Part shown: positions 1-33,970 of the stretch, piece after piece | How the letters are laid out: every line of letters begins with the position of its first letter | Numbering within the stretch: the stretch's first letter is position 1 | UHGV virus genome: UHGV-0040082 | Source: a virus | Reading direction: 5' to 3' (one strand) | DNA: 33,970 nt | Translations under genes and position numbers: made by a program | Notes under the pieces: model-generated | Told to the model about the DNA's origin: nothing | What the model saw: the letters and a program-made list of their open reading frames with translations, nothing else | Databases searched by the model: none

Positions 1-2
1 GC

Positions 3-440
3 TCAGAGGAAGAAATAGGCCCGTTATTGGGTGAATGCAGGTTTACTACTTCGGGTAAGTTGAGACTAAAACCCGGATTGATGCCTACCAGTGACGTTAT
101 CACGCTGGCGCAACACTGTATGTATCACGGTTTAATTGGTGACGGTCCAGAGGAAGACACGGGCGAAAACCATGATGGCGAGTACAAGCCCGCATTCGAC
201 ATCCTTGAATACGTTTACTCCGCCGTTGCTCACCTTGGATTGTCTGAGTCTGAAGCGTGGGGCATGACAATGACCGGATACAGGGCCGCAGTACGCGCTA
301 AAACGCCTCCAGACGAAAGAAACGAGAAACGTAAGCCAAACGTTCAGATAAATAAACGTGATTATGATGAGCAAATGGAGGCCGCTAAGAGGGTGCTGGA
401 ATTTATGAAAAAACGCGAGCAAGAAAAAGCCCGGAATTAA
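3..440 (+). CDS. Hypothetical phage protein, possibly tail assembly chaperone (5' end outside window)
   Basis: Frame is open from position 3 to the TAA at 438-440. Acidic middle, Lys/Arg/Glu-rich C-terminus. Assignment is positional only (upstream of tape measure gene). Confidence 0.35.
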   Translation, partial: SEEEIGPLLGECRFTTSGKLRLKPGLMPTSDVITLAQHCMYHGLIGDGPEEDTGENHDGEYKPAFDILEYVYSAVAHLGLSESEAWGMTMTGYRAAVRAKTPPDERNEKRKPNVQINKRDYDEQMEAAKRVLEFMKKREQEKARN

Positions 441-456
441 CCGGGCCTTTATCTTT
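429..456. terminator. Bidirectional rho-independent terminator
   Basis: Hairpin gcccgg-aattaa-ccgggc (429-446) flanked by an A-run upstream and a T-rich tract downstream; sits between convergent ORFs. Confidence 0.6.
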
Positions 457-757
457 ATTTGTATGCCGCAAATCTGCATCTTGCTTCATCCAGGTCATGA
501 ATATCGTACACGTTATCGTAAATGTAAGTTGCGACCTGTGCTTTCTGTACGTCAGTTGCGTTCGGGAACTCCATGCTTACGAAAGTAACTGCATCAACGT
601 AGTGTTTGAACATCTTTTTGTTAACGCACAGTGCGTAAATCAATACAGCAGGCCAGCAAATCAGCGCACCAAAGAATGCCAGGAGCATATTAAGATGTTT
701 TTTCTGAGCTACAACCATAGTTGCGATAAAGCCGATGAAGCAAATTACCAGTTCCAT
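455..757 (-). CDS. Small membrane protein (two predicted TM helices), moron
   Basis: 100-aa ORF with two hydrophobic stretches near the N-terminus; RBS AAGGGG about 7 nt upstream of ATG; opposite strand to tail genes. Confidence 0.5.
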   Translation of the reverse strand: MELVICFIGFIATMVVAQKKHLNMLLAFFGALICWPAVLIYALCVNKKMFKHYVDAVTFVSMEFPNATDVQKAQVATYIYDNVYDIHDLDEARCRFAAYK

Positions 758-875
758 GATACACCCCTTAATTACGTTTGTCTTCGGTTGTCATTGCCAG
801 CGCCAGTACAGCCATCACATTAAATGCTAACCATGCTGTAATATATACATCTATAACCGTTTTGATTGTTTCCAC

Positions 876-1226
876 TTATGCACCAGCCTTGATCCTGTTA
901 TGGATTGCGAACCCCTTAATTTCGCCGTCATGAATAACTTTGAGTACGTCAGGATCTTTTATTCCGTCAATCATATCTTTGTATTTTTCGTGGATCCTGT
1001 GTTTTTCTACAACCTCTTTATGTAGGAACGGTACTACCGCCTTATAATTGCACGCTGCGTTGTATATGACCTCCATGTACCCCATCCCTTCGCCGTATCT
1101 TATGTCGTATAGTTCTGCAGCAAATGCGCATTCACGTTCCGCTTTTTCAATCTTGTTATCTGCGTTCGCGTTGAATGCTAAACCAACCATTAACGCTACC
1201 ATTGCCGCTTTGATTAACCGTTTCAT
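876..1226 (-). CDS. Secreted/periplasmic protein with signal peptide, moron
   Basis: N-terminus MKRLIKAAMVALMVGLAFNANA-D looks like a Sec signal peptide with an AxA cleavage site; no recognisable domain. Confidence 0.5.
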   Translation of the reverse strand: MKRLIKAAMVALMVGLAFNANADNKIEKAERECAFAAELYDIRYGEGMGYMEVIYNAACNYKAVVPFLHKEVVEKHRIHEKYKDMIDGIKDPDVLKVIHDGEIKGFAIHNRIKAGA

Positions 1227-1238
1227 AATCCACCCCGC

Positions 1239-1325
1239 TCATTTCTTGTTTTTAAGTGCTTTCAGCATTTCTTCGATAAAGTCGGTATAGCGTTCATGCT
1301 CGTTGGGTCGGTAGTAGCCTTTCAT
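1239..1325 (-). CDS. Possible 28-aa small ORF
   Basis: ATG preceded by GAGGA at ~8 nt; TGA stop 13 nt upstream of the next gene start. Too short for confidence. Confidence 0.25.
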   Translation of the reverse strand: MKGYYRPNEHERYTDFIEEMLKALKNKK

Positions 1326-1401
1326 TTTCTTATCCTCTTTTGCTTCCTCCGGTTAATCCGGCCTTTTAAGTCCCTTTACTCTATCCCTTTCCTTTAGCCT
1401 C

Positions 1402-1430
1402 TTTATACAAAATGGAGTCGTTATAGTAAA
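1402..1430 (-). promoter_or_regulatory. Candidate sigma70-type promoter for the minus-strand cassette
   Basis: On - strand: TTTACT, 17-nt spacer, TATAAA. Weak -35. Confidence 0.3.
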
Positions 1431-1482
1431 GACAATTTGTATAAAATAGAGATCTAGATCACACTTTTCATGAGGTTAAATC

Positions 1483-3831
1483 ATGGCAACTAGTTTAGGT
1501 ACAATTTACTACGAAGTTGATGCAAAAACTGGTCAACTTCTCGTTGCTCAACGACAGGCAGACCAGGCTTTTGACAGCATCGAGCGTGGCGCAAAACGCG
1601 CTGACCGCCAGGTGAACACGCTTAAGACTTCAATCAAAGCGCTATCCAGGGTTATCCATTTGCTACTTGCTGCGGAGGCTGTACGCCAGTTTATTGACAT
1701 GGCGGAGCAAGCGAAAATGCTTCGCGTAAAAATCAAAATGCTTACTGGTGATACGGAGGCTGCCGGACGTGTTTTCGATGGCCTGAAAGAAATATCAAAA
1801 GAAACCGGGCAAAGCATGAAGGATACTGGCGAACTGTGGCAAGGCCTTGCTATATCGCTAAAAAACACATCCGCTACTGAAGGCCAATTGCTAAACCTGG
1901 TCGGTACGATTCAGAAAATGGGTGCATTAGGCGGAGCGTCAGCGGAACAGATGTCTAACTCTATGCGCCAGTTCCGCCAGTCTATAGACGGCGGCGTGCT
2001 GCGTGCTGAAGAGTTTAACAGTCTGCTTGAAAACACGCCAACCATCGTACAGACAATGGCTCGCCATATGGGGTTGTCAATGGGCCAGTTCCGCGCCGAA
2101 ATGCTGGACGGCAAGATCACGGCTGAAAGGATGGTTAACGCGATTCAGGCGGCTACACAGGAAACAAACGAGAAGTTCGCACAGTTGCCGCGCACATCCG
2201 GCATGGCCTTCAATGAGCTAAAAGTTGAGGTGATGGGACTTGTCGAACAGCTTGACGATCTTTTCGGCATATCTGACGGCGTTGTGTCAGCAATAGACTT
2301 AATCACTGGCGGCGTTGAGGGATTAGGTAAGGGCGCAAAATTCGCCGCAACATGTTTCAATACACTCAAAACCGCTGGTAGCGAGTTCATCGACATGTTT
2401 GACGATGTTGCTGTTAAGGCTGGCGAGGTTGCTGAAGAGATTATCAGGATGGTAACGCCAATCAAGGCGCTAATGGATGGGTACAAATGGATGAAGGAGA
2501 TCATTGACAAACGCAAGGAAGAGCTAAACAGCAACAACGAGAAGAAATTCGGCCCCACCATTGGCAAATTCATGACATTCAAGAATGACATAGAAAAAGC
2601 CACAGCCGCCTATGACGAGTTCATGCAGAAACAGGGTGAGGCTGACGATGGCAAGATCACCGGATTCGATCAGCCAGTTGGTAAGCCCAAAAAAGGCAAA
2701 AAGGGCAAAAATGACAAGAAATCTGAAGCTGATCGGCTTGGTGATGAAGGCATAAAAGTGTCCGACCAGTACAACAAGGACGCCGCCGCCATGCGTAAAG
2801 CGCTGGAGAACGGCAAGGCCATTGATGCTGCGTTCGCTCAGGGCAAAATAACCCTCCTTGAGTACAAGGCCGCGCAGAAAGGGATAGGCAAGGAGCTGAA
2901 GGACGAATTGGCGCAAATCCCTGTTGATGAGCTACGCGACAAATGGGATCACATAGTCAGCCCGATGGATCAGCTTAAGGGAGAAATTGACCCAATCAAG
3001 CAGGCGCAAAATGAATGGGCCGTTCGAAAACAAATGCTGATAGACCTTGGCGCTACAGAGGCGCAACAGAAACAGGCGCTATTGGAATACGAACAACAGA
3101 TCAGAGATCTGAAATGGGAGCAATGGCAGGCGCAAAGCGAAACAAACGGCCTGATTGGTGCTTGCGTTAGTGGCCTGAAAGGTGGAATGGGCAACGCCCT
3201 TACCGGCCTACTAAACGGTACTCAATCGTTAAGCGAGGTTTTCGCCAACCTGGGAAGTAGCATACTTAACACTGTTGGCAACAAACTATCAGAAATTGCC
3301 GCCAACTGGATAGCAGATCAGTTGATGATGGAAACGCAAAGCAAGGCTACCCAGGCAAGTACAACGGCTGGCGCTGTTGCTGCCCAAGGCGAGATTGCGG
3401 CGGCGGCTATCCCGGCGGCGGCGGCAACGGCTGCGTCAACTGGTGGTAGCTGGGCGGCGGCTGGTGCTGCGGCGCTTTCTGCGATCATGTCACTGGCAAC
3501 GTCAATCTTTGGCGGCGGGCGTTATAATGGTGGCTCTGTTAATGGTGGTAGTCTGTATCGCGTAGGGGAACACGGGATTCCTGAGTTATTCCAGACTAGC
3601 AACGGGCGTCAGTATATGATTCCTGGCGAGAATGGTAGGGTAATTCCTGGTCGCGATCTCTTCAGTGGTGGCGGCATCAACATGCCTGTTAACATCACTG
3701 TCCAGACCACAAACGGATTTAGCGACGAAGACAGTCGCAGACTTGAACAGACGATGGAACGCGTCGCAATGAAAATGATGGCAAGGGAATCGCAACGGCC
3801 CGGAGGGATGTTACAACCTCGCAGGAAATAA
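1483..3831 (+). CDS. Tail tape measure protein
   Basis: 782 aa, largely helical/coiled-coil composition, Ala/Gly-rich hydrophobic segment (AAIPAAAATAASTGGSWAAAGAAALSAIMSLA), located upstream of M-L-K-I-J homologs; RBS GAGGT. Confidence 0.85.
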   Translation: MATSLGTIYYEVDAKTGQLLVAQRQADQAFDSIERGAKRADRQVNTLKTSIKALSRVIHLLLAAEAVRQFIDMAEQAKMLRVKIKMLTGDTEAAGRVFDGLKEISKETGQSMKDTGELWQGLAISLKNTSATEGQLLNLVGTIQKMGALGGASAEQMSNSMRQFRQSIDGGVLRAEEFNSLLENTPTIVQTMARHMGLSMGQFRAEMLDGKITAERMVNAIQAATQETNEKFAQLPRTSGMAFNELKVEVMGLVEQLDDLFGISDGVVSAIDLITGGVEGLGKGAKFAATCFNTLKTAGSEFIDMFDDVAVKAGEVAEEIIRMVTPIKALMDGYKWMKEIIDKRKEELNSNNEKKFGPTIGKFMTFKNDIEKATAAYDEFMQKQGEADDGKITGFDQPVGKPKKGKKGKNDKKSEADRLGDEGIKVSDQYNKDAAAMRKALENGKAIDAAFAQGKITLLEYKAAQKGIGKELKDELAQIPVDELRDKWDHIVSPMDQLKGEIDPIKQAQNEWAVRKQMLIDLGATEAQQKQALLEYEQQIRDLKWEQWQAQSETNGLIGACVSGLKGGMGNALTGLLNGTQSLSEVFANLGSSILNTVGNKLSEIAANWIADQLMMETQSKATQASTTAGAVAAQGEIAAAAIPAAAATAASTGGSWAAAGAAALSAIMSLATSIFGGGRYNGGSVNGGSLYRVGEHGIPELFQTSNGRQYMIPGENGRVIPGRDLFSGGGINMPVNITVQTTNGFSDEDSRRLEQTMERVAMKMMARESQRPGGMLQPRRK

Positions 3832-3835
3832 ACAA

Positions 3836-3866
3836 AACCCCGGTACAATGCCGGGGTTATCTTTCG
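3836..3866. terminator. Rho-independent terminator after tape measure gene
   Basis: Hairpin aaccccgg-tacaatg-ccggggtt followed by a T-rich tract. Confidence 0.55.
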
Positions 3867-3975
3867 TATTTATAACCGACCATTCCGCACGATATATCCT
3901 CTTCCGAAAATTACCTGTCAAATATTCCAGTTCCCCCCGCCTGGTGAATTTATCGTCATCCATATTTCACCTCAT

Positions 3976-4500
3976 TTATGTGCCATGATTAACACCATAA
4001 TATTTTTCTTCTAAAAACATCCTGTAAGCTACTGCATCACCGAAATCGTCAAAGTATTTATTGCTTTTTCTTTTTCCGTTCACAGCTATATACACCCTCC
4101 ACTGCTCCCTAGACTTGCACCACGATACACCACGAAAACCGCTAGTATTGTTTGACTTTATTTTCCCACTCCTTACGAAATCAGCACAGTTATCAACCTG
4201 ATAACCTATGTTAAGGTTTTCTATTCTATCATCACCCCTTACGTCGTTAATGTGCCTTATTACATGCTCATCAGGTATCGGGCCGTGATGCATTACCCAT
4301 ATAACTTGATGTCTATAGTAATTTCTCTTTTTATACGTGAATATGTAGTAACCGTTTTTATTCCTGGCGCCCACCGGACCCGGTTTTCTTCTTCCTCCAT
4401 TTTCACATATTAAAGTTTTCCAATATATGTTCCCTTCACTGTATATAAACAAGTCATTCCAGTTTATGCTATTGACCATGTCGTGATTTATTTGTGACAT
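3976..4500 (-). CDS. HNH homing endonuclease with C-terminal AP2-like DNA-binding domain
   Basis: HNH-type motif (HINDVRGDDRIENLN) followed by an AP2-like segment (GFRGVSW...W.V.I..NGK...); AT-rich relative to flanking tail genes; paralog of the ORF at 22125-22631. Confidence 0.8.
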   Translation of the reverse strand: MSQINHDMVNSINWNDLFIYSEGNIYWKTLICENGGRRKPGPVGARNKNGYYIFTYKKRNYYRHQVIWVMHHGPIPDEHVIRHINDVRGDDRIENLNIGYQVDNCADFVRSGKIKSNNTSGFRGVSWCKSREQWRVYIAVNGKRKSNKYFDDFGDAVAYRMFLEEKYYGVNHGT

Positions 4501-4742
4501 CCCTTAACCCCTGATAATTCATTAAATTTATGGTGCTCAACTATTGCCCACACTTTTAGATCCTTGCTGTACACTCGCCAATCAAGGTTGGCACGGAATG
4601 CGTAGCCGTATCCGTCTTTCAGTTTTTTGGGTGCTACGTCTTTCCTCAAGAACGCGTCCAGAAGTTCTTTTGCTTTTTTGACTACATGATCAGGTGCGTT
4701 TTTCTGTGCTTTCAGATTTTTACCAATCGCTACCAATTTCAT
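4488..4742 (-). CDS. Hypothetical protein (84 aa) upstream of and overlapping the HNH gene
   Basis: ORF overlaps the HNH start by 13 nt, suggesting an operon; no domain recognised. Confidence 0.4.
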   Translation of the reverse strand: MKLVAIGKNLKAQKNAPDHVVKKAKELLDAFLRKDVAPKKLKDGYGYAFRANLDWRVYSKDLKVWAIVEHHKFNELSGVKGCHK

Positions 4743-5085
4743 AACCCACCCCGCAATCCATTAGTTGACCACTTTCAGGAAGAAATCACGGTACTCATTT
4801 TCCTTCGCGTTCATCATGAATTGACCGTATTTGAATGCGTCATCAAAGCCTTTGACTATCGCCACCTCCACCTGTTCGAATGCGTTGTTCAGCATTACCA
4901 CTACATAACGCTTCATGTTGGCCTCCTTTGTCGGTACTGCTTTTTCTTCTTGCTTTCTATATACATCTTGTCACGCCATATGTGAAGCCATTTTGTAAAC
5001 TGGTTATAATTCTTGTGATGAATTTCTCATTTTTCGCGTAGGAGCGCGTAAAGATGTATGCAATATGTAACTTATAGGGGGAATC

Positions 5086-5439
5086 ATGCCGGAAGTTTTC
5101 AGATGGACGCCGCAAAGAAGCTACAGCGTGACCAGGGAACCAAACGTATCTGTCATTAAACTTGGTGATGGGTATGAACAACGCCAGGCGAAAGGGATTA
5201 ACACATTACTTGATAGTTACACCCTGGTTTTTAAAGGCAGTAGTGCAGGATGCGGCGATGGTGGGAATGTAGCAATCCAGGCGGAAGCATTCTTGAGGGC
5301 GCGCGGCGCGGTCGAGGCTTTTTACTGGTCGCCGTCGATGGATAACGTGCAGAGGCTTTTTGTTTGTCGTAGCTGGAGTATGACCAAAGACGGGCCTGTG
5401 TATACGCTAAATGCAACATTTGAGCAAGTTATTAATTAG
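5086..5439 (+). CDS. M: Minor tail protein M (lambda gpM-like)
   Basis: 117 aa; recalled lambda gpM pattern matches (FRW.P...., GDGY.QR, C..WS, FEQV.N at the C-terminus); good RBS. Confidence 0.8.
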   Translation: MPEVFRWTPQRSYSVTREPNVSVIKLGDGYEQRQAKGINTLLDSYTLVFKGSSAGCGDGGNVAIQAEAFLRARGAVEAFYWSPSMDNVQRLFVCRSWSMTKDGPVYTLNATFEQVIN

Positions 5440-5449
5440 GGGAGGGGAT

Positions 5450-5632
5450 ATGCCTTATTTTTGTGTAGTGGAGCGCACTGGCGCTTTTACATTATTCGCC
5501 GACTATGAAATTAATGATCTTACTGTCCGGGCTGATAACGGTGAGACGTGGTATCTTCATGATATGGGTGATGGATATATCGGCTGTACGACTTGGGATG
5601 GCAAAGAAGTAGCATTTCTATCCTACGATTAA
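5450..5632 (+). CDS. Hypothetical small protein (about 60 aa) inserted after gene M
   Basis: Strong RBS GGGGAGGGG before ATG at 5450; followed by the hairpin at 5639-5660. Confidence 0.35.
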   Translation: MPYFCVVERTGAFTLFADYEINDLTVRADNGETWYLHDMGDGYIGCTTWDGKEVAFLSYD

Positions 5633-5660
5633 AAAAAACACCCCGCCACGGCGGGGTTTA
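5631..5660 (-). terminator. Rho-independent terminator (strongest on minus strand; bidirectional)
   Basis: Hairpin ccccgcc-acg-gcggggt; on the - strand it is followed by a run of eight T. Ends the minus-strand three-gene cassette. Confidence 0.7.
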
Positions 5661-5733
5661 TAGTGTCGATAGTAGAATGCATAACAATCCAATGATGATA
5701 ATAATCATTTCTAGAACGTAATGTTCGCACATC

Positions 5734-5982
5734 TCATAACGCACCCTTCAAATATGCCAATCCCTTATCGGTGACGAATGAATGGTTAACCTGGTTTTCA
5801 TCCGTCATGATGATGAATAACTTTTCCTGTAGGTATTTCGCTTTCGGGTACAGCGTTAAACAGACCTGGTACAGTATCCCGCGCTCAATCAGCAAATCAA
5901 TAAATTCGTGTTCATGATAACCGACGAGGCGGGCGGCCTGTTTCAACGTGTACACATAATCGCCGTGATTGCGCCGCCCCAT
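5734..5982 (-). CDS. Hypothetical protein, cassette gene 3 (82 aa, possible HTH)
   Basis: Third ORF of the minus-strand cassette; the segment YTLKQAARLVGYHEHEFIDLLIERGIL is HTH-like. No family recognised. Confidence 0.45.
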   Translation of the reverse strand: MGRRNHGDYVYTLKQAARLVGYHEHEFIDLLIERGILYQVCLTLYPKAKYLQEKLFIIMTDENQVNHSFVTDKGLAYLKGAL

Positions 5983-5991
5983 GTTGCCGCC

Positions 5992-6344
5992 TTATTTATC
6001 GAACGCAGACAAATTGTCGATACAGAAATCTTTTGCCGCTTTTTCGTATTCGCGTTTTGCTTGCGGATTGTCTGCCGGGAAACCTTTTGCGTGTATTTCA
6101 CCAGGGCAAGCCTGATCCATAGAGTCGGCAAATTCAACATTGACGTTAAAGTTAATATCTTTCGGGTTCATCTCTTCCACCTTATCCGGCACTTGCACCG
6201 GAATAACATAATAATCACGAGCACCAGACCAACAGCGGAGCAATTCACAACCTTCATTACGCGCTGATTCGAATGTGTCAAATAGTCCTATGCTTTCCCA
6301 CTCACATTTATCAGTCCACACGTCTAATCTGTATTTTTGCATTT
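5992..6344 (-). CDS. Hypothetical protein, cassette gene 2 (117 aa)
   Basis: Start placed at the internal ATG (MQKYRL) that has an AAGG RBS; no domain recognised. Confidence 0.45.
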
Positions 6345-6355
6345 TTGTTAACCTT

Positions 6356-6541
6356 TCATTTGGCAGGTTCGATCCTGTATCCCAAAACGCGGTCATCTTC
6401 AGTAAGTAAAAGCGCGTCAGTCAGTGCCTCGCCTTCGTCTTTATACAGAGCCACAGTCATTTCCCTGCCGCCTGACAGGAATACCGTCAACCTCCACACC
6501 TTATCATCCATATCACACCTCCGCGCCATTTTGTTAACCAT
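6356..6541 (-). CDS. Hypothetical small protein, cassette gene 1 (about 57-61 aa)
   Basis: First ORF downstream of the minus-strand promoter; short leader and no clear SD, so the start (6541 or 6529) is uncertain. Confidence 0.35.
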   Translation of the reverse strand: MVNKMARRCDMDDKVWRLTVFLSGGREMTVALYKDEGEALTDALLLTEDDRVLGYRIEPAK

Positions 6542-6557
6542 GCTTACTTTTGAGTAC

Positions 6558-6586
6558 AATATACATATTGTAAAAATCGCTATCAA
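6558..6586 (-). promoter_or_regulatory. Near-consensus sigma70-type promoter driving the minus-strand cassette
   Basis: On - strand: TTGATA (6586..6581), 17-nt spacer, TATATT (6563..6558); ATG about 16 nt downstream of the -10. Confidence 0.6.
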
Positions 6587-6639
6587 CCGTTTTGGTATGA
6601 TTTAGCGTGACGGCGATCACAAAATGACAAGGTGAAAAA

Positions 6640-7344
6640 ATGCGCAGCATACCTACAGAAATGATTATTGATTCCGTCGATGCCGGAGTCGGCGCGGTAA
6701 TTGATTTGTTTGAATTAGACCTCACGCCCCTGGGTGGCGAGGTTATCCGCTTCCATTCCGGCGCGAATGGTTATTACGGCCCGGTTATCTGGAAGGGAGT
6801 GACTTACAACAGCTACCCAATCGAGGCTACTGGCTTCGAAATGAAAAACGAAGGTGTTTACTCGCGCCCGCAAATGGTAGTAGCCAACATTGGCGGGCTA
6901 ATCACCGGGATGAACAACGATTTTAACGACCTGCGAGGAATGAAGGTTACGCGCCGCCAGGTGGAAGTAAAATACCTGGACGCTGTTAACTTCCCCAACG
7001 GCAATCCAGATGCAGATCCATCTATTGAGGCTGTATCTTTTTACGTCGTTGAGACGATGAGCGAAGAAACAGCCGACCAGGTGCAATATGAACTGTCAAC
7101 GCCAATTGATGCTGACAAGGCGGTTATCCCCGGGCGCACAATTCTCGCTGACGTTTGCCAGTGGCAATATCGCGGCGACGGTTGCAGATACAGTGGCGGC
7201 CCCGTAGCTACTGACAAAGACGAGCTAACCAGTGATCCGAAGCTGGATAAATGCAGCCACCGCCTAAGCGGTTGCCGTTTGCGTTTTCCGCGCCCTAATC
7301 CGTTACCAATTTCCTGTTTCCCTGGATCCAGCAAGGTGGGTTGA
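6640..7344 (+). CDS. L: Minor tail protein L (lambda gpL-like)
   Basis: 234 aa; recalled lambda gpL features present (ELDLT..GGE, VNF.NGN..ADP, cysteine cluster C.W.YRGD.C.YSG...KC...LSGC); RBS AAGGTGA. Confidence 0.85.
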   Translation: MRSIPTEMIIDSVDAGVGAVIDLFELDLTPLGGEVIRFHSGANGYYGPVIWKGVTYNSYPIEATGFEMKNEGVYSRPQMVVANIGGLITGMNNDFNDLRGMKVTRRQVEVKYLDAVNFPNGNPDADPSIEAVSFYVVETMSEETADQVQYELSTPIDADKAVIPGRTILADVCQWQYRGDGCRYSGGPVATDKDELTSDPKLDKCSHRLSGCRLRFPRPNPLPISCFPGSSKVG

Positions 7345-7346
7345 TT

Positions 7347-8078
7347 ATGGCACTTGAAGATAAAATGATTCGCTATGCAGCGGCCCACCCTGACGAGGAA
7401 GTATGCGGGCTGGTGATAGATAACGATTATTTTTACCCGTGTTTAAACGTGTCTGAAACGCCGCACAACAGCTTTAAAATCTCGCCTGACGATTATATCA
7501 AAGCTGACGAATTAGGCGTTATAACAGCCGTTTTCCACTCACATACTAACGATTCATTGGTATTGTCAGCACGGGATCGACAACAGCAGGTTATTTCCGG
7601 CCTACCGTGGTTTTTATGTTCCGGTGGCAGGGTAAGAAAATTCCGCCCGGTAGCGCACCTGTTAGGCCGTAAATTTGAGCACGGGAAAACAGACTGCTAC
7701 TCGCTTTTTCGTGACGCCTATCACCTTTGCGGCGTGGATCTGCCTGACTTTGAGCGCCGCGATGGGTGGTGGCTGCGTGGGGAAAACCTGTACATAAAAA
7801 ACCTGCCATTGAACGGGTTTTTCATGGTTGACGCGCAAAACATTCAGCCCGGTGATGTGATTATCCGCCAGCCGTTTAAAGGCGCTGACCCATGCCACGC
7901 GATGATTTACCTGGGCGATAACACTGTTTTGCATCATGACAATGCCGGACTGTTAAGCCGCCGCGAGCAAATGCGGCCCGCGTATGTTCGACAGACCAAT
8001 TCAATATGGAGATCTGACAAATGCTCAAATTTAGATTTACGGGCAATCTTCGAAGATATTACGGCAAGGTGTGTTTAA
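7347..8078 (+). CDS. K: Tail assembly protein K (JAMM/Mov34 plus NlpC/P60-like)
   Basis: HSHTN (HxH metal motif) in N-terminal half, Cys/His-containing C-terminal half; position between L and I; ATG at 7347 with GGTGG RBS. Overlaps next gene by about 58 nt. Confidence 0.8.
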   Translation: MALEDKMIRYAAAHPDEEVCGLVIDNDYFYPCLNVSETPHNSFKISPDDYIKADELGVITAVFHSHTNDSLVLSARDRQQQVISGLPWFLCSGGRVRKFRPVAHLLGRKFEHGKTDCYSLFRDAYHLCGVDLPDFERRDGWWLRGENLYIKNLPLNGFFMVDAQNIQPGDVIIRQPFKGADPCHAMIYLGDNTVLHHDNAGLLSRREQMRPAYVRQTNSIWRSDKCSNLDLRAIFEDITARCV

Positions 8079-8551
8079 ACGTTGATACGCCAGCACAAGG
8101 ACTTAGCCTATTGACCGCGCAGGATCAGGAGTTCAAGAAGGCTTTTTTAAATACACCTTTGCGCTTACGAATTGCCGGAAAAGATTATGACGAAAAGACC
8201 GCGCCCGCAGCGGTTAACAGTAAATACCCTGACGGAACAACCATCATTATTGCCCCAGTGGTTGAAGGTGGTATTGCGGGGATTGGTGTTGTGGGTTGGA
8301 TCTTGATTGGTGTTTCAGTGGTTAGCGTTGCGTTCTCGATCTTTATGTCACGCAACATGAAGATAAAAACATCAGCAGAAAGCGCACAAGATAACACCAT
8401 AACGAACAACACCTACACCAGCATTGAAAACAAGGTGGGACAGGGCAGGCCAGTGCCAATCCTGTTGGGTGAAATGAAAATAGGTTCAAACGTCGGATCG
8501 TTAGGCATAGACACAAGCAACAACAAAGACGCCTTAGACGTTGTAAGTTAA
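8021..8551 (+). CDS. I: Tail assembly protein I (lambda gpI-like)
   Basis: 176 aa; hydrophobic Gly/Ile/Val-rich centre and LLGEMKIGS motif resembling lambda gpI (YGEMRVGS); position between K and J. Confidence 0.8.
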   Translation: MLKFRFTGNLRRYYGKVCLNVDTPAQGLSLLTAQDQEFKKAFLNTPLRLRIAGKDYDEKTAPAAVNSKYPDGTTIIIAPVVEGGIAGIGVVGWILIGVSVVSVAFSIFMSRNMKIKTSAESAQDNTITNNTYTSIENKVGQGRPVPILLGEMKIGSNVGSLGIDTSNNKDALDVVS

Positions 8552-8565
8552 CAGGAGAAAAAGCC

Positions 8566-11500
8566 ATGAGTAGCGGCGGCGGCAAAGCCAAAACACCAAC
8601 ACTATTGAACGATAACCTGTATCACAAACAGTTTTATCGTGTTTTAGATATTCTCAGCGAAGGGCCGATATACGGTCCGGTAAACCAGAAAGCGCCACTG
8701 AATGACGTGATGCTTAATGACACACCTGTTACTGACGCAAACGGGAATACATCAATCCCCGGGATTAGTGTAGCCTGGCGCAACGGCACGGCTGACCAGT
8801 CGCCGATTAATGGTTTTAATGCCATTGAGTCAACCGTTATTGTCAACGCAAAGGTAACTCACGACACGCCAATAATCAGGACTGTTTCAGATCCAAACGT
8901 TACCCGCGTCAGGTTAAATCTTGGTGTTGACGCTCTCGTCCAGTCAGATGAAAAGGGCAATCAATACAATACATCCGTCATGTTGATGGTTGATGTTAAA
9001 CCGTCATCTTCTTCTACGTGGTCGCTGATTAAAGATATACACATTGGTCCCGGCAAACAAAGCGGTGAGTATCTGGAAGCCCACATCATTAAAGCACCGG
9101 ATGAAAAACCGTTTGATATTCGCGTTCGTCGCGTGACAGCAGACAGCCACGGCGATCTATTGCGGAACGATACGCGGTGGAGCAGTTACAGCGAAATAAT
9201 TGACGATAACCTGTCTTATCCCCATACCGCTGTAGCTGGCGCGGTAATTGACCACGATCAATATACTGATACGCCTACACGTACCTATCACCTTCGCGGC
9301 CTGATTGTTGATGTTCCTGATAACTACAACACAGAAACGCGCGCGTATTCTGGTTTATGGCTTGGCGGATTCAAAAAAGCGTACACCAATAACCCTGCGT
9401 GGATTTTCCGGTATCTGGTTAAAAACGAGCGCTTCGGGCTTGCTAAACATGCTGGTTACATTGATGTTGATGATGGCGCTTTGTACGTGCTCTCCCAATA
9501 CTGCGATCAGTTGGTTGATGATGGCTATGGTGGCCTTGAACCTCGCATGACGCTTAACGCTTACATTACGGAGCAAATGAGCGCCCGCGACCTACTGGAT
9601 AACATTGCAGGTATGTTCCGTGGTATCGCGTTATGGGACGGGCAACGCCTTACCGTGATGATTGATGCACCACAGGATCCAATTGCCACCATCACAAACG
9701 CAAACGTCGTTGATGGCGCGTTTACTCGCTCAAGTCTTCCGCTTGCAGAGTGTTACAACGCCGTGATCGTATCATGGACTGACCCGGAAAACGGCTGGGA
9801 GCAATCAAAAGAATACGTGGCAGATGATGAACTAATCGCCCGCGATGGTTATAACGAAACCACGTTGGAGGCGTTCGGGTGCACGTCACGCGGGCAAGCG
9901 TACCGCGCTGGTAAATGGCTGATAGAAACAGCAAAACGCGAGCCGTCTAAATTCACGTTTAAAATGGCCCGTGACGCAATTCACTTCACCCCTGGTGATA
10001 TTATCGAGATACTCGACAATAACCGCGCTGGCGCTCGTTTAGGCGGTCGCATCGTGGCAAACAACGGCAGGGTTATCACTGTCGATAAGGTTGATTCTGA
10101 ATATATCGCCCCCGGCGACACCATTAGCCTGCTTGATAGTGACGGCAAATTTAAAAAACACCAGATCACCGGAGTTAGCGGAAACAAAATTACCCTTGCA
10201 TCTGCCCCGGCATGGATTCGTAACGGTACTGTGTTTGCCGTGTCAACTAACGCAGCAAAACCCGTATTGTGTCGAATCGTCAGCGTGGCGGAAACTGAAA
10301 ATAACAGCGTGTACACCATAGAGGCTGCACAGCATGATCCGCACAAACAGGCTGTAGTAGATAATGGCGCAATCTTTGAGGTCAACAACGATACGCTTAA
10401 TCACTTCCGCGTGCCAAACATTGAAAACCTGAAGGTGTTAAACATTGGATCTGAAACAGTTCAATGCCGCGCAACATGGGAAACACTGACGACAACTCAT
10501 CGCCTGACCTTTGAAATCCGCGTATACAATTCAGCGGGGGCCGTAGTTAAAAGCTACGAAACTACTAATTACAGTTATGATTTTTATGGCATTGATGCGG
10601 GAACCTACTCATTAGGCATCCGTGGCAGAAATGACACGGGCATGAAGGGTGCTGAAAGCATTGTGGATCTGGTTATTGGTGCACCAGCGGCCCCGGTAGG
10701 AGTTAACTGGGTTCCCGGTGTATTTCAGGCTACAGTTTACCCGATCAGCAGAACAACGCTTACCACTGACACCAGTTATGAGTTTTATTACTCAGGTGAA
10801 AAACAGATCACCGATCCGGCATCAGTAACCACTAAGGCACAATATACCGGGCGTGGTCATCAGTGGACTTTTGGCGGCATGAACACGGGGCACACCTATT
10901 ACGTTTATGTGCGCACACGCAATGCTTTTGGCGTGTCTGACTTTGTGGAGGCATCAGGTAAGCCGACAGAGAATTTTGATGAAATCAGCGATTACGTCAC
11001 CAAAGACGTGATGAACTCAGAACAGTTCAAGGAAATGATTGGTGACATCAAAGATCTTGGTGATCGCACGGATGTTATTGAAAATGCCACAAATGAACTA
11101 AAAGCAGCTACCGACAACCTCAAAACTGCAACTGATAATCTGACCAACATAACTGACGATTTAAGAACTGAAACCGACAACCTGACTAACATAACCGAAG
11201 ATTTAAGAAATGATACTGACAACCTGATTACAGAAACAGGATCAATAAAAGCTGATACAGATACGCTAAAAAAAGAAACAGAAGATCTTTATAAAAAAGT
11301 TAAGGAAAACGCCGATGATATTGGTCAGCATGAGTCAAGAATTGATTCATTAGAAGTGTCCAGCGAAAAAGTTGGCAGCGAACTGGCGCAAGCAAAAGCA
11401 AGCCTGCAAAACGCGTCATTGGCGCTTATCAACAACTCGCTTGCACAGACAAACACGCGCGTTACCCTTACCGCCCAGTACAAAAAAGGCAGAACGGAAA

Positions 11501-14115
11501 CGAAAGCGGAAATTGACCGTATTGACAACGTTATCGCTGAAGAGAAAAAAGCAACGGCTGAATCACTGAAAACCATCACGGCAGAAATGAACACGATGGA
11601 TTCCAACCTTAAAGGTCAGATCTCCAGTGTGGAACGCGCAGTGGCTGACGAGGCTAGTGCCCGCGCTGAAGCTATTAACGGTGTGAACGCCTCAATAAGC
11701 AATCTCGACAAGAAAACGGATGCCAGCGTCAATAGGCTTGATCAGGCTATTGCAGATGAAACGAACGCCCGCACACAGGCGGTCAGTGACGTTAACGCAA
11801 GTATCTCGGTACTTGATAAGAAAACTGACGCCAGCGTTAAACGCCTGGATCAGGCAATCGCTGACGAAACCAGCGCAAGAACCGAAGCTATCAGTGGCGT
11901 GAACGCATCAATTTCAACGCTTGATAGCAAAGTGGAAAGCAATATAACGCGCATAGATAAAGCTATTGCAGATGAAACGCAGGCGCGTACAGACGCAATA
12001 AGCGGCGTCAAAGCGAGCATTAACACACTTGAAGGCAACACCAATTCAGAAGTTAAACGTCTGGATCAGGCAATCGCTGACGAGGCCAGTGCCCGCACAC
12101 AGGCGGTAAGTGATGTAAAAGCATCAGTAAGCAACCTTGAAAGCAAAACTGACGCCAGCGTTAAACGCCTGGATAAAGCTATTGCAGACGAAACAAGCGC
12201 ACGCAGCGAAGCTATTAGTGGGGTAAATGCCTCAGTATCAGCGCTCGACAAGAAAACCGATTCAAGCATAAGCCGCCTTGATAAAGCCATTGCGGATGAA
12301 ACAAGCGCGAGAACCGAAGCCATCAACGGTGTGAATGCGTCAATTTCCACACTCGACGGCAAGGTTACAAGTAACGTTAGCCGCCTTGATAAAGCAATAT
12401 CAGACGAAACGAAGGCAAGAAGCGACGCAATAACAGAGGTTAAAGCAGACTTAACAACGCTTGAGAACAGCACAAACGCCAGCGTTAAGCGTCTTGATCA
12501 GGCAATTGCCGATGAATCAAGCGCCCGCGCACAAGCAATATCAGGACTCAGCGCAAATCTTGGCACTGTTGAAAATAATGTTGGCAAAAACAGCGACGAA
12601 ATAAATCAGGCAAAAGCAAGCCTGCAAAACGCATCTATTGCACTTATCAATAACTCAATCGCTCAAACCAACACGCGTGTTACTCTTTCAGCCCAATACA
12701 AGAAAGGAATCAGAGAAACCAACGCGAAAATTGACCGCATTGACAATGTTGTAGCAGAAGAGAAAAAAGCAACGGCAGAAGCCATTAGCGGGGTAAGCGC
12801 ATCGATCACCGATCTTGATAAGAAAACTGAAGCAAGCGTTAACCGCCTTGACAGGGCGATTGCAGACGAAACAAGCGCCCGCAGCGAGGCTATCAGCGGC
12901 GTGAATGCGTCAATTTCCACGCTTGATAGTAATGTGAAAAGCGACATTACCAGGATGGACAAAGCCATCGCCGATGAAACAAAAGCACGCGCAGACGCAA
13001 TAAGCGGCCTTAGCGCATCGCTTACCAGTACGATCAACTCAAAAGTGTCTGAAGTGTCAACGGCACTTTCTACGCATGAGGAATCAAGTGCAGAAAAATT
13101 TAGCCAGATCTCGGCGTCTTTCGAATCAGTAAACTCAAGCATTACAGAATGGTCGCAGGCAATGGCTACAGCAGATAAGGCGTTGTCAACGAAAATTGAT
13201 CAGCTAACAGTGACTGTTAACGGGAATAAGACGGCAATAGAGACGACATCTAAAGCGTTAACCGACTTTAAGGGTAATGTTGATGCGTCATATTCAATTA
13301 AGCTCGCCACCGACAACAACGGCATGAAATACGCAACAGGTATGTCACTTGGCCTTACTGGTGATGGGACCAACTTTCAGTCGCAGTGTATTTTCCTTGT
13401 TGACCGCTTCGTGTTAATGACTGACGCTAACGGTTCGTATCAAACGCCTTTCTATGTAACTAATGGCGCAATGTATGTAAGAGAAGCGTTTATTAAAGAC
13501 GGCACTATCAACTCCGCCAAAATAGCTGATCTAATACAGTCAGTTAATTATAGCTGGGAAGGCGCGACAGGATGGGCGATAAATAAAAACGGTAACGCAG
13601 TATTTAACCAAGTAACCGTAAGGGGGACGGTATACGCTAATGCTGGTGTGTTTAACGGTACTGTTTACGCAACTGGCGGTAAATTTACTGGAGCAGTTGA
13701 AGCCACAAGTTTTGTTGGTGACGTAGCAAGTATGTCAGTGATAAACGAGAAAGTATTTCCGTCAATGAGGGGGAGCGGCAGCAGGGAAACTTCAAAAACT
13801 TATCTTGATTCAAGTTCATCAAGTTTATCAAAAACCGTTTACGTTATGATTCCGTATGATTTGTCATACTATACACATAGTGAATCTTCTCGTATCAGCG
13901 TAACTATAAACATAAACGGACACGCAAAAACAATTAATATAGAAAGGCCAGCATCAGGTCCATCAATGTCATCTGTCGCGGTGCACTGTGTACATGACCT
14001 AACATACCCAACAATTACAGTCAAGGTTACGGAAAACTTTACCAATACATCCGCTGCATCAATAAGAAAACCAGGCTTGATACTTATAACAAGAAGTTCA
14101 GGAACATGGGTATAA
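8566..14115 (+). CDS. J: Host specificity protein J (central tail fiber / tip attachment), with a large repeat insert
   Basis: 1849 aa. N-terminal ~800 aa and C-terminal ~330 aa follow recalled lambda J (e.g. ILSEGPI.GP, YHLRG.I..VP.NYN, AFGCTSRGQA.RAG.WL, HFTPGD.IEI.D, AAQH.P.K.A.VDNGA). Residues ~830-1510 are a repeat-rich insert not in lambda J. Confidence 0.9.
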   Translation: MSSGGGKAKTPTLLNDNLYHKQFYRVLDILSEGPIYGPVNQKAPLNDVMLNDTPVTDANGNTSIPGISVAWRNGTADQSPINGFNAIESTVIVNAKVTHDTPIIRTVSDPNVTRVRLNLGVDALVQSDEKGNQYNTSVMLMVDVKPSSSSTWSLIKDIHIGPGKQSGEYLEAHIIKAPDEKPFDIRVRRVTADSHGDLLRNDTRWSSYSEIIDDNLSYPHTAVAGAVIDHDQYTDTPTRTYHLRGLIVDVPDNYNTETRAYSGLWLGGFKKAYTNNPAWIFRYLVKNERFGLAKHAGYIDVDDGALYVLSQYCDQLVDDGYGGLEPRMTLNAYITEQMSARDLLDNIAGMFRGIALWDGQRLTVMIDAPQDPIATITNANVVDGAFTRSSLPLAECYNAVIVSWTDPENGWEQSKEYVADDELIARDGYNETTLEAFGCTSRGQAYRAGKWLIETAKREPSKFTFKMARDAIHFTPGDIIEILDNNRAGARLGGRIVANNGRVITVDKVDSEYIAPGDTISLLDSDGKFKKHQITGVSGNKITLASAPAWIRNGTVFAVSTNAAKPVLCRIVSVAETENNSVYTIEAAQHDPHKQAVVDNGAIFEVNNDTLNHFRVPNIENLKVLNIGSETVQCRATWETLTTTHRLTFEIRVYNSAGAVVKSYETTNYSYDFYGIDAGTYSLGIRGRNDTGMKGAESIVDLVIGAPAAPVGVNWVPGVFQATVYPISRTTLTTDTSYEFYYSGEKQITDPASVTTKAQYTGRGHQWTFGGMNTGHTYYVYVRTRNAFGVSDFVEASGKPTENFDEISDYVTKDVMNSEQFKEMIGDIKDLGDRTDVIENATNELKAATDNLKTATDNLTNITDDLRTETDNLTNITEDLRNDTDNLITETGSIKADTDTLKKETEDLYKKVKENADDIGQHESRIDSLEVSSEKVGSELAQAKASLQNASLALINNSLAQTNTRVTLTAQYKKGRTETKAEIDRIDNVIAEEKKATAESLKTITAEMNTMDSNLKGQISSVERAVADEASARAEAINGVNASISNLDKKTDASVNRLDQAIADETNARTQAVSDVNASISVLDKKTDASVKRLDQAIADETSARTEAISGVNASISTLDSKVESNITRIDKAIADETQARTDAISGVKASINTLEGNTNSEVKRLDQAIADEASARTQAVSDVKASVSNLESKTDASVKRLDKAIADETSARSEAISGVNASVSALDKKTDSSISRLDKAIADETSARTEAINGVNASISTLDGKVTSNVSRLDKAISDETKARSDAITEVKADLTTLENSTNASVKRLDQAIADESSARAQAISGLSANLGTVENNVGKNSDEINQAKASLQNASIALINNSIAQTNTRVTLSAQYKKGIRETNAKIDRIDNVVAEEKKATAEAISGVSASITDLDKKTEASVNRLDRAIADETSARSEAISGVNASISTLDSNVKSDITRMDKAIADETKARADAISGLSASLTSTINSKVSEVSTALSTHEESSAEKFSQISASFESVNSSITEWSQAMATADKALSTKIDQLTVTVNGNKTAIETTSKALTDFKGNVDASYSIKLATDNNGMKYATGMSLGLTGDGTNFQSQCIFLVDRFVLMTDANGSYQTPFYVTNGAMYVREAFIKDGTINSAKIADLIQSVNYSWEGATGWAINKNGNAVFNQVTVRGTVYANAGVFNGTVYATGGKFTGAVEATSFVGDVASMSVINEKVFPSMRGSGSRETSKTYLDSSSSSLSKTVYVMIPYDLSYYTHSESSRISVTININGHAKTINIERPASGPSMSSVAVHCVHDLTYPTITVKVTENFTNTSAASIRKPGLILITRSSGTWV
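11629..13080 (+). repeat. Tandem 108-bp (36-aa) coding repeats inside J, about 11 copies in two arrays
   Basis: Repeating unit RLDQAIADETSARTEAISGVNASISTLDSK.....VK visible in protein and DNA; the segment AKASLQNASLALINNSLAQTNTRVTLTAQYKKG...IDRIDNV.AEEKKATAE occurs twice (DNA ~11386 and ~12604). Confidence 0.8.
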
Positions 14116-14121
14116 AAATAA

Positions 14122-14149
14122 CCCCGCTTCGCGCGGGGTTTTCTTTTAG
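14122..14149. terminator. Rho-independent terminator after J (bidirectional)
   Basis: Hairpin ccccgc-ttcgc-gcgggg followed by ttttctttt; A-run on the other side. Confidence 0.7.
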
Positions 14150-14385
14150 TAGTTAGCTACACAGTTAGAAGGGCTACCGATGCGGCGCATGTTGTGATCG
14201 AGTTCATGACACCATTGACCAGTATAAGGCAGTTTTTCAGTGTCATAGACAAGATGACCTTCACCATCATAGACAACATCTTGTGGAATTACTCCGCTAT
14301 TCGGCAGGTTATGCAATGCGGCCTCTTTGTCAACAGCGCAACCAGTAAGAGCTACGGCCGCAGAGAATAAAACCACTTTGAACAT
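14146..14385 (-). CDS. Small lipoprotein (candidate Cor/Llp-type superinfection exclusion protein)
   Basis: 79 aa; N-terminus MFKVVLFSAAVALTGC = signal peptide plus lipobox; small mature part with two Cys; opposite strand between J and the side tail fiber. Confidence 0.55.
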   Translation of the reverse strand: MFKVVLFSAAVALTGCAVDKEAALHNLPNSGVIPQDVVYDGEGHLVYDTEKLPYTGQWCHELDHNMRRIGSPSNCVANY

Positions 14386-14572
14386 GTTTTTTCATTTTTT
14401 AATCCTCGTTCTTGTTAGCTCGTCCGGTTCATCCGGTGTCTTGAATATCCGACAAAACAACATTTCGTATATTGATATAAATCAACAAATACATTTTGTG
14501 TAAGCAGAAAATGCAACACAGATCACAAAATGGTAGAATTATTCCGTTAATTAACAAAATGGAGTCATCGAG

Positions 14573-17500
14573 ATGATTTACACAACTGGAACAGTTGCCA
14601 TTAACGGCAATACTGTTAAAGGCACGGGAACAAACTTTTCCGCGCCGCTTTCTCTTATTCGTGTAGGTTGCACGCTCATTGCTGTTGGCAATCCTGTGCA
14701 GATCTTTACCATCACGGAAATTAAAAGCGGCACTGAACTGTTAGTGACGCCAGCAGCTAACCCCGCAATCCCTGCCGGGACAAAATTTAGCATCCTGCTA
14801 TCTGATTCGATCTCAGTTGATGGGCTTGCTCAGGACGTAGCTGAAACCCTGCGTTACTACCAGAGCAAAGAAACAGAAATCGCCTCCGCCGTAGAGTGGT
14901 GGAATGAGATCGGCGGCGAAGGTCAGTTGGATCAGCTTCTTACCAACATTCGCGCAGAAACAGCCAAATCAACCGCTAACGCTCAAAAAACAGAAACTGA
15001 CAAAAACGCAGCAGAAGCGTCAAAAACAGCGGCTGCAAAATCCGCCACGGCAGCGAAAACATCAGAAACCAACGCTAAGGCAAGCGAGACGGCAGCGAAA
15101 ACAAGCGAAACCAAAGCCAAAACATCAGAGGACAGGGCGCAAGAATATCTGAATCAAATGGGAAGGCTTACCAGCCCAATGGTCCAATGTGCTTGGCCTG
15201 TTGAAACTAGCGGTAATGGCGCTTACGTTAAGATTGCTAAACTTAGCGATCCAAAGTCATCAGACTGCCACTTAACGCTAATGGTTACAAATGGCGGTGG
15301 CTACGGTTTAAGTTACGGGAATATTGACTTTATAGAGATCTCCGCTCGAGGTCTTAACGACACAGGCGAAGTAACCAGTGAAAATATATCTAAATTTTTA
15401 AGTATTCGCCGACTCGGTTCACCAAACCTTCCCAATAATAGTCAAATGTGTTACGGCCTGGTTAAAGGTGACGGCTATATCGAGGTCTGGTGCTACCAGC
15501 GATCTTATATTAAAAACACAAAAGTAGCGGTGCTGGCGCAGACTGGCAACACGGAATTATACATTCCTGAAGGATTTGTTAAGCAAGCCGACGCACCCGC
15601 TGGATATATTGAAAGCCCAGCAGCAAGGATTTACGACCAGGTAAACAAACCCAGCAAGGCAGATCTGGGCCTTTCTAATGCTATGCTTACAGGCGCTTTC
15701 GGTCTTGGCGGTAGCGGGATATCAACAACCGGCAAGATGAGCGATGTAGAGATCTTAAAAGCTCTGCGTGACAAAGGTGGTCATTTCTGGCGCAGTGATA
15801 GGCCGACCGGAAGTACGGCGACCATTTATAGCCGCGGTTCTGGTATATTCTCGCGGTGCGGCGATACGTGGTCGGCGATCAATATCGACTACGGAACAGG
15901 TAAAGTCAAGGTTTACGCTGGTAACGATGGTGGACTTAATAGTGGTAATTTTTCCGTCAATGAGCTATACGGAACCAAAAATAAACCGTCGAAATCGGAC
16001 GTTGGACTTGACAACGTAACCAACGATGCACAGGTTAAAAAATCCGGCGACACCATGACTGGCGACCTGTCGATCACTAAAGCAACACCTTCGATATACA
16101 TTCGTTCAAAAAGTGGAACCGCCCATGTATGGTTCCAGAATGAGGATCAATCGGAACGCGGTGTTATCTGGGCGCCTACCAATTCCGAAGGACTTGGCGA
16201 AGTTCACATCAGGGCCAAAAATACAAAAGGTGAATCAACTGGTGAACTCATTGTTCGTCACGACGGGGAAATTAGGGTTCCCAGTCTCACAGCGAGTAAA
16301 AAAATAAAAGGCGCAACCGCAGATTTTACAAACACATCAGAAACCACGACGGAGAACACGTTAAAAATCAGCGGTAAGCAGCATACACCGTTAGTTTTAA
16401 CGCGTACCGGGTATTCTGAAAACCTGTCCATTGGCTTCAAGGTTGATAACGTTGTTCAAAAATACCTCGGTATTAATAGCGGTGGGGATCTGTGTTTTGG
16501 TGATTATGCCGATCACAAAACAAACAGCAAAGTTATCACGCAAGCAGTGCTTGATAGCGGTGTGACGGTAGGCGGTCAGACAACCTTTTCTAAACTTGCC
16601 ACATTTAGCAAAGGCATGACCGGGCCTATCGTACCGGAAGGGCTTGACTCACGTACCATTGATCTTAATGACCTAATCATCAATGGTTCAGATATAGGAT
16701 CGGTCAAATACTATCAATGTACATCTTCCAGTGGTGGAGCGAACATTACCAACAAGCCTGACGGCGTAGGCGGTAACTTCTTGCTGCGTGTAGAGTCAGT
16801 CCGTAAAGTTAGTGATACTGACTATATAAGTATGCAAACACTGACTAGTGGCGACAAAGAACGCGTATTTGTTCGTTTTAATACTAATAGTAAGTGGACA
16901 GCATGGTGTGAACCTGTTGTATCGGGATGGAAGCAGGATGTGTCTGTTAAGACGCTAACAGCAGCCGAAGACGTCATCCTTAAAAACAGTGATACTGGTC
17001 CGCGCCTTATTTTAAGGAACTCTAACACATCGGCGCAGTCGTGGAGTGTAAGGGTGTGGGGTGAAAGCGGAAGGGAAAGCGTTTTTGAGGTTGGTAACAG
17101 CAATAGTTACATGTTCTATGCTCAGGAAGATGCAGCAGGAAACAAGAAATTTGACTTTAACGGTGATATTTCATGTAAGACGCTATATCAAACTTCTGAC
17201 CAGAGCCTTAAAGACAACATTAAGGTTATAGGTGACGCCACCGAATCCATCCGCAAAATGAATGGGTACACCTACACGTTTAAGGACGATGGCCTGCCTT
17301 ACGCTGGCGTTATTGCACAGGAAGTAATGGACGCGCTGCCTGAAGCGATAGCGTTTACCACTCTTTGCGGCAAGGAGCTACAAGGACCAACAACTGACGG
17401 CAACATCTTACGCGAGGAAATGAAGTGCCTCAGCGTTGACTATGCGGCGGTGACTGGTTTACTTGTCCAGGTGGCACGCGAAACGGATAACCGCGTCACC

Positions 17501-17608
17501 GAACTGGAAGAGGAGAACGCAAGCCTGAAAGCTAACATTGCCGCAATGGATGAGCGGATAGCAAAACTTGAAGCGCTTATCAGTCAGTTGACCGGAAGCG
17601 AAGAATAA
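14573..17608 (+). CDS. Side tail fiber with C-terminal intramolecular chaperone (peptidase S74-like) domain
   Basis: 1011 aa; Ala/Thr/Lys-rich heptad-like N-terminal repeats; C-terminus has SDQSLKDNI...GVIAQEV...P.A motif typical of self-cleaving fiber chaperone domains, then a coiled-coil tail; RBS GGAG. Confidence 0.8.
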   Translation: MIYTTGTVAINGNTVKGTGTNFSAPLSLIRVGCTLIAVGNPVQIFTITEIKSGTELLVTPAANPAIPAGTKFSILLSDSISVDGLAQDVAETLRYYQSKETEIASAVEWWNEIGGEGQLDQLLTNIRAETAKSTANAQKTETDKNAAEASKTAAAKSATAAKTSETNAKASETAAKTSETKAKTSEDRAQEYLNQMGRLTSPMVQCAWPVETSGNGAYVKIAKLSDPKSSDCHLTLMVTNGGGYGLSYGNIDFIEISARGLNDTGEVTSENISKFLSIRRLGSPNLPNNSQMCYGLVKGDGYIEVWCYQRSYIKNTKVAVLAQTGNTELYIPEGFVKQADAPAGYIESPAARIYDQVNKPSKADLGLSNAMLTGAFGLGGSGISTTGKMSDVEILKALRDKGGHFWRSDRPTGSTATIYSRGSGIFSRCGDTWSAINIDYGTGKVKVYAGNDGGLNSGNFSVNELYGTKNKPSKSDVGLDNVTNDAQVKKSGDTMTGDLSITKATPSIYIRSKSGTAHVWFQNEDQSERGVIWAPTNSEGLGEVHIRAKNTKGESTGELIVRHDGEIRVPSLTASKKIKGATADFTNTSETTTENTLKISGKQHTPLVLTRTGYSENLSIGFKVDNVVQKYLGINSGGDLCFGDYADHKTNSKVITQAVLDSGVTVGGQTTFSKLATFSKGMTGPIVPEGLDSRTIDLNDLIINGSDIGSVKYYQCTSSSGGANITNKPDGVGGNFLLRVESVRKVSDTDYISMQTLTSGDKERVFVRFNTNSKWTAWCEPVVSGWKQDVSVKTLTAAEDVILKNSDTGPRLILRNSNTSAQSWSVRVWGESGRESVFEVGNSNSYMFYAQEDAAGNKKFDFNGDISCKTLYQTSDQSLKDNIKVIGDATESIRKMNGYTYTFKDDGLPYAGVIAQEVMDALPEAIAFTTLCGKELQGPTTDGNILREEMKCLSVDYAAVTGLLVQVARETDNRVTELEEENASLKANIAAMDERIAKLEALISQLTGSEE

Positions 17609-17638
17609 GAGGTGATGTGCGAAGAACATCGCCGCGCG

Positions 17639-17666
17639 AAACGAGGCTAACGCCTCGTTTCTTTTT
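17639..17666 (+). terminator. Rho-independent terminator after the side tail fiber gene
   Basis: 9-bp stem aaacgaggc/gcctcgttt, loop taac, followed by cttttt. Confidence 0.75.
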
Positions 17667-17812
17667 ATGTACCAAATAGTGACCAAATACCCAAAACCAA
17701 AAACAAAAGCACTGTAACATACTGTTTTATAAATTATTATTCACAAAGCTAACCATTCCAAGCATACGGCAGATGGCAGGGCGACCAAGAAGAATTGTTG
17801 TCGTTTTATCCA

Positions 17813-18475
17813 TTATCTTTTCCCCGTGTATTCAACGTGTCCGATACATCCATCAATAATAGCTTGCGCCATATTGCGATAATCGCACGAAAAATCATTG
17901 TCACGGCTAAAGTCAATCTCGCTTGCCGCATCTTCACCCATTACCTTAGTGGCAAGTGCGAACGCTATTTCAGCGAGCGCCTTTTCTTTCGGGTCAATGT
18001 GAATGCGGTAAGAGTATTTCTTCCATGCTACAGTTGTTTCCGTTTCTGATACTAATTTACTGTGAGCGATAGCCCAATTATCACCGAGATATAAAAACTT
18101 AACGACATCGATAACCGTTCCGCTCGTAAGTCCTACACAATCAAGCCACACACCAACCGGAGGCTTTTCACATGCCAGCCATTCCGTTTTTTCAGGTTGT
18201 GTTTCGCAATCATGGTGCTCATCTTCGATTAATTCATCAATAATTTCACTTTCTTTATTCATACCGTCATCATCCTTATTCGATAAATTGGCGTATTTAT
18301 CAAATTTCCAGCTTGCAGCCATAACCGAATAAGTGCCGCCAGTGTCAGCGCGAACACCCAATAAATAGTATGATCCAAAATTATATTCCGTGTGGCATGT
18401 TGTTACCTCAAACGATGGGTAACACTCAGGGTTGGCGCGATGGCTAATCACGCCAATTGCTTTAAGTTTATTCAT
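17813..18475 (-). CDS. Hypothetical protein (220 aa), last gene of the minus-strand early operon
   Basis: Good RBS (GAGGA); no domain recognised; acidic central segment. Confidence 0.5.
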   Translation of the reverse strand: MNKLKAIGVISHRANPECYPSFEVTTCHTEYNFGSYYLLGVRADTGGTYSVMAASWKFDKYANLSNKDDDGMNKESEIIDELIEDEHHDCETQPEKTEWLACEKPPVGVWLDCVGLTSGTVIDVVKFLYLGDNWAIAHSKLVSETETTVAWKKYSYRIHIDPKEKALAEIAFALATKVMGEDAASEIDFSRDNDFSCDYRNMAQAIIDGCIGHVEYTGKR

Positions 18476-18489
18476 TTGCTTATCCTCAA

Positions 18490-18666
18490 TTACGCCACAG
18501 TTACATTGTCAACTTTGATAAAATATTCAGGATGGTTTTCTATTTCGTGCTGAAAGTGCGCGTGGCACAATCGCCAATCACGCGCCTGGTTGTGAAAATA
18601 GTAAACATATTCGCCATCAATCTTATATAAAATTCCTGTAGGTTTAGCCATGTAGTAACGAACCAT
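18490..18666 (-). CDS. Hypothetical small protein (about 58 aa)
   Basis: ATG overlaps the NinB stop (TAATG) suggesting translational coupling; start choice uncertain. Confidence 0.4.
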   Translation of the reverse strand: MVRYYMAKPTGILYKIDGEYVYYFHNQARDWRLCHAHFQHEIENHPEYFIKVDNVTVA

Positions 18667-19097
18667 TATCGCCCCCAGCGTTTTATAAATTCCTCGTTTA
18701 ACTTCGTATCGCCAGACCACTGAACACCATGTTCCGCGCCGAACGAGTAGATCAGTTCGATTAATTCGCTAAATTCTGCTTTACTCATCCGGCTGGTTGA
18801 CGTACCCAGCACAACAAAACCTGATTTATCCAGGTTAGGGACAACGCCATATTTCTTAAGCCCGGCAGTAAATACCGCTTTCCAGTCTTCCGACGACAGC
18901 TTTTTGCCGTACCAATTAACCTGATCGCTAACGTCTGTCAGCAGCGCCCAAAGCAACGCGTTTTGACTCAGCGAGCGGGTTTTCTCCTTGATGGTAATTA
19001 CCAGCGGGCTTTTGCTATCAGGCTGGATCTCCTTTATCTGTCTGATAGCGTTTTCTTTTACGGCGTCGTTAACTATTTCAAACCTTATTTGCCGCAT
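18666..19097 (-). CDS. ninB: NinB / Orf-family recombination protein
   Basis: 143 aa; matches recalled lambda NinB along its length (ERNRSLDQN..LWA.L.DVS.QV.W.G; VVPNL...GFVV.G.STSRM...EF.EL.ELI..FG.E.GV.WS). Confidence 0.8.
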   Translation of the reverse strand: MRQIRFEIVNDAVKENAIRQIKEIQPDSKSPLVITIKEKTRSLSQNALLWALLTDVSDQVNWYGKKLSSEDWKAVFTAGLKKYGVVPNLDKSGFVVLGTSTSRMSKAEFSELIELIYSFGAEHGVQWSGDTKLNEEFIKRWGR

Positions 19098-19106
19098 AAT
19101 ATCAAC

Positions 19107-19667
19107 TCAAAACAATTGCAATTGAAAACGTTCGCTGACTTCTTTCATTAACTGCTTAACATGTTTCTTATCACGCTTTCGCTGAGTTAACAGGCGGCTT
19201 CCAACCTTGCCGACCGTTTCGCTATCAGTAGCAAAACTGCTTACTGCATTCATTACCTGTTCACAGCTTGCGCCGCAACAAATAAGACCCTTAACGTGTT
19301 CAGCCATGTCATCATGTGTTTTAGGTTTTTCTCCGTAATAGCCATTATGACGAATAGATGGCAATACTTCCTCAAACACCCAATCCTGGAAGCGTTCGGC
19401 TGATTCAAGTTTTGAATGCATAATCAAGCGGAAAACATCCGGTTCGTAAATCAGGCCAACTCCTTTCGGCTTGAATCCGAATCCTAATTCTCGCGTTTTG
19501 CGAGAATCAAGTTTAATCAATGATTTACAGTGTTTTTTAATAGCATCATGCTCGTTCTTATAACCTAACGCGCGAGCAACATTAACAGCAACAAAAGCTG
19601 GCTTATCTGCATAAATAACCGTTTGCACTTGTTTATCATCAAACGAGAATTTAACAACCTTATTCAT
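19107..19667 (-). CDS. Bro-N domain protein (antirepressor-like)
   Basis: N-terminal Bro-N-like segment (AVARALGY..EHDAIKKHCKSLIKLDS ... SKLESAERFQDWVFEEVLPSIR); paralog of the ORF at 23783-24520. Confidence 0.7.
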   Translation of the reverse strand: MNKVVKFSFDDKQVQTVIYADKPAFVAVNVARALGYKNEHDAIKKHCKSLIKLDSRKTRELGFGFKPKGVGLIYEPDVFRLIMHSKLESAERFQDWVFEEVLPSIRHNGYYGEKPKTHDDMAEHVKGLICCGASCEQVMNAVSSFATDSETVGKVGSRLLTQRKRDKKHVKQLMKEVSERFQLQLF

Positions 19668-19857
19668 GTTTTACCCCTTTATAACTTTCGTTTCGCGCCT
19701 TCATAATCATTTGAAGGCTGATTAATTTAGAAGAAGTCATAAAAGCGCTTTTTAAGTACCTCATATCAACAACAACAGGATTATCAGGATCGCCGCCGCG
19801 CATGTATTCCGCAATTGTGCTTAAGTCTTCAACTGTCAATTCCAATTCACTGTTCAT
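19660..19857 (-). CDS. Hypothetical small protein (65 aa)
   Basis: Start placed at the internal ATG (MNSELEL) preceded by AAGGGGG. Confidence 0.3.
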   Translation of the reverse strand: MNSELELTVEDLSTIAEYMRGGDPDNPVVVDMRYLKSAFMTSSKLISLQMIMKARNESYKGVKHE

Positions 19858-19867
19858 GATCGCCCCC

Positions 19868-20074
19868 TTACACAATCCGCATTGTGTTTCGTAATTCTCC
19901 GCGCAACGCCCGTAATGCATCGCGCATCGGCACGAAAACCCGGTTAAATTTTACGTGTTTATATTTCCGCATTAGTGGCGGCGTATACACCATTGCGTCG
20001 TATACTTCCCACGGATAATAAACACGCGTATCGTCAACAAACGTTTCAACTGAATAAAAAATTACACGCCTCAT
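19868..20074 (-). CDS. Hypothetical small protein (68 aa)
   Basis: ORF with plausible RBS; no domain recognised. Confidence 0.3.
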   Translation of the reverse strand: MRRVIFYSVETFVDDTRVYYPWEVYDAMVYTPPLMRKYKHVKFNRVFVPMRDALRALRGELRNTMRIV

Positions 20075-20088
20075 AGTTCCAACCCCGT

Positions 20089-20598
20089 TTAACCGTTAAG
20101 TTTTTCAATCTCAAATACTGGTTTATCAGGCAGTAGGCCGTTATCTTTACGGTATTCGTTTAATAAGTTACTAAAATTAAATGCGACAACATTTGAATAA
20201 CCATAAAAACGCGCGTTTCTGAAAAAATATTTACCGTCAAACTTATTAACAGTTAGTAGGTTCTCACTTCCTAACATCCGCAATATTCTGCCGACCTTTC
20301 CTTTGTTTATATTAATATTCAATTCATTCTTAACATCTTCCGCTGAAAAATACCCGCTACTATTTGAAAACAAAGGGATTATATCCCTTATCGCCATTTC
20401 CCTTACTGACTTCAAGCAATATGATAATCTTTTACTATTTAGATCTACTTTTATAATAACGCCATCAGAAACCAAAGCATCCAAAGCGCAAATTATTTCA
20501 CCTTCCGGTCCAGGAATAGATTTAACTATCGTTCCCTCACCTGAAATAACAGCGTCATTTAAAAAATCAATTATTTGTTGCTGGTATGAAGTTTTCAT
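20089..20598 (-). CDS. Hypothetical protein in a strongly AT-rich island (about 169 aa)
   Basis: Start at MKTSYQQ with GAGG RBS; a sampled 60-nt stretch is ~25% GC versus ~50% in the neighbouring helicase gene. Confidence 0.5.
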   Translation of the reverse strand: MKTSYQQQIIDFLNDAVISGEGTIVKSIPGPEGEIICALDALVSDGVIIKVDLNSKRLSYCLKSVREMAIRDIIPLFSNSSGYFSAEDVKNELNININKGKVGRILRMLGSENLLTVNKFDGKYFFRNARFYGYSNVVAFNFSNLLNEYRKDNGLLPDKPVFEIEKLNG

Positions 20599-20674
20599 TT
20601 TTAGCCTCGTTTTAAACGCGAAAACAGCCACCAGAAAGCGGTAAACTTTCCGGCAAGCTGTTTGCTAATATTGA

Positions 20675-22090
20675 TTAAAAAGATGCGTTATTCTGATTGT
20701 TTCGTTGGTTAAATCGGCTTGCGCGATGATTCATAGACTGAATACATGCAGACGCTGCGCGGGCCTGGTCACAAGGGAGGATATTGCCGTTGTCATCAAA
20801 CCGCTGGTAAACAGTACCAGTTTTCCCGTGACGGTTTTTAGATACAATTATTTCCATGTATTCGCGTGCTACAGACTGCTCATCGTAATAACCATCGCGG
20901 TAAACCATGATGATCCTGTCAGCGTCTTGCTCAAGGTTCCCTGAATCTCGAAGATCTGAATTATTAGGGCGCTTGTTAGGTCGTTCCTCAACGCGGCGGG
21001 ATAACTGGGCCAGCGCCAACACTGGTACGCGCAATTCTTTCGCCATCATCTTCAACGACCATGACAATTGCCCTACAGCGAGATCGTGACGTTCGGCTTT
21101 AGCCAGCTTCATTAAACCGATGTAGTCAATCATTACCATGCCCAGGTTTGGGTGATCCTGCTTCATGCGTTCCGTTGTTGCGCGTATTTCCTCAACCGTT
21201 AACTGCGACGCGTCAACGATCCACACCTCAAGATTAGCAAGTGCGCTCATACCCTGGCCGACATGCGCCCAACCCTCATCATCAAGTTTTACCGGATTGC
21301 GCAGGCAGTCAGTTGATAAATTACCAGCGCCAGCAATGGCCCGTTCAGTCATCTGATCGAGTGACATTTCAAGCGTAAACAGCAAAACGCCTACCCGCTG
21401 ACCTTCGCCACCAGGGTAAGGGCGCTCGGCAGCCTCGCGAGCAATTGCAAGCGCCAACGCAGATTTACCAGACCCAGGACGTCCGGCGAGAAGTACCAAA
21501 TCAGTAGCGTTAATTCCGCCTAACATTTCGTCGAGTGGTTCTATACCTGTTTTGATGTTGTCAGAATTGACACCGCATTCCATGCGCTTGCTTAAAACGT
21601 CCGTATACTCCTGTACCGCATCACGCAACAGAACCGGAATGATCTTGTCTTTCGTTACCTTTAATTTTGAATACCGGGAATCAAAATCTTTCATCGTCTC
21701 TTTGACGACTTCAAGCGTCCCCGTTTCCAGCTTGTAGCGCATATCGTCGATGAGTTCCAACATCTGCCGCCGCTGGTGCTCTTCACGTAGTAGCTGTGCG
21801 TATCCCTTCAGGTTGGCAGCAGAAGGACACGATCGCGCCGTTTGCATTAGCGGTACAAAGTTTTCATTGCCAATCTCATCGCCAACTAATAACGCGTCGA
21901 TAAGATTCCTGTTTCTGGCTTGCGCCCGGATAACTTCAAACGCACGTTTATAAAGCGGGATCGTGAACACTTCAGGATCAAGTGTGGCGAGAACATCTTG
22001 CGCGTTAGGAGTAAGGCCACCTAACAGTAGCCCGCCGATAACTGACGCTTCACGTTCCTGCCGTAGTGAGTTTATTTGCTCAGTTACCAT
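20675..22090 (-). CDS. DnaB-family replicative DNA helicase
   Basis: 471 aa; N-terminal DnaB-like domain, Walker A GRPGSGKS, C-terminal RecA-like fold motifs. Confidence 0.85.
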   Translation of the reverse strand: MVTEQINSLRQEREASVIGGLLLGGLTPNAQDVLATLDPEVFTIPLYKRAFEVIRAQARNRNLIDALLVGDEIGNENFVPLMQTARSCPSAANLKGYAQLLREEHQRRQMLELIDDMRYKLETGTLEVVKETMKDFDSRYSKLKVTKDKIIPVLLRDAVQEYTDVLSKRMECGVNSDNIKTGIEPLDEMLGGINATDLVLLAGRPGSGKSALALAIAREAAERPYPGGEGQRVGVLLFTLEMSLDQMTERAIAGAGNLSTDCLRNPVKLDDEGWAHVGQGMSALANLEVWIVDASQLTVEEIRATTERMKQDHPNLGMVMIDYIGLMKLAKAERHDLAVGQLSWSLKMMAKELRVPVLALAQLSRRVEERPNKRPNNSDLRDSGNLEQDADRIIMVYRDGYYDEQSVAREYMEIIVSKNRHGKTGTVYQRFDDNGNILPCDQARAASACIQSMNHRASRFNQRNNQNNASF

Positions 22091-22124
22091 TATGTTATTG
22101 CCTCCGGTTTACAAAATGGAAAAT

Positions 22125-22631
22125 TCAGGGTAAAGAAATACCGTGATTGCTATGAAAGTTATACATTCTTTCAGCTTCTTTTCTTGCTTTTACGGCATCA
22201 TCAAATGAGTCACCGTAATAAACGTATATTGTTTTCTTTTTCCCATCAGACCCCCTTATACCTATTTGCGCGCGCCATTTATTAGTTTTCTTGTTCCATG
22301 TAACGCCAACGCATCCGCTGGTGTTACTTGATGGTATTGTTTTATTTCTGTTGTTCTCCCTCCTTGTAACCATCCTTAAGTTTTCGATTCTATCATCGCC
22401 AGGCACATGATTTATGTGATCTATTTCCATTCCATCAGGGATAGGGCCGTTAAACATTTCCCAAATAATGCGGTGACGCCATGTACAACACACACCATTA
22501 ACGCGGATAGTCCAATATCCGCTATGATGCCTACTTCCAGCAACGTCACCGGCTTTTGTTTTGTTATTTGCGCGGTTACAAGACCAATATAGAACACCGT
22601 CCCTATAGGTAAATAAATCATCCCACATCAT
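22125..22631 (-). CDS. HNH homing endonuclease with AP2-like domain (second copy)
   Basis: EIDHINHVPGDDRIENLR motif followed by GCVGVTW...W.A.I motif; start overlaps the stop of the upstream gene; paralog of the ORF at 3976-4500. Confidence 0.75.
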   Translation of the reverse strand: MMWDDLFTYRDGVLYWSCNRANNKTKAGDVAGSRHHSGYWTIRVNGVCCTWRHRIIWEMFNGPIPDGMEIDHINHVPGDDRIENLRMVTRRENNRNKTIPSSNTSGCVGVTWNKKTNKWRAQIGIRGSDGKKKTIYVYYGDSFDDAVKARKEAERMYNFHSNHGISLP

Positions 22632-23748
22632 GACACACCACCATTTCAGGCCTATATACAAAGCGACCAATTTCGCCATAATCAGGACTGTAAATGATAA
22701 CCGCCGCGCAACGTTGCGATCTCCATCCTCCATTAGTTGAATAAGCGTCTTTGCCCGCTAACGTGCCGTGGTGTTCAACTATGCCTATAGATGATTCTGT
22801 TACTGATTTATGGTGCAAATGTCCGACATGGACGTAAACATATTTCGACTTGCCGAAATCCTCGCGCCAGTCAGCTACGCAAGCAGCCAATAAATTTTCC
22901 GGCTTTTTAATAGTGTGCCCGTGGTGGTAAGCAAGAAATGTTTTACCGTACTGCGTGTGGTGGACGATAGCAGGTGACACATCAACCGTCACGCGCGGTT
23001 CATCTTCGTAAAAAGCCGCCAGCGCCGCACGTAGCCAAATCATGCCTGACTGATCGTGATTGCCTGACAACACCTGGATTTCAACATCCTTATGATTTAA
23101 CAACATTTTACCTACCGCCCGCCGGACAGACCGGATCGCCACATAAACAAGTTTTGCGTAGCGACTATCTTGATCAAGAATGTGCCCGCTTATTGGCGTC
23201 ACCGGGACCATACCGTCAGAATGAAGCAGATCGCCACCGAGGAGCAGTACGGCTTTTTCAGACATCGGAGCAGCGCCAACAGCGTAGTCAAAGAAGTCAT
23301 TCAACACGCGCTCAGCGATCCCAGTGTCGTAGCTCTCGCCGCATTCAGCTTTATGAGCAAGCGCCCCGATATGCAGATCAAACACCGGATAAAGGGCCAG
23401 GCTTTTTTGAAAATCAATTTCAGGCACTGGCACAGCCTCCGCGCGTGGTATTTCATCCGTGAAAGCGTCGCGGGCCGCTTCCATTAACTGTTCCATTTCG
23501 TCGCGGTCACGGGCTGTTTTAATCCAGCGCATGATCACATTGCCATCCTTATCGACGAGCAATGACTCAGCATTGACGCCAAAACCCGGTGCGCGACGCG
23601 TGGATATTAAACCGCGTTTCGCCAGTTTTGCGCCTAGCCGCTCGACGTTGCGTTTTGACATGCCATATTTTTCAGCGATCTGCTTGTACGTTAAACCGTT
23701 GTTATATTCAGCGATCAATTGCTCATCGCTGATTTTTCTTTGTGACAT
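22618..23748 (-). CDS. HTH domain fused to calcineurin-like metallophosphoesterase
   Basis: N-terminal HTH (LTYKQIAEKYGMSKRNVERL); then phosphoesterase motifs in order: DLHIG, GGDLLHSDG, GNHD, YHHGH, GHLHH. Confidence 0.7.
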   Translation of the reverse strand: MSQRKISDEQLIAEYNNGLTYKQIAEKYGMSKRNVERLGAKLAKRGLISTRRAPGFGVNAESLLVDKDGNVIMRWIKTARDRDEMEQLMEAARDAFTDEIPRAEAVPVPEIDFQKSLALYPVFDLHIGALAHKAECGESYDTGIAERVLNDFFDYAVGAAPMSEKAVLLLGGDLLHSDGMVPVTPISGHILDQDSRYAKLVYVAIRSVRRAVGKMLLNHKDVEIQVLSGNHDQSGMIWLRAALAAFYEDEPRVTVDVSPAIVHHTQYGKTFLAYHHGHTIKKPENLLAACVADWREDFGKSKYVYVHVGHLHHKSVTESSIGIVEHHGTLAGKDAYSTNGGWRSQRCAAVIIYSPDYGEIGRFVYRPEMVVCHDVG

Positions 23749-23782
23749 AGTGTCATTTCCTCACGAATAACAAATTGTATAC

Positions 23783-24520
23783 TTAGTTGCAAGTTAAAAG
23801 CTCAGTGATCCATACTTGTCCTTTAGCAGTGAATACAGCCTGCTCATATCCATCGTGAGTTACCCTCATTTCACCGTAGCCCTCATCAATAAACCACTGA
23901 CTGAATACACGGCGGCGACAGCGAAGATCATAAACACCAACCGCCGAAAGTTTTCTGTTTAATTTTACGGCTGACATTCCCAGCGGTTTAGCTACCTCTG
24001 AAGCCGTTCGGTGCATATCGTTTTTGACTATCGCGTCACATACAGCCGCTTTCGGAGCCAGCACTTTATTTTCAAGCGCAAGACGTTCATTTTCTTGCTT
24101 AACTAACAATTTTTGCTCGTATTCATTAGCCCACGCCCGCGCCGCTTCCGCAGGGTTAGAGAAGTCAGGCAAAGCAGGTTTGCAACCGTAACACCCATTT
24201 TCACGCAAAGCCGGAAGAACCTCCTCGCACACCCAATCCTGGAAGCGCTCGGCTGATTCTAATTTTGATCTCATAACAAGACGGTATATATCTGCCTCTC
24301 GAATTATAATTATGCCTTTTGGTCTGAACCCAAAACCTAATTCCGTTGTTTTAACGGAATCAAGTTTAATCAATGACTTACAATGTTTTTTAATGGCCTG
24401 ATGCTCGTCGTTGTACCCCAGCGCACGGGCCACATCAACCGCAACAAAAGCAGGTTTACCGTCATAAATTACAGCAGTGATTTTATTGTCATCAAAATTA
24501 AAACACATCAACTCAGACAT
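23783..24520 (-). CDS. Bro-N / KilA-C-type antirepressor-like protein
   Basis: Start at MSELM with GGAGA RBS; N-terminal Bro-N segment near-identical in places to the ORF at 19107-19667; longer C-terminal domain. Confidence 0.7.
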   Translation of the reverse strand: MSELMCFNFDDNKITAVIYDGKPAFVAVDVARALGYNDEHQAIKKHCKSLIKLDSVKTTELGFGFRPKGIIIIREADIYRLVMRSKLESAERFQDWVCEEVLPALRENGCYGCKPALPDFSNPAEAARAWANEYEQKLLVKQENERLALENKVLAPKAAVCDAIVKNDMHRTASEVAKPLGMSAVKLNRKLSAVGVYDLRCRRRVFSQWFIDEGYGEMRVTHDGYEQAVFTAKGQVWITELLTCN

Positions 24521-24652
24521 TGTAATTTCTCCGTAAAACGCTCTACAACGCAAAAATCCCACCGCGTAACCCGTTTGCACAGGTTGCAGTGTCTTATTGC
24601 GCCAGAGGCGCTATCAGGTGGCTAATTTTCGATTTACAGACTGGTATGTAGG

Positions 24653-24754
24653 TTATGGATTGATTAGCAGGTACAAACCGCCGAACAAAGCGACGTTAAC
24701 AGCGATTGCAGCAGCGATGGCAAAGGCCAGGGCGAAAACGTGTTTACCGTCCAT
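24653..24754 (-). CDS. Possible 33-aa hydrophobic peptide
   Basis: MDGKHVFALAFAIAAAIAVNVALFGGLYLLINP; RBS GAGAGGA; shares a 17-nt leader (CGTTTTAGAGAGGATTT) with the upstream AntA-like gene. Confidence 0.3.
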   Translation of the reverse strand: MDGKHVFALAFAIAAAIAVNVALFGGLYLLINP

Positions 24755-24768
24755 TTTTTAAATCCTCT

Positions 24769-25407
24769 CTAAAACGAATTATTAGAAACGAATTTTCTGT
24801 ATGGCTTAGGTAACGAAGGAGTGTTGCCGCCAAATAACAACCTTATCGCATTAACAGAAAACTCAACATACATAAACGGTTCACCATCAGCATGATAGCC
24901 AACCTGTTGGCGAGCAAGCCCGCGAAGCGCCATAGACGGCGTAACAATCCAGCCATTATCAACCTTTTGAACCATGCCCAGCTTTGCAGCAGCCTTATAA
25001 ACTTCACCAGACTTTCCAGGCAAGATTTTCCCTGGAGTAAGGAATACACCCTCAAGCATGTTGATCAGGCAATCATTTTCCTTGCGTAACTGCGCTGCCT
25101 CTTTCTCTCTTTCGATGAAGTAGTCACGAACCGCGCGCCCCTTAGGTGTGTGCTGGATCATCGCAATGTGTTTTGCTGCCTCAACAGTCAGAAAATATTC
25201 AGATGCTGGGCGGCCTCCATCCAGGTTATGAACATTTTTGTTCAAAACCTCAAAATCCAAAGACTTACGCAACCCGCACGCCTTTATCTGACGCTTTATC
25301 CACATGTGATAAGGAGTTTTAACACCCATTGCCTCATGTAACTGGCGACCGTCAACAGCCTCGCGCGTAACGCCGTCCATATCCTTAACAACAATATCGA
25401 ACTTCAT
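24769..25407 (-). CDS. AntA-domain antirepressor-like protein
   Basis: 212 aa; N-terminal region resembles the AntA/AntB family; RBS GAGAGGA. Confidence 0.5.
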   Translation of the reverse strand: MKFDIVVKDMDGVTREAVDGRQLHEAMGVKTPYHMWIKRQIKACGLRKSLDFEVLNKNVHNLDGGRPASEYFLTVEAAKHIAMIQHTPKGRAVRDYFIEREKEAAQLRKENDCLINMLEGVFLTPGKILPGKSGEVYKAAAKLGMVQKVDNGWIVTPSMALRGLARQQVGYHADGEPFMYVEFSVNAIRLLFGGNTPSLPKPYRKFVSNNSF

Positions 25408-25540
25408 TTCAAAATCCTCTCTAAAACGCTCTCTAACGAGCTAAACCGCTAAAGATATGCAATCGTAGCACCATGCGTGTTTTAGCTCGCTGGTGAGCTT
25501 GTTTTGTGGGTAATTTTTGATTTTTGCTGATCGTGGTTGG

Positions 25541-26587
25541 TCAAAGAGCGCCACATCGTGTATCACGTAGCGTTTTTGGTTTAAGTAGAAAATCCAGTGT
25601 CGCAGTAAAGCCATTGCCGAAGTAAAAATCTGAAGCCGTGTTTTTGAACGTTTCAAAGTAGGCGACAAAGCCGTTGATGCTTTTGTCTTTCAGGTAGTCA
25701 GTGAACGCATAAATCTTGCGTTCAAGATCCCTATCCAGTTCGGCAGGTGGCAACAGGCCATCAAACGTGCTGTTAAATGCCTCCACTACGTCGGCAGCGT
25801 TTGCAGTGGCTGACAGTTTGCGCCATTTTTCAGCATCAGCCAGATACCCATCAAATTTAGTTACCCGGCAAATGTTTATAGGCTTAGGTGTTCCACCACG
25901 GCTACGCCATTGCGTTAAAGCCCACTCAATCACTAATGTGATCTCATCCTCCGTATACGCTTTACGTGTTTTTGTTTCTGTCAGTAGTTCGATGAATGGC
26001 TTCGCATCACGACATTTGCATCCTGCCTTGTCGTTGTAGAAGGCCAGGCAACGCAACGCCGCTTCGTTTACGCCATCATGATTGACATGTTTTTCTTCTG
26101 GGGGGATATAAGGGGGTATATTTTTAATGTTCTCTTTACTGGTTATATATGACTGGTTAGGGTGACTCTGTGTCACTACCCCCGGTGACTCTGTGTCACT
26201 ACCCTGGTGACTCTGTGTCACTACCCCCGGTGACTCTGTGTCACTACCCTGGTGACTCTGTGTCACTACCCCCGGTGTCACAGTGACACTACCATGCAAT
26301 GACGGAAGGACTATTACATAGAAATTACTAGTTTGCTCTTTTCCTCCGATTAAGTATCTTGGTTGTTTAATCAACAACCCTTTTTCACAAAGTGAGTCTA
26401 CAGCCCTCATAGCTGTTCTTTTGCTGATCTCACACTCCTTTGCTATGTGATGGTAAGAAGGGTAACACTCGCCGTTATCATTAGCGTTATCAGCTAACTT
26501 CAACAGCACTAGTTTGTGCATTGGGTCGCCGACCTCAGTATGGAAGACCTCTACCATTAGCCGCATACTCATAAGCATTAACCTCAT
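25541..26587 (-). CDS. Replication initiator (lambda O-like) containing the origin iterons
   Basis: N-terminal winged-helix/HTH segment, internal peptide repeats GVVTQSHQGSDTESP x3 encoded by DNA iterons, gene sits upstream of the DnaB helicase. Exact start uncertain. Confidence 0.65.
   Translation of the reverse strand: MRLMLMSMRLMVEVFHTEVGDPMHKLVLLKLADNANDNGECYPSYHHIAKECEISKRTAMRAVDSLCEKGLLIKQPRYLIGGKEQTSNFYVIVLPSLHGSVTVTPGVVTQSHQGSDTESPGVVTQSHQGSDTESPGVVTQSHPNQSYITSKENIKNIPPYIPPEEKHVNHDGVNEAALRCLAFYNDKAGCKCRDAKPFIELLTETKTRKAYTEDEITLVIEWALTQWRSRGGTPKPINICRVTKFDGYLADAEKWRKLSATANAADVVEAFNSTFDGLLPPAELDRDLERKIYAFTDYLKDKSINGFVAYFETFKNTASDFYFGNGFTATLDFLLKPKTLRDTRCGAL
26161..26293. repeat. Origin-like iteron array: five 22/23-bp direct repeats plus one palindromic variant
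   Basis: ggtgactctgtgtcactaccc(cc/t) repeated five times (26161-26273), then ggtgtcacagtgacactacc; each unit has internal dyad symmetry GTGAC..GTCAC; AT-rich tract at 26100-26160 on the downstream side. Confidence 0.7.
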
Positions 26588-26593
26588 GACGAA

Positions 26594-26839
26594 CTAAAAC
26601 ATTAACTGATAAACACAGAAGAAACCTGGTAGCTGGCTGATTAGGCCGCTTCTTTTCAGTTGATGAAGTGCAGAGATAGTATCGCGTAACGGAATTTCGC
26701 ACATTTCAGCGATTTCTTCCGGCGTTACTTCGCTTTTGCCGTTGCATCCGGCCTTTGTTGCCAGTGCAATTAAGATGAGTTTTTGCGCCGGATCATTGTT
26801 ATTCAGGCGAATATCAAAAGCCTTGCGCACGTAATACAT
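26594..26839 (-). CDS. Small HTH protein at the Cro position
   Basis: 81 aa; first gene of the minus operon, divergent from the repressor; RBS GGAGA; its HTH resembles the N-terminal HTH of the adjacent O-like protein rather than a classical Cro. Confidence 0.5.
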   Translation of the reverse strand: MYYVRKAFDIRLNNNDPAQKLILIALATKAGCNGKSEVTPEEIAEMCEIPLRDTISALHQLKRSGLISQLPGFFCVYQLMF

Positions 26840-27143
26840 ATTCTATCTCCTATGATTAGAGTGAACGCGCGGGCGGGCATCCCATTAGCATTAGATAGCA
26901 GTGACTGACCGCTCAACAGATCCCGCCGTTGCGTGATATTTGTTTTTCGCTTCGCAGCGACACCGGATTTTTAAAGAGCTTAAGGCGTCGGCCTTTTTGT
27001 GCTTTCCCTTATCTTTTTCCTTGCATCATTGCAAGTATGGCTTTACCTTGTCAGCAAGTTTACAGAATGGCGCTAACGGGTCAAGACTTAAAAAACACGT
27101 TTTGTGACTTGCATCAAAATTTTTTAGGTTATAGGGTAGCGAC
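26840..27143. promoter_or_regulatory. Divergent control region between Cro-position gene and repressor gene
   Basis: 304-bp intergenic region between divergent starts; repeated element CTTGCATCA at 27019-27027 and 27109-27117, the first within inverted repeat TTGCA-N4-TGCAA; weak TTGCAT/TATAGG promoter-like pair just before the repressor ATG. Confidence 0.45.
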
Positions 27144-27647
27144 ATGAAAACAAAATGGTATGACTTAGCAAAACAACTCATGCGGGCGCAGGGCATGAGC
27201 CAGGATTCATTGGCTGATCTTATGGGGATAACCAAAGGCGGCCTTTCTCACTGGCTGAACGGTCGCCGTGAGCCGAATCTTGAAGATATTGCGCGTATCA
27301 TGCGGGCGCTTGGGCGTCGGCAATTCACTGTTACTCATGACGGAATGGTCATTGATGATTCTGTTTCTAACACGTTGCTGGGAGCGCCACCGCGTGATTT
27401 AGGCAGTTATCCGGTTGTTGACTGGAAGGATGTAGCAAACAATATGGAAGGCACACACCGATCAACATTGCCACACGTTGCTACTAGCGTTATTTGTTCG
27501 GATGATAGTTATTGGCTGGTTGCTAAAGGTGAATCAATGAACGCACCGCAGGGGTTAAGCATCCCGGCGGGGACTATGATACTCGTTGACCCGCACGCGC
27601 CAGCTATTGACGGAAAACTTGTTATAGCACAACTGGAGGAAGGGTAG
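27144..27647 (+). CDS. CI-like repressor (HTH plus S24 peptidase domain), ended prematurely by in-frame TAG
   Basis: N-terminal HTH (MSQDSLADLMGITKGGLSHWLNGRREP), S24 Ser motif GESM; TAG at 27645-27647 comes before the expected catalytic Lys segment. Confidence 0.75.
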   Translation: MKTKWYDLAKQLMRAQGMSQDSLADLMGITKGGLSHWLNGRREPNLEDIARIMRALGRRQFTVTHDGMVIDDSVSNTLLGAPPRDLGSYPVVDWKDVANNMEGTHRSTLPHVATSVICSDDSYWLVAKGESMNAPQGLSIPAGTMILVDPHAPAIDGKLVIAQLEEG

Positions 27648-27791
27648 ATACCTACGTTTAAGCAGTTGATTATTGATGGAGGCCGAAAACTTTTGCGTTC
27701 GCTTAATCCGCTGTATCCGCCAATCCCTATGAATCCAGAATCAAAAATATTGGGCGTGGTGGTTGATGCGAAGATCGTAAACCTGCCATAA
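27648..27791 (+). other. In-frame continuation of the repressor reading frame after the TAG
   Basis: Same frame translates to IPTFKQLIIDGGRKLLRSLNPLYPPIPMNPESKILGVVVDAKIVNLP, resembling the C-terminus of lambda CI (..FTFKKLI..LQPLNPQYP.I.....VVGKV..), ending at TAA 27789-27791. Confidence 0.7.
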
Positions 27792-27797
27792 ACATTA

Positions 27798-27818
27798 GCC
27801 GCCGGATGGCGGCTTTTC
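27798..27818 (+). terminator. Rho-independent terminator after the repressor frame
   Basis: Hairpin gccgcc-ggat-ggcggc followed by ttttctt. Confidence 0.65.
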
Positions 27819-27915
27819 TTCGCCCAAAAAAACACCAAAACGTAAACAGAAAACGCTATTTATTGTTTAGATATCAATAGCATATAAAATATTTTAAAAA
27901 AGTATACAAAATGGA

Positions 27916-27944
27916 TTGACTCGGTGTTTTACGGGGCGTATATT
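27916..27944 (+). promoter_or_regulatory. Near-consensus sigma70-type promoter (pL-like) for the plus-strand early operon
   Basis: TTGACT (27916-27921), 17-nt spacer, TATATT (27939-27944). Confidence 0.6.
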
Positions 27945-28198
27945 GCGAATCAAAGGAAGGGCGTAGGTAACAAAAGCAGCTTCCTGGCACTTTAAAAATC
28001 AGGCTTAACACCTTGTCAACCGTGGAGTAACTCCCCGATGGGGGACCGAAAGCGGCACTGATAACAAGGCGCATGGGGTGTTTAAAGCGTTACATCCCCC
28101 ACGAAACCGCACGCAAGGCGACGAGTCAGCTTGCTTGGAGTGAGCAAGGTCACACCGGAAACGGCGATGATTGCGGGATTAGTTGAAAGATGTTAAGC

Positions 28199-28236
28199 CG
28201 CTCATTAAAAATCTGGTCAGCCGCTGGAAGTGCGGC
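28199..28236 (+). promoter_or_regulatory. Candidate nut-like site (boxA-like plus boxB-like hairpin)
   Basis: CGCTCATTA (28199-28207; compare lambdoid boxA CGCTCTTA), then hairpin GCCGC-tggaagt-GCGGC at 28220-28236, about 55 nt upstream of the N-like gene. Confidence 0.4.
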
Positions 28237-28292
28237 AATTAACGAAGATGATTTTTTATTAAGTTTCATCAAGGATATACGGAGATCAGATT

Positions 28293-28583
28293 ATGAGCGT
28301 TACAATTATGTATGGAAAATGTGATAGCAAAATGAACGCCAGGGAACGCAGAAGGATAAAAAGAGAAAACGAAAGAAAATCATCACCTGCAATTAATAAA
28401 ACAGACAATGTGGATAAAGCTATTCGATTTGCAAACGAGGAAAGGTGCAAACCAAATAGCATTAAAGAACGTCGCAAAGGATCAGTAAAATGGTATACGG
28501 AAAATGAAAGCGGCAGCTACTACCACGCAACGCAACCACGCCATTTAGGGGAGAAACCCCTGGATAAAGTCCGTTACCATTAA
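28293..28583 (+). CDS. N-like antiterminator candidate (arginine-rich motif protein)
   Basis: 96 aa; N-terminal arginine-rich segment NARERRRIKRENERK; first gene downstream of the pL-like promoter and nut-like site; RBS GGAG. Confidence 0.45.
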   Translation: MSVTIMYGKCDSKMNARERRRIKRENERKSSPAINKTDNVDKAIRFANEERCKPNSIKERRKGSVKWYTENESGSYYHATQPRHLGEKPLDKVRYH

Positions 28584-28732
28584 TACAAAATGTAAACATT
28601 CGGAGGTGACATTATGGTTATTCAGGCGCTTCAATTCAAACTGGCAGTAGCGGAAATGCTTCACGATGCCGAAATGTGGAGCGCCGCGAATAAAGCCTTA
28701 TACATAGTGTTAACAGCGAAGGAGATTAAAGA

Positions 28733-29374
28733 GTGAAAACAGAGTTACACAAAAAGCTGTGGACGATTCAGCAAACACTGAACGCTCCAAAGGGGCAATA
28801 CAATAAGTTCGGTGGATATTCATACCGATCAGCGGAGGATATTTTAGAGGCTGTAAAACCACTACTTCAAAATGTCACGTTGATGGTTAGTGATGAAATT
28901 GTCCTGATTGGTGATCGCTATTATGTGAAAGCTACGGCAACACTAAGCGACGGTGAGGATTCAATTTCAGCAACTGCATTTGCAAGGGAAGAAAAAGAGC
29001 AAAAAGGGATGACGGCTGGGCAGCTAACTGGCGCGACATCAAGTTACGCGCGGAAATATGCCCTGAACGGCCTGTTCTGTATAGACGATGCGAAAGATTT
29101 AGATACTGACGCTTACGCTAAGCAGACTGGCCAGCAGCCTCGCCAGCAGAAAAACCCACCAAAACAACAACCACAGCAGCAGAAAGCGCCGCCAAATCCT
29201 GATGAGGTGTTAGCGCGTTTCTGTGATGCGGCAGCGAAAGCGCAGGACGCTAACAAGTTACGCGAGATCTTCGGGAAGTGCTGGAAACTACTTCCTAAAG
29301 ATTCAGAGCAGCAACAGAAAGCCAAAGACGTTTATGATATTCGCTTAAAAGAGATTAACGGGGAGATCGGTTAA
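28733..29374 (+). CDS. erf: ERF-family single-strand annealing protein
   Basis: GTG start with AAGGAG RBS; N-terminal two-thirds resemble recalled P22 Erf (LNAPK.QYN.FG.Y.YRS.EDILE.VKPLL, IVLIGDRYYVKATAT, GATSSYARKY.LNGLF.IDDAKD); Gln/Pro-rich linker. Confidence 0.8.
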   Translation: MKTELHKKLWTIQQTLNAPKGQYNKFGGYSYRSAEDILEAVKPLLQNVTLMVSDEIVLIGDRYYVKATATLSDGEDSISATAFAREEKEQKGMTAGQLTGATSSYARKYALNGLFCIDDAKDLDTDAYAKQTGQQPRQQKNPPKQQPQQQKAPPNPDEVLARFCDAAAKAQDANKLREIFGKCWKLLPKDSEQQQKAKDVYDIRLKEINGEIG

Positions 29375-29778
29375 TGAGCTTAAATTTAATCACACTTGGC
29401 GGTAATATCGGAAATGATATGGAAATTCATTACACGCAAAACGGTAAAGCTATTGGTAGCTTTCCGTTAGCTGTAACGAATGGCTACGGTGATAATAAAC
29501 GGACAATGTGGATCACTTGCCTGGTATTTGGCGAGCGTGCGGAAAAATTAGCGCCACATATCCGTAAGGGTGGAAAAATAGTGGTAAGCGGTCGCCTGGA
29601 TGTTCGGCAATATGACCGGAACGACGGCACGAAGGGAACTGCGGTAGAAGTGGCGGTCAATGAGTTTGAGTTCATGGCTGTTAACCAGCAAGGCCAGCAG
29701 CAGAAAGCGCCGCCGCAGCAGCAGAATAATAACGGGAATAATGTTCCTCCTGACTTCGATGACGACATCCCGTTTTAA
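29374..29778 (+). CDS. ssb: Single-stranded DNA-binding protein
   Basis: OB-fold-like N-terminal region, Gln/Gly/Asn-rich linker, acidic C-terminal tail DFDDDIPF as in E. coli SSB. Confidence 0.85.
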   Translation: MSLNLITLGGNIGNDMEIHYTQNGKAIGSFPLAVTNGYGDNKRTMWITCLVFGERAEKLAPHIRKGGKIVVSGRLDVRQYDRNDGTKGTAVEVAVNEFEFMAVNQQGQQQKAPPQQQNNNGNNVPPDFDDDIPF

Positions 29779-29793
29779 ATCAATAGGTTAGCG

Positions 29794-30072
29794 ATGGTTG
29801 ATTATTTAAAAACGCCACCGCCACCGCGAACAAAAGAGCAAGTATTAAAAGAAGCCCGTGATCAAATCGATCGCGGGCTTTTTTTATGCGGCACGGCAGC
29901 GGAACGGATGGCAAAAAGATTTAGTGACCTGTACGCAAAACAAATATGGTTCGACAACTGGCAGGCAAGTTTTTACCCACTGCAAAGAAAACCGGATATG
30001 CACTGGCCTGAATATGTCGATCCACGTATGCGCAAATATCGCGGGCGTATGGGCCAGGTCATTAACGATTAA
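29794..30072 (+). CDS. Hypothetical protein (92 aa)
   Basis: ORF in early-left operon; no domain recognised. Confidence 0.4.
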   Translation: MVDYLKTPPPPRTKEQVLKEARDQIDRGLFLCGTAAERMAKRFSDLYAKQIWFDNWQASFYPLQRKPDMHWPEYVDPRMRKYRGRMGQVIND

Positions 30073-30311
30073 TGAGGTATCAAATCATGATCGAAGAAAA
30101 AGAAGTTGATAAAGAAGTGCCTGACACGGCTGATGACTTTGTTACTTTTGACGGCGGTCTGTATGAGTCCGATACGTCGGCTGGGTGGACGGATAAGTGG
30201 CCGCAATTAACAAAAGAGGAGCTTCTAAGCAGAAACAGTTTTGGTAGTGACAAAGAACGGCTGGCTAATAACAAATGGCTTGATAAGTTAATTGCGGAGG
30301 GTGGCAAATGA
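30072..30311 (+). CDS. Hypothetical acidic protein (79 aa)
   Basis: ORF overlapping neighbours by start/stop; no domain recognised. Confidence 0.4.
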   Translation: MRYQIMIEEKEVDKEVPDTADDFVTFDGGLYESDTSAGWTDKWPQLTKEELLSRNSFGSDKERLANNKWLDKLIAEGGK

Positions 30312-30421
30312 GCTTTGCAAAAATTGCCGCATTGCTTGCGGCTTTATCTATCGCCGTGCTGTATCTCAGCGTATCTCTTTATATCACGGTAGCGATCATT
30401 AAACTCATTACTAACATGTGA
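30308..30421 (+). CDS. Possible 37-aa hydrophobic membrane peptide
   Basis: MSFAKIAALLAALSIAVLYLSVSLYITVAIIKLITNM; ATG overlaps the upstream stop (ATGA). Confidence 0.3.
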   Translation: MSFAKIAALLAALSIAVLYLSVSLYITVAIIKLITNM

Positions 30422-30429
30422 GGCCAATC

Positions 30430-30549
30430 ATGAAAGTCGGTAAGGATATTGTGACTGTCGCGTTTTGCATTATTTGCTTCCCGTTTGTGGTTGTTTCTTG
30501 TGGCGCATTTGCTGTGCTGGTTAGCTTTATTTTCAGAGGATTGCTGTGA
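30430..30549 (+). CDS. Possible 39-aa hydrophobic membrane peptide
   Basis: MKVGKDIVTVAFCIICFPFVVVSCGAFAVLVSFIFRGLL; RBS GAGG 6 nt upstream; stop overlaps the next start. Confidence 0.3.
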   Translation: MKVGKDIVTVAFCIICFPFVVVSCGAFAVLVSFIFRGLL

Positions 30550-30821
30550 TGAAAATATGGGATGCAAAGGCTGGTGATCTTGTTGTGTTGCCTGAATATC
30601 GTGATGACCCTGGCCTGGTTGTACTGAATAAGATGTATGACGATCTAGAGCGCCCGCTAGTGGTTAAATACCTGGACGGAACAATCATCGAACCGCGCTA
30701 CTTTGATGATATTGAACTGAAGGCCCGCAATGTTCGCGTTAAGCCGTTCCGGGCTTATGCTGAAAACCACTGGCGGAAATTGTTCGCCGGACTGAATGGG
30801 ATGTTCGGTGTATGGCTATAA
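30546..30821 (+). CDS. Hypothetical protein (91 aa)
   Basis: ORF; no domain recognised. Confidence 0.4.
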   Translation: MMKIWDAKAGDLVVLPEYRDDPGLVVLNKMYDDLERPLVVKYLDGTIIEPRYFDDIELKARNVRVKPFRAYAENHWRKLFAGLNGMFGVWL

Positions 30822-31003
30822 AATTAGTGAAAGTTAAAGATTTAAAAGGCGGCGAAAAGATCCGCACGTGGTATGGGTATAAATTTATTATAGCTGCCTT
30901 TTCTTTTGGGCCTGGTGGTCAAGTAACATTATTTGATGAGGAAGATGATGAGGTGGGGCAATGGCATCTTGAACAATATGTTGAGGTGTTAAATGAAAAT
31001 TAA
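30812..31003 (+). CDS. Hypothetical protein (63 aa)
   Basis: ORF overlapping neighbours; no domain recognised. Confidence 0.35.
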   Translation: MAIKLVKVKDLKGGEKIRTWYGYKFIIAAFSFGPGGQVTLFDEEDDEVGQWHLEQYVEVLNEN

Positions 31004-31325
31004 ATTTCATAAAGCGTATGATTCAGTTACTAACAAGTTATCGCTATTTATTGAGTTCGAGCGCAGGATCGTTGTTGTTCCTTATTCGCGTCGCTTCAAT
31101 GATGCGGCAGGGCGGCGACAGTTCGCGTTAGACATGCTGTTGCGCGGTTGCGGCCTTATGCGCCCGCTATCTGATTTAAAACGGATGATGCCTGGATCGT
31201 TCGGTCAGATTGATGAAATTGAAATAAACCAGGAAGAGCTAAAACGGGCGCGTGATTTGTTCCTTTCAAGCGAAGGAAACCCGTTCAATCCAGAAACTGA
31301 AATGAAATGGCATCACCCACTATAA
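30993..31325 (+). CDS. Hypothetical protein (110 aa)
   Basis: ORF; no domain recognised. Confidence 0.4.
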   Translation: MKIKFHKAYDSVTNKLSLFIEFERRIVVVPYSRRFNDAAGRRQFALDMLLRGCGLMRPLSDLKRMMPGSFGQIDEIEINQEELKRARDLFLSSEGNPFNPETEMKWHHPL

Positions 31326-31338
31326 AAGGATAAATATC

Positions 31339-31959
31339 ATGAAAGACATCAAAACGGCTTATTCACTCGGCAGCGAAGGCATGTTAATCACTCGCTACAC
31401 TGAAGATGCAAGTTTTCATGAAGTAGAAATTAAAGATTATCACGAAGTATTAAAAGATATGGAAGCTGGCGCGTATGACGCTGATTTGAATCTGGCGCTA
31501 CAGGTTGTTGATATTGTGATGGGTGCGTCAATCCGCGATTACGTGTCTTTAAGTATGGAAGAAAAAACATCGGTAGCGCGTTATGTATTCTCTCTTACTT
31601 TTGTGAAGCGCATGGAGGAAGAATTCGGACGCGTACCAGTGCTGGAAGAGGTTGATCCGCTCGCGTTCGGAAGTGCTGTTATTTTCCCGTTGAACAAGGA
31701 TCAGTTTGGTAGTGTTTCACTGCATTCTATGCGCGGCCTGATGAAAAACATCTTTGAAGTTAAGATGTTGCAGAAATGCATTGAGGAAGGCCACAAAGAA
31801 GAAGAAGTAAAAGCGTTTATGCCGCTGTTTTACGGTGAAATGGTTGGCAATGATATGCGCGCAAATGATTTCGGTGTACAGGCGGCTATCGCTGTGCTTA
31901 ATGATGCACGGAAAAACGCACAGCCGATGCCTGAACAGGAAAAACGTGTACTGCATTAA
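31339..31959 (+). CDS. Hypothetical protein (206 aa)
   Basis: ORF with plausible RBS; no domain recognised. Confidence 0.45.
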   Translation: MKDIKTAYSLGSEGMLITRYTEDASFHEVEIKDYHEVLKDMEAGAYDADLNLALQVVDIVMGASIRDYVSLSMEEKTSVARYVFSLTFVKRMEEEFGRVPVLEEVDPLAFGSAVIFPLNKDQFGSVSLHSMRGLMKNIFEVKMLQKCIEEGHKEEEVKAFMPLFYGEMVGNDMRANDFGVQAAIAVLNDARKNAQPMPEQEKRVLH

Positions 31960-32057
31960 CCGAGTGATTCCGATTACATAAATATACATTATGTATTGTG
32001 ATCGCATATCCGTTTTGTAAGCCAAAATCAAAAGGTTTACGGTGCGGAGGAAGCAAA

Positions 32058-32276
32058 ATGGAACGCGAATTGATGCTTTATTGTGTTGAGGGTGGAGTAG
32101 GTCACGATGCCTACGTCGCCGGGAAAGGCTATCCAGCCGATGAAGTGCTTTCTAATATGCACTTCCGGGAAAATGAAAGCCGGGTGTCTGTGTGGAAACG
32201 GTGCATTGATGGTATTGAGGTTGTAAGCATCGAACGGTATTTAGGCACGTTTGATTACGGTGTTATTGAGGCTTAA
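32058..32276 (+). CDS. Hypothetical protein (about 72 aa)
   Basis: Start placed at the internal ATG (MEREL) preceded by GGAGG. Confidence 0.35.
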   Translation: MERELMLYCVEGGVGHDAYVAGKGYPADEVLSNMHFRENESRVSVWKRCIDGIEVVSIERYLGTFDYGVIEA

Positions 32277-32374
32277 TTATGGACGACACATTGTTTTATA
32301 TGTGCTGTTGCTGGGGTTTTATTGCCTTATGCCTGTTTATCAGGTGGTTTATTGAATACCATATGAGGTGATAT

Positions 32375-32566
32375 ATGAAAAAGGTTGGCGAATACATGAT
32401 ACCGGATAACGCTAAATTAGCCGGAATCGGTCAATTTGGTTGTTATTACTATAACTGTGTCGGTGATATTTATCAGGTTAGTATTGTTGGTGGTGTACAG
32501 CATTTTCGTCTTATGCACTTTGAATTAAGCGCACTTAAAAAGGCGGTGTTAATGTATGAAGTTTAA
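32375..32566 (+). CDS. Hypothetical protein (63 aa)
   Basis: ORF; no domain recognised. Confidence 0.35.
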   Translation: MKKVGEYMIPDNAKLAGIGQFGCYYYNCVGDIYQVSIVGGVQHFRLMHFELSALKKAVLMYEV

Positions 32567-32759
32567 ACAATATAAAGAATGGAAGATTCCAGAATCAGCA
32601 ACAAAGGCAGCGCCCGGAATATTTTCGGGCGTTTATTTTTATATGGAAGGTAAATGGTATTTCGGCAGCAGGCCGGATCACTATTATCAAGAAGTGTGCA
32701 AATCTCACACATGGGACATTAATGAGCGCGTGCAAGGCGGTGTAATAGACGAGGTTTAA
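32556..32759 (+). CDS. Hypothetical protein (67 aa)
   Basis: ORF; no domain recognised. Confidence 0.35.
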   Translation: MKFKQYKEWKIPESATKAAPGIFSGVYFYMEGKWYFGSRPDHYYQEVCKSHTWDINERVQGGVIDEV

Positions 32760-32760
32760 A

Positions 32761-32997
32761 ATGGTTAAGAGCTTTTTTAACTGGTTGGGGGCGTGGCTTT
32801 TGGCTACGCTTTTTGTTTTCCTGGCGGCCCTGACTGCTATCGGTGTTATCATGCTGGGGGCTATGTTTATTACGTGGTCGCTGCCTGAATTTAACGACAT
32901 TGGGAATATTCTTTTTGCAGCCCGCGCTTTATTGGCTGTTAGCGCATTCATTGGTTTTTGCTGGACTGTAGCGCCTGATTGGGGTGATGAATGGTGA
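32761..32997 (+). CDS. Small membrane protein (two predicted TM helices)
   Basis: 78 aa with two hydrophobic segments. Confidence 0.4.
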   Translation: MVKSFFNWLGAWLLATLFVFLAALTAIGVIMLGAMFITWSLPEFNDIGNILFAARALLAVSAFIGFCWTVAPDWGDEW

Positions 32998-33235
32998 TCC
33001 TATGGCTTTGTTCAATATGTCAGAACTGCAATTTAATGCCGTAAAAGCTGCCGCCCGCGCTGCGCTTTCTGCCTGCAAAGCGGAGGTAGAAAGAAACGGC
33101 TACAGCGATAAAGCTACGCGGCTGATATTAGAAAAGCATTATCGCAAGGTCGCCCCACTAATCAGTATTGAGCGTTTTATCTGGTTGGTGGGATATTTGA
33201 ACAACCGTTGGGGAACGGAACAGGACTATTTCTAG
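32984..33235 (+). CDS. Hypothetical protein (83 aa)
   Basis: ORF; no domain recognised. Confidence 0.35.
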   Translation: MMNGDPMALFNMSELQFNAVKAAARAALSACKAEVERNGYSDKATRLILEKHYRKVAPLISIERFIWLVGYLNNRWGTEQDYF

Positions 33236-33247
33236 TGGGTGGTCATA

Positions 33248-33787
33248 ATGAAAAATGATTTTGGAGGCAGCAGTACGCCGAAGGAAATTAAAGACCTGTG
33301 GCAGACACCTAAACCAGTTTTTAGAGGAATGGATCGTGAGTTTGAATTTGTCGCTGACGTGGCGGCAAACAAGGCAAACGCATTAATCCCGCGATATATA
33401 ACCGAAGAAATGGACACGCTGCATTATCCGTGGGGAGCGGTGGCAATGCCTGGTGAGTATGTCTGGATGAATCCACCATATTCGAACCCGGGGCCATTCG
33501 TTGATAAAGCGGCGCTTGAACACAGCCGAAACCACATCGGTTGCGTAATGTTATTGCCCGCTGACATTTCTGTTAGCTGGTTTATGAACGGCGTTGAGAC
33601 GGCAAACGAATGCAGATTAATAACGCGCGGGCGGCTGGCTTTTATAAATGCTGCGACTGGTAAGCCAGTTAGCGGAAACAATAAAGGGAGCTTGTTTTTG
33701 ATCTGGCATCCACGGTGCAGACATGAATGTATTTTCACGCAGATAACACGTAAAGAGCTATATGCAAGAGGTGCAGATAATGACTAG
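33248..33787 (+). CDS. Phage Dam-type DNA N6-adenine methyltransferase
   Basis: NPPY motif (WMNPPYS) and surrounding sequence typical of the phage orphan N6-adenine methyltransferase family; ATG at 33248 with GGGTGG RBS. Confidence 0.7.
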   Translation: MKNDFGGSSTPKEIKDLWQTPKPVFRGMDREFEFVADVAANKANALIPRYITEEMDTLHYPWGAVAMPGEYVWMNPPYSNPGPFVDKAALEHSRNHIGCVMLLPADISVSWFMNGVETANECRLITRGRLAFINAATGKPVSGNNKGSLFLIWHPRCRHECIFTQITRKELYARGADND

Positions 33788-33970
33788 TGCAGCAGATTTA
33801 TTACGACTTGCAGCGGAAACAATTGAGCAAAGAGGCAAACAAAACGGCTACGACAGAAAAGAGGAAAAATCAGCGCCAAAAATAGCCACTATATACAACG
33901 CTAAGAAGGGGAAAAATTTAACCCCACTTGATGTATGGGATCTGATGATTTGTCTTAAGGAGGCGCGTTT
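33780..33970 (+). CDS. Hypothetical protein (3' end outside window)
   Basis: ATG at 33780 overlapping the upstream stop; frame open to the window end. Confidence 0.3.
   Translation, partial: MTSAADLLRLAAETIEQRGKQNGYDRKEEKSAPKIATIYNAKKGKNLTPLDVWDLMICLKEAR

Follow-up and report, generated by a model that had tools for sequence, protein, structure and literature searches.

A probable self-cleaving S74-chaperone tail fibre in a temperate phage of the mEp021 group

Introduction

The virus genome UHGV-0040082, analysed over its whole length of 33,970 nt (the window), includes a long open reading frame that raises the question of whether its product is a tail fibre that is folded by its own C-terminal domain and then sheds it. 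The initial annotation, made from the letters alone, proposed a side tail fibre with a C-terminal self-cleaving intramolecular chaperone. That interpretation is supported overall by the analysis described here, with adjustments to the status of the terminal coiled coil and to the position of the host-range region.

Position and context of the gene

The ORF list and the translation place the gene where the initial annotation had put it, on the plus strand with a product of 1011 aa, starting at the ATG at 14573 and ending with the stop codon at 17606–17608. The features of the transcription unit are:

14560..14564, plus strand: ribosome-binding site TGGAG, 8 nt 5' of the ATG, read from the sequence
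14573..17608, plus strand: tail fibre precursor gene, 1011 aa, 108.4 kDa
17638..17661, plus strand: intrinsic terminator, 30 nt 3' of the stop codon, with a 10-bp stem including 6 G-C pairs followed by a T-run

An identical TGGAG is annotated as the ribosome-binding site of gp82, the homologous gene in mEp021, and terminators are annotated at the equivalent place in mEp554 and mEp044. In the 187 bp between the preceding gene and the fibre gene, a scan for sigma-70 promoters gave no candidate. Upstream lie the J-type tip genes K, I and J, the immediate neighbours of the fibre gene being J and then a small lipoprotein gene. The fibre gene is the final gene of the late/structural operon, with the terminator at the operon end, and the genes downstream (NinB, Ant, DnaB, HNH and exonuclease) are on the opposite strand. 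No ORF for a Tfa-like or other separate assembly chaperone was found 3' of the fibre gene, where the terminator is followed by these opposite-strand replication/recombination genes. Small ORFs of 60–93 aa are present on the opposite strand inside the fibre gene, and the enclosing coding region is well supported.

The product matched PHROG tail-fibre families with E values down to the order of 1e-276 (phrog_24369, E 1.7e-276; phrog_6578, E 2e-153), in agreement with its original identification as a tail fibre. The closest homologue, encoded by a prophage in E. coli strain 2-331 (WP_237998197.1), is 89% identical over the full length and has the same architecture. Its gene is preceded by the same J and small lipoprotein-like genes, and is the last gene of the prophage before the host ydaN. 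PGAP has already named this homologue 'pyocin knob domain-containing S74 family peptidase'. As an NCBIfam scan of the fibre protein returned no family at E <= 0.01, the PGAP name must stem from another source.

The C-terminal chaperone domain and its predicted cleavage site

Three features were recognised at the C-terminus:

17192..17212, plus strand: predicted autocleavage site Thr874/Ser875 with Lys880 (Ser codon 17195–17197, Lys codon 17210–17212)
17195..17605, plus strand: intramolecular chaperone (Peptidase S74/ICA), residues 875–1011, 137 aa, 14.9 kDa (PF13884)
17453..17596, plus strand: terminal heptad coiled coil, residues about 961–1008, identified by a test of a/d positions

The S74 assignment, first made by eye, was borne out by a search with the Pfam Peptidase_S74 HMM (PF13884), which matched residues 875–925 with a score of 47.6 bits (E 2.1e-12), where the curated cut-off is 22 bits and the T5 pb1 protein, used as a positive control, scored 35.9 bits. 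The domain occupies the extreme C-terminus of the 1011-residue protein. A family search recovered 6470 cluster representatives at E <= 0.001, in which the domain is nearly always at the protein C-terminus, with no more than 30 residues beyond the matched stretch in 119 of 150 representatives.

BLASTP of the whole fibre against T5 pb1 did not align the two chaperone domains, and an HMM restricted to close relatives gave a weak match to T5 pb1, placed on the right serine, and no significant match to the K1F endosialidase. With a diverse alignment and a profile search of the PDB in its place, the family profile reached solved chaperone structures that include S16 gp37, the MyRF ICA and GA-1 (6F45, 4e-23; 7DC3, MyRF ICA, 7e-16; 8HQZ, 1.5e-7; 3GUD, GA-1, 1.3e-4). 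The AlphaFold (AF2) monomer is of low confidence in the chaperone region, with pLDDT below 50 at residues about 889–940, and a fold search with this model found no match to chaperone structures. The fold of the domain is thus predicted from sequence profiles only.

The SDQSLK motif comprises residues 875–880 (DNA 17195–17212), and GVIAQEV begins at residue 912. Position 1 of the PF13884 profile falls on Ser875, and on Ser1264 in T5 pb1. The arrangement T874-S875-x4-K880 parallels T1263-S1264…K1269 in T5 and T910-S911…K916 in K1F, so that the Ser/Lys dyad recognised at the outset, a presumed nucleophile and general base at a spacing of five residues, aligns with T5 Ser1264/Lys1269 and K1F residues 911/916. 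Among 131 diverse cluster representatives, the Ser is conserved in 129, the Asp in 130 and the Lys in all, and the GVIAQ motif is near-invariant. In T5, pb1 is cleaved at Thr1263-Ser1264, Lys1269 was proposed to activate the serine, and an S1264A mutation was made so as to block cleavage (PMC4690869). Judged from these conserved residues, the chaperone very probably cuts itself off after fibre assembly, and the predicted products are residues 1–874 (93.5 kDa) and a fragment of 14.9 kDa beginning at Ser875. The folding sensor in T5, upstream of the cleavage site, consists of Asp1239 and of Arg1250 from the adjacent chain. In the fibre, R834 and E839 do not vary across 61 close relatives, and a trimer model is needed to establish their equivalence to the T5 sensor residues.

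The short coiled coil that the initial annotation saw after the chaperone is present, with L, I, V or M at 10 of 14 a/d positions, a number equalled in 14 of 20000 shuffles, and phmmer matched it to the gp26 needle of P22 and to designed coiled coils. However, it does not appear to be a separate appendage. As the K1F endosialidase (endoNF) and most family members end in the same way, the coiled coil seems to be part of the chaperone domain.

Modular architecture of the fibre

Alignments and profile matches indicate that the fibre protein is a mosaic of an anchor, a heptad repeat, a pb1-like centre that includes a knob-like domain, a gp34-like stalk and the chaperone. The modules preceding the cleavage site are:

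14573..14896, plus strand: anchor domain at the N-terminus (residues 1 to about 108), with a presumed role in tail attachment
14945..15160, plus strand: Ala/Thr/Lys/Ser/Glu-rich heptad repeat, residues 125–196, from a periodicity test and alignments
15002..16966, plus strand: central module like T5 pb1 (the L-shaped tail fibre), residues 144–798, 655 aa forming the central two-thirds of the protein, 56% identical to pb1 142–806
16625..16927, plus strand: pyocin-knob-like globular domain, residues about 685–785, within the pb1-like module
16967..17194, plus strand: short beta-rich stalk, residues 799–874, with which the mature fibre is predicted to end

The anchor shares 87% identity with residues 1–108 of mEp044 gp112, and falls inside matches of 80% to residues 1–195 of mEp554 gp113 and of 66% to residues 1–183 of mEp021 gp82. 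In tblastn searches it matched T1-like, Webervirus and some lambdoid fibres. The repeats that follow, which had been described as heptad-like, show a true 7-residue periodicity, with a lag-7 identity of 0.43 versus about 0.1 at other lags, a value reached by none of 20000 shuffles. Tandem Repeats Finder reported a 21-bp period at 15065–15124, and AAKTSET is present twice, at residues 160 and 174. The region aligns with equivalent repeats in T5 pb1 and in the 7VYV chain, and is probably a trimeric coiled-coil neck.

A membership test placed the knob-like region in the pyocin knob domain, the globular fold known from the fibre of R-type pyocins. Residues 819–867 of the stalk were matched by phmmer to the C-terminal structures of T4 gp34 (4UXE/5NXF), which were also the top Foldseek matches, at 28% identity across 116 columns. 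The stalk belongs to a cassette (residues 788–1011) common to mEp554, mEp044 and Ayreon, with 56–61% identity.

Relationship to known fibres

Both the fibre and T5 pb1 end in a PF13884 chaperone of about 135 aa (137 here and 133 in T5) with a Thr-Ser…Lys site. However, the N-terminus of pb1 does not align with that of the fibre, and the distal part of pb1 (807–1263), including the crystallised O-antigen-binding domain, is absent here and is replaced by the 76-residue stalk. The region of T5 pb1 shown to bind O-antigen is 970–1263, and a phmmer search with the fibre protein gave no matches to 4UW7, 4UW8 or 5AQ5. The alignment to pb1 covers residues 144–798 only and leaves out both the N-terminus and the distal domain; the fibre is a chimera with a pb1-like module rather than a pb1 orthologue. 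T5 is also virulent, whereas the phage described here is temperate.

The K1F endosialidase chaperone domain is the founding member of MEROPS S74. It belongs to the same Pfam family and shares with the fibre the T-S-x4-K motif, a GVIAQ about 40 residues downstream and a C-terminal coiled coil, but its passenger is an enzymatic tailspike in a podophage, and the similarity is visible only via profiles.

The side tail fibre of the lambdoid phage Ayreon, to which Stf proteins of E. coli prophages are related, is 61% identical both in the pb1-like module and in the cassette of stalk and chaperone. Its gene likewise follows J, and no Tfa gene is annotated close by. The Ayreon fibre differs in having the lambda-type N-terminal domain PF08400 and about 240 more residues between knob and stalk. 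PF08400, the lambda Stf N-terminal domain, is borne by many homologues of the central module, but a Pfam scan found no match to it in the fibre protein. The fibre is thus not a lambda-type Stf with Tfa, as both PF08400 and Tfa are missing, although the position downstream of J does match.

Fibres and depolymerases of Webervirus, which infects Klebsiella, have the same anchor type in phages of different hosts. The siphophage receptor-binding proteins of Webervirus cluster I carry an ICA domain at the C-terminus and no depolymerase domain, bind O-antigen and apparently cleave themselves (PMC13463945); the likeness of the fibre to this cluster is by description only. The matches of the pb1-like module, at about 40% identity, were to large phages of Klebsiella such as Miro and not to Webervirus phages. 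All of the sister phages encode an anchor-variable-S74 protein at the equivalent locus. In keeping with a fibre, mEp021 gp82 is annotated as a tail structural protein, and a 'tail tip protein' is among the virion proteins detected by MS in the mEp021 paper.

Alternative interpretations

The fibre gene most probably encodes the precursor of a homotrimeric lateral tail fibre with a self-cleaving S74 chaperone, in a temperate siphophage of the mEp021 (mEpimmI) group, and this reading is held with considerable confidence. The S74-like domain could instead fold the fibre yet stay attached or depart later, leaving virions with a full-length 1011-aa chain or a capped tip. Such an outcome would be in line with a published title in which tail fibres of Alteromonas phages reportedly have 'properties of transient chaperone caps'. 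It is improbable, given that the fibre retains Ser875, Asp876 and Lys880, at alignment positions which at least 129 of 131 diverse relatives share, and that Thr precedes Ser875, as at the scissile bonds of T5 and K1F. The uncleaved T5 construct is a stable trimer, but it fails to inhibit phage adsorption, and the authors proposed that cleavage unmasks the binding site (PMC4690869).

The lateral position on the tail that we infer from homology would be wrong if the protein were a component of the tail tip or baseplate hub, as suggested by the GenBank annotation of mEp021 gp82 as 'putative tail tip protein'. This is slightly less probable still, as the J-type tip genes are all accounted for upstream and the architecture (anchor, coiled-coil neck, shaft, knob and chaperone) is typical of a fibre. 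The central module also sits behind PF08400 in many prophages and in Ayreon, and T5 pb1 is a lateral fibre (PMC4690869). Least probable, to the point of being very unlikely, is an enzymatic tailspike with capsule or O-antigen depolymerase activity in place of a non-enzymatic fibre. Residues 3–237 match the N-terminus of solved chains named 'Depolymerase' (7VYV/7LZJ, E about 1e-37), but the similarity does not extend past residue 237, the anchor and neck being all that is matched, and the depolymerase reading was rejected. No catalytic beta-helix, lyase or hydrolase domain was matched by Pfam in the fibre protein, and fold searches led to proteins of fibres, tailspikes and pyocin fibres, among which no catalytic domain was prominent.

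Proposed assembly and function

For the self-cleaving lateral fibre, by analogy with the K1F endosialidase and T5 pb1, three chaperone domains would associate first via the terminal coiled coil and a helical core, and would then template the folding of the upstream trimeric beta-structure. Once the fold is correct, Ser875, activated by Lys880, would cut the Thr874-Ser875 bond in every chain and the C-terminal fragment would leave, giving a mature fibre of 874 residues and 93.5 kDa per chain. Lambda-type fibres require a separate Tfa-type assembly protein, the place of which the built-in chaperone would take.

The anchor may dock at the tail tip near J. The mature fibre would then consist of the anchor, the coiled-coil neck, a pb1-like shaft with several globular domains, the pyocin-knob-like domain and the short stalk. 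J would engage the terminal receptor, and the fibre would mediate reversible primary binding, most likely to a surface glycan (LPS or O-antigen).

The host-range region had been placed upstream of the cleavage site. As only about 75 conserved residues separate the knob domain from the cleavage site, the piece just 5' of the cut is not obviously the relevant one. The most variable part among close relatives is residues about 200–500, which are only 56–80% identical to WP_237998197.1 while the rest is 98–100% identical, a pattern that indicates recombinational exchange or diversification. A dual-site adhesin, in which this segment is a laterally exposed and rapidly exchanged receptor-binding module acting with the distal knob and stalk, is a speculative and rather unlikely extension. 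If it were true, host range would be determined, in contrast to T5, at a distance from the tip that the chaperone templates, and the case would document that a temperate phage of the mEp021 group acquired the proximal two-thirds of a fibre from a virulent phage of the T5 type.

Implications

The fibre is ordinary in being a probable self-trimming fibre of a known type, with close relatives already annotated as such, and it raises no new biological principle. Its value is mainly for annotation, as the equivalents in mEp554 and mEp044 are labelled "hypothetical protein". These and the mEp021 equivalent are all S74-chaperone fibres with one common N-terminal anchor. For host-range engineering, swap points are offered by the predicted Thr874/Ser875 cut and by the borders between modules (the anchor up to about residue 195, then the variable centre, with stalk plus chaperone from about 788), and co-expression of a separate assembly chaperone should not be needed.

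Genomic context of the fibre gene

The side tail fibre gene was found where the initial annotation had placed it, on the + strand with an ATG at 14573, a stop codon at 17606–17608 and 1011 codons, and a ribosome-binding site (TGGAG) lies 8 nt 5' of the ATG. The tail genes share 85–90% DNA identity with those of MagusPhagus, mEp554, mEp044 and mEp021, and the phage is a member of the mEp021 (mEpimmI) group of temperate, non-lambdoid coliphages (PMC11893012). Upstream of the fibre gene are lambda-type tip genes, the gene for the central tail fibre protein J (1849 aa), a terminator and a small lipoprotein gene on the opposite strand. The fibre gene is the last of the structural operon, with a strong terminator 30 nt past its stop codon, and the genes next after it, on the opposite strand, encode NinB, Ant-like proteins, a DnaB-like helicase, an HNH endonuclease and an exonuclease. 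No gene for a Tfa-type assembly chaperone was found at the fibre locus, which fits a fibre with a built-in chaperone.

Features near the fibre gene
8566–14115, +, J protein, unusually long
14120–14140, both strands, 8-bp perfect hairpin, rich in G+C and flanked on each side by T-runs, between the stop codon of J and the 3' end of the lipoprotein gene
14146–14385, −, lipoprotein (79 aa, lipobox LTGC), between J and the fibre gene
14531–14539, +, TGgTAGAAT, an extended −10-like element
19107–19667, −, Ant-like anti-repressor (phrog_130, E 8e-38)
22125–22733, −, HNH endonuclease
22618–23748, −, DNA-repair exonuclease
23783–24580, −, Ant-like anti-repressor (phrog_130, E 2e-55)

The hairpin resembles an intrinsic terminator acting in both directions, in which case the fibre gene may require a promoter of its own. 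One candidate for a separate promoter is the −10-like element, which sits about 34 nt 5' of the ATG, within the 187 bp between the lipoprotein and fibre genes; a consensus promoter scan gave no call on it.

The J protein carries a coiled-coil-like insertion made up of tandem repeats 36 aa long (about 11124–12320; identity at lag 36, 0.46), and the gene has a 108-bp period at 11812–12320 and a 42-bp repeat at 11124–11227. Repeats at J positions 950–1475 are mentioned in the mEpimmI paper. At its extreme C-terminus J shares only 56–58% identity with J of the LamB-using mEp554 and mEp044, and its alignment with J of the OmpA-using mEp021 stops at residue 1689; the terminal receptor is therefore not readable from comparison with these phages. 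The lipoprotein is a match to phrog_12984 and shares 95% identity with mEp554_111. The mEpimmI paper assigns a type-C Lpp lipoprotein to mEp554 and tested superinfection exclusion with the mEp010 allele; from gene-number mapping, mEp554_111 would be that lipoprotein.

The linear records of mEp554, mEp021 and mEp515 cease to match at about 17756–17759, and the prophage of E. coli 2-331 gives way to host DNA (ydaN, zntB and, further on, ttcA) shortly past the fibre gene. For this reason the attachment site, or else the conventional end of the genome in this group, likely lies in the A/T-rich gap at about 17700–17812. Both Ant-like genes belong to the early region past the fibre gene. The HNH ORF overlaps the 3' end of the exonuclease ORF by about 115 nt and may be an inserted homing endonuclease. 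The HNH gene found between tail genes I and J in mEp021 is missing from this phage, in which I ends at 8551 and J begins at 8566.

The C-terminal S74 chaperone domain

The proposed C-terminal chaperone domain was recovered as a match to Pfam Peptidase_S74 (PF13884) at residues 875–925 (E 2.1e-12; 47.6 bits, curated cut-off 22), and the SDQSLK and GVIAQEV motifs described for it were located at residues 875–880 (DNA 17195–17212) and from residue 912, respectively. Profile position 1 is Ser875, with Thr874 before it and Lys880 five residues after it. In the T5 L-shaped tail fibre pb1, scanned with PF13884 as a calibrated control (35.9 bits), position 1 is Ser1264. T5 pb1 is cut at the Thr1263–Ser1264 bond, Lys1269 has been proposed as the serine activator, and an S1264A change was made to block autoproteolysis (PMC4690869). 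The founding member, K1F endosialidase, has T910-S911-x4-K916, then FGVIAQQ and a terminal coiled coil.

[quoted passage not shown] When 131 diverse representatives were aligned along with T5 and K1F, Lys880 and Gly912 were conserved in every one, Asp876 in 130 and Ser875 in 129, the remaining two having Cys. A profile of 39 diverse members, from which T5 and K1F were left out, was used to search the PDB.

PDB matches to the 39-member profile
6F45, phage S16 gp37, E 4e-23
7DC3, MyRF ICA (intramolecular chaperone) domain, E 7e-16
8HQZ, an L-shaped tail fibre, E 1.5e-7
3GUD, GA-1 neck-appendage protein, E 1.3e-4

At the sequence level, assignment of the fibre to the S74 chaperone family is firm. 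In the chaperone region the AlphaFold2 monomer model is of low reliability (pLDDT below 50), as might be expected of a domain predicted to form an intertwined trimer.

Both periodic regions described in the initial annotation were checked against 20000 shuffles and upheld. The AAKTSET repeat is present at residues 160 and 174, and lag-7 identity in residues 125–196 is 0.43, a value reached by no shuffle (maximum 0.32); Tandem Repeats Finder located the DNA counterpart of these heptads, a 21-bp period, at 15065–15124. In the terminal coiled coil (residues 961–1008), 10 of 14 a/d positions are L/I/V/M, a count reached by only 14 shuffles. Among homologs in E. coli prophages, the coiled-coil tail of the chaperone (residues 961–1011; 17453–17605) likewise varies in mosaic fashion: it ends in either …NRVTELEEENASLKANIAAMDERIAKLEALISQLTGSEE or …DRVTALEEENTTLRENLATADTRISTLENQVSELVALVRQLTGSEH, and some variants have additional heptad repeats.

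Mosaic architecture of the fibre

The whole protein is a mosaic tail fibre.

Modules of the fibre
Residues 1–195, N-terminal anchor and neck, 80% identity to mEp554 gp113
Residues 144–798, T5 pb1-like centre, 56% identity to T5 pb1 142–806
Residues 799–874, short beta stalk, resembling the T4 gp34 C-terminal region
Residues 788–1011, stalk and chaperone cassette, common to mEp554, mEp044 and Ayreon (56–61% identity)

The anchor is also 87% identical to mEp044 gp112 (residues 1–108) and 66% identical to mEp021 gp82 (residues 1–183). The lambdoid phage Ayreon has a side tail fibre with 61% identity to the centre, a module that is absent from the sister phages. The DNA match to mEp044 starts at gene nucleotide 2623, i.e. 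codon 875, whereas the protein-level match starts earlier, near residue 778.

Residues 3–237 match the N-terminus of the solved 'Depolymerase' chains 7VYV/7LZJ (E about 1e-37), which we take to be Klebsiella Webervirus tailspikes. That the fibre is itself an enzymatic tailspike is very improbable; neither Pfam nor a fold search found a catalytic domain in it. Placement at the tail tip is scarcely more probable, and a lateral role is supported by the lambda Stf N-terminal domain (PF08400) that precedes the central module in many homologs. Retention of an uncleaved chaperone is unlikely, if slightly less so than either of these. None of the three has positive sequence support, and a self-trimming lateral fibre is the preferred reading. 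Identification as a T5 pb1 ortholog was rejected, as the N-terminus and distal receptor-binding domain differ, as was a lambda-type Stf, given a fibre without PF08400 and a locus without a Tfa gene.

Proposed maturation and receptor

By homology with K1F endosialidase and T5 pb1, three C-terminal domains would associate as a trimer and act as a template for the trimeric beta-structure upstream of them; cleavage of the Thr874–Ser875 bond by Ser875 and Lys880 would follow, and departure of the C-terminal fragment (137 aa, 14.9 kDa) from residues 1–874 (93.5 kDa) would expose the mature tip. Only the cleaved form of pb1 competitively inhibits T5 adsorption (PMC4690869). From the T5 pb1 precedent, the fibre would be expected to bind LPS or O-antigen reversibly, but the O-antigen-binding segment of pb1 is exactly what this fibre is without.

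Relatives and annotation

At 89% identity, prophage protein WP_237998197.1 of E. coli strain 2-331 is the nearest relative, and it already carries the PGAP name 'pyocin knob domain-containing S74 family peptidase'. The fibre modules are common to hundreds of E. coli prophage proteins, and intramolecular-chaperone fibres are noted routinely in coliphage collections (bioRxiv 10.1101/2024.09.12.612763). The initial observation is confirmed and its interpretation as an S74-chaperone side fibre supported; the fibre, ordinary in its biology, adds a new chimera to a well-known kind of protein. Divergence from the nearest homolog is mostly in residues about 200–500 (56–80% identity versus 98–100% elsewhere), which hints at a variable module distant from the cleavage site.

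Genes of sister phages with PF13884 at the C-terminus
mEp554_113, L005 (mEp554 record) 1501–4026, 53.3 bits, 'hypothetical protein'
mEp044_112, L006 (mEp044 record) 2350–4914, 53.3 bits, 'hypothetical protein'
mEp021_82 (gp82), L007 (mEp021 record) 8030–9379, 38.5 bits, 'putative tail tip protein', tail structural protein

These three share the N-terminal anchor with the fibre studied here, mEp021 gp82 being a short homolog at the fibre locus. The virion proteins detected by MS in the mEp021 paper include a 'tail tip protein', possibly gp82. As anchor and PF13884 are both shared, the three sister genes could be renamed as intramolecular-chaperone tail fibres. This annotation and the hint of a variable module at residues about 200–500 are small additions to what is known of such fibres.

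Follow-up and report, generated by a model that had tools for sequence, protein, structure and literature searches.

An integration module very probably lost from between the converging operons of an mEpimmI-type coliphage

In the virus genome UHGV-0040082 (33,970 nucleotides, the whole stretch analysed, hereafter the window) a plus-strand operon of tail genes and a minus-strand operon of replication genes run towards each other and end almost in contact, which raises the question of whether this arrangement is native to the phage or the result of a loss. A preliminary description placed the stop of the side fibre gene at 17608 and that of the last minus-strand gene at 17813, about 200 bp apart, and the ORF list bears these coordinates out, with a gap of 204 bp between the tail fibre ORF (+) and an ORF of 220 aa (-). 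It saw in the gap a terminator hairpin and an A-rich spacer and proposed either a non-lambda architecture or a rearrangement or deletion that had removed Q and lysis genes from the replication operon. The features of the junction are listed below.

14573..17608, plus strand: side tail fibre gene, 1011 aa, closing the late operon (ORF list)
17609..17756, no strand: P arm of attP (dgcM/ydaM-type), including the A-rich tract, by comparison with attR of E. coli 2-331
17638..17666, plus strand: intrinsic terminator with a 10-bp stem, a 4-nt loop and a T5 tail
17668..17687, no strand: arm-type repeat TGTACCAAATAGTGACCAAA, a probable Int arm-binding site, by repeat comparison
17727..17813, minus strand: 28-codon stub ORF encoding MDKTTTILLGRPAICRMLG/MVSFVNNNL and a stop, a truncated HTH gene with read-through into the P arm (the solidus, here and below, marks the breakpoint)
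17757..17760, no strand: TCCA, the remnant of the 9-bp att core TCCAGACAG, by comparison with attL and attR of one lysogen and with the mEp021 record
17813..18475, minus strand: 220-aa gene, homologue of mEp021 gp03, the last intact gene of the early-left (replication) operon

The late operon closes with a protein that carries a C-terminal Peptidase_S74 intramolecular chaperone domain (Pfam PF13884, E 2e-12), and the counterparts of this gene in related phages are annotated as tail fibre or S74 peptidase. No Pfam or PHROG match was found for the 220-aa gp03 homologue on the opposite strand, of which IMG/VR holds 34 homologues. Transcription of the late operon should end at a hairpin at 17638-17661 followed by TTTTT. 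The surrounding 72 nt have a predicted folding energy of -29.5 kcal/mol (z = -4.95), and none of 200 shuffled sequences was as stable. The hairpin is GC-rich, is followed by a U tract, lies at an operon end and is kept in mEp021, MagusPhagus, E. coli 2-331 and other E. coli prophages and in the IMG/VR loci; in the records of mEp554, mEp044, mEp010 and mEp013 an annotated terminator lies beneath the match to it. The minus strand lacks a T-run and the terminator is therefore unidirectional. A promoter-like TTGGAA-17-AATAAT on the minus strand across the junction matches at 9 of 12 positions, which is not above shuffled sequence.

The architecture as a whole is accounted for by the relatives of the window. 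Megablast retrieved mEp021, mEp554, mEp010, mEp044, mEp515, mEp013 and MagusPhagus, together with prophages located between dgcM (ydaM) and ynaN/zntB in many E. coli genomes; DNA identity is 86-91% to the mEp phages and MagusPhagus and reaches 94% to the dgcM-site prophages. By sequence, the window thus belongs to the mEpimmI (mEp021-like) group of temperate E. coli siphophages, described by Negrete-Mendez et al. (2025, PMC11893012) as Nus-dependent, non-lambdoid and highly syntenic across 48 genomes, with a CI-like repressor, an N-like antiterminator (Gp17) and four integrase types matched to four att sites. According to the same study, an integrase is present in 48/48 genomes and attL and attR of mEp021 in ydaM were validated by PCR (PMC11893012).

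In the related prophages, dgcM and attL are followed by int (+) and a 76-codon HTH gene (-), then by gp03, NinB, helicase, replication protein and a MarR-like gene, all on the minus strand. The plus strand continues with the CI-like repressor, an N-like gene, ERF, SSB, Dam, NinG, RusA and a Q-like antiterminator and ends with holin/lysozyme/Rz, terminase, head, tail, J, lipoprotein and side fibre genes, after which come attR and ynaN. In Pfam and PHROG scans the ORFs of the window fit this order, and on either side of the junction the gene order is that of mEp021 and its relatives. Given the relatives' order, the late operon natively meets the replication operon in the circular phage form. The window shares with the mEpimmI phages and MagusPhagus a late operon in which J, lipoprotein and side fibre come last (+); an early-left operon with gp03, NinB, DnaB-type helicase and replication protein (-); a plus-strand set of CI-like repressor, putative N-like Gp17, ERF and SSB; and, at the junction, the dgcM/ydaM-type P arm and an identical terminator. 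In a lambdoid genome the replication genes belong to the rightward operon, which runs on by way of nin and Q to lysis, head and tail. Here the DnaB-type helicase and the HTH_36 replication protein are encoded on the strand opposite to the repressor-ERF-SSB-Dam-NinG-RusA-Q-like-lysis-head-tail series. The suggestion of a non-lambda architecture is thus correct, and the synteny comparison shows that the convergence itself is how genomes of a described group, for which there is a complete reference genome, are normally organised; this convergent architecture is already published. Loss of Q and lysis genes from the replication operon is mistaken, as in the relatives the Q-like and lysis genes lie on the plus strand, downstream of the window's right end.

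The window may also have the group's N-like antiterminator Gp17, which is described together with nutL, nutR1 and nutR2. The ORF at 28293..28583 matches the PHROG family 'anti-termination protein N-like' (E 5e-13) and is preceded by a leader conserved at about 99%, which would be accounted for by the published nutR1/Gp17 system; searched in full against Rfam with gathering thresholds, the window gave no matches.

Convergence is native, but the 204-bp spacing is not. In the relatives the interval between the two operons holds the terminator, attP (P arm, 9-bp core and P' arm), int (+) and the 76-codon HTH gene (-), with which the early-left operon ends, and attP, the tyrosine integrase gene and the HTH gene together occupy about 1.7 kb. 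The distance from terminator to gp03 stop is 1.64-1.68 kb in undeleted IMG/VR loci versus about 150 bp in the window, and every adequately flanked gp03 locus in IMG/VR except one (L038, below) has a full HTH gene and int. The 1,513 bp absent from the window correspond to positions 5-1517 of the mEp021 record and comprise core bases 5-9, the 177-bp P' arm, all of int and HTH codons ~20-76. The relatives' integrase (404 aa in mEp021) is of the P4-like type with Phage_integrase and Arm-DNA-bind_3 domains, and tblastn found no integrase in the window (best E 0.28). Unlike other mEpimmI phages, the window is thus without int, most of gp02, the P' arm and half of the core, and its repressor is cut at residue 167 of 215. 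In every relative, homology to the left block stops at 17760 and homology to the right block starts at 17758. Among 5,426 complete E. coli genomes and 50,697 phage records (INPHARED), 277 and 27, respectively, match the window, in no case across the junction, and a 28-mer across it had no exact or degenerate match in IMG/VR, GTDB genomes or JGI metagenomes.

What remains of the module can be read base by base. The core TCCAGACAG was defined from attL and attR of a single lysogen (2-331) and from the end plus start of the mEp021 record, which compare with the window as follows.

2-331 attL: ...GAAACGA TCCAGACAG TAACGATTCG...
2-331 attR: ...GCTAACCAT TCCAGACAG GACTGGTG...
mEp021 attP (record end plus start): ...CTAATCAT TCCAGACAG TAACGATTCG...
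window junction: ...GCTAACCAT TCCA/AGCATACGGCAGATGG...
relatives at the window's HTH breakpoint: ...GCTAATTCCCCCAAGCATACGGCAGATGG...

The right side of the window junction is the antisense of HTH codons 18 to 1. The complete core is absent from the window, which retains four of its nine bases, and the junction falls within a 3-bp microhomology, CCA (17758-17760), the one stretch that the crossover parents have in common. To the left, the aligned stretch of the P arm does not differ from the phage side of 2-331 attR (BLAST 99.8% over 461 bp), and the mEp554 and mEp021 records end in its equivalent. The arm-type repeat occurs in both arms of attP of the 2-331 and MagusPhagus types; the second copy, normally found in the P' arm a short way before the int ATG, is deleted from the window, which thus has the repeat on one arm of two. 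From their position and the integrases' Arm-DNA-bind_3 domain, these repeats are probably Int arm sites. The spacer is accordingly not anonymous: the hairpin and the A-rich stretch of the preliminary description are there, but the sequence around them is the P arm of attP.

To the right, the 220-aa gene is the last intact gene of its operon, as described, but it is not the last minus-strand ORF, as the 28-codon stub lies beyond it. The ATG of the stub at 17813 overlaps the stop of the gp03 homologue (TAATG), and over its first ~19 codons (17757-17813) the stub corresponds to the start of the 76-codon HTH_23 gene, gp02 in mEp021, and from there on it is read-through into the P arm. The HTH proteins of mEp021 and M15 match the window over residues 1-22 and no further (tblastn, E 5e-8). 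Full-length relatives match Pfam HTH_23 and the PHROG annotation 'DNA binding protein', and from its position the gene is a putative excisionase gene. With half a core, an orphaned arm and a gene stub, the junction is, almost certainly, a deletion scar rather than an ancestral layout without int. A deletion does therefore exist where one had been suspected, but what it took was half of attP, int and most of the HTH gene, and not Q or lysis.

That the scar is real is indicated by its recurrence. An exact look-up of the window's 167-aa repressor, which ends at an amber codon (discussed below), found four contigs, including ENA ERZ28614608 scaffold_1096 (54,515 bp), ENA ERZ27287485 and Logan ERR7745787. 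A 61-mer across the junction is present exactly in the 54.5-kb scaffold and in one ERZ27287485 contig, and the amber codon is present exactly in three contigs. The junction-bearing contigs differ from the window by few SNPs over ~30 kb, apart from a 120-bp mosaic patch at 19911-20031, and are therefore one clone, put together several times in independent assemblies, so that an assembly chimera is excluded; divergence of the lineage since the deletion is ruled out by the scarcity of SNPs outside that patch. In the gene tables, no integrase appears in the parts of the 54.5-kb sister scaffold that were covered, which have genes for terminase, portal, head and tail upstream. By synteny with relatives, its remaining ~11 kb would correspond to the DUF6378-NinG-RusA-Q-lysis-TerS stretch, from which an integrase would be excluded by synteny and length only.

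Two readings would remove the need for a natural deletion. In one, the junction is an assembly chimera or a deletion engineered in the laboratory, for which may be said that it is absent from IMG/VR, GTDB, JGI metagenomes, the 5,426 complete E. coli genomes and the INPHARED phages, and that two lysogeny lesions in one genome look like those of a deliberately 'virulised' phage. Two different ENA assemblies, however, contain the same junction, one in a metaSPAdes-style scaffold and the other in a MEGAHIT-style contig, with the amber codon also in a Logan assembly, and recurrence of both the junction and the stop codon in other metagenome assemblies argues against an artefact. Both flanks are ~91-94% identical to relatives, so that a chimera of unequal flanks is rejected, and engineering would not normally cut inside the core and keep 19 codons of the HTH gene; this explanation is very improbable. 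In the other reading the arrangement would be native, inherited from a branch of the group, lytic or non-integrating, in which the module had at no time occupied this site, and the lack of an integrase in the window and the appearance of the junction in several assemblies are as expected. Such a branch would scarcely carry a P arm 99.8% identical to attR of a lysogen, half a core and ~19 HTH codons that begin at a translationally coupled ATG and then read through, and int is found in 48/48 published genomes and in all adequately flanked IMG/VR loci but L038. This alternative is the least credible of those considered, and the junction is further treated as a deletion scar.

One endpoint of the deletion bears on how it arose. 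The left breakpoint of the window lies inside the 9-bp core (TCCA/AGCAT), as would be the case for a deletion promoted by Int. L038 (IMGVR_UViG_3300045988_049781), 72-88% identical to the window in matched segments, is a second locus without int, with an independent deletion in an unrelated lineage, and was found in an IMG/VR survey based on gp03 and blind to the att core. Its HTH gene runs to codon ~41 and is then fused to CTGTCTGGA/ATGATTA..., that is, to the P arm and the complete core; the junction reads ...AATCAT TCCAGACAG/GGGAACGGAG..., and is also given as TCCAGACAG/GGGAACGG. Both int-lacking junctions found therefore end at the core, the window in its left part and L038 at its right edge. 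Among genuine sites in IMG/VR that combine P arm and core, five are attR, six are intact attP and one is a deletion (L038). By a rough estimate, two left endpoints placed at random in the ~330-bp dispensable interval have a probability of ~1e-3 of both lying in the core, and because both junctions anchor at the same core an Int-promoted event is favoured.

In the proposed mechanism, the phage's own tyrosine integrase would have made, or at least initiated, the deletion by recombining the att core with a weak secondary site in the HTH gene, and the substrate may have been the attP core in the circular genome or the attR core during aberrant excision. The crossover intervals on the core, positions 1/2-4/5 in the window and 8/9-9/10 in L038, are compatible with staggered tyrosine-recombinase cleavages around a 6-8-bp overlap (e.g. 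CCAGACA), provided that the heteroduplex overlap segregated to opposite parents in the two deletions.

Neither secondary site is much like the core. The HTH-gene site of the window matches the core at 5/9 positions, a score exceeded by 15 and equalled by 73 of the 1,555 positions in the deleted interval (approximately the top 6%), and the L038 site matches at 4/9. The right-hand endpoints of both fall within the first 41 HTH codons of a ~1.56-kb possible target.

The main competitor is illegitimate recombination independent of Int, by slippage or microhomology joining at CCA, the endpoint in the core being coincidental or due to bending or fragility of attP. The 3-bp CCA of the window, or a 1-bp G microhomology, is equally expected from such joining, and the poor likeness of the second site to the core also speaks for it. 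Ordinary loss through short repeats is also seen in the same region, as in L022 and L023 the whole attP has been lost by recombination between 22-bp arm repeats, so the region is deletion-prone without a core-specific mechanism too. Chance or fragility would nevertheless have had to bring the endpoints of the window lineage and of L038 to one 9-bp core within ~330 bp of permissible interval, L038 having been picked up without reference to the core. Int-independent joining is accordingly considered the less likely route, and the evidence leans, modestly, towards involvement of Int. Known core-anchored deletion events number two. The reading of the whole locus that is judged fairly probable is that of an mEpimmI member, natively convergent, that has lost its integration module in an Int-promoted deletion, has a truncated repressor as well and now propagates lytically.

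The second lesion lies in the repressor gene.

27144..27647, plus strand: CI-like repressor gene, amber-truncated, with TAG at 27645-27647 in place of CAG (Gln168)

This gene is the immunity-I CI-like repressor gene (Rep021) of mEpimmI, present in the window but of doubtful function through the amber at codon 168. Its product is 96% identical to mEp021 gp15 in the aligned part and is truncated after residue 167 of 215. All of the complete repressor homologues in IMG/VR (43/43) are 215 aa long with CAG or CAA at codon 168, and in the window the 144 nt past the stop (27648-27791) are still in frame and conserved. In an alignment with lambda CI (3bdn, E 1e-19) the stop falls just before TFKQL, the equivalent of lambda TFKKL, which holds Lys192, so the catalytic lysine and the C-terminal strands of the dimerisation domain are lost. 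On the strength of this truncation, repressor function has probably been lost; in a supE host the TAG would be read as Gln and the wild-type repressor restored. Contigs with other att lesions keep intact repressors, and the repressor lesion is independent of the deletion, the lineage of the window having been hit twice. As the window has neither int nor a complete core nor a P' arm, integration should fail even with Int supplied in trans. Together, the integrase-deletion scar and the repressor stop suggest a once-temperate phage that is probably now unable to lysogenise, and growth of the lineage is most likely lytic only.

As an event the scar is not without precedent, being one more case of known phenomena. 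Lambda reportedly formed Int-dependent deletions with one endpoint at the att crossover in the work of Parkinson & Huskey in 1971, Parkinson in 1971 and Davis & Parkinson in 1971 (J Mol Biol 56). As in those viable deletions, which start at the att core, adjacent DNA that is non-essential would have been removed through a poorly matching secondary site on the same molecule. In contrast, the window is natural and metagenomic rather than laboratory-selected, its relatives' integrase is P4-like with Arm-DNA-bind_3 and acts at a different core, the deletion takes int itself, and dependence on Int would here be by analogy with lambda. An Int-promoted rearrangement of HK022 that involved att and a secondary site within the prophage (Dorgai et al. 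1993) and the secondary attachment sites of lambda (Shimada et al. 1975), both as cited in PMC6379469, also concern an integrase acting on a weakly similar site in or near its own phage genome. As presented there, the outcome in HK022 was an inversion in a lysogen, whereas the window has a deletion in a phage-form genome that bears the P arm.

Lytic derivatives of temperate phages provide a further parallel, for example phiIPLA35 and phiIPLA88 from phiA72 and phiH5, and deletion mutants of Lactobacillus phage A2 (PMC6526443). In these, as in the window, lysogeny was lost through C-terminal truncation of the repressor and/or deletion of the lysogeny module, with lytic functions intact. The derivatives in PMC6526443 were selected in the laboratory, whereas the window was assembled from metagenomes and carries two independent lesions, one of integration and one of repression.

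A broader possibility, put forward tentatively and doubted more than believed, is that Int has excised its own integration module at least twice independently and that a gut coliphage lineage is now obligately lytic in nature. If so, the two junctions would be Int cleavage positions around the ~7-bp overlap CCAGACA in the core, and Int-catalysed self-deletion would be a recurrent natural route from temperate to virulent life. Should Int be involved, the pair of junctions would also map the strand-exchange region of an uncharacterised P4-like coliphage integrase.

The window offers a natural, sequence-resolved example of an ex-temperate phage that has lost integration, and probably repression too, while its lytic programme is complete, and that occurs in more than one metagenome assembly. 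For lifestyle prediction, an 'integrase-negative' call would mislabel such a recent ex-temperate phage, and phages of this kind are also relevant to safety screening for phage therapy.

The CI-like repressor gene of the window (27144-27791) carries an amber codon, TAG at 27645-27647, in place of the CAG for a conserved glutamine (Gln168), and this cuts off the catalytic-lysine motif together with the C-terminal portion of the S24 domain. The 48 codons 3' of the stop are still in frame and conserved in sequence. The TAG is common to three metagenome contigs and was found in none of 43 complete homologues from IMG/VR. In the interval ~27800-28583, the non-coding leader that comes before ORF 28293..28583 is ~99% identical to E. 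coli 2-331, compared with ~93% for the genes on either side. The leader contains a promoter-like TTGACT-17-TATATT and GC-rich hairpins, gave no match in Rfam and, with the ORF that it precedes, is probably the counterpart of the published nutR1/Gp17 region of the mEpimmI group.

Genes of the window referred to here
3976..4500, minus strand: HNH_3+AP2 endonuclease gene, inserted in the tail module
4488..4742, minus strand: ParE-like toxin-domain protein gene, inserted in the tail module
19107-19667, 23783-24580 and 24769-25407, minus strand: three antirepressor-type genes (Bro-N / KilAC / AntA), within the replication operon
19660..19920 and 19868..20074, minus strand: small ORFs holding a 120-bp divergent patch
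22125..22733, minus strand: second HNH_3+AP2 gene, in the replication operon
28293..28583: ORF matching PHROG 'anti-termination protein N-like', 3' of the leader

Whereas the window has three antirepressor-type genes, its relatives have only one or two at matching positions. The inserted genes at 3976-4742 and 22125-22733 are probably mobile or moron genes. The 120-bp patch (19911-20031) has ~38 differences (about 30% divergence) from L088 and L091, two contigs that are near-identical to the window outside it; it has the appearance of a short mosaic allele replacement.

The attP-int region is also altered, or may be, in IMG/VR contigs from the survey of homologues of gp03, the 220-aa minus-strand gene at 17813..18475. 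In L022 (IMGVR_UViG_3300045988_076816, ~7980-8120) and L023 (IMGVR_UViG_3300045988_064823, ~7990-8130) attP has been lost in its entirety, through a deletion running from one to the other of the two ~22-bp direct repeats, TGTGTACCAAATAGTGACCAAA, on either side of it. The terminator now adjoins the integrase gene, which is intact and of MagusPhagus type; integration is lost here by another route than in the core-anchored deletions. In L020 (IMGVR_UViG_3300045988_084845, 6833-7444), another free-phage contig, the integrase match covers residues 202-405 only, despite normal terminator-to-gp03 spacing, and the N-terminal half of int may be disrupted or divergent.

A second core-anchored deletion, independent of that in the window, is present in a divergent group member, L038 (IMGVR_UViG_3300045988_049781), whose repressor is intact. 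This deletion, at 5286-5420, took out the P' arm and int along with the HTH gene's 3' part. Its junction lies at the right edge of the att core, which is also cut in the window, with TCCAGACAG joined to GGGAACGG. Although ~1.56 kb was available for the far endpoints, those of both deletions lie no further than codon 41 of the small HTH gene (its remnant in the window is 17757-17813), which suggests either a hotspot or selection to inactivate the HTH gene as well.

Follow-up and report, generated by a model that had tools for sequence, protein, structure and literature searches.

Exchangeable regulator genes in the early operon of an mEp021-like phage and a translation leader repeated around a rare AntA-family gene

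Three exchange positions for promoter-less accessory genes were found in the early operon of a 33,970-nt phage genome (the window, that is, the whole stretch of DNA analysed), and all three are occupied in it. The account that we consider likely is an mEp021-like early operon with three exchangeable cargo positions, an AntA insertion that duplicated a Shine-Dalgarno (SD) leader, and cargo genes that act as early accessory regulators and not as a switch. This is ordinary phage mosaicism in unusually clean detail, and current understanding is not overturned.

Results

The early operon and its cargo positions

The window is a temperate siphophage of E. coli belonging to the mEpimmI group (mEp021-like). 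Over the common backbone it is collinear with mEp021, 010, 013, 044, 515 and 554 and with about 45 E. coli prophages, at 87–93% DNA identity. The backbone repressor, HTH, O-like, exonuclease, DnaB, NinB and gp03 genes are all collinear with high DNA identity, and the repressor is 90–99% identical to those of the group. The early operon runs divergently from the cI-like repressor gene in the order HTH, O-like initiator, 33-aa peptide, slot B, exonuclease, (HNH), DnaB, ..., ninB slot, NinB. A sequence-only reading of this region is borne out: both Bro-N genes, the 33-aa ORF and the AntA gene lie where it had placed them, with ORFs and domains as described, and so does the 17-nt repeat, which is exact. 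The features are:

27025–27084, minus strand: promoter-like sites in the interval from the repressor gene to the first operon gene; the minus strand has no other candidates upstream of the three
25408–25445, minus strand: backbone leader TTTAGCTCGTTAGAGAGCGTTTTAGAGAGGATTTTGAA, now before the AntA ATG, holding the 17-nt copy 25412–25428
24769–25407, minus strand: AntA-family gene, 212 aa (Pfam AntA, E 1.3e-19), an inserted cassette
24755–24776, minus strand: downstream leader copy CGTTTTAGAGAGGATTTAAAAA before the 33-aa ORF, holding the 17-nt copy 24760–24776
24653–24754, minus strand: 33-aa hydrophobic ORF, single transmembrane-like, part of the phage backbone and near-identical in all relatives examined
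24521–24570, minus strand: slot-B backbone leader GCGGTGGGATTTTTGCGTTGTAGAGCGTTTTACGGAGAAATTACA before the ATG, conserved before Bro-N, pRha and (in variant form) zinc-finger cargo
23783–24520, minus strand: Bro-N + KilAC/ANT protein, 245 aa from the ATG (Pfam Bro-N, E 8e-22; KilAC/ANT, E 8e-11)
24319–24412, minus strand: central segment of the Bro-N/KilAC gene (nt ~109–202), carrying the allele of the Bro-N-only gene (max-chi-square 59.3, 0/1000 permutations)
19466–19586, minus strand: central segment of the Bro-N-only gene (nt ~82–202), carrying the allele of the Bro-N/KilAC gene (max-chi-square 34.8, 0/1000 permutations)
19107–19667, minus strand: 186-aa protein, Bro-N (Pfam, E 3e-20) followed by an unassigned helical tail of ~65 aa at the C-terminus

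The modular shuffling suggested earlier is strongly supported by comparison with about 40 related loci. All three genes occupy presence/absence or replacement-polymorphic positions, the relatives recombine N-terminal with C-terminal domains, and the Bro-N domains are mosaic. In the relatives slot B holds Bro-N+KilAC, pRha+KilAC, pRha+other, zinc-finger+T5orf172, or nothing. The slot-B leader and first codons are identical before Bro-N or pRha, a leader variant precedes the zinc-finger cargo, and the C-termini GQVWITELLTCN and GQLWVSELFACK are common to different N-domains. The conserved leader with the first five codons (MS[E/D]LM) anchors the slot on its 5′ side, and the exonuclease leader does so on its 3′ side; homologous recombination between them would replace the cargo, which in the window is Bro-N+KilAC. 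The Bro-N domain (PF02498) of this 245-aa protein scores 78.1 bits against a curated cut-off of 25.6 over a near full-length profile. KilAC/ANT (PF03374; 42.7 bits, curated cut-off 25.3) is present at aa 150–243 of this protein only, the C-termini of the AntA and 186-aa proteins giving no KilAC/ANT match even at E ≤ 10.

The 186-aa protein likewise matches Bro-N over nearly the full profile (73.0 bits, same cut-off). Its orthologues (78–91%) always adjoin ninB in mEpimmI-like phages, and a ninB slot lacking Bro-N is either empty or filled by a DNA methyltransferase. A slot-B Bro-N gene occurred in 0 of 14 other loci with a ninB-slot Bro-N, one contig ending before slot B. The structure model of the 186-aa protein was unusable (mean pLDDT 49.7). 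Across the window, PADLOC defence models matched nothing except the HNH homing endonuclease, an Rfam scan gave no match, and the 33-aa ORF had no Pfam or PHROG match.

The AntA gene and the repeated leader

The AntA protein consists of an AntA/AntB domain at aa 18–87 (PF08346, full profile, 71 bits against a curated cut-off of 27), a coiled helix, and an orphan C-terminal part of ~100 aa. The C-terminus matches no Pfam family even at E ≤ 10, does not resemble the KilAC protein next to it and, by exhaustive HMMER search, has no homologues beyond its own cluster other than marginal matches to giant proteins. The AlphaFold model falls below pLDDT 50 across aa 111–212. Foldseek against the PDB returned nothing at E ≤ 0.001, the best matches being weak ones to DNA-binding proteins (DdrC, CRP, GntR). 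Among 5.8e9 proteins only 6 clusters match it at full length, and all 6 were found at the same position in mEpimmI-like prophages.

In the window and a few rare relatives, the 652-bp AntA cassette separates the long leader from the 33-aa ATG. Megablast and blastn of the cassette DNA against 5,426 E. coli genomes and 50,697 phages matched only the leader flanks; tblastn against the phages reached at best 44% identity, in the N-domain only, and no donor was found in either collection. In the relatives the long leader ...GTTAGAGAGCGTTTTAGAGAGGATTTT.AA-ATG stands immediately 5′ of the conserved 33-aa gene, and those without AntA have this single leader directly before MDGKHVF.... In the window the 17-mer CGTTTTAGAGAGGATTT occurs exactly twice, at 24760–24776 and 25412–25428 on the minus strand (expected 0.12), and 0 of 100 shuffles contained two or more; the 17-nt leader said to be shared by the AntA-like gene and the 33-aa ORF is thus exact and above chance. 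With 91% identity, it can be followed over 22 nt. In IMG/VR the exact 17-mer is found once, before the 33-aa ORF, in 10 of 10 mEp-like contigs carrying it. Every AntA-bearing locus found reads backbone leader, AntA, short copy, 33-aa ORF, so that the short copy accompanies AntA in all AntA-bearing relatives. In loci L012–L014 the upstream copy matches the local backbone variant, and the downstream copy remains of the cassette type.

The 17-mer is duplicated in the window because the AntA insert carries a second leader copy, and the repeated ribosome-binding leader is the scar of an AntA insertion at the start of the 33-aa gene. The rare gene entered exactly between the SD leader and the 33-aa ATG, with a second ~22-nt leader copy at its own 3′ end, so that both genes retain a ribosome-binding site. 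The AntA stop TAG (24769–24771) lies inside the downstream copy, 14 nt upstream of the 33-aa ATG, and AntA terminates there. Illegitimate recombination at microhomology and a donor with the same leader are candidate origins of the duplication.

The leader of the Bro-N/KilAC gene is related to that of AntA, as had also been noticed; 27 nt align at 78%, and 11 of them form an exact core, AGAGCGTTTTA. No site other than these two fits the pattern GTTRKAGAGCGTTTTASRGAGR (expected 0.00), and among 15 operon gene leaders only the AntA/33-aa and AntA/Bro-N-KilAC pairs stand out. The 27-nt likeness of the 33-aa and slot-B leaders may, loosely, go back to an earlier event like the AntA insertion or to a signal that both have in common. 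A boxA-like reading of CGCTCTCTAAC and CGCTCTACAAC in the leaders was set aside; these motifs are antisense to the operon, the published nut sites lie elsewhere (PMC11893012), and the resemblance is probably coincidental.

The two Bro-N genes

The two Bro-N domains share 68% protein identity over 119 aa, and the pairwise DNA alignment of the genes gives 68% over 357 nt and 72% over 300 nt; the C-terminal halves of the proteins are unrelated. Exact matches reach at most 20 and 19 nt in the DNA, and 14 aa (AIKKHCKSLIKLDS) and 13 aa (SKLESAERFQDWV) in the proteins. The "long near-identical segments" previously described do exist as exact runs of up to 20 nt or 14 aa, but the phrase is generous for genes that are 68% identical overall. 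These stretches arise because of one shared recombinant central segment. In sliding identities the two window genes are closest to each other in this segment, whereas its flanks are 91–100% identical to positional orthologues in other phages and 51–69% to each other. Sliding windows of synonymous sites alone were not convincing as evidence of gene conversion, and a three-sequence max-chi-square test with 1000 permutations, applied in both directions, was needed instead. Among conserved degenerate codons, 34 of 78 (44%) differ synonymously between the genes. As judged from these comparisons, the two Bro-N domains are old paralogues from the gene pool of the phage group and not a recent duplication, since synonymous sites have diverged and each gene has closer positional orthologues.

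Promoters and repressor

A scan with a crude sigma-70 consensus, by which weak or activator-dependent promoters would be missed, revealed no promoter-like site on the operon strand from 27025 to 22613, and terminator-like sites were likewise absent from 27025 to 22700. The three genes sit downstream of the repressor-controlled promoter, whose candidate sites lie where mEp021 has its divergent regulatory region (PMC11893012). Neither CTGT-N8-ACAG nor a near-consensus SOS box was found in the whole window, and ORF and Pfam annotation revealed no Mnt/Arc-like genes beside the three genes. The repressor itself belongs to the LexA-like S24 family of self-cleaving proteins. Once the repressor is gone, the three genes would be co-transcribed with the replication genes, and they would act as early accessory regulators, not as the switch that triggers induction.

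Discussion

Classical P1/P7 Ant1/Ant2, P22 Ant, 186 Tum and Gifsy GfoA/GfhA share Pfam names (AntA; ANT/KilAC) and a temperate context with the window genes. The AntA family name itself derives from P1/P7 Ant1/Ant2, and some proteins annotated as antirepressors contain KilAC/ANT. By analogy with P22 Ant, P1 Ant1/2 and the Gifsy antirepressors, the three genes could be genuine antirepressors in a multi-layer induction circuit, binding the CI-type repressors of their own phage or of co-resident prophages. P22 Ant does inactivate heteroimmune repressors of resident prophages, and early expression of the window genes could do the same. We nevertheless regard this explanation as unlikely. Classical antirepressor genes have their own promoters under LexA or a second immunity system (P22 Mnt/Arc, P1 C4 RNA), whereas the window genes, lacking a promoter-like site of their own, a LexA box and secondary immunity genes, lie inside an operon that is shut off by the repressor itself. 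Since the repressor family is LexA-like and self-cleaving, no antirepressor is needed, and since slot B may alternatively hold zinc-finger/T5orf172 cargo or nothing, the function is dispensable. PDB sequence searches with all three proteins revealed no relative among solved structures, which include Rep-Ant complexes. Moreover, tested proteins of the same architectures did other things, with SOS, host growth or the phage's own genes as targets (PMC9043618, PMC5944126). The "layered control of induction" proposed earlier is therefore without support, and "antirepressor" is for these genes a name taken from domain annotation, not a demonstrated function.

Alternatively, instead of being an insertion scar, the shared leader could act in cis and be kept by selection before three consecutive genes for their co-regulation, for example by binding an sRNA or a translational regulator or by coupling translation. 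The core GAGCGTTTTA upstream of the SD is common to the three leaders and conserved across relatives. The 3′ end of AntA can also pair with the 33-aa SD (AAATTCGTTTCTAA/TTAGAGAGGATTT; z = −2.66, 2/200 shuffles); synthesis of the peptide would then hinge on translation of AntA. However, the other two leaders do not fold unusually (z = −0.66 and +0.35), so that RNA folding gives no consistent signal across the three. No Rfam family matches, the motif precedes no other operon gene among the 15 leaders, and the sequences are nearly invariant and thus show no covariation. Descent accounts fully for the duplication, since relatives carry the leader once, and the selected element is improbable. "Reused leaders" as an independent regulatory design accordingly does not hold, one pair being the AntA-insertion duplication and the third leader conserved slot-B backbone. 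Scarcely credible is a recent in-genome duplication of the Bro-N genes with leaders that match by chance or SD convergence. The domain is the same and the central segments are nearest each other, but the 68% nucleotide identity, the synonymous changes in 44% of conserved codons and the sliding identities of the flanks refute it. The two leaders are unrelated as well, that of the Bro-N-only gene being AAGTTATAAAGGGGTAAAAC, and chance is excluded for the 17-mer.

With accessory regulators inserted or exchanged in an early operon as the preferred account, the closest tested relatives of the cargo proteins are SOS- or host-directed regulators, namely the Listeria AriS family and phi11 Gp07, and not classical antirepressors (PMC9043618, PMC5944126). 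In AriS-like regulators KilAC lowers the host SOS response and the N-domain regulates the encoding phage (PMC9043618). Of this family (phi10403S AriS, A118 gp42, Lin2418; Azulay et al. 2022, PMC9043618), Lin2418 has the Bro-N+KilAC architecture of the window protein, the N-domain of A118 gp42 is 38% identical to the window AntA domain, and the genes likewise lie among early lytic genes. AriS carries AntA and KilAC on one protein, whereas the window has them on two, the AntA protein with an orphan C-terminus. The combination of AntA, Bro-N or pRha with KilAC is thus found only in the product of 23783–24520, and BLASTP of this protein against A118 gp42 gave no similarity. Gp07 (Bro-N + KilAC) is also encoded in an early operon, just downstream of a cro-like gene, and is 31% identical to the 245-aa protein, full-length and collinear (E 2e-30); its overexpression in E. 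coli is reported to cause growth inhibition and filamentation (PMC5944126). By analogy, KilAC would act on the host through RecA/SOS damping or a block of growth or division, and the N-terminal AntA and Bro-N modules would bind DNA or another target. This analogy spans Firmicutes to Enterobacteria at 31–38% identity; the window phages infect Gram-negative hosts, the likeness to AriS is at the domain level only, and the window AntA protein has no KilAC.

Shuffling of Bro-N, KilA-N, pRha, KilAC and T5orf172 among viral regulators was described by Iyer, Koonin and Aravind (2002), as related in PMC9043618. Slot B recombines the same domain set, including T5orf172/zinc-finger cargo, and adds a population-level view in one phage group with anchors and intradomain exchange resolved. 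In the mEpimmI pangenome, variable genes concentrate in the regulation cluster and a KilAC-like antirepressor is non-core (PMC11893012); a term search of that paper did not find the AntA insertion with leader duplication. As in lambdoid mosaics such as the nin region, the joints lie at gene boundaries. Classical morons (Hendrix/Juhala) bring their own promoter and terminator, whereas AntA and both Bro-N genes have neither and reuse or duplicate an SD leader instead. The window offers a clean natural case of a promoter-less gene joining a phage operon without breaking translation of its neighbour, the insert duplicating the SD leader and borrowing its stop codon from the leader copy. At one locus, Bro-N/pRha/AntA + KilAC regulators are re-assorted, with the first five codons and the conserved leader before them as recombination anchor.

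A further and quite doubtful idea is that Bro-N aa ~28–67 form a swappable specificity cassette and that the CGTTTTA-SD leader is a preferred joint for capturing promoter-less cassettes. A segment of ~30 residues, with at least 3 alleles, may move between ninB-slot and slot-B genes, and the need to recognise one and the same DNA site or partner may have brought both window paralogues to a common allele; the leader may capture the cassettes at translation starts.

Annotations as "antirepressor" should be read with caution, as they are not evidence of induction control. Two candidate early genes are flagged by this analysis, encoding the very rare AntA protein with its orphan C-terminal domain and the conserved 33-aa membrane peptide, in a phage group often found in the human gut.

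Operon layout and relatives

All features under study lie on the minus strand in one operon, from which a LexA-like cI gene at 27144 diverges. In transcription order, the operon reads:

26839-26594 (-), HTH gene, first in the order
26587-25541 (-), O-like initiator gene with internal iterons
25407-24769 (-), AntA gene
24754-24653 (-), 33-aa hydrophobic ORF
24520-23783 (-), Bro-N+KilAC gene
23748-22618 (-), phrog_704 "DNA repair exonuclease" gene
22125-22733 (-), HNH-AP2 endonuclease gene (HNH_3 + AP2 homing endonuclease), between exonuclease and dnaB
22090-20675 (-), DnaB gene
between DnaB and the Bro-N-only gene (-), three small or unknown genes
19667-19107 (-), Bro-N-only gene
19097-18666 (-), NinB gene, last in the order

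Pfam and PHROGs bear out the domain assignments. The region is 87–93% identical, in blocks, to the mEpimmI phages mEp021, mEp010, mEp013, mEp044, mEp515 and mEp554, and likewise to MagusPhagus and the prophages of about 45 of 5,426 complete E. coli genomes. The description of the mEpimmI group notes a concentration of flexible genes in the regulation cluster and classes a KilAC-like antirepressor as non-core (PMC11893012).

Lying immediately ahead of dnaB, the HNH_3 + AP2 gene overlaps the exonuclease gene at that gene's end. It is found in mEp021, mEp010 and mEp515 and is missing from mEp554, mEp044, mEp013 and most prophages, which adds a fourth presence/absence polymorphism to the operon. 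Inside the O-like gene, four tandem ~22/45-nt repeats (GGTGACTCTGTGTCACTACCCC...) at 26138-26295 each hold a short palindrome and encode the repeated peptide GVVTQSHQGSDTESP. The array is an iteron-type origin located in the initiator gene itself, like that of lambda O. A hairpin (AGCTCGCTGGTGAGCT) followed by a T-run, at 25484-25499 between the O-like gene and the AntA leader, reads as an intrinsic terminator on the plus strand, in antisense orientation to the early operon; it is conserved among relatives.

Leader duplication and AntA insertion

The 17-mer CGTTTTAGAGAGGATTT, which the sequence-only reading had noted before both the AntA gene and the 33-aa ORF, is present exactly twice in the window (expected 0.12; two or more in 0 of 100 shuffles), and the repeat can be extended to 22 nt. 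The related leader proposed for the second Bro-N gene is also borne out, matching the AntA leader over 27 nt at 78%. A degenerate 22-nt pattern spanning these two leaders has no other match in the window, and among 15 operon leaders only the repeated-leader pairs exceed the null distribution.

Relatives lacking AntA carry a long sequence (...TTTAGC..TTTAGCTCGTTA.AGAGCGTTTTAGAGAGGATTTT.AAA) that leads directly into ATGGACGGTAAA, with which the 33-aa ORF begins. The window has this long leader too, followed there by the AntA ATG instead, and the 33-aa ORF keeps only CGTTTTAGAGAGGATTTAAAAA, with AntA coding sequence upstream of that copy. The AntA stop is a TAG within the downstream copy, 14 nt ahead of the 33-aa ORF ATG. 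An exact IMG/VR scan for the 17-mer finds 10 mEp-like contigs with one copy each, always before the 33-aa ORF; the remaining six matches are unrelated and due to chance. AntA DNA has no match in the 5,426 complete E. coli genomes or the phage collection. The duplication thus marks the place where a 652-bp promoter-less segment was inserted at a translation start, an insertion polymorphic across the phage population. In three related loci (L012-L014), the upstream copy matches the local backbone variant (GTTACAGAGAGTTATAGAGAGG) and the downstream copy stays CGTTTTAGAGAGG; therefore AntA and its 3′ leader copy travel as a unit. No donor of the cassette was found among the same genomes and phages, and the insertion may have proceeded by recombination at microhomology or by capture from a donor whose own leader was similar. 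Base pairing is possible between the AntA 3′ end and the 33-aa gene's SD (z = -2.66), which may point to translational coupling.

AntA proteins of this type form a tiny family: six full-length clusters (73–93% identity) among 5.8 billion. All members with readable context occupy the same site in mEpimmI-like prophages and show the same arrangement of two leaders. Identity between the AntA domain and its counterpart in A118 gp42 is 38%; the C-terminal 100 aa of the AntA protein are orphan and yielded no usable structure model. The 33-aa peptide (MDGKHVFALAFAIAAAIAVNVALFGGLYLLINP) is nearly invariant in every mEpimmI-like genome seen, has no family match, and is predicted to be a small membrane protein of the early operon.

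On the plus strand, the complements of the leaders at 24528-24549 and 25416-25437 (CGCTCTACAAC and CGCTCTCTAAC) resemble boxA (CGCTCTTTAAC). The likeness is probably coincidental, since both readings are antisense to the operon and the nut sites published for mEp021 lie elsewhere (PMC11893012). A second family of reused leaders is seen by eye in the phage group: the DnaB leader CCATTTTGTAAACCGGAGGCAATAACATA-ATG at 22091-22125 (-) resembles the exonuclease leader ACATTTTGTGAACCGGAGGAAGTAACATT-ATG of several relatives (L003, L002, L006) as well as the one before the second slot-B gene of mEp044.

Two cargo slots

Between the 33-aa gene and the exonuclease lies a conserved sequence, GCGGTGGGATTTTTGCGTTGTAGAGCGTTTTACGGAGAAATTACA-ATG, followed by conserved codons for MS(E/D)LM or MNELM and then by genes that differ widely from relative to relative. 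The conserved exonuclease leader anchors the 3′ side of this position (slot B), to which the third leader, before Bro-N+KilAC, belongs.

Cargo of slot B in the window and related phages, prophages and contigs (L numbers)
Bro-N+KilAC: window, mEp554, mEp515, L012, L016
pRha+KilAC: L017, L018, L037, L041
pRha with another C-terminus: L003, L010, L038
Bro-N-only gene, then pRha+KilAC: mEp044
Treble-clef zinc-finger repeats with or without T5orf172 (variant leader): mEp021, mEp013, L009, L015, L019, L044-L048
Empty: mEp010

The C-termini GQVWITELLTCN and GQLWVSELFACK are each joined to different N-domains in relatives. Slot B is a site of population-level domain shuffling, and the set shuffled is exactly the one described for viral regulators and the AriS family (PMC9043618).

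At ninB, most relatives have just 22–25 nt between a 65-aa ORF and ninB; a DNA methyltransferase fills this position in mEp021 and mEp515, and the 186-aa Bro-N gene does so in the window and a minority of prophages. Orthologues of the latter (78–91% identity) always adjoin ninB and combine freely with any slot-B cargo. AntA, Bro-N/KilAC and the ninB-slot Bro-N occur together in the window and in none of the relatives sampled.

Exchange within the Bro-N domain

The long near-identical segments ascribed to the two Bro-N genes hold for short stretches only (longest exact DNA runs, 20 and 19 nt), because the domains share 68% protein identity over 119 aa and 68–72% DNA identity in pairwise alignment, and the C-terminal parts are unrelated. 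Synonymous differences in 34 of 78 conserved degenerate codons rule out a recent duplication. The flanks of each domain are 91–100% identical to the positional orthologue versus 51–69% to the paralogue. In the centre (nt ~82/109-202, aa ~28-67), the window genes are 76–87% identical to each other, closer than to their positional orthologues (maximum chi-square 34.8 and 59.3, reached in 0 of 1000 permutations). In protein alignments this segment takes at least three allelic forms, and these are spread over both gene types. What looks near-identical is the central allele common to the two window genes, together with the invariant SKLESAERFQDWV motif.

Function of the three genes

The phenomenon is ordinary phage mosaicism with known domain families; what stands out is the leader-duplicating insertion, the slot anchors, the exchange inside the Bro-N domain, and an AntA protein that is very rare and has an orphan C-terminus. 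The sequence-only reading observed correctly and was half right in interpretation. Modular shuffling is upheld by the varying slot-B cargo, the C-termini swapped between N-domains and the polymorphic AntA insertion. Layered control of induction is unsupported: the three genes have no LexA box, the operon strand offers them no promoter- or terminator-like site of their own, and they lie downstream of a repressor-controlled promoter.

The same facts, together with a repressor of the LexA-like S24 family, count against the minority view that the genes are true antirepressors of their own or heteroimmune repressors; nothing in this analysis shows such activity. The three proteins match no solved structure, the genes match no defence model, and the window has no Rfam match. 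Along its entire length, the 245-aa Bro-N+KilAC protein aligns with phi11 Gp07 (31% identity, E 2e-30), whose KilAC half inhibits E. coli growth and causes filamentation (PMC5944126). It has the same architecture as Lin2418 of the AriS family, in which the KilAC domain damps the SOS response and the N-domain regulates the phage (PMC9043618). By analogy with these proteins, the genes are most likely early accessory regulators acting on host SOS/growth or phage transcription.

The cI-like LexA/S24 repressor gene, 27144-27791 (+), has an in-frame TAG at codon 168 (27645-27647), where 11 of 11 relatives checked encode Gln (CAG to TAG in the window). Truncation spares the HTH and the GESM serine but removes the final 47 residues along with the catalytic lysine of TFKQL; the resulting repressor probably cannot function or cannot be cleaved. 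At ~17711-17781, between the tail-fibre gene 14573-17608 (+) and the gp03 homologue 17813-18475 (-), the window lacks the int and xis/HTH genes (~1.5 kb) that occupy this position in the six mEp phages, MagusPhagus and the E. coli prophages examined. Two ~52-kb metagenomic contigs (L041 and L042) have the same junction, so an int-less sub-lineage exists. With int-xis missing and the amber codon in cI, the phage may no longer be able to lysogenise, which further weakens readings based on prophage induction.

What the first reader, a model, noticed from the sequence alone, without database searches (positions are those of the whole stretch)
20089..20598. Strongly AT-rich unknown gene downstream of the helicase
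This ORF (about 169 aa) sits in sequence that looks ~25-35% GC by eye, well below the neighbouring replication genes. It has a proper RBS but no family I recognise. Compositional islands in the nin region often carry accessory functions such as abortive infection or anti-defence.
Basis: seen in the sequence. Interest (0 to 1): 0.5.

Follow-up and report, generated by a model that had tools for sequence, protein, structure and literature searches.

The report
AT-rich allele of helicase-adjacent winged-helix gene
The AT-rich ORF is a real gene, a swapped-in divergent version of the double winged-helix protein that mEp021-like coliphages and the one distant relative traced encode right after their DnaB helicase, so it is an ordinary mosaic phage gene of unknown function rather than inserted defence cargo.

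Summary
The ORF lies on the minus strand at 20089-20598 (169 aa, GAGG ribosome-binding site). Its GC is 33.1% against 45.6% for the window, the lowest of any 510-nt stretch.

The window is an mEp021-like ("mEpimmI") coliphage. This slot, directly downstream of the DnaB-type helicase and upstream of NinB, is filled in every relative examined (mEp021 gp08, PHROG 1687). The window carries a divergent "B" allele, about 35% identical to the common "A" allele.

The AT-rich stretch (20161-20598) is a sharply bounded cassette running from the start codon to codon 146. It sits between a conserved intergenic region and a conserved tail-coding segment. It assorts independently of every other variable module in the early region.

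The gene is under purifying selection (dN/dS 0.03-0.13). AlphaFold predicts two tandem winged-helix domains (acidic WH1, basic WH2) and a disordered but conserved C-terminal peptide. There is no defence-system hit, no promoter of its own and no iterons; the origin iterons lie in the O-like gene.

λ Ren, which holds the equivalent slot, matches PHROG 1687, but direct homology is weak. My best guess is a replication-module nucleic-acid-binding adaptor. The mechanism is unproven. Interest is low to moderate.

The parts
20089..20598 (-). The ORF: 169-aa tandem winged-helix protein, the 'B' allele of the mEp021 gp08 / PHROG 1687 slot gene
   Evidence: Searches give the ORF. One search finds homologues at 91-99% identity in E. 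coli prophages. One search gives dN/dS of 0.03-0.13. One search gives the AF2 model (pLDDT 80, pTM 0.69).
20161..20598 (-). AT-rich allelic cassette (codons 1-146; GC 32.6%), replaced relative to mEp021-type phages
   Evidence: The DNA alignment shows identity to mEp021 and MagusPhagus collapsing exactly at the start codon and resuming at AACGAATACCGTAAA (codon 147). In one search this is the only segment of 17.6-32.6 kb that separates the 9 B/B' loci from the 6 A loci.
20413..20598 (-). Winged-helix domain 1 (residues 1-62); net charge -3, third-helix net charge -3
   Evidence: AF2 secondary structure with pLDDT 84-96; charges.
20215..20412 (-). Winged-helix domain 2 (residues 63-128); basic recognition helix KGKVGRILRMLGS (+4); R104 invariant across the family
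   Evidence: This domain gives the best hhalign match to the lambda Ren winged helix (E 4e-4).
20092..20214 (-). C-terminal helix (residues 137-152, low confidence) and disordered tail (153-169) carrying the conserved motif Y-R-K-x3-L-x-P-x4-F-E-x2-K-L-N
   Evidence: pLDDT is below 50 for residues 157-169. Invariant columns are listed. Tail dN/dS is 0.04-0.07 with dS 0.4-0.8. The motif is kept in distant homologues P0027 and P0030.
20071..20091 (-). Nonsense codon not seen in any homologue compared (TAA at 20089-20091, where 175-aa relatives have a sense codon, e.g. GAA), removing the last 6 residues (ETGLEL). The ancestral TGA at 20071-20073 overlapped the ATG of the next gene.
   Evidence: relatives are 175 aa, with an ATGA stop/start overlap.
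20599..20674 (-). Conserved helicase-ORF intergenic region, with the shared ribosome-binding site (GAGG, 20605-20608) and a terminator-like hairpin (20628-20656). It forms the 5' recombination anchor of the cassette.
   Evidence: Strongly conserved (only scattered substitutions) across all four aligned loci, which carry alleles A and B. Terminator-like site. RNA fold of -28.3 kcal/mol, z = -3.0.
20675..22090 (-). DnaB-type replicative helicase, the invariant upstream neighbour
   Evidence: Pfam DnaB_C E 1e-75. Adjacency is kept in all 17 related loci examined; in the Enterobacter lambdoid phage one small gene intervenes.
19868..20074 (-). 68-aa downstream gene, normally stop/start-overlapped with the ORF
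   Evidence: Its own sequence variants do not co-vary with the ORF allele.

Best explanation
SHOWN. The ORF is a genuine protein-coding gene under purifying selection. It is a divergent, AT-rich allele ('B') of the gene that follows the DnaB-type helicase in mEp021-like (mEpimmI) coliphages: mEp021 gp08, PHROG 1687.

The AT-rich segment is a precisely bounded cassette covering codons 1-146. It was exchanged by recombination between two conserved anchors: the helicase-ORF intergenic region, and the segment that encodes the C-terminal tail. It assorts independently of all other variable modules in the early region.

The protein is predicted to have two tandem winged-helix domains, an acidic WH1 and a WH2 with a basic recognition helix. 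These are followed by a short helix and a disordered C-terminal peptide that is conserved across the family.

INFERRED. The protein is a non-enzymatic accessory factor of the replication/recombination operon, in the same slot that Ren holds in lambda. WH2 binds nucleic acid, DNA or possibly RNA. The conserved tail is a short linear motif that docks onto a partner common to all backbones. The adjacent phage DnaB helicase is the prime candidate. The layout would then parallel small helicase-associated proteins that have a folded N-domain and an unfolded helicase-binding tail.

The low GC reflects descent of the cassette from an old, low-GC allelic lineage of unknown donor, not a separate accessory function.
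For: Reality and selection:
- dN/dS is 0.03 (B vs B) and 0.10-0.13 (B vs B', with dS above 2). For the tail it is 0.04-0.07.

Allelic status:
- Full-length alignment to the A alleles at 32-36% identity, with the last ~23 residues almost identical (one substitution in the window's copy).
- Sharp DNA junctions at the start codon and at codon 147.
- Allele counts in 5,426 complete E. coli genomes: A 20, B 7, B' 3.

Slot conservation:
- Directly downstream of DnaB in mEp021, MagusPhagus, ten E. coli prophages, four metagenome contigs and a distant lineage (P0027, whose DnaB is 55% identical).
- One gene removed from the helicase in a true lambdoid Enterobacter phage.

Independence:
- In a 15-kb scan of 15 loci, no segment other than the cassette co-segregates with allele type.
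- The N-terminal type of the O-like protein and the variants of the downstream gene do not co-vary with it.

Fold:
- AF2 pLDDT 80; two winged-helix domains; tail pLDDT below 50.
- Charge asymmetry between WH1 and WH2.

Tail motif:
- Kept at the protein level in P0027 and P0030 despite 20-24% overall identity.

Ren-slot link:
- Lambda Ren matches PHROG 1687 at E 1.5e-10. Family members match PHROG 1687 full-length at E 1e-17 to 0.013.
- A preprint describes ren as 'likely involved in DNA replication' (10.1101/2021.04.19.439022).
Against: - No experiment or complex prediction links the tail to DnaB. The tail is absent from the Enterobacter-phage relative, which still sits next to a helicase.
- P22-type O-like plus DnaB modules are generally thought to need no extra loader (from memory).
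- A winged helix is a generic fold, so DNA or RNA binding is not demonstrated. WH1 is acidic.
- Synteny is shared by descent within one phage supergroup, so adjacency to DnaB is weak evidence of functional coupling.
- The profile-profile match to Ren is weak (E 2e-3, probability 14%).
- No low-GC donor was found, so the origin of the composition is unexplained.
Confidence: 0.4

Rival explanations
1. A sequence-specific transcriptional regulator, as automated annotation suggests ('MarR family', 'Lrp/AsnC family'). The winged-helix domains would bind an operator and control phage or host genes, and alleles A, B and B' would have different DNA specificities.
For: - PHROG 1687 is labelled as a MarR-family regulator. 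PGAP labels some A alleles Lrp/AsnC.
- There are sub-threshold Pfam winged-helix hits: HTH_20, MarR_2, FUR, TrmB.
- The WH2 recognition helix is basic.
- Substitutions between B and B' cluster in the two third helices, as expected for changes in specificity.
Against: - The architecture is not MarR-like. It has two tandem winged helices and lacks the flanking dimerisation helices, and every Pfam or NCBIfam hit is below the curated cut-off.
- There is no RAM domain, so it is not Lrp/AsnC.
- No co-varying DNA site was found. Both flanks are conserved between alleles. There are no convincing repeats or palindromes in or near the cassette. No other early-region segment is linked to allele type.
- The scan found no promoter-like site upstream that it could autoregulate.
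Confidence: 0.25
2. A Ren-like anti-exclusion or counter-defence factor. Like lambda Ren against RexAB, it would neutralise a host or prophage abortive-infection system, and the divergent alleles would reflect an arms race with the target.
For: - It occupies the same slot as lambda ren: after the replication genes and before ninB.
- Lambda Ren matches PHROG 1687 at E 1.5e-10.
- Family members give sub-threshold hits to PHROG 142 'Ren-like exclusion protein' at E 4e-4.
- Rex proteins are reported to interact with O and Ren in a two-hybrid assay (10.1101/2021.04.19.439022).
- Deep allelic divergence on otherwise similar backbones fits diversifying pressure.
Against: - Direct profile-profile similarity to Ren is weak (E 2e-3, probability 14%; WH1 alone E 0.036).
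- Ren's conserved C-terminal STNxIFxEC motif is not matched, and Ren has a single winged helix.
- dN/dS is low throughout, with no sign of positive selection at this resolution.
- The molecular role of Ren is itself unknown, so the analogy predicts little.
- PADLOC gives no hits, although PADLOC does not cover anti-defence genes.
Confidence: 0.15
3. One reading: a horizontally acquired accessory 'moron' encoding abortive infection or defence, unrelated to the replication module.
For: It is the strongest GC outlier in the window. The family is tiny and restricted, with 7 representatives among 1.84 billion proteins. It has no known function.
Against: - It is homologous over its full length to the gene that fills the same slot in all relatives examined, so this is replacement and not insertion.
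- It has no promoter or terminator of its own.
- It shares its ribosome-binding site and upstream region with the A allele.
- There is no PADLOC hit.
- The predicted fold has no enzymatic or toxin-like domain.
Confidence: 0.05
4. Not a gene: an AT-rich DNA element (an origin unwinding region or an H-NS-bound silencer) that happens to carry a spurious ORF.
For: AT-rich tracts accompany origins, and the ORF lies inside the replication operon.
Against: - There is a strong excess of synonymous change (8 synonymous to 1 nonsynonymous between B alleles; dN/dS about 0.1 against B').
- The fold prediction is confident.
- The origin-type iterons (6 x 23 bp) lie elsewhere, at 26161-26293 inside the O-like gene.
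- There are no iterons in the cassette, and Rfam gives no match.
Confidence: 0.02

Closest known systems
mEp021 gp08 (AXN54127, 'hypothetical protein') and MagusPhagus CDS0010; PHROG 1687 ('MarR family transcription regulator')
   Same: Same slot directly downstream of the DnaB helicase. Homologous over the full length. The upstream intergenic region and ribosome-binding site are conserved (a few substitutions), and the C-terminal ~23 residues are almost identical. The whole family matches PHROG 1687.
   Different: Only 32-36% identity across residues 1-146. GC is 33% against 43-46%. The protein is 10 residues shorter, with several indels in the winged-helix domains. The window's copy also lost the last 6 residues to a nonsense codon.
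Bacteriophage lambda Ren (PHROG 142)
   Same: Holds the gene slot between the replication genes and ninB. It is a small protein with a winged-helix-type N-terminal domain that matches the first 65 positions of PHROG 1687 at E 1.5e-10. It is non-essential in lambda (PMC10695390) and is thought to be linked to replication.
   Different: Ren has one winged helix, not two. It follows lambda P (which loads the host DnaB) rather than a phage DnaB. Its C-terminal motif is not shared. Direct profile-profile similarity is weak (E 2e-3).
SelB C-terminal tandem winged-helix module (PDB 1WSU, 2V9V, 1LVA)
   Different: 10-16% identity and no sequence-level relation. SelB is a translation factor. No SECIS-like target is known here.
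MarR / ArsR / PadR single winged-helix repressors
   Different: Those are one-domain homodimers with dedicated dimerisation helices. This protein is a tandem repeat, and no Pfam model passes its cut-off.
Small helicase-associated proteins with a folded N-domain and an unfolded helicase-binding tail (SPP1 G39P, bacterial DciA) - recalled from memory, analogy only
   Same: Small size, a gene adjacent to a DnaB-type helicase gene, and a folded N-terminal part followed by a conserved, disordered C-terminal tail.
   Different: No sequence or fold similarity was detected, and no interaction with the helicase has been tested.

Membership tests
mEp021 gp08 / PHROG 1687 slot-gene family | Significant full-length sequence homology to family members | tested here: met
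   phmmer hits to A alleles at E 1e-11. The profile search recovers A, B and C lineages. The alignment shows 20 invariant columns. PHROG 1687 is matched full-length by the window protein (E 0.013), P0018 (1.8e-4), P0020 (2.7e-10) and P0027 (1e-17).
mEp021 gp08 / PHROG 1687 slot-gene family | Conserved position: downstream of the DnaB-type helicase and upstream of NinB | tested here: met
Lambda Ren family (PHROG 142) | Significant match to the Ren profile, including the conserved C-terminal STNxIFxEC segment | tested here: inconclusive
   Hits to PHROG 142 are only sub-threshold (E 4e-4, no domain passing). hhalign of the family against a Ren alignment gives E 2e-3, probability 14%, covering the winged helix only. 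Ren does match PHROG 1687 at E 1.5e-10. The Ren AF2 model was too poor (pLDDT 62) for a structural comparison.
Lambda Ren family (PHROG 142) | Confers resistance to Rex exclusion | not testable with these tools
   Requires plating on RexAB+ lysogens.
MarR family transcriptional regulators | Pfam MarR or MarR_2 match above the gathering threshold | tested here: not met
   There is no MarR hit for the window protein. The best in the family is P0027 against MarR_2, 19.9 bits against a cut-off of 27.
MarR family transcriptional regulators | A single winged helix flanked by N- and C-terminal dimerisation helices | tested here: not met
   The AF2 model shows two tandem winged helices and no such helices.
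Lrp/AsnC family (PGAP label on some A alleles) | N-terminal HTH plus a C-terminal RAM/ACT-like ligand domain | tested here: not met
   No AsnC_trans_reg or HTH_AsnC hit. The second half of the protein is another winged helix.
Iteron-binding replication initiators (plasmid Rep WH1-WH2, lambda O-like) | Cognate iterons in or next to the gene; homology to Rep or O families | tested here: not met
Phage 'moron' / accessory island | Inserted between conserved genes (presence/absence polymorphism), with its own promoter and terminator | tested here: not met
   The slot is always occupied by a homologue. The scan found no promoter-like site upstream of the start and no terminator-like site downstream of the gene.
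Known anti-phage defence systems (PADLOC-DB) | Match to any defence-protein model | tested here: not met
   0 families at E <= 10.
Helicase loaders / helicase-binding adaptors | Physical interaction with the replicative helicase | not testable with these tools
   Complex prediction with chimeric or multi-chain input is not accepted by the structure tool. Only adjacency and the conserved disordered tail are available.

The most novel reading that the evidence does not exclude
The slot gene would be a two-part adaptor. An invariant C-terminal peptide would tether it to the phage replisome (DnaB). A rapidly exchangeable tandem winged-helix 'head' would be the part seen, or targeted, by host or prophage exclusion systems such as RexAB-like Abi. 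The deeply diverged A, B and B' cassettes would then be maintained by balancing selection as escape or counter-defence alleles. This would make it a functional two-domain elaboration of lambda Ren and would give Ren-slot proteins a mechanism.
Probability: 0.12. Interest if true: 0.55.

Novelty: new member of a known kind. Interest (0 to 1): 0.25.

Why it matters
As it stands, this is an ordinary example of phage mosaicism, with three features worth recording.

1. The recombination junctions are unusually clean. They fall at the start codon and at codon 147. This splits the protein into an exchangeable double winged-helix head and a fixed C-terminal peptide.
2. The tail is disordered yet under strong purifying selection, which marks it as a candidate docking motif.
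3. There is a possible evolutionary link to lambda Ren, a gene whose molecular function is, as far as I could establish, still unresolved.

mEpimmI phages are reported to be common in the human gut (PMC11893012). Assigning a role to a conserved gene next to their helicase would help annotate the whole group. The finding does not reveal a new kind of system.

Tried and rejected
- **Origin or iteron-binding initiator.** I searched 19900-20800 for repeats and found only short two-copy matches. The real iterons are in the O-like gene. Rejected.
- **Specificity coupling with the O-like initiator.** The window (allele B) shares its O-like N-terminus with mEp021 (allele A), while another B prophage has a different one. 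Rejected.
- **Linkage scan for a co-varying partner or site.** I scanned 17.6-32.6 kb in 15 loci. Nothing except the cassette tracks the allele. Late genes were not scanned.
- **Embedded cis-element from synonymous-site conservation, B vs B'.** I found only a 25-nt identical run at the WH1/WH2 junction, not clearly beyond chance.
- **Low-GC donor or relatives in other species.** The exhaustive profile search gave 7 representatives, all in the same phage context or fragments. The genome-contig scan found none. The P0027 search added one protein.
- **Solved-structure sequence search.** Only noise, E >= 0.29.
- **Rfam on 19000-22500.** Nothing.
- **Structural test of the Ren link.** The Ren model was poor (pLDDT 62) and its BFVD search was uninformative.
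- **afdb50 fold library.** Unavailable.
- **Thomason & Court 2022 ren paper (PMC9529316).** Not held in the library.
- **C-terminal tail motif.** By eye it matches no canonical beta-clamp (QL[SD]LF) or SSB-tail motif. No assignment was made.

Full report
**1. The observation.**
The ORF is real and sits where stated, on the minus strand. The ATG is at 20598 and the TAA at 20089-20091, giving 169 aa. The longer 180-aa GTG-start reading in the mechanical ORF list is not used by any homologue; all begin MKTSYQ. A GAGG ribosome-binding site lies 6 nt upstream of the ATG.

GC is 33.1% against 45.6% for the window. That is z = -3.4 on the distribution of 510-nt windows. The global minimum of that distribution (20095-20604) coincides with the ORF, and only 0.04% of windows are as low. 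GC3 is 0.28, against 0.44 +/- 0.05 for 20 other ORFs. The compositional claim is therefore confirmed and is not a chance fluctuation.

**2. What the window is.**
Megablast of 19600-21200 hits only the six mEp phages (mEp021, 010, 013, 044, 515, 554) and phage MagusPhagus, at 87-90% identity. The match covers the flanks but not the body of the ORF. These are the 'mEpimmI' non-lambdoid, Nus-dependent temperate coliphages (PMC11893012).

The minus-strand operon reads as follows:
- small wHTH gene (26594-26839)
- O-like initiator (25541-26587)
- AntA (24769-25407)
- Bro/KilAC (23783-24580)
- exonuclease-like gene (22618-23748)
- HNH-AP2 (22125-22733 as listed; the annotated mEp021 counterpart is 167 aa, so the true start is probably a downstream ATG)
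- DnaB helicase (20675-22090)
- the ORF
- 68-aa and 86-aa genes
- Bro-N
- NinB (18666-19097)
- 220-aa gene

**3. It is an allele, not an insertion.**
In mEp021 the same slot holds gp08 (185 aa, 'hypothetical'). In MagusPhagus it holds a 182-aa 'MarR family' protein. The window protein aligns with both over its whole length at 32-36% identity, and the last ~23 residues (LNEYRKNNGLLPDKPVFEIEKLN) are almost identical, with one substitution in the window's copy.

The DNA alignment of four loci shows very sharp junctions. The 76-nt helicase-ORF intergenic region, including the ribosome-binding site, is strongly conserved up to the start codon. Identity then collapses and resumes at AACGAATACCGTAAA (codon 147). 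The AT-rich cassette is thus 20161-20598 (GC 32.6%).

I call the mEp021 type 'A', the window type 'B', a 67%-identical relative 'B-prime' (P0018), and a distant lineage 'C' (P0027, P0030). Megablast finds A in 20, B in 7 and B' in 3 of the 5,426 complete E. coli genomes, always chromosomal; every locus I opened was a prophage.

B-carrying prophages sit on varied backbones. They use two different integrases and attachment sites, carry KilAC, BRO or Rha antirepressors, and have different O-like modules.

**4. It is a real gene.**
Codon-by-codon comparison gives 8 synonymous to 1 nonsynonymous differences between two B alleles (dN/dS 0.03). Between B and B' dN/dS is 0.10-0.13, with synonymous sites saturated (dS above 2). 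B' is also AT-rich (35%). The low GC is therefore an old property of this allelic lineage, not a recent artefact.

The tail segment has dS 0.4-0.8 and dN/dS 0.04-0.07. The C lineage, only 20-24% identical overall, still keeps Y-R-K-x3-L-x-P-x4-F-E-x2-K-L-N. Tail conservation is therefore selected at the protein level and is not only a by-product of recombination.

The window's copy has a nonsense codon (TAA where the 175-aa relatives have a sense codon, e.g. GAA) that none of the homologues compared shares. It removes the final six residues and undoes the ATGA stop/start overlap with the next gene. MagusPhagus also ends early, so these residues are probably dispensable.

**5. Family and fold.**
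No Pfam or NCBIfam model passes its cut-off. The sub-threshold hits are all winged-helix types. PADLOC gives nothing.

An exhaustive HMM search of 1.84 billion representative proteins returns only seven hits. Apart from fragments and one long multi-repeat protein (P0029) that I did not examine, they are the A, B and C lineages.

AlphaFold2 on a 19-sequence alignment gives mean pLDDT 80 and pTM 0.69. It predicts:
- two tandem winged-helix domains (residues 1-62 and 63-128, pLDDT about 84-96)
- a lower-confidence helix (137-152)
- a disordered tail (157-169, pLDDT below 50)

WH1 is acidic (net -3, third helix -3). The WH2 recognition helix is basic (+4) and contains the family-invariant R104.

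**6. Tests of specific ideas.**
- *Origin-binding initiator.* Rejected. There are no iterons in or near the ORF. Six 23-bp iterons sit inside the O-like gene at 26161-26293, which matches O-like and DnaD-like initiator PHROGs.
- *Specificity coupling to the initiator.* Rejected. The window (B) shares its O-like N-terminal type with mEp021 (A), while another B prophage has a different type.
- *Any linked segment.* BLAST profiles of 15 loci against window 17.6-32.6 kb show that only bins 20200-20600 separate B and B' from A. The other variable cassettes (Bro-N, HNH, Bro/KilAC, AntA, O-like N-terminus) assort independently.
- *Moron.* Rejected. The scan found no promoter-like site upstream of the start (the one minus-strand match near it, at 20598-20570, lies inside the ORF) and no terminator-like site downstream of the gene (two weaker stem-loop matches fall inside the ORF). 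The most convincing terminator-like hairpin (20628-20656; RNA fold z = -3.0) lies upstream and is conserved in all four loci aligned, which carry alleles A and B.
- *Embedded cis-element.* Comparison of B and B' shows only a 25-nt identical run at the domain junction, not convincing.

**7. The Ren lead.**
Alleles A and C give sub-threshold hits to PHROG 142, 'Ren-like exclusion protein' (E 4e-4). Lambda ren lies directly after O-P and before ninB, the equivalent slot. Lambda Ren itself matches the first 65 positions of PHROG 1687 at E 1.5e-10.

Direct profile-profile comparison of the family with a Ren alignment is weak. It gives E 2e-3 (probability 14%) for WH2 against Ren residues 12-58, and 0.036 for WH1. 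Ren's conserved C-terminal motif is not matched. An AF2 model of Ren was too poor to help.

A true lambdoid Enterobacter phage (N, cI, cro, cII, O-like, helicase, nin genes, Q) also has a 150-aa tandem winged-helix relative one gene downstream of its helicase, but without the tail. Its helicase is only 33% identical to the window's.

So the family looks like a 'Ren-slot' protein of helicase-type replication modules. Membership of the Ren family proper remains inconclusive.

On the literature: ren is non-essential in lambda (PMC10695390). It is described as 'likely involved in DNA replication', with Rex proteins reported to interact with O and Ren in a two-hybrid assay (bioRxiv 10.1101/2021.04.19.439022). 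That ren protects lambda from Rex exclusion is from my memory (Toothman & Herskowitz 1980).

**8. Most likely mechanism.**
Shown:
- It is a selected, syntenic, helicase-adjacent gene.
- It has an exchangeable double winged-helix head and a fixed, disordered, conserved tail.
- It has no enzymatic domain.
- No linked site or partner variation was found in the early region.

Inferred: because A and B heads work on the same backbones, contact with the common phage machinery is probably made by the invariant tail. The adjacent DnaB is the most economical partner. The basic WH2 probably supplies nucleic-acid binding. Small helicase-associated proteins with a folded N-domain and an unfolded helicase-binding tail (SPP1 G39P, DciA; from memory) are a functional precedent, not relatives.

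I put about 0.9 on the descriptive part and about 0.3-0.4 on the adaptor mechanism. Rivals:
- site-specific regulator: 0.25
- Ren-like anti-exclusion factor: 0.15
- accessory or defence moron: 0.05
- non-coding element: 0.02

**9. Novelty and verdict.**
The B allele already exists in public databases as 'hypothetical protein', and the family is catalogued (PHROG 1687). This is a new, strongly diverged member of a known but uncharacterised kind.

The compositional island is explained by allelic cassette exchange, although the low-GC donor is unknown. Interest is low to moderate. It rests on the clean head/tail modularity, the selected disordered tail and the possible link to lambda Ren.

Noticed in passing
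window 26161-26293 (inside the O-like gene 25541-26587, minus strand); also 26102-26120: Six tandem 23-bp iterons (GGTGACTCTGTGTCACTACCCCC, each with an internal palindrome; also read as 3 x 45 bp). They encode the repeated peptide PGVVTQSHQGSDTES in the O-like initiator. This is very probably the phage origin, embedded in the initiator gene as in lambda. A short GGGGATATAA x2 repeat lies next to it.
   Followed up: partly
window ~17711-17787 (between the tail-fibre gene end at 17608 and the 220-aa gene 17813-18475): The integrase and the small HTH/excisionase-like gene (about 1.5 kb), present at this junction in the mEp021 and prophage loci inspected, are missing. Tail-fibre 3' sequence abuts the distal end of the early-left operon. 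The window looks like an int/xis-deleted (non-lysogenising) or otherwise rearranged genome.
   Followed up: partly
window 20628-20656 (minus strand), within the intergenic region 20599-20674: A conserved 12-bp-stem hairpin followed by CUGUUUUCGC lies between the helicase stop and the ORF's ribosome-binding site (RNA fold z = -3.0). It is retained in all four aligned loci (alleles A and B). It could be a leaky terminator read through by the Nus-dependent antitermination of these phages, or a regulatory RNA or DNA site.
   Followed up: partly
window 26000-26850 (O-like N-terminal region plus the 81-aa wHTH gene 26594-26839): This is a second allelic cassette. The window's version is shared with L015 (a B prophage), mEp021 and L017 (A), and is replaced in the other loci. 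It presumably carries the iteron specificity and assorts independently of the finding's cassette.
   Followed up: partly
window 22125-22733 (minus strand): An HNH_3 + AP2 homing-endonuclease-like gene lies between the exonuclease-like gene and DnaB. Among 15 compared loci it is present only in the window and mEp021, so it is probably a mobile insertion. The listed ORF start overlaps the upstream gene by about 116 nt. The true start is probably a downstream ATG (about 167 aa, as annotated in mEp021).
   Followed up: partly
window 3976-4500 and 4488-4742 (minus strand, inside the plus-strand tail gene cluster): The region with the second-lowest GC in the window (37.5%). It holds a second HNH_3+AP2 endonuclease-like ORF and an adjacent ParE-like toxin-domain ORF, both antisense to the surrounding structural genes. 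This is a better candidate for inserted accessory cargo than the reported ORF.
   Followed up: partly
window 24769-25407 (minus strand) and 19107-19667 (minus strand): The AntA-type antirepressor gene has no counterpart in any of the 15 compared loci. The Bro-N gene at 19107-19667 occupies a slot that holds a DNA methyltransferase in mEp021 and is shared in part only with L013 and L016. Counting the Bro-N/KilAC gene at 23783-24580 as well, that makes three antirepressor-like genes in one early operon.
   Followed up: no
L011 4983-5435 (Enterobacter phage vB_Ecl_MII_001, PQ039552.1): A 150-aa tandem winged-helix relative of this family is annotated as 'arginine/ornithine ABC transporter', an evident misannotation. 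It sits in the Ren-equivalent region of a lambdoid genome, one gene after the helicase.
   Followed up: partly
window 20413-20424 region (codons 57-64, RLSYCLKS): There is a 25-nt run of perfect identity between alleles B and B' at the WH1/WH2 junction, although synonymous sites are saturated elsewhere. It could be a small recombination tract or a constrained element. Significance is marginal.
   Followed up: no

Follow-up and report, generated by a model that had tools for sequence, protein, structure and literature searches.

The gene at the exonuclease–helicase junction and its product

In this work we have investigated a gene for a putative homing endonuclease and the two conserved genes between which it lies. 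The DNA analysed, called the window throughout, is the whole 33,970-nucleotide stretch of virus genome UHGV-0040082. It belongs to a temperate coliphage of the mEp021-like type, and the region studied here is 90-93% identical to coliphages of the mEp021-like 'mEpimmI' group, which has been described in PMC11893012. All genes around the locus are on the minus strand. The gene upstream codes for a protein with an HTH and a metallophosphoesterase part and is annotated in related phages as a DNA repair exonuclease or phosphoesterase (the exonuclease gene in what follows), and the gene downstream codes for the DnaB-type replicative helicase. The coordinates of these genes and of the features discussed below are collected in Table 1.

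Table 1. Position of the genes and sequence features considered in this study, in coordinates of the window
Feature	Position	Strand	Remarks and evidence
DnaB-type replicative helicase, downstream neighbour	20675..22090	minus	Pfam DnaB_C, E 1e-75, and DnaB N-terminal domain
Relic of the ancestral exonuclease end (TTACCCTGAATTTTCCATTTTGTAA) with the helicase Shine-Dalgarno	22091..22133	minus	same sequence in empty alleles, where it encodes the ending YPEFSIL and the stop
HNH-AP2 ORF, putative homing endonuclease	22125..22631	minus	168 aa, stop included; ORF and sequence
Conserved 3' module of the HNH gene (GDSFDDAVKARKEAER.YNFHSNHGISLP)	22125..22214	minus	nearly invariant among window-type alleles
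Insertion relative to alleles free of the HNH gene, 521 bp	22134..22654		8-genome alignment; boundaries ambiguous by a few nt
AP2-like DNA-binding domain, residues ~107-155	22167..22313	minus	sub-cutoff Pfam and fold match
HNH_3 nuclease core, residues 51-95 (D71-H72, N84, N93/N96)	22347..22481	minus	Pfam match
HTH and metallophosphoesterase gene ('DNA repair exonuclease', PHROG 704)	22618..23748	minus	PHROG 704, E 3e-143
Divergent exonuclease 3' tail linked to the insert	22655..22851	minus	fixed-difference and identity comparison
Distant paralogue HNH1, 174 aa, between the tape-measure and minor-tail genes	3976..4500	minus	BLASTP; HNH_3, E 6e-14

The ORF starts with ATGATG at 22631 and stops with TGA at 22125-22127. 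The stretch 22091-22124, which a preliminary description of the window had counted with the gene, is the spacer before the helicase ATG (22088-22090). The same description had noted that the start of the gene overlaps the upstream stop, and this is so: the ATG lies within the last 14 nt of the exonuclease ORF (stop at 22618-22620), in a different frame and preceded by the Shine-Dalgarno-like GGTGG. The overlap is limited to these 14 nt, and at its other side the ORF ends before the helicase gene. The short form of the protein, which ends in HGISLP, is common to the window and the phages mEp021 and mEp515. Could the protein begin further upstream? The frame is open to 22733, and the PHANOTATE products for mEp515 and mEp010, of 185-196 aa, start 51 nt before the ATG given above. 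We regard the longer N-terminus as unneeded, since all homologues start at MxW(N/D)D, including those of Drexlerviridae phages in which the gene is preceded by a spacer. Translation probably starts at the ATG embedded in what is, as explained below, a new C-terminal extension of the exonuclease.

Consensus scans for promoters and terminators around the gene did no better than chance, and no Rfam family, the group I and group II introns included, was matched at E <= 1 in positions 21500-24000. The gene is therefore free-standing, located neither in an intron nor in an intein, and it is probably co-transcribed with the neighbouring replication genes.

The preliminary description had recognised an HNH/AP2 gene at this locus, and the protein analysis bore this out. 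The product is predicted to consist of an I-HmuI-like HNH core, in which no catalytic residue is missing, and of an AP2-type DNA-binding domain behind it. Pfam HNH_3 (PF13392) matched with 76.7 bits against a cutoff of 24.8 (E 1e-21; profile positions 2-46 of 46), and PHROG 99, 'HNH endonuclease', matched with E 7e-60. The nuclease motif reads EIDHINH...ENL...RENNRN. D71, H72, N93 and N96 are conserved in at least 90% of an alignment of 115 homologous sequences and N84 is invariant in it; the D-H...N...N residues presumably have the catalytic and metal-binding roles known from the I-HmuI structure. The match to Pfam AP2 (PF00847) was weaker, with 24.3 bits under a cutoff of 33.3 (E 3.8e-5). 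Because a search of the PDB by sequence gave no relative at E <= 0.1, we turned to a comparison of folds. The AlphaFold model of the protein, made with 115 homologues, has a mean pLDDT of 90, and in its AP2 region a three-stranded antiparallel sheet (strands 110-113, 118-126 and 132-140) is packed on a C-terminal helix (143-156). Foldseek placed I-HmuI of Bacillus phage SPO1 (1u3e) first among PDB structures with a probability of 1.00, the two proteins having the same HNH_3-type core with its D-H...N...N residues, and the AP2 domains of AtERF1 (1gcc), WRINKLED1 (7wq5) and TEM1 (7et5) followed with probabilities of 0.96-0.98. The model thus supports the AP2 assignment at the level of the predicted fold, while by sequence it stays below the Pfam cutoff. 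I-HmuI is encoded in a group I intron, acts as a nickase and carries other C-terminal DNA-binding modules. The protein studied here differs from it in having no intron around its gene and in its AP2 DNA-binding domain, and the two are only 18% identical in sequence.

The gene has been kept under purifying selection, with a dN/dS of 0.08-0.14 and a dS of 0.26-0.40 among the three distinct window-type alleles. Its dS is similar to that of the neighbours (0.13-0.43 for the exonuclease gene and 0.03-0.42 for the helicase gene), and a value comparable to that of core genes implies a long residence. The gene is a maintained coding gene of long standing in this group of phages, neither a fresh arrival nor a decaying relic. 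In view of this long residence, present-day homing is a possibility at most.

Occupied and empty alleles of the site

Alleles without the insert, which the preliminary description had proposed to look for in related phages, do exist. The site is empty in mEp554, mEp044, mEp013 and MagusPhagus, where the exonuclease and helicase genes are 18 nt apart with no HNH gene between them. The same empty arrangement, with the genes 18 nt apart, is found in all 34 E. coli prophages that match the flanks among 5426 complete E. coli genomes searched (two of these loci were inspected individually). The HNH gene is thus truly wedged between the two others, as had been stated from the sequence of the window. 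The site is occupied in the window, mEp021, mEp515, mEp010 and contig L015, and the result is a precise presence/absence polymorphism at one site, with five occupied and more than 35 empty loci in genomes that are otherwise collinear. The orthologues mEp021_10, mEp515_11 and mEp010_11 (GenBank MH706966, PP180003 and PP180001) are 91-92% identical to our protein at the amino acid level, lie between the same two genes and have already been annotated as 'putative HNH endonuclease' or 'homing endonuclease'; the window-type gene of L015 is 91% identical. The allele of the window is a distinct variant, with 13 amino acid differences from mEp021 and 93% nucleotide identity to it.

In the empty site CGCTTTGTTTA is joined directly to TTACCCTGAATTTTCCATTTTGTAA (in mEp554 or mEp013, CGCTTTGTTTA to TTACCCTGAA), and the exonuclease ORF ends in GRFVYYPEFSIL and a stop codon, the TAA lying inside CCATTTTGTAA. 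The insertion point is therefore inside the ancestral exonuclease ORF, seven to eight codons before its end. In the occupied allele of the window the last 12 codons of this ORF (22618-22654) are the left end of the insert and give the protein a new C-terminus, RPEMVVCHDVG (11 residues and the stop), where empty alleles end in YPEFSIL. This new ending, GRFVYRPEMVVCHDVG followed by the stop, also holds the Shine-Dalgarno-like GGTGG and the ATG of the HNH gene. We presume that the exonuclease gene is both the host and the target gene of the insert. What was once its end is preserved as a relic at the other side of the insert, where it contains the Shine-Dalgarno of the helicase gene (GGAGG at 22101-22105) and supplies, out of frame, the stop codon of the HNH gene.

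The relic also accounts for another element of the preliminary description, the copy of ACAAAATGG located between the HNH gene and the helicase start. This copy is indeed there, at 22111-22119 within the relic, and the window has 8 copies of the motif against 0.67 expected. Could it be a part of the mobile element? This is ruled out by its presence in the empty alleles, in which the gene strand reads as the last exonuclease codons, TCC ATT TTG TAA; because empty alleles carry it, the copy at this locus is ancestral coding sequence. Annotators should be aware that the exonuclease owes its C-terminus to the insertion, and that the "motif" in the spacer is likewise a by-product of it.

Occupied and empty phages differ also beside the insert. 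When the mEp phages were compared, 31 of the 34 fixed differences between occupied and empty ones fell in about 200 nt of the exonuclease gene just 5' of the insert. Within this tail the identity is 97.5-100% between occupied phages and 72-77% between occupied and empty ones, and the left edge of the tail is sharp, near AAGTCGAAATATGT at 22851. Beyond the tail the nearest relative of each occupied phage is an empty one, so that occupancy is uncoupled from relatedness: the occupied mEp010 and the empty mEp044 are 98% identical in the first 300 nt of the helicase gene, and the occupied mEp515 and the empty mEp554 are 93% identical in the 5' part of the exonuclease gene. The history of the cassette thus differs from that of its flanks. 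Examined for a signature of co-conversion, the flanking markers proved to be co-inherited with the HNH gene and incongruent with the rest of the genome, the pattern that would be expected if the gene travels with a piece of the exonuclease gene of a diverged donor. With a divergence of about 25% between the tail and the resident sequence, crossovers would have to take place outside the tail, and the common edge would be explained in this way. All four window-type alleles have about the same left edge, which may fit one ancestral event followed by recombination of the flanks as well as it fits repeated homing.

It is puzzling that the tail is so uniform. It differs at 3-5 of 200 positions between occupied lineages and at 16-21 positions between empty phages, whereas the HNH ORF beside it has 36-51 differences in 507 positions, clustered in nt 24-405. 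Such a low diversity of the tail relative to the ORF is not predicted by the simple clonal spread of a cassette. It could mean that lineages have swapped the middle portion of the HNH gene, as in the contig L017 described below, or that the tail is constrained at the nucleotide level. We also considered phages of the Drexlerviridae as the direct donor of the tail and rejected them, since only in its last ~80 nt does its DNA come closer to that of the Drexlerviridae phages ACG-M12 and C119 than the empty alleles do. A 'distant' blastn search with the whole cassette against the phage collection found no closer donor.

The same junction has been taken by other HNH genes as well. We examined five metagenomic contexts; the comparison set was small and comprised three distinct window-type alleles and two other lineages, each from a single metagenomic contig. 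One of these, L019, has an HNH gene coding for a protein 60% identical to ours, located between a 375-aa exonuclease gene and the helicase gene, with a 14-nt overlap at its start and its own variant of the tail. In the other, L017, the HNH protein at the exonuclease/helicase junction is 55% identical and the exonuclease tail is again divergent in its own way. The L017 exonuclease is 97% identical to that of the window over the N-terminal HTH (aa 1-93) and about 45% identical in amino acids over the entire phosphoesterase domain, which has been replaced as a whole. Despite the overall identity of ~55%, the last ~100 nt of the L017 HNH gene are almost base for base of the window type. The gene is a chimera sharing the 3' module, and the module looks like a right-hand crossover zone. 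The right junction itself exists in two forms. Four of the six distinct occupied alleles (mEp010, L015, L017 and L019) read TTTACC..GAAAATACATTTTG there, and their HNH ORF is 11-14 codons longer and reaches up to the helicase ATG or a few nt past it. The window, mEp021 and mEp515 carry the CCTGAATTTTCC of the empty alleles, which leads to the TGA and the shorter protein. The presence of three HNH lineages at one junction suggests that this site has been invaded repeatedly.

The exonuclease gene as a common neighbour and the case for homing

Relatives of the protein that are 62-69% identical occur in phages of the Drexlerviridae (ACG-M12, SCS31, ECH1, C119, AKS96, AHP42 and TH30), the closest being that of ACG-M12 with 69%. 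All 13 examined relatives with at least 55% identity, those at the mEpimmI loci included, are encoded directly 3' of a homologous exonuclease gene. Those at 59-69% from Drexlerviridae are the genes of ACG-M12, C119, AKS96 and TH30, the adjacency in TH30 being read from coordinates, and those of L016, L020 and L021. The exonuclease homologues of Drexlerviridae have 376-378 aa and are separated from the HNH gene by 65-75 nt, a gap in which a terminator is annotated in AKS96. Downstream of the HNH gene there may be a polynucleotide kinase gene, small ORFs or a holin gene. That the upstream gene is common and the downstream gene variable suggests that the exonuclease gene holds the target, in its 3' end. 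All three examined relatives with 52-54.5% identity (SA80RD, K1M and L022) sit elsewhere, and in two Drexlerviridae phages, BEC3 and aalborv (Hanrivervirus), the 3' end of the exonuclease gene is empty.

Is it possible that the HNH protein and the phosphoesterase are functional partners, two genes of one DNA-processing module that are adjacent for that reason? The adjacency is constant in 13 of 13 close relatives and in two phage families, which speaks for such a partnership. However, the exonuclease is carried by 2039 phage records and most of these phages have no HNH gene, as seen in BEC3, aalborv and the 34 prophages; other HNH-AP2 members lie beside unrelated genes, for head morphogenesis, lysis or primase; and in Drexlerviridae the two genes are separated by the terminator annotated in AKS96. 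We consider a partnership very improbable.

The end of the exonuclease differs consistently with the state of the site. In a comparison of 14 sequences, all eight occupied alleles (three mEpimmI tail types and four Drexlerviridae) have WRS[QYM]R and RP[EGK]M, and all six empty alleles (four mEpimmI and two Hanrivervirus) have WRSRR and YPE. The tail of the FAH prophage is recombinant, occupied-like in its upstream half and of the empty type in the half nearest to the insertion site, and this narrows the association between residues and occupancy to roughly the last 35 codons. We hypothesize that these residues mark a putative recognition site and the immunity of occupied genomes to cleavage; the sequences compared are phylogenetically non-independent, and shared ancestry could contribute to the association.

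Could the gene nevertheless be a passive passenger, an accessory gene acquired once by an illegitimate event, since then inherited vertically and spread by ordinary mosaic shuffling, with a nuclease that is irrelevant to this spread or is kept for harming competitors or benefiting the carrier? Several of our observations would suit it: the dS matching that of core genes as a sign of long residence, the left edge of the tail shared by four window-type alleles, the occupied site in none of the 34 prophages, and the high mosaicism of mEpimmI genomes throughout (PMC11893012). It is more difficult to reconcile with three HNH lineages at an identical junction, with members of the same lineage lying 3' of the exonuclease homologue in unrelated Drexlerviridae, whose downstream genes are different, with tail residues that correlate with occupancy across families, and with catalytic residues intact under purifying selection. 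Site-specific targeting would explain the patterns of junction, adjacency and tail better than chance insertion, and we think that a passive origin is unlikely.

We therefore favour, with good though not full confidence, the reading that the ORF codes for a homing endonuclease of the HNH-AP2 type, is free-standing within the early replication operon of a mEpimmI phage and spreads by homing. This reading builds on the observed gene structure, domains, presence/absence of the insert, linked haplotype, multiple lineages, association with the exonuclease gene across families and purifying selection; from these we infer that the enzyme cleaves, what its target is and how copying proceeds. Homing would begin in a mixed infection, when an occupied phage meets a phage or prophage without the HNH gene. 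The enzyme would recognise the 3' end of the empty exonuclease allele and nick or cut it, and recombinational repair from the occupied genome would then copy the HNH gene together with the adjacent ~200 nt of the exonuclease tail. The occupied genome itself would be protected because the insert splits the site and because its tail sequence differs, for example by the changes YPE to RPEM and RSRR to RSQR.

A more far-reaching reading is possible, and we put it forward only tentatively. The HNH-AP2 clade may be specialised on the 3' end of the exonuclease gene (PHROG 704) and may move between virulent Drexlerviridae and temperate mEpimmI phages. The mEpimmI junction would be contested by at least three lineages, each with its own resistant tail, and these would exchange segments through the HNH 3' module, the tail codons (RSRR against RS[QYM]R and YPE against RP[EGK]M) marking recognition and immunity. 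If this is true, it would be a natural system, tractable in E. coli K-12, for studying the competition of homing endonucleases and the flow of genes between lytic and temperate phages.

How does this locus compare with known systems? A family of HNH-AP2 homing endonucleases is described for phages, cyanobacteria and protists in a study cited as ref. 45 in PMC10448857. Our protein is likewise borne by a phage and has the same order of domains, an N-terminal HNH_3 and a C-terminal AP2; it differs in that its AP2 domain is below the Pfam cutoff and is supported at the level of the fold. Free-standing, intronless homing with co-conversion and marker exclusion is attributed to SegG, SegE and MobE of phage T4 in work cited as refs 10-11 in PMC10448857. 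The likeness lies in a free-standing gene between conserved genes or at the end of one, in the linked flanking haplotype and in a spread that we attribute to break repair and co-conversion; the differences are the host, here a temperate siphovirus, and the kind of evidence, homing at our locus being deduced from population patterns. The Seg enzymes are GIY-YIG nucleases, and MobE is an HNH nuclease without an AP2 domain. Homing endonuclease genes at boundaries of genetic exchange, and the IPA-HNH genes of ICP1, were described by Barth, Dunham and Seed in 2023 (PMC10448857). Their genes resemble ours in the position beside an essential replication gene, in the mosaic boundary and in the swapping of segments, as in the L017 chimera. 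The IPA-HNH nuclease domains are too divergent for Pfam HNH_3, of which our protein is a canonical match.

The gene itself is routine, since enterobacterial siphoviruses carry HNH-AP2 homing endonucleases in abundance and the mEp orthologues have already been annotated. The locus, in contrast, is a clean worked example in cultivable phages of E. coli K-12, with occupied and empty alleles, a bounded flank and alternative lineages, and its association with the host gene recurs in an unrelated virulent family of phages. The paper on the mEpimmI group (PMC11893012) contains neither 'HNH' nor 'homing' and does not mention the patterns at this locus. Possible uses of the locus are in the study of intronless homing by an AP2-type enzyme, in the mapping of AP2 recognition sites and in the study of mosaic boundaries inside a conserved replication gene.

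The second HNH gene of the window

The window contains exactly two HNH genes of this kind according to tblastn, which found no third copy. The preliminary description had called the gene studied here clearly paralogous to the one at 3976-4500, and it was right: in the pairwise alignment of the proteins they are detectably related, with 40% identity over 168 aa (BLASTP, E 3e-31), and both contain GDDRIENL, GPIPD and SGxxGVxW. It had gone on to suggest that the two copies reflect a recent intragenomic spread and offer a substrate for rearrangement; in other words, that the gene was copied within the genome from 3976-4500 and that the pair can recombine. The homology of the proteins, their identical order of domains and motifs, and the fact that in both inserts the ATG overlaps the end of the upstream gene are what one would expect from such a duplication. 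The identity of 40% is too low for a recent event, however, and the best DNA alignment of the two genes reaches 74% over 95 nt, with a longest exact run of 12 nt, which is too little for homologous recombination. The two copies are also not each other's closest relatives: none of the 113 aligned database homologues is more distant from our protein than its paralogue in the same genome, and relatives in another phage family, the Drexlerviridae, reach 69%. The copy at 3976-4500 belongs to a lineage of its own, with relatives of 74-91% identity in E. coli prophages and metagenomes, in all of which R replaces the D of the D-H motif and four residues are inserted after DN. We hold a recent duplication to be extremely improbable, and these suggestions of the preliminary description can be set aside. 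The two copies were acquired independently from a very large pool; among phage records 3357 match our protein and 2260 match the protein of the second gene.

The second site follows the same logic of insertion. The ATG of the gene at 3976-4500 is embedded in the last codons of an upstream gene of 84 aa (GGATGTCACAAATAA), and a relic of the end of this gene (GGCACATAAATGAGGTG) is found to the right of the insert. This site too is polymorphic: it is empty in MagusPhagus and is taken by zinc-ribbon genes in mEp021, and in mEp515 a different HNH gene, whose product is 36% identical to that of the window's copy, starts at the same ATG.

Right junction and adjoining exonuclease sequence

At the junction between the exonuclease and helicase genes, the alleles which carry the HNH gene do not all end it at the same point. 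The TGA used by the window's HNH ORF is absent from the occupied alleles of mEp010 (L009) and of three further comparison sequences, L015, L017 and L019. The ORFs of these four are 11-14 codons longer (...SLP(I/N/D)ENTFCK(P/H)E...), cross the Shine-Dalgarno sequence of the helicase gene and reach its ATG or a few nucleotides beyond. The 168-aa form in the window looks derived, cut short by a stretch of empty-allele sequence that was patched in at the right junction.

We also compared the HNH ORF with the linked tail of the upstream exonuclease gene. Among the phages carrying the homing endonuclease gene (HEG), the tail shows 3-5 differences per 200 nt and the adjoining HNH ORF 36-51 per 507 nt, while 16-21 positions of the same tail region differ among HEG-free phages. 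The tail in the carriers is far less varied than the ORF which it adjoins, and also less varied than the HEG-free tails.

The exonuclease gene of L017, a contig from an mEpimmI-like phage, is a chimera: over the N-terminal HTH (aa 1-93) it shares 97% identity with the window's gene, but across the entire phosphoesterase domain only about 45%. The HNH gene 3' of it is a different one, which has only the last ~100 nt in common with the window's HNH gene.

Coordinates of the features discussed
Feature	Sequence	Position	Remark
HNH ORF	window	22125-22631	minus strand
Linked exonuclease tail	window	22655-22851	
HNH1	window	3976-4500	minus strand
Longer HNH ORF	L009	2991-3581	mEp010
Longer HNH ORF	L015	425-973	
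Longer HNH ORF	L017	3001-3531	
Longer HNH ORF	L019	1900-2439	
Chimeric locus	L017	1887-3531	Logan SRR15275226 contig, mEpimmI-like phage
Second insertion site	window	3830-4760	
Second insertion site	L005	2007-2513	
Second insertion site	L006	1340-1930	
Second insertion site	L007	1387-2721	
ACAAAATGG	window	1407, 4988, 6526, 14525, 14554, 22111, 27150, 27906	both strands

A second insertion site and its occupant HNH1

A second hot spot for insertions lies 3' of the 84-aa gene (PHROG 1525), with the tape-measure and minor-tail genes on either side. It holds the paralog HNH1 in the window, a different HNH gene (36% identical, with the same embedded ATG as its start) in mEp515 and two zinc-ribbon genes in mEp021, and it is empty in MagusPhagus. 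In HNH1 and all of its 74-91% relatives, which come from E. coli prophages and metagenomes, the metal-binding D-H is replaced by R-H and four extra residues follow the DN of the HNH motif. The active site of this lineage is atypical yet conserved, so HNH1 may only nick DNA, may have lost its nuclease activity or may be a variant which does no more than bind DNA.

Occupancy and a recurrent short motif

The HNH gene at the exonuclease–helicase junction was found in the window, in three of the six free mEp phages that have been isolated and sequenced, and among metagenomic proteins, as a cluster with 90 members, whereas none of the 34 matching prophages from the 5426 complete E. coli genomes searched carried it. 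The contrast may stem from biased sampling, or the element may spread mainly in lytic co-infection.

The motif ACAAAATGG occurs eight times in the window, against a chance expectation of 0.67. Its copy at 22111 is also found in HEG-free phages and is a leftover of the last codons of the ancestral exonuclease ORF. Gene starts lie 20-130 nt downstream of several copies.

Follow-up and report, generated by a model that had tools for sequence, protein, structure and literature searches.

A question is raised by one gene in the replication region of UHGV virus genome UHGV-0040082, of which we analysed a stretch of 33,970 nucleotides (the window): what is a metallophosphoesterase fused to an HTH domain doing between an O-like initiator and a DnaB-type helicase, and does its position make it a replication protein? 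The gene is an open reading frame of 376 codons on the minus strand that begins with ATG. Together with its neighbours and its ribosome-binding sequence it is laid out as follows.

25541..26587, minus strand: O-like initiator, a neighbour of the phosphoesterase gene
24769..25407, minus strand: AntA-type antirepressor, a neighbour of the phosphoesterase gene
23783..24580, minus strand: Bro-N/KilAC antirepressor, a neighbour of the phosphoesterase gene
23756..23762, minus strand: Shine-Dalgarno GAGGAAA, 7 nt 5' of the phosphoesterase ATG, read from the sequence
22618..23748, minus strand: the whole HTH-metallophosphoesterase gene, a phrog_704 member (open reading frame; phrog_704 match over aa 4-370)
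22125..22631, minus strand: free-standing HNH (HNH_3 + AP2) homing-endonuclease gene, inserted (Pfam HNH_3, E=1.4e-21)
20675..22090, minus strand: DnaB-type replicative helicase (Pfam DnaB_C, E=1e-75), found downstream of the phosphoesterase gene throughout the mEp-immI group

All of these genes are read from one strand, in the order O-like initiator, AntA, Bro-N/KilAC, phosphoesterase, HNH_3 and DnaB. The first-pass annotation had described a 376-aa protein with an N-terminal HTH and five calcineurin-type motifs, leaving its strand unstated, and had placed it between the O-like initiator/antirepressor genes and DnaB. The protein is indeed so built, and open reading frames together with profile matches confirm the placement. 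Elsewhere in the window, the cI-like repressor has an in-frame TAG at codon 168, and within the O-like gene a 23-bp unit is repeated in tandem about six times, probably as iterons of the origin.

The architecture had been regarded as unusual; it turns out to be widespread. The protein matches phrog_704 ("DNA repair exonuclease") from end to end (E=3.2e-143, aa 4-370 against profile positions 2-389 of 390), a family also annotated 'putative phosphoesterase' or 'calcineurin-like phosphoesterase'. When the protein was compared by tblastn with 50,697 phage records, homologues appeared in 2,039 of them (about 4%), and in 1,941 the match covered at least 80% of the query. The nearest relatives, near-identical and already in GenBank, are the mEp515 protein (98.7% identity) and mEp021 gp11 (96.8%), each named "hypothetical protein". 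Given this identity of 97-99% to mEp515 and mEp021, together with the family survey, the window belongs with the temperate coliphages of the mEp-immI group (described in PMC11893012); the paper describing the group does not mention the phosphoesterase gene. Identity then falls to about 73% in Salmonella Macdonaldcampvirus, 56-67% in T1-like Drexlerviridae, 40-45% in Dhillonvirus and relatives and 32-36% in Vibrio and Rhodobacter phages, while the versions in Campylobacter phages are shorter and lack the N-terminus. Bas01_0050 and the Vibrio, Rhodobacter and Campylobacter homologues match phrog_704 as well. Searched exhaustively with a profile, 1.84 billion representatives yield 5,288 clusters at E<=1e-3; most of the best 150 matches listed are proteins of 370-420 aa aligned nearly end to end. 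With 1,323 clusters, each formed at 50% identity, at E<=1e-30 and full-length homologues at E=0, the reading frame lies far beyond chance. Copies are also found, in prophages, in 35 of 5,426 complete E. coli genomes, and every copy listed there is labelled "hypothetical protein". Searches of NCBIfam, PADLOC and PDB sequences with this protein yield nothing significant.

Thus the protein is a member of a very common, catalogued and biochemically uncharacterised phage family, and not a new kind of replication protein. The family takes in T1-like Drexlerviridae, Dhillonvirus, Macdonaldcampvirus, Vibrio, Rhodobacter and Campylobacter phages, with Bas01_0050 and mEp021 gp11 among its members. Our protein shares with them homology over the full length, equal length, the combination of HTH and phosphoesterase, the invariant residues and, often, an adjoining HNH gene. 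On the one hand, here and in the temperate mEp-immI group the gene belongs to the early replication operon, directly 5' of dnaB, whereas on the other hand in lytic phages it precedes the lysis cassette; the copy in the window differs further in its C-terminus, which was exchanged together with the insertion of the HNH gene. The remark of the first-pass annotation that this is not a standard lambdoid replication protein is supported, and full-length homology to a characterised phage replication protein, which it had named as grounds for refutation, was not found.

Does the position of the gene nevertheless imply a helicase loader or a replication accessory, as had been suggested? We screened the context in 80 IMG/VR loci annotated with reference proteins, a sample made up of mEp-type and T1-like loci only. 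mEp021 and mEp013 share one arrangement: O-like initiator, a variable insert, phosphoesterase, an optional HNH gene and DnaB. Throughout the mEp-immI group dnaB follows next downstream of the phosphoesterase gene (39/39 loci), at a distance of 22-34 nt in 36 of these mEp-type loci and with the HNH gene alone intervening in the other three. The stretch between initiator and phosphoesterase measures 400 to 1,600 nt in mEp-type loci and carries an antirepressor, a zinc-ribbon gene, other small genes or almost nothing. The T1-like loci are organised differently: the gene is followed by a holin in 39 of 40, with endolysin and spanin wherever the locus reaches that far, and the link with DnaB is absent from all 40. 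Likewise, it is the gene before the holin-endolysin-spanin cassette in 508 of 522 Drexlerviridae, where it is a persistent core gene (PMC13164509). It adjoins lysis genes in Dhillonvirus EP23, in Rhodobacter phage RcAquaphina and in a Vibrio phage, and DNA ligase and Holliday-junction resolvase genes in Campylobacter phage F372. Adjacency to DnaB is found in the mEp-immI group only and is therefore a trait of one phage group, not of the phrog_704 family. Comparison with lambda P, DnaC, DnaD and other loaders through Pfam, PHROG and NCBIfam reveals no similarity. P22-type modules, which combine an O-like initiator with a phage DnaB, are not known to have a separate loader gene; hence there is no gap to fill, and the position does not imply a loader. 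With no loader similarity and a context that is not kept outside one phage group, we reject the assignment as helicase loader or replication protein as unsupported.

In the protein itself, three parts can be distinguished.

23614..23748, minus strand: N-terminal three-helix HTH (aa 1-45), GerE/sigma-70 region 4-like (model and Pfam)
23449..23586, minus strand: aa 55-100, a conserved linker of beta-hairpin and long helix between HTH and catalytic domain (model and conservation)
22636..23409, minus strand: calcineurin-like phosphodiesterase domain (aa 114-371; motifs I-V)

Motifs I to V of the catalytic domain, DLHIG at 124, GDLLH at 172, GNHD at 229, YHHGH at 274 and GHLHH at 309, supply residues D124, H126, D173, N230, H231, H276, H310 and H312. 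The protein thereby has the features of the calcineurin-like superfamily, namely the five motifs in order (DxH, GDxx(D/H), GNH(D/E), H and GHxH) and the two-layer beta-sandwich fold. In an alignment of 100 representatives that are 28-57% identical to the query, D124, H126, D173, N230, H231, H276 and H312 are invariant (100/100), and H310 and H176 are kept in 98%. H176 belongs to a family-specific loop after motif II, formed with D178, T184, D192 and R196, in which T184 is invariant and D178, D192 and R196 nearly so. Conservation of the metal ligands across homologues, whose absence the first-pass annotation had named as its other ground for refutation, thus holds at 98-100%, and the phosphoesterase is complete and apparently active. 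The Pfam Metallophos models PF00149 and PF12850 do not match this protein even at E<=10, and they match 23 of the 100 homologues, always below threshold (best 1.9e-5); the missing match is a limit of the Pfam model and no evidence against the fold.

The structure was modelled with AlphaFold from 103 diverse sequences (mean pLDDT 93.1, pTM 0.78), a model that replaced an earlier one built from 19 close sequences (pLDDT 74.5). It places the HTH helices at residues 8-16, 21-28 and 32-44, the linker strands at 56-65 and 71-80 and the linker helix at 82-99, and continues with the phosphoesterase sandwich from residue 117 to about residue 371, with nothing C-terminal to it. Of the homologues, 90% or more retain G69 and W75 of the linker. 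Pfam recognises the HTH of this protein below threshold only (aa ~10-58, E about 1e-3), and a profile brings GerE to E=0.015. Among the relatives, Sigma70_r4_2 is matched in 18 of 19 homologues (best 2e-6), and HTH families including HTH_1/LysR, HTH_8/Fis, sigma-70 region 4 and GerE in up to 18 of the 100 (best 1.5e-9). In all 100 aligned homologues, motif I is preceded by 99 residues or more.

Comparison of the model with known structures, proposed at the outset as a choice between Mre11/SbcD and PP-lambda, gives PolD-DP1 as the best match, with Mre11 and SbcD also close; of the 319-362 residues of the Mre11/SbcD targets, 188-189 align to the model. The PPP protein phosphatase signatures GDxHG/GDxVDRG/GNHE and the PPP fold are absent from this protein. 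The fold of the Mre11/SbcD nuclease domain and its catalytic residues are present in the phage protein. It differs in having no capping domain, its chain ending about 60 residues after motif V, and in carrying an N-terminal HTH instead. No gene for a Rad50/SbcC-type ATPase is found in the window or beside the homologues in 10 annotated phages, and sequence matches to Mre11/SbcD are not significant (none in NCBIfam; E 0.5-1.2 for SbcD/Mre11 in the PDB profile search). Lacking both the capping domain and the ATPase partner, the protein is not a canonical SbcCD/Mre11-Rad50 enzyme. Archaeal PolD DP1, a 3'-5' proofreading exonuclease, and the eukaryotic polymerase B-subunits are just 13% identical to it; they are defined by an OB-fold joined to the phosphodiesterase and by a partner catalytic subunit, whereas the phage model has no OB-fold and neither a DP2 partner nor a phage polymerase is encoded nearby.

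Experimental hints come from an orthologue. Bas01_0050, a phrog_704 protein of 376 aa, aligns with the window protein from end to end at 56% identity (E=9e-157). Escapers of the Drexlerviridae phage Bas1 from the defence system DRT7/UG10 carry missense or frameshift mutations in Bas01_0050, termed there "a nucleic acid-targeting phosphoesterase", whose expression is reported to be toxic in E. coli, and escapers of lambda-vir from the same system are mutated in gam (preprint 10.64898/2026.02.16.706125). Toxicity, dispensability and DRT7 sensitivity all come from this one preprint and concern an orthologue of 56% identity. We infer that members of the family may be dispensable in the laboratory and harmful to the host, and that they may generate or constitute something sensed by a DNA-related defence. 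We found no biochemical assay of any phrog_704 member in the literature, in family libraries or among solved structures, nothing on the phosphoesterase gene in papers on retrons, ApeA and anthracyclines, and nothing usable in that on classical T1 host-DNA-degradation genetics.

Taken together, these results lead us to favour, at a little better than even chances, a stand-alone HTH-tethered DNA phosphodiesterase of the Mre11/SbcD/PolD-DP1-like nuclease branch. Of the two activities originally proposed, a DNA-targeted nuclease or a phosphatase, the nuclease is thus the better supported, by the fold, the invariant ligands and an orthologue that is toxic and a locus of DRT7 escape, and the missing signatures and fold disfavour a PPP-type phosphatase. 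We infer nuclease activity, a DNA substrate, the identity of the metal and a biological role for the protein as follows. The HTH, with its beta-hairpin/helix linker, would serve as a DNA-binding module in place of a capping domain and a Rad50/SbcC partner, and would tether the enzyme to duplex DNA. The centre formed by D124, H126, D173, N230, H276, H310 and H312 would bind two Mn2+ or Mg2+ ions, and H231 and H176 may assist the hydrolysis of DNA phosphodiesters at ends or at branched or nicked intermediates. In the temperate phage the gene would be co-transcribed with those of the O-like initiator and DnaB in an early rightward operon. The recombination module of the phage is P22-like (Erf, SSB and the anti-RecBCD protein Abc2) and lacks an exonuclease of its own; therefore the most plausible role is an accessory, presumably non-essential, processing of DNA ends or of replication-recombination intermediates. 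Among lytic relatives, this activity may harm host DNA as well.

The copy studied here is ordinary; the family is what deserves notice, being present in about 4% of phage genomes, belonging to the T1-like core genes and having a perfectly conserved nuclease-type site, and the fresh link of one orthologue to DRT7/UG10 adds to its claim on attention. A temperate, genetically tractable phage of E. coli K-12 that carries the gene beside dnaB would offer a convenient system for studying the role of the enzyme.

A less probable reading is that of a host-takeover DNase, which degrades or nicks the host chromosome for nucleotide supply or for silencing host defence genes. Such an enzyme would agree with the orthologue, whose expression is toxic to E. 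coli and which the phage can do without in the laboratory, and with the gene's standing as a persistent core gene of the strictly lytic Drexlerviridae. Other phage metallophosphoesterases set a precedent: mycobacteriophage Gp48 has been shown, and T5 A1 has been proposed, to act on host DNA. The pre-early protein A1 of T5 is a predicted metallophosphatase that resembles DSB-repair and proofreading nucleases and is needed for host DNA degradation (bioRxiv 10.64898/2026.04.02.716235). Gp48 of mycobacteriophage A10ZJ24 is toxic and degrades DNA in vitro and in vivo in a motif-dependent manner (PMC12287305). Neither is detectably related to our protein. T5 A1 (phrog_1745) has 556 aa and is restricted to Demerecviridae, and hhalign gives it a probability of 18%, on a 19-residue match round motif III; with a different PHROG besides, membership of the same family is rejected. 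The cluster-A metallophosphoesterases (A10ZJ24 Gp48, Bxb1 gp47 and L5 gp54; phrog_221) resemble the phage protein in being encoded among early or replication genes. They differ in their length of about 255 aa, the lack of an HTH and their PHROG, and the hhalign probability of 14% for Bxb1 gp47/A10ZJ24 Gp48 likewise leads us to reject a common family. By analogy, the phrog_704 protein would work like the mycobacteriophage enzymes; it is not a member of their family. What counts further against a host-takeover DNase is that a temperate group keeps the gene throughout in its early operon, in all 39 loci and in the 35 E. coli prophages, given that wholesale destruction of host DNA would conflict with lysogeny.

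Could the enzyme nevertheless be coupled to replication? As a speculative extension of the nuclease reading, to which we give little credence, the mEp-immI protein might be a Rad50-independent, dedicated partner of the DnaB/O-like replisome, acting as a trans-acting end-processing or proofreading exonuclease or preparing origin or fork for DnaB, and its DNA products might, across the family, be the signal that DRT7/UG10 senses. If true, the phrog_704 nuclease would be a general nuclease-type trigger of reverse-transcriptase defences.

It is unlikely that the protein is a replication factor in the stricter meaning, that is, a helicase loader or replisome accessory working with DnaB and the O-like initiator or, in a variant, a DP1/B-subunit-like exonuclease docked on the replisome. 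Such a factor would suit the location directly 5' of dnaB in mEp-immI-type loci and the PolD DP1 fold as best structural match, and the Bxb1 gp47 metallophosphoesterase is needed for the replication of mycobacteriophage DNA. Yet outside the mEp-immI group the neighbour is the lysis cassette (39/40 T1-like loci, Dhillonvirus, Rhodobacter, Vibrio) in place of a DnaB-type helicase, no loader family, lambda P, DnaC and DnaD included, shows similarity to the protein, Bas01 remains viable with frameshifts in its orthologue, and strictly conserved catalytic residues argue for an enzyme and not a scaffold.

We also think it improbable that the substrate is a small molecule, the protein then being a phosphodiesterase for nucleotides or second messengers or some other esterase of this kind, for instance an anti-defence enzyme that destroys signalling nucleotides, and the HTH serving regulation or localisation. 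A DNA-binding domain in all 100 homologues, the contexts of DNA metabolism and the toxicity fit a DNA substrate better, and a phage that loses the gene escapes from defence, whereas losing an anti-defence gene would have the reverse effect. Similarity to PADLOC entries or to anti-defence proteins was not detected for the phosphoesterase, and without a PADLOC match a defence-system component is rejected too. The phosphoesterases of the Metis and PUA-Cal-HAD preprints are irrelevant here, being host defence proteins, and the escape mutations described there fall in denA of T-even phages. Finally, a lambda-PP-type protein phosphatase, or a DNA-binding regulator (transcription factor or RDF) in which catalysis is irrelevant, is highly improbable, in spite of the superfamily shared with lambda phosphatase, the presence of an HTH and the moonlighting of the phage metallophosphoesterase Bxb1 gp47 as an RDF.

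The 3' end of the gene has a history of its own, which is tied to the HNH gene downstream and explains why the C-terminus departs from that of close relatives.

22618..22893, minus strand: foreign 3' allele of about 275 nt, linked to the HNH cassette (identity drop against mEp013)
22109..22132, minus strand: 24-nt remnant of the ancestral phosphoesterase 3' end (YPEFSIL and stop), 3' of the HNH insertion (exact match in the mEp013 alignment)

The HNH gene starts with an ATG at 22631 or at 22628 and so overlaps the last 11-14 nt of the phosphoesterase reading frame; its start in mEp021 is annotated likewise. The overlap of stop and start reported in the first-pass annotation is thereby confirmed, and so is its view of the HNH gene as an insertion, given that it is missing from mEp013 and from 36 of 39 related loci, in which dnaB comes directly after the phosphoesterase gene. 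Over the last ~275 nt of the phosphoesterase gene, identity to the HNH-less mEp013 drops from about 93% to 67-80%, whereas the HNH-bearing mEp021 keeps 97-100%. The C-termini compared show the altered end that results from the foreign 3' allele, ...FVYRPEMVVCHDVG. Judging from these alignments, the foreign segment is likely a co-conversion tract that arrived with the HNH cassette. HNH genes flank phrog_704 genes in distant phages too.

The HNH gene at the 3' end of the phosphoesterase gene lies within a mosaic segment that we delimited by identity comparison with the related temperate coliphages mEp013 and mEp021, and a short remnant of the older gene end is found downstream of it.

22109..22893, minus strand: mosaic HNH homing-endonuclease cassette
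22109..22132, minus strand: 24-nt leftover of the ancestral phosphoesterase gene end (YPEFSIL*), downstream of the HNH gene

Over its final ~275 nt the phosphoesterase gene shares only 67-80% identity with mEp013, which carries no HNH gene, against ~93% in the part upstream. The same comparison with the HNH-bearing mEp021 yields 97-100% identity over these ~275 nt. From the sequence, the cassette looks like the product of a homing event accompanied by a co-conversion tract. An HNH gene is present in only 3 of the 39 mEp-type loci screened.

Free-standing HNH genes also directly adjoin phrog_704 genes, the family of this phosphoesterase, in unrelated phages. The HNH gene is located downstream in the Drexlerviridae phage Bas01 and in one Vibrio phage (L005:39208-39693; L008:6208-6717), whereas it is located upstream in several T1-like contigs (L063, L065, L066 and L068), and in a further compared locus, L049, a different HNH allele, 59% identical, adjoins the phrog_704 gene. 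The conserved phosphoesterase gene appears to have been targeted by homing repeatedly. A second HNH_3 endonuclease gene is seen within the tail-gene block, on the opposite strand and downstream of the tape-measure gene.

3976..4500, minus strand: second HNH_3 endonuclease ORF

In lytic siphoviruses, as represented by L004, L005, L006, L007, L008 and the T1-like loci L050-L091, the phrog_704 gene consistently either immediately precedes the lysis cassette or adjoins it, a placement that is unexplained for a DNA enzyme.

Comparison of the 39 related loci indicates that the slot between the initiator and phosphoesterase genes is a variable hotspot, occupied by Ant, a zinc-ribbon gene, small ORFs or almost nothing. 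The early operon holds three antirepressor-like genes, namely AntA, Bro-N/KilAC and a second Bro-N.

23783..25407 and 19107..19667, minus strand: antirepressor-like genes

The O-like initiator gene (25541..26587) contains a repeat array and is preceded by a small ORF.

26161..26293, minus strand: tandem repeat array inside the O-like gene (TRF score 210)
26594..26839, minus strand: 81-aa ORF immediately preceding the O-like gene

A 23-bp unit, present in 5.9 tandem copies (TRF), makes up the array, which encodes the repeated peptide GVVTQSHQGSDTESP. These repeats are probably origin iterons, a likeness to lambda O, in which iterons lie within the initiator gene. The 81-aa ORF matches phrog_4617 (E=1e-9) as well as O-like and DnaD-like families, and resembles the winged-helix portion at the N-terminus of replication initiators. 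The DNA-binding domain of the O-like initiator seems to have a separate paralogue in this ORF, whose mEp021 counterpart is annotated as MarR-like.

On the other strand, the leftward operon carries a P22-like recombination set without an exonuclease of its own, and a cI-like repressor was recognized by its domain matches.

28293..30072, plus strand: N-like antiterminator, Erf, SSB and Abc2-type anti-RecBCD protein
27144..27794, plus strand: cI-like repressor (HTH_3 and Peptidase_S24)

Codon 168 of the repressor (27645..27647), Gln in mEp013 cI, is an in-frame TAG, either an amber, clear-plaque-type allele or else a sequencing error; past this codon the reading frame stays open and matches the C-terminus of mEp013 cI.

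Follow-up and report, generated by a model that had tools for sequence, protein, structure and literature searches.

In phage lambda, the replication origin (ori-lambda) lies inside the initiator gene O and consists of four 18-bp iterons with dyad symmetry followed by a 39-bp region of high AT content (PMC6022878, PMC7466680; lambda record); the Stx phages 933W and P27 carry six iterons where lambda carries four (PMC7466680). Winged-helix initiators that act on double-stranded iterons are also known from the iteron plasmids RK2 (TrfA) and F (RepE), in which the adjacent AT-rich unwinding elements hold repeated 13-mers; these are essential and, in single-stranded form, are bound with strand specificity (PMC4081077, PMC10602881). 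Phage genes of HTH_36 type, which go under the names "replication protein," "primosomal protein I" or "O-like," are found in ST64B (Sb42), mEp460, the Stx2c phages and many Vibrio phages. In P22, gene 18 encodes an O-like initiator and gene 12 a DnaB-type helicase, within an early operon of lambdoid style. The "Eru3" replication type of the Stx phages (PMC8044961) may belong with the HTH_36-type genes; in the available part of that paper, the terms "iterons" and "origin of replication" do not occur and no passage on a replication origin was found.

The DNA analyzed here is a viral genome of 33,970 nt (UHGV-0040082), referred to below as the window. It is syntenic with and similar to mEp021, mEp010, mEp554 and their relatives, which constitute the mEpimmI (mEp021-group) coliphages; positions 17000–33970 show 90.8% identity to mEp010 over 81% of the length, and the initiator gene is 94.5% identical. 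The mEpimmI coliphages are reported to be as prevalent as lambdoid phages in the describing group's phage collection (PMC11893012, 2025), and in the available part of that genomic description, the word "iteron" is absent and no passage on a replication origin was found. A repeat array inside the initiator gene of the window had been predicted from the letters alone to mark the likely origin and the initiator binding sites. This is borne out as a probable assignment by the O-like profile of the protein, by the way in which the repeats track its recognition helix and by their position in its linker, and the repeats are very probably the vegetative replication origin of a temperate mEp021/mEpimmI-group coliphage, built on the lambda plan inside the initiator gene. 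What the analysis shows directly is the anatomy of the locus, the profile identity of the protein, conservation, covariation and modularity. Such an arrangement is ordinary for phages, yet it is without description for this group in the part of PMC11893012 available; the present work places the probable replication origin and initiator binding sites for the mEpimmI coliphages.

As in lambda and the Stx phages 933W and P27, the probable origin of the window is located in the part of the initiator gene coding for the linker that joins a DNA-binding N-domain to a partner-binding C-domain. Several iterons of ~20 bp with internal dyads, an AT-rich tract on their promoter-distal side and an early operon that runs through the origin, divergent from cI, are further points of likeness with lambda, as is the natural variation of iteron number among relatives (4 or 6 in lambda and the Stx phages; 2, 4 or 6 here). 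The original prediction that the locus mirrors the ori-within-O arrangement stood for the architecture, with repeats in the linker and an AT core next to them, but not for the proteins: the N-domain is HTH_36 and not Phage_rep_O, and the partner is a phage DnaB-type helicase and not a P-type loader. The iteron sequence is also unrelated to that of lambda (TCCCTCAAAACGAGGGA), the spacing is strictly 23/22 nt with copies changing by 45-bp in-frame pairs, and the AT tract contains AACCAGT motifs that are absent from lambda. With a DnaB-type helicase in place of a P-type loader, the locus is closer to genes 18 and 12 of P22, by analogy of an O-like initiator accompanied by a phage-encoded DnaB-family helicase; unlike in P22, the helicase gene of the window lies ~3.4 kb downstream, with other genes between. 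The HTH_36-type phages resemble the window in their homologous N-domains (about 46–58% identity) and differ from it in iteron sequences, C-terminal domains and downstream partners (DnaC-like, DnaB-like or unknown). In ST64B, whose Sb42 scores 44.5 bits against HTH_36, the winged helix is likewise followed by five ~22-bp dyad repeats and then by CCAG-AACCAGTCA-N8-AACCAGTCA-N3-AACCAGTCA.

The iteron array, the AT-rich core and the initiator gene

The features of the locus are listed below in window coordinates, with the iterons numbered in gene orientation and the iteron types as defined in a later section.

25541–26587, minus strand: initiator gene, 348 aa (Pfam and PHROG matches; AlphaFold2 domain pattern)
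26297–26587, minus strand: winged-helix N-domain of the initiator, aa 1–97
26390–26425, minus strand: predicted recognition helix, codons 55–66 (SKRTAMRAVDSL), from covariation; R57 and S65 are the type A-specific residues
26274–26293, minus strand: iteron 1, variant, farthest from the AT tract; gene-sense GGTAGTGTCACTGTGACACC; half-sites GTGTC/GACAC, which are type C arms
26251–26271, minus strand: iteron 2, type A, exact copy; gene-sense GGTAGTGACACAGAGTCACC
26229–26249, minus strand: iteron 3, type A, exact copy
26206–26226, minus strand: iteron 4, type A, exact copy
26184–26204, minus strand: iteron 5, type A, exact copy
26161–26181, minus strand: iteron 6, type A, exact copy; abuts the AT tract
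Iterons and AT tract together, minus strand: linker of the initiator, aa ~95–170
26118–26160, no strand assigned: AT-rich core, candidate DNA-unwinding element, 43 bp, 25.6% GC (stability calculation)
26152–26158, minus strand: AACCAGT copy 1 (ACTGGTT on the plus strand); begins 2 nt past the last iteron; read N-Q-S
26138–26144, minus strand: AACCAGT copy 2, 14 nt further downstream than copy 1; in another frame, read T-S
25544–26080, minus strand: helical C-domain of the initiator, aa 170–348
20675–22090, minus strand: phage DnaB-family replicative helicase, 471 aa (Pfam DnaB_C 1e-75, DnaB 5e-12); presumed partner recruited to the origin

The array had originally been described as five near-perfect direct repeats of 22/23 bp, each with an internal GTGAC..GTCAC dyad, beside a palindromic variant, all inside the initiator coding sequence and encoding a peptide repeat, and every element of this description was recovered. 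The window holds five exact 21-nt copies of GGTGACTCTGTGTCACTACCC within 26161–26271 (starts 26161, 26184, 26206, 26229 and 26251), spaced alternately by 23, 22, 23 and 22 nt, with the dyad GTGAC-N5-GTCAC present in every regular copy; Tandem Repeats Finder reports the array as 3.0 copies of a 45-nt period (95% matches, score 238). A sixth, variant copy, GGTGTCACAGTGACACTACC, is positioned at 26274–26293, 23 nt on from the preceding iteron, and includes the 15-bp perfect palindrome GTGTCACAGTGACAC. No further copy with up to 5 mismatches was found in the whole 33,970-nt window, which excludes chance for the array. All six iterons fall within the 348-aa ORF at 25541–26587 (minus strand), where the array is translated as ...PGVVTQSHQGSDTESPGVVTQSHQGSDTESPGVVTQSHP....

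The tract at 26100–26160, originally described as AT-rich, does lie directly downstream of the repeats in gene orientation, but its limits had to be narrowed. The full 61 nt are unremarkable, with 36.1% GC against 45.6% in the whole window (13th percentile of 61-nt windows), and start with G-runs (GGGGGGATATAAGGGGG). The core at 26118–26160, in contrast, is at the 1.7th percentile of GC content, forms the least stable 40-step duplex in the initiator gene and ranks among the least stable 0.4% of the window; this easily melted segment directly adjoins the last iteron on the promoter-distal side. A second low-GC tract (33–38% GC) is present on the opposite side of the array, at 26280–26400. In 14 related loci, the AT tract is near-invariant and the flanking coding DNA shows many synonymous changes.

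The encoded protein had been taken for a replication initiator, and profile searches agree, with matches to PHROG "replication initiation O-like/protein" families (5e-33 to 7e-37) and to Pfam HTH_36 (7e-15; 55 bits against a gathering cut-off of 25), as does the DnaB-family helicase encoded downstream. The Pfam search (E ≤ 0.01) gave, besides HTH_36, weak matches to MarR_2 and DnaD_N and none to Phage_rep_O, so that "O-like" denotes an analogy of architecture; no NCBIfam family matched. An AlphaFold2 model, poor overall (mean pLDDT 55.8), contains a winged helix at aa 8–94 and a helical domain from aa 170, and aa 95–170, exactly the part encoded by the origin, show pLDDT values of 22–32 and no secondary structure. 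According to this model, the iterons would encode a disordered linker joining two domains, as in lambda O. A sequence search of solved structures returned noise only (E ≥ 0.44, haemagglutinins), and a Foldseek comparison of the model with the PDB gave nothing significant (best E = 0.18), its weak matches (E ≥ 0.18) being generic winged-helix proteins, including staphylococcal plasmid initiators, that are not usable.

The early operon to which the initiator gene belongs diverges from a cI-like repressor. No lambda P-like helicase loader was found next to the initiator gene, and the DnaB-family helicase found downstream instead (NCBIfam TIGR00665 at 3e-96, below the cut-off of that model) is separated from the initiator by AntA- and Bro/KilAC-like (antirepressor-like) genes, a 376-aa ORF that lacks any Pfam or family match and an HNH gene. 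A promoter scan detected no sigma-70-like site within the origin and two in the cI/early intergenic region, a number no higher than in shuffled controls.

From this organization, we infer protein–DNA binding, unwinding of the AT core, helicase recruitment and the start of replication at this site. The 348-aa initiator would bind as dimers to the six ~20-bp iterons, by way of its N-terminal winged helix, with the half-sites GTG-A-C and G-T-CAC one helical turn apart and the iterons 22–23 bp, or about two turns, apart. The nucleoprotein complex would then destabilize the adjoining 43-bp AT-rich core with its two AACCAGT motifs, and the helical C-terminal domain would recruit the phage's own DnaB-type helicase; the translated origin would at the same time encode the disordered interdomain linker.

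It is very unlikely that the initiator binds these repeats mainly for autoregulation or copy control, by titration or handcuffing, and that replication starts elsewhere in the genome. Such secondary roles of iterons are established in plasmids (review PMC4980987), and the AT core is modest, with 12 less stable places in the rest of the window (less stable AT tracts lie near 20418 and 27866, for instance). However, the window contains no other iteron cluster, and in very divergent homologs the last iteron, the AACCAGT motifs and the AT core keep a fixed order, a conserved juxtaposition that argues for a functional unit beside the iterons.

Copy number and modularity among relatives

Comparison with related phages showed that every homologous initiator gene has repeats in this position, with a sequence that tracks the recognition helix. 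Among the relatives, the number of iterons changes only in steps of 45 bp (15 codons), resulting in 2, 4 or 6 copies, of which six is rare, and the length of the linker is polymorphic (15, 30 or 45 aa). The strict 23/22-nt spacing means that copies change in 45-bp in-frame pairs; given that the origin is translated, iterons would be gained or lost only as such pairs, and these steps are an example of translation constraining an origin.

Variation in linker length, together with the translation and predicted disorder of the repeat region, is also what would be expected if the repeats mattered at the peptide level only, as an expandable low-complexity linker (GVVTQSH/QGSDTESP) selected for length or flexibility, with no binding site in the DNA. 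This explanation is highly improbable. A 21-nt unit that repeats each 23/22 nt makes use of two reading frames (GVVTQSH in one and QGSDTESP in the other); the DNA period (22/23 nt) is half of the peptide period, a single DNA unit being read in two frames. What stays invariant in both frames are DNA words (GGTAGTG...ACC), the periods of homolog arrays are not confined to multiples of 3, the differences between iteron types are symmetric base changes in both half-sites that alter unrelated amino acids, and an unrelated N-domain has unrelated repeats at the same spot. Judged from the sequence, the repeat is a DNA unit and not a peptide unit.

The unrelated N-domain is that of mEp515, MagusPhagus and E. 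coli 127, in which Lin1244_N is joined to the same C-terminal half, and the same linker position is occupied by four TCATGACC-like repeats with an 11-bp period, flanked by AT-rich DNA. The N- and C-halves of the initiator recombine independently. Mosaic breakpoints occur immediately 5' of the recognition helix in mEp554 and immediately 3' of the AT tract, where three alternative segments assort freely with iteron type; none was found between the recognition helix and the iterons among the loci compared. In homologs with 45–58% identity, 58 distinct arrays of 21–24-bp dyad repeats (periods of 21, 22, 23 and 24 nt) were identified ~260–310 nt past the start of the winged helix, the Salmonella phage ST64B being among the 58 array-bearing homologs. 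A general downstream AT bias was not found in this wider family, in which low-GC tracts do not favor the downstream side of the arrays over the upstream side (32/58).

Iteron type and the recognition helix

The iterons of the group fall into three types, which are told apart by the fourth base in the half-sites, a single symmetric base pair per half-site. Type A (GTGAC..GTCAC), the type of the window, is paired with the helix ..ISKRTAMRAVDSL, type B (GTGGC..GCAAC) with ..INKSTAMRAIEALCKK, and type C (GTGTC..GACAC) with ..I(S/G)KSTAMRA(V/I)DAL; the type residues (R57/S65 vs. S57/A65 vs. N55/E64/K68/L73) represent one to four changes at the start of the recognition helix. This pairing has no exception in 14 loci. 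In a broader comparison of 120 cluster representatives among ~1,169 homologs, with DNA for ~100, the representatives listed comprise 57 of type A, 35 B-free of type C, 27 of type B, a count that takes in P0109 with a helix slightly off the B pattern, and one hybrid. The hybrid, P0101, in which both helix and repeats are mixed, is the sole departure among the 120 listed. The variant iteron 1, with its type C arms, holds the first position in all seven of seven type A loci.

As a negative control, the 81-aa winged-helix paralog encoded upstream (26594–26839) was found in identical form beside iterons of all three types, A, B and C, and is missing from two loci that keep iterons (KKa019 and one IMG/VR contig). 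No more than ~150–250 bp separate the helix from the iterons, and their covariation could therefore partly reflect linkage and not selection; this objection is weakened, though not removed, by the flanking breakpoints and the hybrid P0101. On these sequence comparisons, origin specificity would lie in the N-domain and change together with the iterons, and the A, B and C variants provide a compact natural system for studying the evolution of initiator specificity, with changes that are directly swappable.

The covariation also bears on whether the repeats are operator or titration sites, for the 81-aa paralog or for the cI-like repressor, that control expression of the initiator. The dyad symmetry is typical of operators, and the 81-aa protein is similar to initiator N-domains (PHROG 4617, 1e-9) and stands in the position of Cro. 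However, the paralog does not covary with iteron type and is dispensed with in the two loci named above, and its candidacy as the iteron binder was ruled out by this absent covariation; the repressor is ~96% conserved across the group, according to the available part of PMC11893012, yet the iterons vary; at the start of cI, an iteron-like 11-mer likewise shows no covariation with iteron type; and six sites within a coding region beside an AT core have the architecture of an origin and not of an operator. Very little credence can be given to an operator role. It is scarcely credible that the dyads fold into nucleic-acid hairpins or cruciforms, for instance as an RNA element with an effect on translation or as a hot spot of recombination, and are not protein sites, for although the changes between types A and C are compensatory, leaving the arms complementary, and copy number is unstable, the stems are only 5 bp, the type B arms are imperfect (GTGGC/GCAAC), only GTG-N9-CAC is kept in distant homologs, single-strand folding is no better than that of shuffled sequences (z = -1.66; 11/200 shuffles at least as good) and no Rfam match was obtained.

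A candidate extra iteron at the cI start, AGGGTAGCGACA at 27133–27144 (11/12 bases), is the same in loci of all three types, apart from a C-to-T variant in two loci that is unrelated to iteron type; in view of this lack of covariation, the site was treated as chance or as ribosome-binding-site context.

The AACCAGT motif

Within the proposed replication origin, the two AACCAGT copies of the AT core have counterparts in many relatives: at least two exact copies follow the array in 64 of 95 distinct loci of the HTH_36-type family, the window having 2. In the form (G)AACCAGT(CA), the motif is present in 2–4 copies with a spacing of 12, 14 or 17 nt, starting 2–3 nt past the last iteron, and is constant in HTH_36-type phage origins from E. 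coli, Salmonella, Citrobacter, Vibrio, Aliivibrio and Pseudomonas, while the iterons, the C-domains and the helicase or loader partners diverge. The motif is read in differing frames across lineages, which identifies the conserved unit as DNA. The AT tract may thus carry a sequence-specific origin element, (G)AACCAGT(CA), and not mere AT-richness, a proposal that we put forward tentatively and rate at slightly under even.

Such an element could be where the initiator contacts one particular strand as single-stranded DNA, in a "loop-back" of the kind demonstrated for TrfA and RepE; alternatively, it could be the site of a conserved host factor or a primer start. RK2 TrfA and F RepE are the best precedent for the AACCAGT repeats, as a mechanistic parallel only, since they share with the window an AT-rich unwinding element with short repeats adjacent to the iterons but belong to the Rep_3-type protein family, have their origin outside the initiator gene and show no sequence similarity to the window that could be found. 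A full-text search of the literature for AACCAGTCA and its complement yielded nothing but primers and microRNA sequences with no connection to it, and no description of the element was found in the literature searched. If functional, the motif would give this type of phage origin a sequence-specific element for unwinding or loading and would serve as a simple annotation marker for such origins.

To see if AACCAGT pairs accompany other initiator families, IMG/VR was scanned for AACCAGTCA-N3-8-AACCAGT, which placed 85 of 123 matches in ORFs with the N-domain of the initiator; two further matches are frameshifted copies, and three are cut at the end of the locus with the iteron context visible. 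Two of the remaining matches are located in linkers, one in a DnaD-like (DnaB_2) gene and the other in a DUF1376 gene, where the repeated word may simply be the iteron of the phage in question; these two cases are ambiguous and are not taken as evidence for a host-factor site. In Shewanella loci, the related form AACCTAT is found instead of AACCAGT.

Iterons, AT core and AACCAGT motif in the initiator gene

Five exact 21-nt copies of GGTGACTCTGTGTCACTACCC occupy positions 26161–26271, with start-to-start distances of 23, 22, 23 and 22 nt, and are followed at 26274–26293 by a sixth copy, GGTGTCACAGTGACACTACC. The five direct repeats of the original prediction were thus recovered; Tandem Repeats Finder, applied as had been proposed, returned the array (period 45, 3.0 copies, score 238), and no further copy with five or fewer mismatches was found elsewhere in the 33,970-nt window. 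Each regular iteron carries the anticipated dyad, GTGAC-N5-GTCAC, and the palindromic variant is the sixth copy, a 15-bp perfect palindrome with the arms GTGTC/GACAC. The repeats are real and, as had been claimed, lie within the initiator gene (minus-strand ORF 25541–26587, 348 aa), where they encode PGVVTQSHQGSDTESPGVVTQSHQGSDTESPGVVTQSHP; read along the gene, the array opens with the variant copy, and beyond its last copy comes the AT tract.

Features of the replication region
26161–26271, in the minus-strand gene: five regular iterons, exact copies
26274–26293, in the minus-strand gene: variant iteron, palindromic sixth copy
26118–26160: AT core, from GC content and duplex stability
26594–26839 (-): 81-aa winged-helix gene, directly preceding the initiator gene
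20675–22090 (-): DnaB-family helicase, by family match

Apart from weak matches to MarR_2 and DnaD_N, Pfam placed HTH_36 at aa 22–72 of the initiator (7e-15), and both protein halves matched the PHROG families 'replication initiation O-like' or 'replication initiation protein' (5e-33, 7e-37, 8e-28), in agreement with the O-like initiator proposed earlier; searches of solved structures gave no significant match. An AlphaFold2 model (20-sequence alignment, mean pLDDT 55.8) comprises a winged helix at aa 8–94, a structureless stretch at aa 95–170 (pLDDT 22–32) and, from aa 170 on, a helical domain modelled with confidence; the aa 95–170 stretch being unstructured between two domains, the origin-encoded segment is predicted to be the interdomain linker, as it is in lambda O (PMC6022878). 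The Pfam search found no Phage_rep_O match to the window protein. The PHROG matches and the linker-coded iterons followed by an AT core support the predicted lambda-style origin inside an HTH_36-type O-like initiator gene, paired with the phage DnaB helicase, and we infer initiator binding, unwinding and initiation at this site.

The AT-rich tract had been placed at 26100–26160, of which the core at 26118–26160 holds (25.6% GC, 1.7th percentile) but the full length does not (36% GC, 13th percentile, with G-runs at its start). No 40-mer of the gene is less stable than this core, which ranks within the top 0.4% across the window. In gene sense it reads CT-AACCAGT-CATATAT-AACCAGT-AAAGAGAAC, and it is near-invariant across 14 close loci, with many synonymous changes in the adjoining coding DNA. 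Paired G-runs, GGGGGGATATAAGGGGGTATAT, form the promoter-distal end of the claimed tract (26100–26121); on the gene-sense strand they read CCCCC..CCCCCC and encode IPPYIPP. Paired C-runs are likewise present in distant homologs, ~20–30 nt past the AACCAGT motifs (e.g. GATCCCCCTAACCCCCAAATGGGGG), and in one mEpimmI variant the palindrome CAATACACTTCGTGTATTG takes their place.

Scanning one genome per species, together with IMG/VR, yielded 93 further loci with N-domains 44–58% identical; homologous N-domains occur in ST64B, whose layout is that of the window origin, mEp460, Stx2c phages and many Vibrio phages. The absence of repeats from homologous initiator genes had been named as evidence against an origin; the opposite was found, namely 58 distinct arrays of 21–24-bp dyad repeats by Tandem Repeats Finder (e.g. 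TAGTGCAGCAGATTCACC, TGGTGCAAATGCTGCACC, CCCTATGCCGCCAAAAAGCATAG), which have periods of 21, 22, 23 or 24 nt and start ~260–310 nt after the winged-helix start. The mEpimmI phage paper (PMC11893012) and the paper on non-lambda 'Eru' replication regions of Stx phages (PMC8044961) do not mention iterons, and none of the passages retrieved from them deals with a replication origin.

In most of these distant homologs, what follows the last iteron is CCAG-AACCAGTCA-CTCTTTTG-AACCAGTCA-ATG-AACC... or a variant of it in which the spacing is 12 or 14 nt. The density of exact AACCAGT is 8.4 per kb at nt 300–500 of the distant genes versus 0.10 per kb elsewhere in the loci; AACCAGT(CA) is enriched 83-fold over the rest of the loci (L014–L106 and L108 among the relatives; 26138–26158 in the window), and two or more AACCAGT copies fall within nt 300–500 in 64 of the 95 distinct loci. 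A reverse scan of IMG/VR with the motif pair gave 123 occurrences, 85 of them in ORFs with the initiator's N-domain; a further two proved to be frameshifted copies, and another three were truncated at a locus end. Since the motif is read as R-T-S-H and E-P-V-N within one distant gene and, differing from these, as N-Q-S and T-S in the mEpimmI group, the conserved unit is DNA. Loci sharing it differ in C-domains and in downstream partners (DnaC-like, DnaB-like or unknown), and the word is absent from the lambda origin. The best precedent is found in plasmid unwinding elements, whose repeated 13-mers are bound strand-specifically as single-stranded DNA by winged-helix Rep proteins (PMC4081077, PMC10602881). 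In two IMG/VR contigs (L141, 4565–4620; L147, 765–810), AACCAGTCA-containing repeats that are translated in all three frames sit where two unrelated initiator-like genes, one DnaB_2/DnaD-like and one DUF1376, encode their linkers; the repeats may be iterons belonging to these phages themselves, or the word may be used more widely.

A role of the iterons in copy control alone, with the origin elsewhere, is disfavoured by the conserved geometry of iterons, motif and AT core. A hairpin role for the dyads is a weak alternative: the arms pair over 5 bp, those of type B (see below) imperfectly, distant relatives keep GTG-N9-CAC only, folding gave a z-score of -1.66 and Rfam no match.

Iteron types and the predicted recognition helix

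Comparison of iteron sequence and number with related phages, as originally suggested, distinguished three types that differ in the fourth base of each half-site and that the predicted recognition helix tracks without exception in 14 loci.

Iteron types (gene-sense), predicted helices and loci
Type A: GGTAGTG-A-CACAGAG-T-CACC; helix ISKRTAMRAVDSL; window, mEp010, mEp044, mEp013, E. coli 190, two IMG/VR contigs
Type C: GGTAGTG-T-CAGAGAG-A-CACC; helix I(S/G)KSTAMRA(V/I)DAL; mEp554, KKa019, RM9245
Type B: GGTAGTG-G-CA(G/C)A(G/A)AG-C-AACC; helix INKSTAMRAIEALCKK; mEp021, N1286, E21845, one IMG/VR contig

Because the iterons are translated, helix and iteron could be compared from proteins alone, and the 120 cluster representatives comprised 57 of type A, 35 of type C, 27 of type B (including P0109, with a slightly divergent helix) and one hybrid. 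The hybrid, P0101, combines a mixed helix (S55/R57 in a B background) with mixed B-like and A-like repeats; it is a single-member cluster (helix ISKRTAMRAIEELCKK, iteron-coded linker SGSGTKQPGVVAESHWGSDTKSLGVVTESH) and may be a natural recombinant, an evolutionary B/A intermediate or a chimeric assembly. What the analysis adds to a known origin type is a putative specificity code, relating half-site base 4 to helix residues 55, 57, 64, 65 and 68, a rule that copy number changes in 45-bp steps, and an AACCAGT element found across the family.

Copy number among relatives varies by 45 bp only, with two iterons in RM9245, four in most relatives and six in the window and N1286. Among the 114 representatives (of 120) with a parsable linker, the iteron-coded stretch measures 15 aa in 9 and 45 aa in 4, the other 101 having 30–31 aa; six iterons are rare, given those 4 of 114, and in the window stem from an in-frame duplication, probably a recent one.

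An operator role of the repeats, serving the 81-aa protein or cI, does not survive the test for covariation with iteron type: the 81-aa upstream paralog is found in identical form with A, B and C, and its gene is missing from two loci that retain iterons. Both the symmetric base changes between types and the alternating 23/22-nt spacing contradict a repeat at the peptide level alone; with this spacing, one 21-nt unit is read in two frames, giving a peptide repeat of 15 aa against a DNA repeat of 22.5 nt. On its sequence, the iteron is a DNA unit.

Module exchange and gene neighbourhood

As helix and iterons lie close together, linkage matters for their covariation. In DNA alignment, mEp554 resembles type A at the start of the aligned region (~85 nt) and is thereafter divergent at synonymous and non-synonymous sites alike, through helix and iterons. 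Directly after the AT tract, three alternative segments (IPPYIPPEEK..., NNTLRVLEKD... and LNKDIPPYIPL...) assort freely with iteron type, so that helix, iterons and AT tract behave as one module between recombination breakpoints. Such a pattern would be expected if helix–iteron separation were lethal, and is supportive of this, not decisive.

In mEp515, MagusPhagus and many E. coli prophages, only the C-terminal 53% is common with the window gene, and this initiator half is fused to a Lin1244_N N-domain. Their linker position holds four TCATGACC-like words with an 11-bp period and AT-rich flanks, and neither window-type iterons nor AACCAGT were found in these genes; an exchanged DNA-binding domain thus comes with repeats of its own. 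In mEp515 (L006, 2626–2666) and two other loci (L013, 2617–2657; L007), this putative alternative origin cassette has its TCATGACC/TCTTGACC words flanked by TTCTAATTCTAATT-type AT-rich DNA. The initiator gene of the E. coli strain 190 prophage (L008, 1501–2435) is annotated as two CDS (hypothetical protein and HTH protein), which suggests a frameshift just past the iteron region; either the prophage is defective or the repeat was misassembled.

On sequence, the window belongs to the mEp021/mEpimmI group: 81% of 17 kb aligned with mEp010 at 90.8% identity, a value that rises to 94.5% in the initiator gene. The early operon diverges from a cI-like repressor gene (HTH_3 and S24 peptidase domains) and continues on the same strand with two antirepressor-like genes, a 376-aa ORF without a Pfam match, an HNH endonuclease gene and the DnaB-family helicase. 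The endonuclease gene (22125–22733, -), homing-endonuclease-like with HNH_3/AP2 domains, lies between the 376-aa ORF and the helicase gene; it is annotated in mEp010 also and absent from some relatives. The 81-aa protein, a stand-alone paralog of the initiator winged-helix N-domain (PHROG 4617, 1e-9), occupies the Cro position and has Pro at residue 50 in the window, against Ser or Thr in relatives; mEp515-type phages have an 84-aa counterpart (HTH_36, 8e-8). The cI-like gene (27144–27791, +) has an in-frame amber TAG at 27645–27647, versus CAG (Gln168) in mEp010 and mEp554; the frame is intact to the normal stop, and the predicted product is 167 aa versus 215 aa, without the S24 domain end, which could point to a mutant with clear plaques or a defective repressor, or else to an error in sequencing. 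Outside the replication region, long imperfect tandem repeats lie at 11812–12320 (period 108, 4.7 copies, 65% matches) and 11124–11227 (period 42, 2.5 copies); the description of the mEpimmI phages mentions tail J protein repeats that vary in length (PMC11893012).

Follow-up and report, generated by a model that had tools for sequence, protein, structure and literature searches.

The small gene that opens the leftward early operon, divergent from the CI-like repressor gene, encodes a stand-alone protein homologous to the N-terminal winged-helix DNA-binding domain of the adjacent replication initiator; neither its sequence nor its fold is that of a classical Cro. The gene is genuine and under purifying selection, lies outside the immunity specificity unit of repressor and operators, and is not essential for prophage persistence. 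Our working explanation, held tentatively and with slightly less than even confidence, is that it is a non-essential accessory of the replication module, a paralog of the initiator consisting of the DNA-binding domain only that modulates initiation or replisome assembly; both this role in replication and its mode of action are what we infer from the comparisons below. "The window" denotes the whole stretch of viral DNA that was analysed (UHGV-0040082, 33,970 nucleotides), and positions are those of this stretch.

The window was 86–95% identical to phages of the mEp021 group (mEpimmI, temperate E. coli phages), and prophages of the kind, also 86–95% identical to the window, were present in 35 of 5,426 complete E. 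coli genomes. The small gene corresponds to mEp021_14 (gp14), which is annotated "putative HTH, similar to MarR" and carries the label MarR in RefSeq and JGI. The mEpimmI repressor (gp15) and N-like antiterminator (gp17) have already been studied, nutL has been placed between gp14 and gp15 in mEp021, Rep021 gives immunity against A-type and B-type mEp phages, and mEp010 and mEp515 are both excluded by cloned Rep021 (PMC11893012). In this paper of 2025 gp14 goes unmentioned (PMC11893012). The MarR label is uninformative: compared with MarR (~140 aa), the small protein has neither the N-terminal nor the C-terminal dimerisation helices, and matches to MarR_2 were sub-threshold and confined to one allele. 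Annotation of the gene as an HTH/MarR-like hypothetical protein is already known, as is the domain family; no description was found of a stand-alone domain of the initiator type, conserved and multi-allelic, in the Cro position of Cro-less CI/N/Q phages, nor of the uncoupling of this gene from immunity.

Table 1. Positions of the features discussed, in window coordinates.
Feature	Position	Strand	Basis and remarks
Replication initiator gene	25541–26587	−	348 aa; HTH_36 N-terminal winged helix, iteron-encoding linker, P22 gp18-related C-terminal domain
Iteron array (probable origin), inside initiator gene, linker-coding region	26138–26295		Repeat search; about 6 copies of GGTGACTCTGTGTCACTACCCC, 22–23 bp
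Small gene (homolog of mEp021 gp14), allele A	26594–26839	−	81 aa; ORF and RBS, homology, winged-helix model
Untranslated leader, nutL to small-gene RBS	26840–26946	−	Nearly invariant (5 relatives aligned)
nutL-like element in leader	26947–26979	−	Sequence; boxA GCTCTTTAA at 26971–26979, boxB-like hairpin TCGCTGCGAAGCGA at 26947–26960
Promoter-like site, leftward early operon (PL-equivalent)	27057–27084	−	TTGACC-16-TAAACT; consensus scan only
CI-like repressor gene (rep)	27144–27791	+	HTH_3 and Peptidase_S24 (Pfam); amber at 27645–27647

Coordinates and the ORF map agree with the preliminary description in placing the 81-aa ORF first in the minus-strand operon and divergent from the CI/S24 repressor gene, across an intergenic region of 304 bp (Table 1). 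The gene starts with ATG, has an AGGAGA ribosome-binding site upstream, and is followed after 6 nt by the first ATG of the initiator ORF, the true initiator start being likely the MSMRLM at 26572. Overall the spacing to the initiator is 6–21 nt, a gap too short for a cII-like gene between the two, as had been noted before. The hexamers of the PL-like site are conserved in relatives, and from its sequence the site would act as the leftward early promoter; no intrinsic terminator was predicted between it and the small gene. The boxA of the leader is what we take to be one by resemblance to the rrn/lambda boxA consensus, and copies related to the nutL-like element lie on the plus strand at 27987–28003 and 28200–28217. 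At the 3′ end of the initiator gene, 23 nt of the plus strand (25589–25611) are 83% complementary to the nutL spacer/boxB region; this may be coincidence, or the stretch may serve rightward transcription as a nut-like site. On the plus strand at 26982–26995, directly upstream of boxA on the minus-strand RNA, is a terminator-like AAGG...CCTT hairpin with a T-run, in which relatives share the stem ends but differ in the loop and the fifth pair. Just downstream from the PL-like promoter, at 27020–27035, is a perfect palindrome of 16 bp, CTTGCATCATTGCAAG, and near the putative rep promoter (27108–27116) is a second site, CTTGCATCA; both are conserved in relatives and are candidate repressor operators. 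An Rfam search over 25400–28400 gave nothing credible.

Residues 16–74 of the small protein and 21–79 of the adjacent initiator were aligned by BLASTP with 21 of 59 positions identical (36%), no gaps and E = 1e-9. Profile-profile comparison with hhalign, using 12 small-protein alleles and 9 initiators, gave a probability of 99.4% and E = 1.1e-21 over 83 columns, the equivalent region being initiator residues 6–96. The resemblance between the two HTH regions, previously seen by eye, is thus significant by both pairwise and profile comparison. In PHROG, the small protein matched solely the N-terminal parts of replication-initiator families, over their N-terminal 70–90 positions (phrog_4617 at 1e-9 for allele A and 5.6e-21 for allele B; also 8540, 270, 186 and 391), and no Cro or regulator family was matched. 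Pfam gave only sub-threshold winged-helix matches on the window protein (HTH_36 at 15.1 bits, cut-off 25), none to Cro, P22_Cro, HTH_3, YdaS or Xre at E ≤ 1, and none to Phage_CII or Phage_CP76; PF13730 is precomputed on several B alleles. The AlphaFold model, made with an alignment of 17 sequences, is a winged helix (pLDDT 92.8), and among viral models it was matched best by the N-terminal domains of replication proteins from phages (TM 0.83–0.88). With this fold, and with no Cro or Xre match in Pfam or PHROG, the earlier statement that the gene is not a classical Cro is upheld. The protein stops after the wing, and has neither the iteron linker nor the C-terminal domain for helicase or loader recruitment.

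Other searches with the small protein returned little. In the PDB, sequence matches to MarR, AspA and TubR were all sub-significant, the matches being generic winged helices only. HMMER, word-indexed and exhaustive, found almost no relatives beyond the mEp021 group, NCBIfam gave nothing, and PADLOC and anti-defence families gave weak matches, none significant. Matches by tblastn in the phage collection were mostly to the N-termini of full-length initiators, not to stand-alone genes. A 73-aa ORF upstream of a related initiator, in Stenotrophomonas phage BUCT708, was rejected as a member, being unlike the small-gene family on inspection of its sequence.

The HTH_36 domain of the initiator was recognised by Pfam with E 7e-15, and the PHROG assignment was to replication-initiator families. 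Its C-terminal 86 aa are 36% identical to P22 gp18, an initiator whose partner is a phage helicase of the DnaB type; a gene for such a helicase is present in the window at 20675–22090. Each iteron copy contains an internal GTGAC..GTCAC inverted repeat. The mEp021 iteron differs (GGTTGCTCTCTGCCAC...), and B-type relatives have 11-bp TCATGACCCTT repeats instead. The N-terminal domain of the initiator is of the HTH_36 type in phages with A alleles of the small gene and of the DUF4373/Lin1244 type in those with B alleles. When the window gene was compared with its counterparts in E. coli WCHEC025970 and mEp515 (L003/L004), the initiator appeared modular, its DNA-binding domain and iterons being swapped as a cassette and its C-terminal half staying about 95% identical. 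The 5′ boundary between A and B falls exactly at the start codon of the small gene (alignment of 5 relatives) and the 3′ boundary at about initiator residue 160. The locus offers a clean natural example of modular initiator evolution, with a cassette of DNA-binding domain and iterons set against a constant helicase-recruiting C-terminus.

The small gene itself occurs as two deep alleles: A, of 81 aa (MYYV...), in the window, mEp021, mEp010 and others, and B, of 84–85 aa (MSMN...), in mEp515 and most prophages. The two are 35–39% identical, and dS between them is saturated. Nearly all of the ~45 loci examined have kept the gene; wherever it was present in the mEpimmI loci read, it immediately preceded the initiator gene, regardless of the type of DNA-binding domain encoded there. 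The adjacent initiator had the unrelated DUF4373/Lin1244 domain in 29 of ~42 related loci read, and there too the small gene was HTH_36-like. Values of dN/dS were 0.03–0.06 within A and 0.18–0.35 within B, and dS within B reached about 1.2, compared with 0.3–0.8 for rep. The preliminary description had proposed a duplicated initiator DNA-binding domain. Homology to the initiator domain stands; the protein is not, however, a copy of the neighbouring initiator, since its two alleles are ancient and B-type initiators carry an unrelated domain, and a recent tandem duplication of the neighbour's domain was rejected on the same grounds.

These data also bear on whether the gene is a relic without function, a remnant of an ancestral initiator whose N-terminal domain was orphaned by the insertion of a new DNA-binding domain and iterons. 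Allele B does align end to end with positions 1–89 of phrog_4617, an initiator family of 223 residues (E 5.6e-21), recombination exchanges initiator domains in this group, and null alleles are tolerated. However, the frame is intact and the length constant across alleles whose synonymous sites are saturated, dN/dS is 0.03–0.35, and the gene is retained at nearly all loci. The selection analysis largely refutes this explanation, which we regard as very improbable.

Variation within the small protein is greatest in helix 3 and the wing, with helices 1 and 2 conserved. Over helix 3 and the wing, A alleles have a net charge of 0 to +2 and B alleles one of −2 to −4; the initiator domain has +4, and small proteins of the Psychromonas type (described below) have +3 to +5. 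Sub-alleles of B range from 58% to 96% identity, whereas the DUF4373 domain is 91–98% identical at every locus except one. The window and mEp021 differ in their iterons and in the recognition helix of the initiator, yet their small proteins are 96% identical. One further allele (P0025, on a Logan SRR16152060 contig) has a B-like N-terminal half and helix 3 and an A-like wing and stands before an A-type initiator; this mosaic shows intragenic recombination between the two deep alleles. Because the iterons change without the small protein, the B sub-alleles are spread widely and the mosaic exists, the association of small-gene allele with initiator type looks like physical linkage and not functional coupling.

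A role for the small protein as a general competitor for the iterons was rejected, since the iterons and the initiator recognition helix change while the small protein does not, and in view of the mosaic. Of the earlier suggestion that it modulates replication, the general idea fits best, but the simple iteron-competitor version is contradicted. Heterodimerisation with the initiator through paralogous domains is not general either, because the DNA-binding domain of the B-type initiator is unrelated. An embedded DNA or RNA element within the small gene was likewise rejected: per-codon counts of alternative synonymous codons did not show synonymous variation to be suppressed over any stretch of the gene, and a search for conserved repeats inside it gave none.

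A second candidate role is that of a functional Cro analogue, an early lytic regulator that binds the rep–gp14 intergenic region and lowers repressor synthesis and/or the activity of early promoters, using an initiator-derived winged helix instead of a Cro or Xre fold. The gene is small, has a predicted DNA-binding fold and heads the early operon, facing away from the CI/S24 repressor gene; with no terminator predicted after the promoter it could be immediate-early; candidate operators such as the palindrome at 27020–27035 exist; and no other Cro-, HTH_3- or cII-like protein was detected among the early ORFs of the window. Against this, alleles that are 35–39% identical and differ in helix 3 and the wing accompany identical rep genes and an intergenic region that does not co-vary. 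The rep genes of mEp010 (A) and mEp515 (B), whose small proteins are 35% identical, are identical (dN = dS = 0), and a 2.3-kb alignment of 30 loci, spanning PL, nutL, rep, PR, nutR1 and the N-like gene, contained no allele-segregating columns above 26840 outside the start-codon region. Since the alleles exchange independently of the repressor and operators, the small gene is not part of the immunity unit. The predicted acidic surface of helix 3 and the wing in B alleles, together with the variability of this region, is hard to reconcile with the reading of operators, and the protein has no sequence relationship to any Cro family. Two further observations, set out in the next paragraphs, count against a Cro: null alleles and a precise deletion are maintained in prophages that otherwise look intact and whose repressor is intact, and homologous small genes elsewhere adjoin a Cro of their own. 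On this evidence the lytic-switch regulator of the preliminary description is disfavoured and a Cro analogue is unlikely. It is given this much weight because null prophages may not grow lytically and because the Psychromonas gene pair may be an independent duplication; with no other recognisable Cro candidate in mEpimmI phages, some switch function could still reside in the small gene.

A precise deletion of the small gene, from ribosome-binding site to ribosome-binding site and with an identical junction, was found in three complete E. coli genomes: Ecol_244, PAR and KKa019 (L050, L052 and L053). Its endpoints are the two AGGAG ribosome-binding sites, and the sources of the strains were a human (Argentina), a cockatoo (China) and river water (Japan). 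A second null, a widespread ochre allele with Leu51 changed from TTA to TAA (L054–L057), was indexed in 150 blocks of the assembly collection. Downstream of the initiator, PAR and KKa019 carry another winged-helix gene, a MarR-like one, for which the same DNA is annotated with 77 aa in PAR but with 49 aa in KKa019; homology of the 77-aa product to the small gene was not demonstrable (hhalign probability 6%), and it was rejected as a relative.

Gene pairs of the same kind were found in distant prophages. In two Psychromonas prophages the order is cI(S24), divergent from P22_Cro, a CP76 cII-like gene, a 110-aa ORF, a small HTH_36 gene (92 aa), an HTH_36 initiator and a lambda-P-like loader. In one marine-metagenome contig, which has no CP76 gene, it is cI(S24), divergent from P22_Cro, a 55-aa ORF, a small HTH_36 gene (107 aa) and the initiator. 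From these layouts, the pair of small gene and initiator occurs alongside a bona fide Cro. The Psychromonas and marine small proteins (P0010 and P0031) resemble gp14 in being stand-alone initiator-type winged helices encoded immediately upstream of an HTH_36 initiator gene, which the P0010/P0031 gene overlaps; unlike gp14, they keep an initiator-like basic recognition helix, KRTAMR. With 42% identity to its own initiator and 31–39% to gp14, the small protein of Psychromonas resembles the former more closely, so the Psychromonas and mEpimmI pairs may be independent duplications.

Among known proteins, the N-terminal domain of O-like initiators (HTH_36/Phage_rep_O; PHROGs 4617, 391, 8540 and 270) is similar over the whole length of the small protein, with the same fold and the helix signature KL(V/I)L..LA. 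The small protein differs in standing alone at 81 aa, with no linker or C-terminal domain, in the non-basic character of helix 3 and the wing and, compared with a full initiator, in that this region does not co-vary with the iterons. With lambda Cro and P22 Cro it shares small size and a position next to a CI/S24 repressor gene; its gene, in contrast, is downstream of the nut site and outside the immunity unit, and sequence and fold are unrelated. P2 Cox and 186 Apl, each the first gene of a lytic operon and of winged-helix or HTH type, repress the lysogenic promoter and serve as excisionases. They too are small proteins of DNA-binding fold opening an early lytic operon opposite an immunity repressor, but no sequence similarity to them was detectable, no direct repeats like a "Cox box" that co-vary with the allele were found, and mEp021 has a separate small HTH gene next to int. 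The E8^E2/E2-TR forms of papillomavirus and the short pi forms of R6K are forms of initiators, consisting of the DNA-binding domain only, that modulate replication. The parallel is one of function only, a truncated initiator DNA-binding module existing alongside the full initiator; the small gene, by contrast, is separate and long diverged, does not have its iteron specificity in common with the initiator, and in B-type phages belongs to a different domain family from it.

If the small gene is an accessory of the replication module, the leftward early promoter would give a transcript through nutL with the small gene as the first cistron of the replication operon, followed by the initiator, variable cargo genes, the exonuclease-like protein, the HNH endonuclease and the DnaB-type helicase. 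The protein would act on a conserved partner by way of the likewise conserved face of helices 1 and 2, or would bind DNA weakly or in a non-canonical manner; these are likelier than the reading of operators or iterons because helix 3 and the wing are variable and have lost their basic character. Its place in the Cro position would then reflect nothing more than the absence of cro and cII genes from these phages. Such a role has to accommodate a small protein that does not track initiator specificity, as seen in the iterons of the window and mEp021, the B sub-alleles and the mosaic, and a B-type initiator whose DNA-binding domain is unrelated to it. The lack of another Cro candidate in mEpimmI phages also weighs against it, as does the possibility that the Psychromonas pair arose by independent duplication and does not belong to one conserved system.

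The diversity of the gene is the starting point for a different explanation, in which it serves counter-defence or competition between phages, as a decoy initiator domain that hinders replication of a co-infecting phage or as a protein that evades or blocks a host sensor, under frequency-dependent selection. The gene is early and dispensable, many deep alleles and mosaics occur in one otherwise homogeneous phage group, with dS within B above that of rep, and it is mainly helix 3 and the wing that vary, helices 1 and 2 being conserved. Nevertheless, overall dN/dS is well below 1, no significant match to a PADLOC or anti-defence family and no tie to any defence system was found, and the explanation is drawn purely from the diversity pattern; we consider it rather unlikely.

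Less credible still is a transcription factor, cII-like or otherwise, whose sites lie within its own cassette; it might, for instance, switch on an antisense promoter directed at rep, in the manner of lambda cII at PRE. The small gene fills the lambdoid cII slot, between nut site and initiator, and a target within the cassette would explain why the allele changes with no change elsewhere. Yet the protein has no similarity to the cII or CP76 families, the gene contains no conserved repeats and no region of suppressed synonymous variation, and the terminator-like plus-strand hairpin lies between it and rep. The acidic DNA-reading surface of B alleles and the separate CP76 cII-like gene of the Psychromonas prophages are further points against such a factor, which we judge improbable.

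If the gene at the Cro position is no Cro, mEpimmI phages decide between lysis and lysogeny without the textbook double-negative switch, in a circuit so far studied only for the repressor and the N-like antiterminator. A broader picture, offered as speculation and to be given little weight, is that mEpimmI uses a temperate circuit of the CI/N/Q type without any Cro, that the small protein, in most alleles now acidic on its canonical DNA-reading surface, is a protein-binding modulator of the timing or licensing of the initiator–helicase step or a decoy against rival phages, and that its deep, recombining alleles are maintained by frequency-dependent selection. For annotation pipelines, the case is a caution against calling "cro" a gene because it is divergent from cI, and "MarR" any small winged helix.

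Several features of the window genome itself concern lysogeny. The amber codon of rep is an in-frame TAG where 16 of the 16 relatives listed have CAG (Gln168). It removes the C-terminal 47 residues, including an FKQL motif matched by eye to the lysine motif of peptidases of the LexA/CI type, and the window repressor is probably inactive. At about 17709–17758 the end of the tail-fibre gene is joined almost directly to a gp03 homolog; absent there is about 1.5 kb that in mEp021 and mEp010 carries the integrase gene and most of a small HTH gene (Xis-like?). Given the amber codon and the missing int region, the window genome is probably unable to lysogenise, which suggests an obligately lytic or lysogeny-defective derivative.

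The replication operon of the window contains three antirepressor-type genes, all on the minus strand: AntA/AntB (24769–25407), Bro-N with KilAC (23783–24580) and Bro-N (19107–19667). A conserved gene of 376 aa with an N-terminal HTH (22618–23748, minus strand) matches phrog_704, "DNA repair exonuclease", and its 3′ end is overlapped by 116 nt by an HNH endonuclease gene (HNH_3 and AP2; 22125–22733, minus strand). The HNH gene is missing at this position in some relatives, as expected of a homing endonuclease insertion. The slot between the initiator and the exonuclease-like gene holds variable cargo, a zinc-ribbon protein in mEp021, Rha in strain E21845 and the MarR-like gene in PAR.
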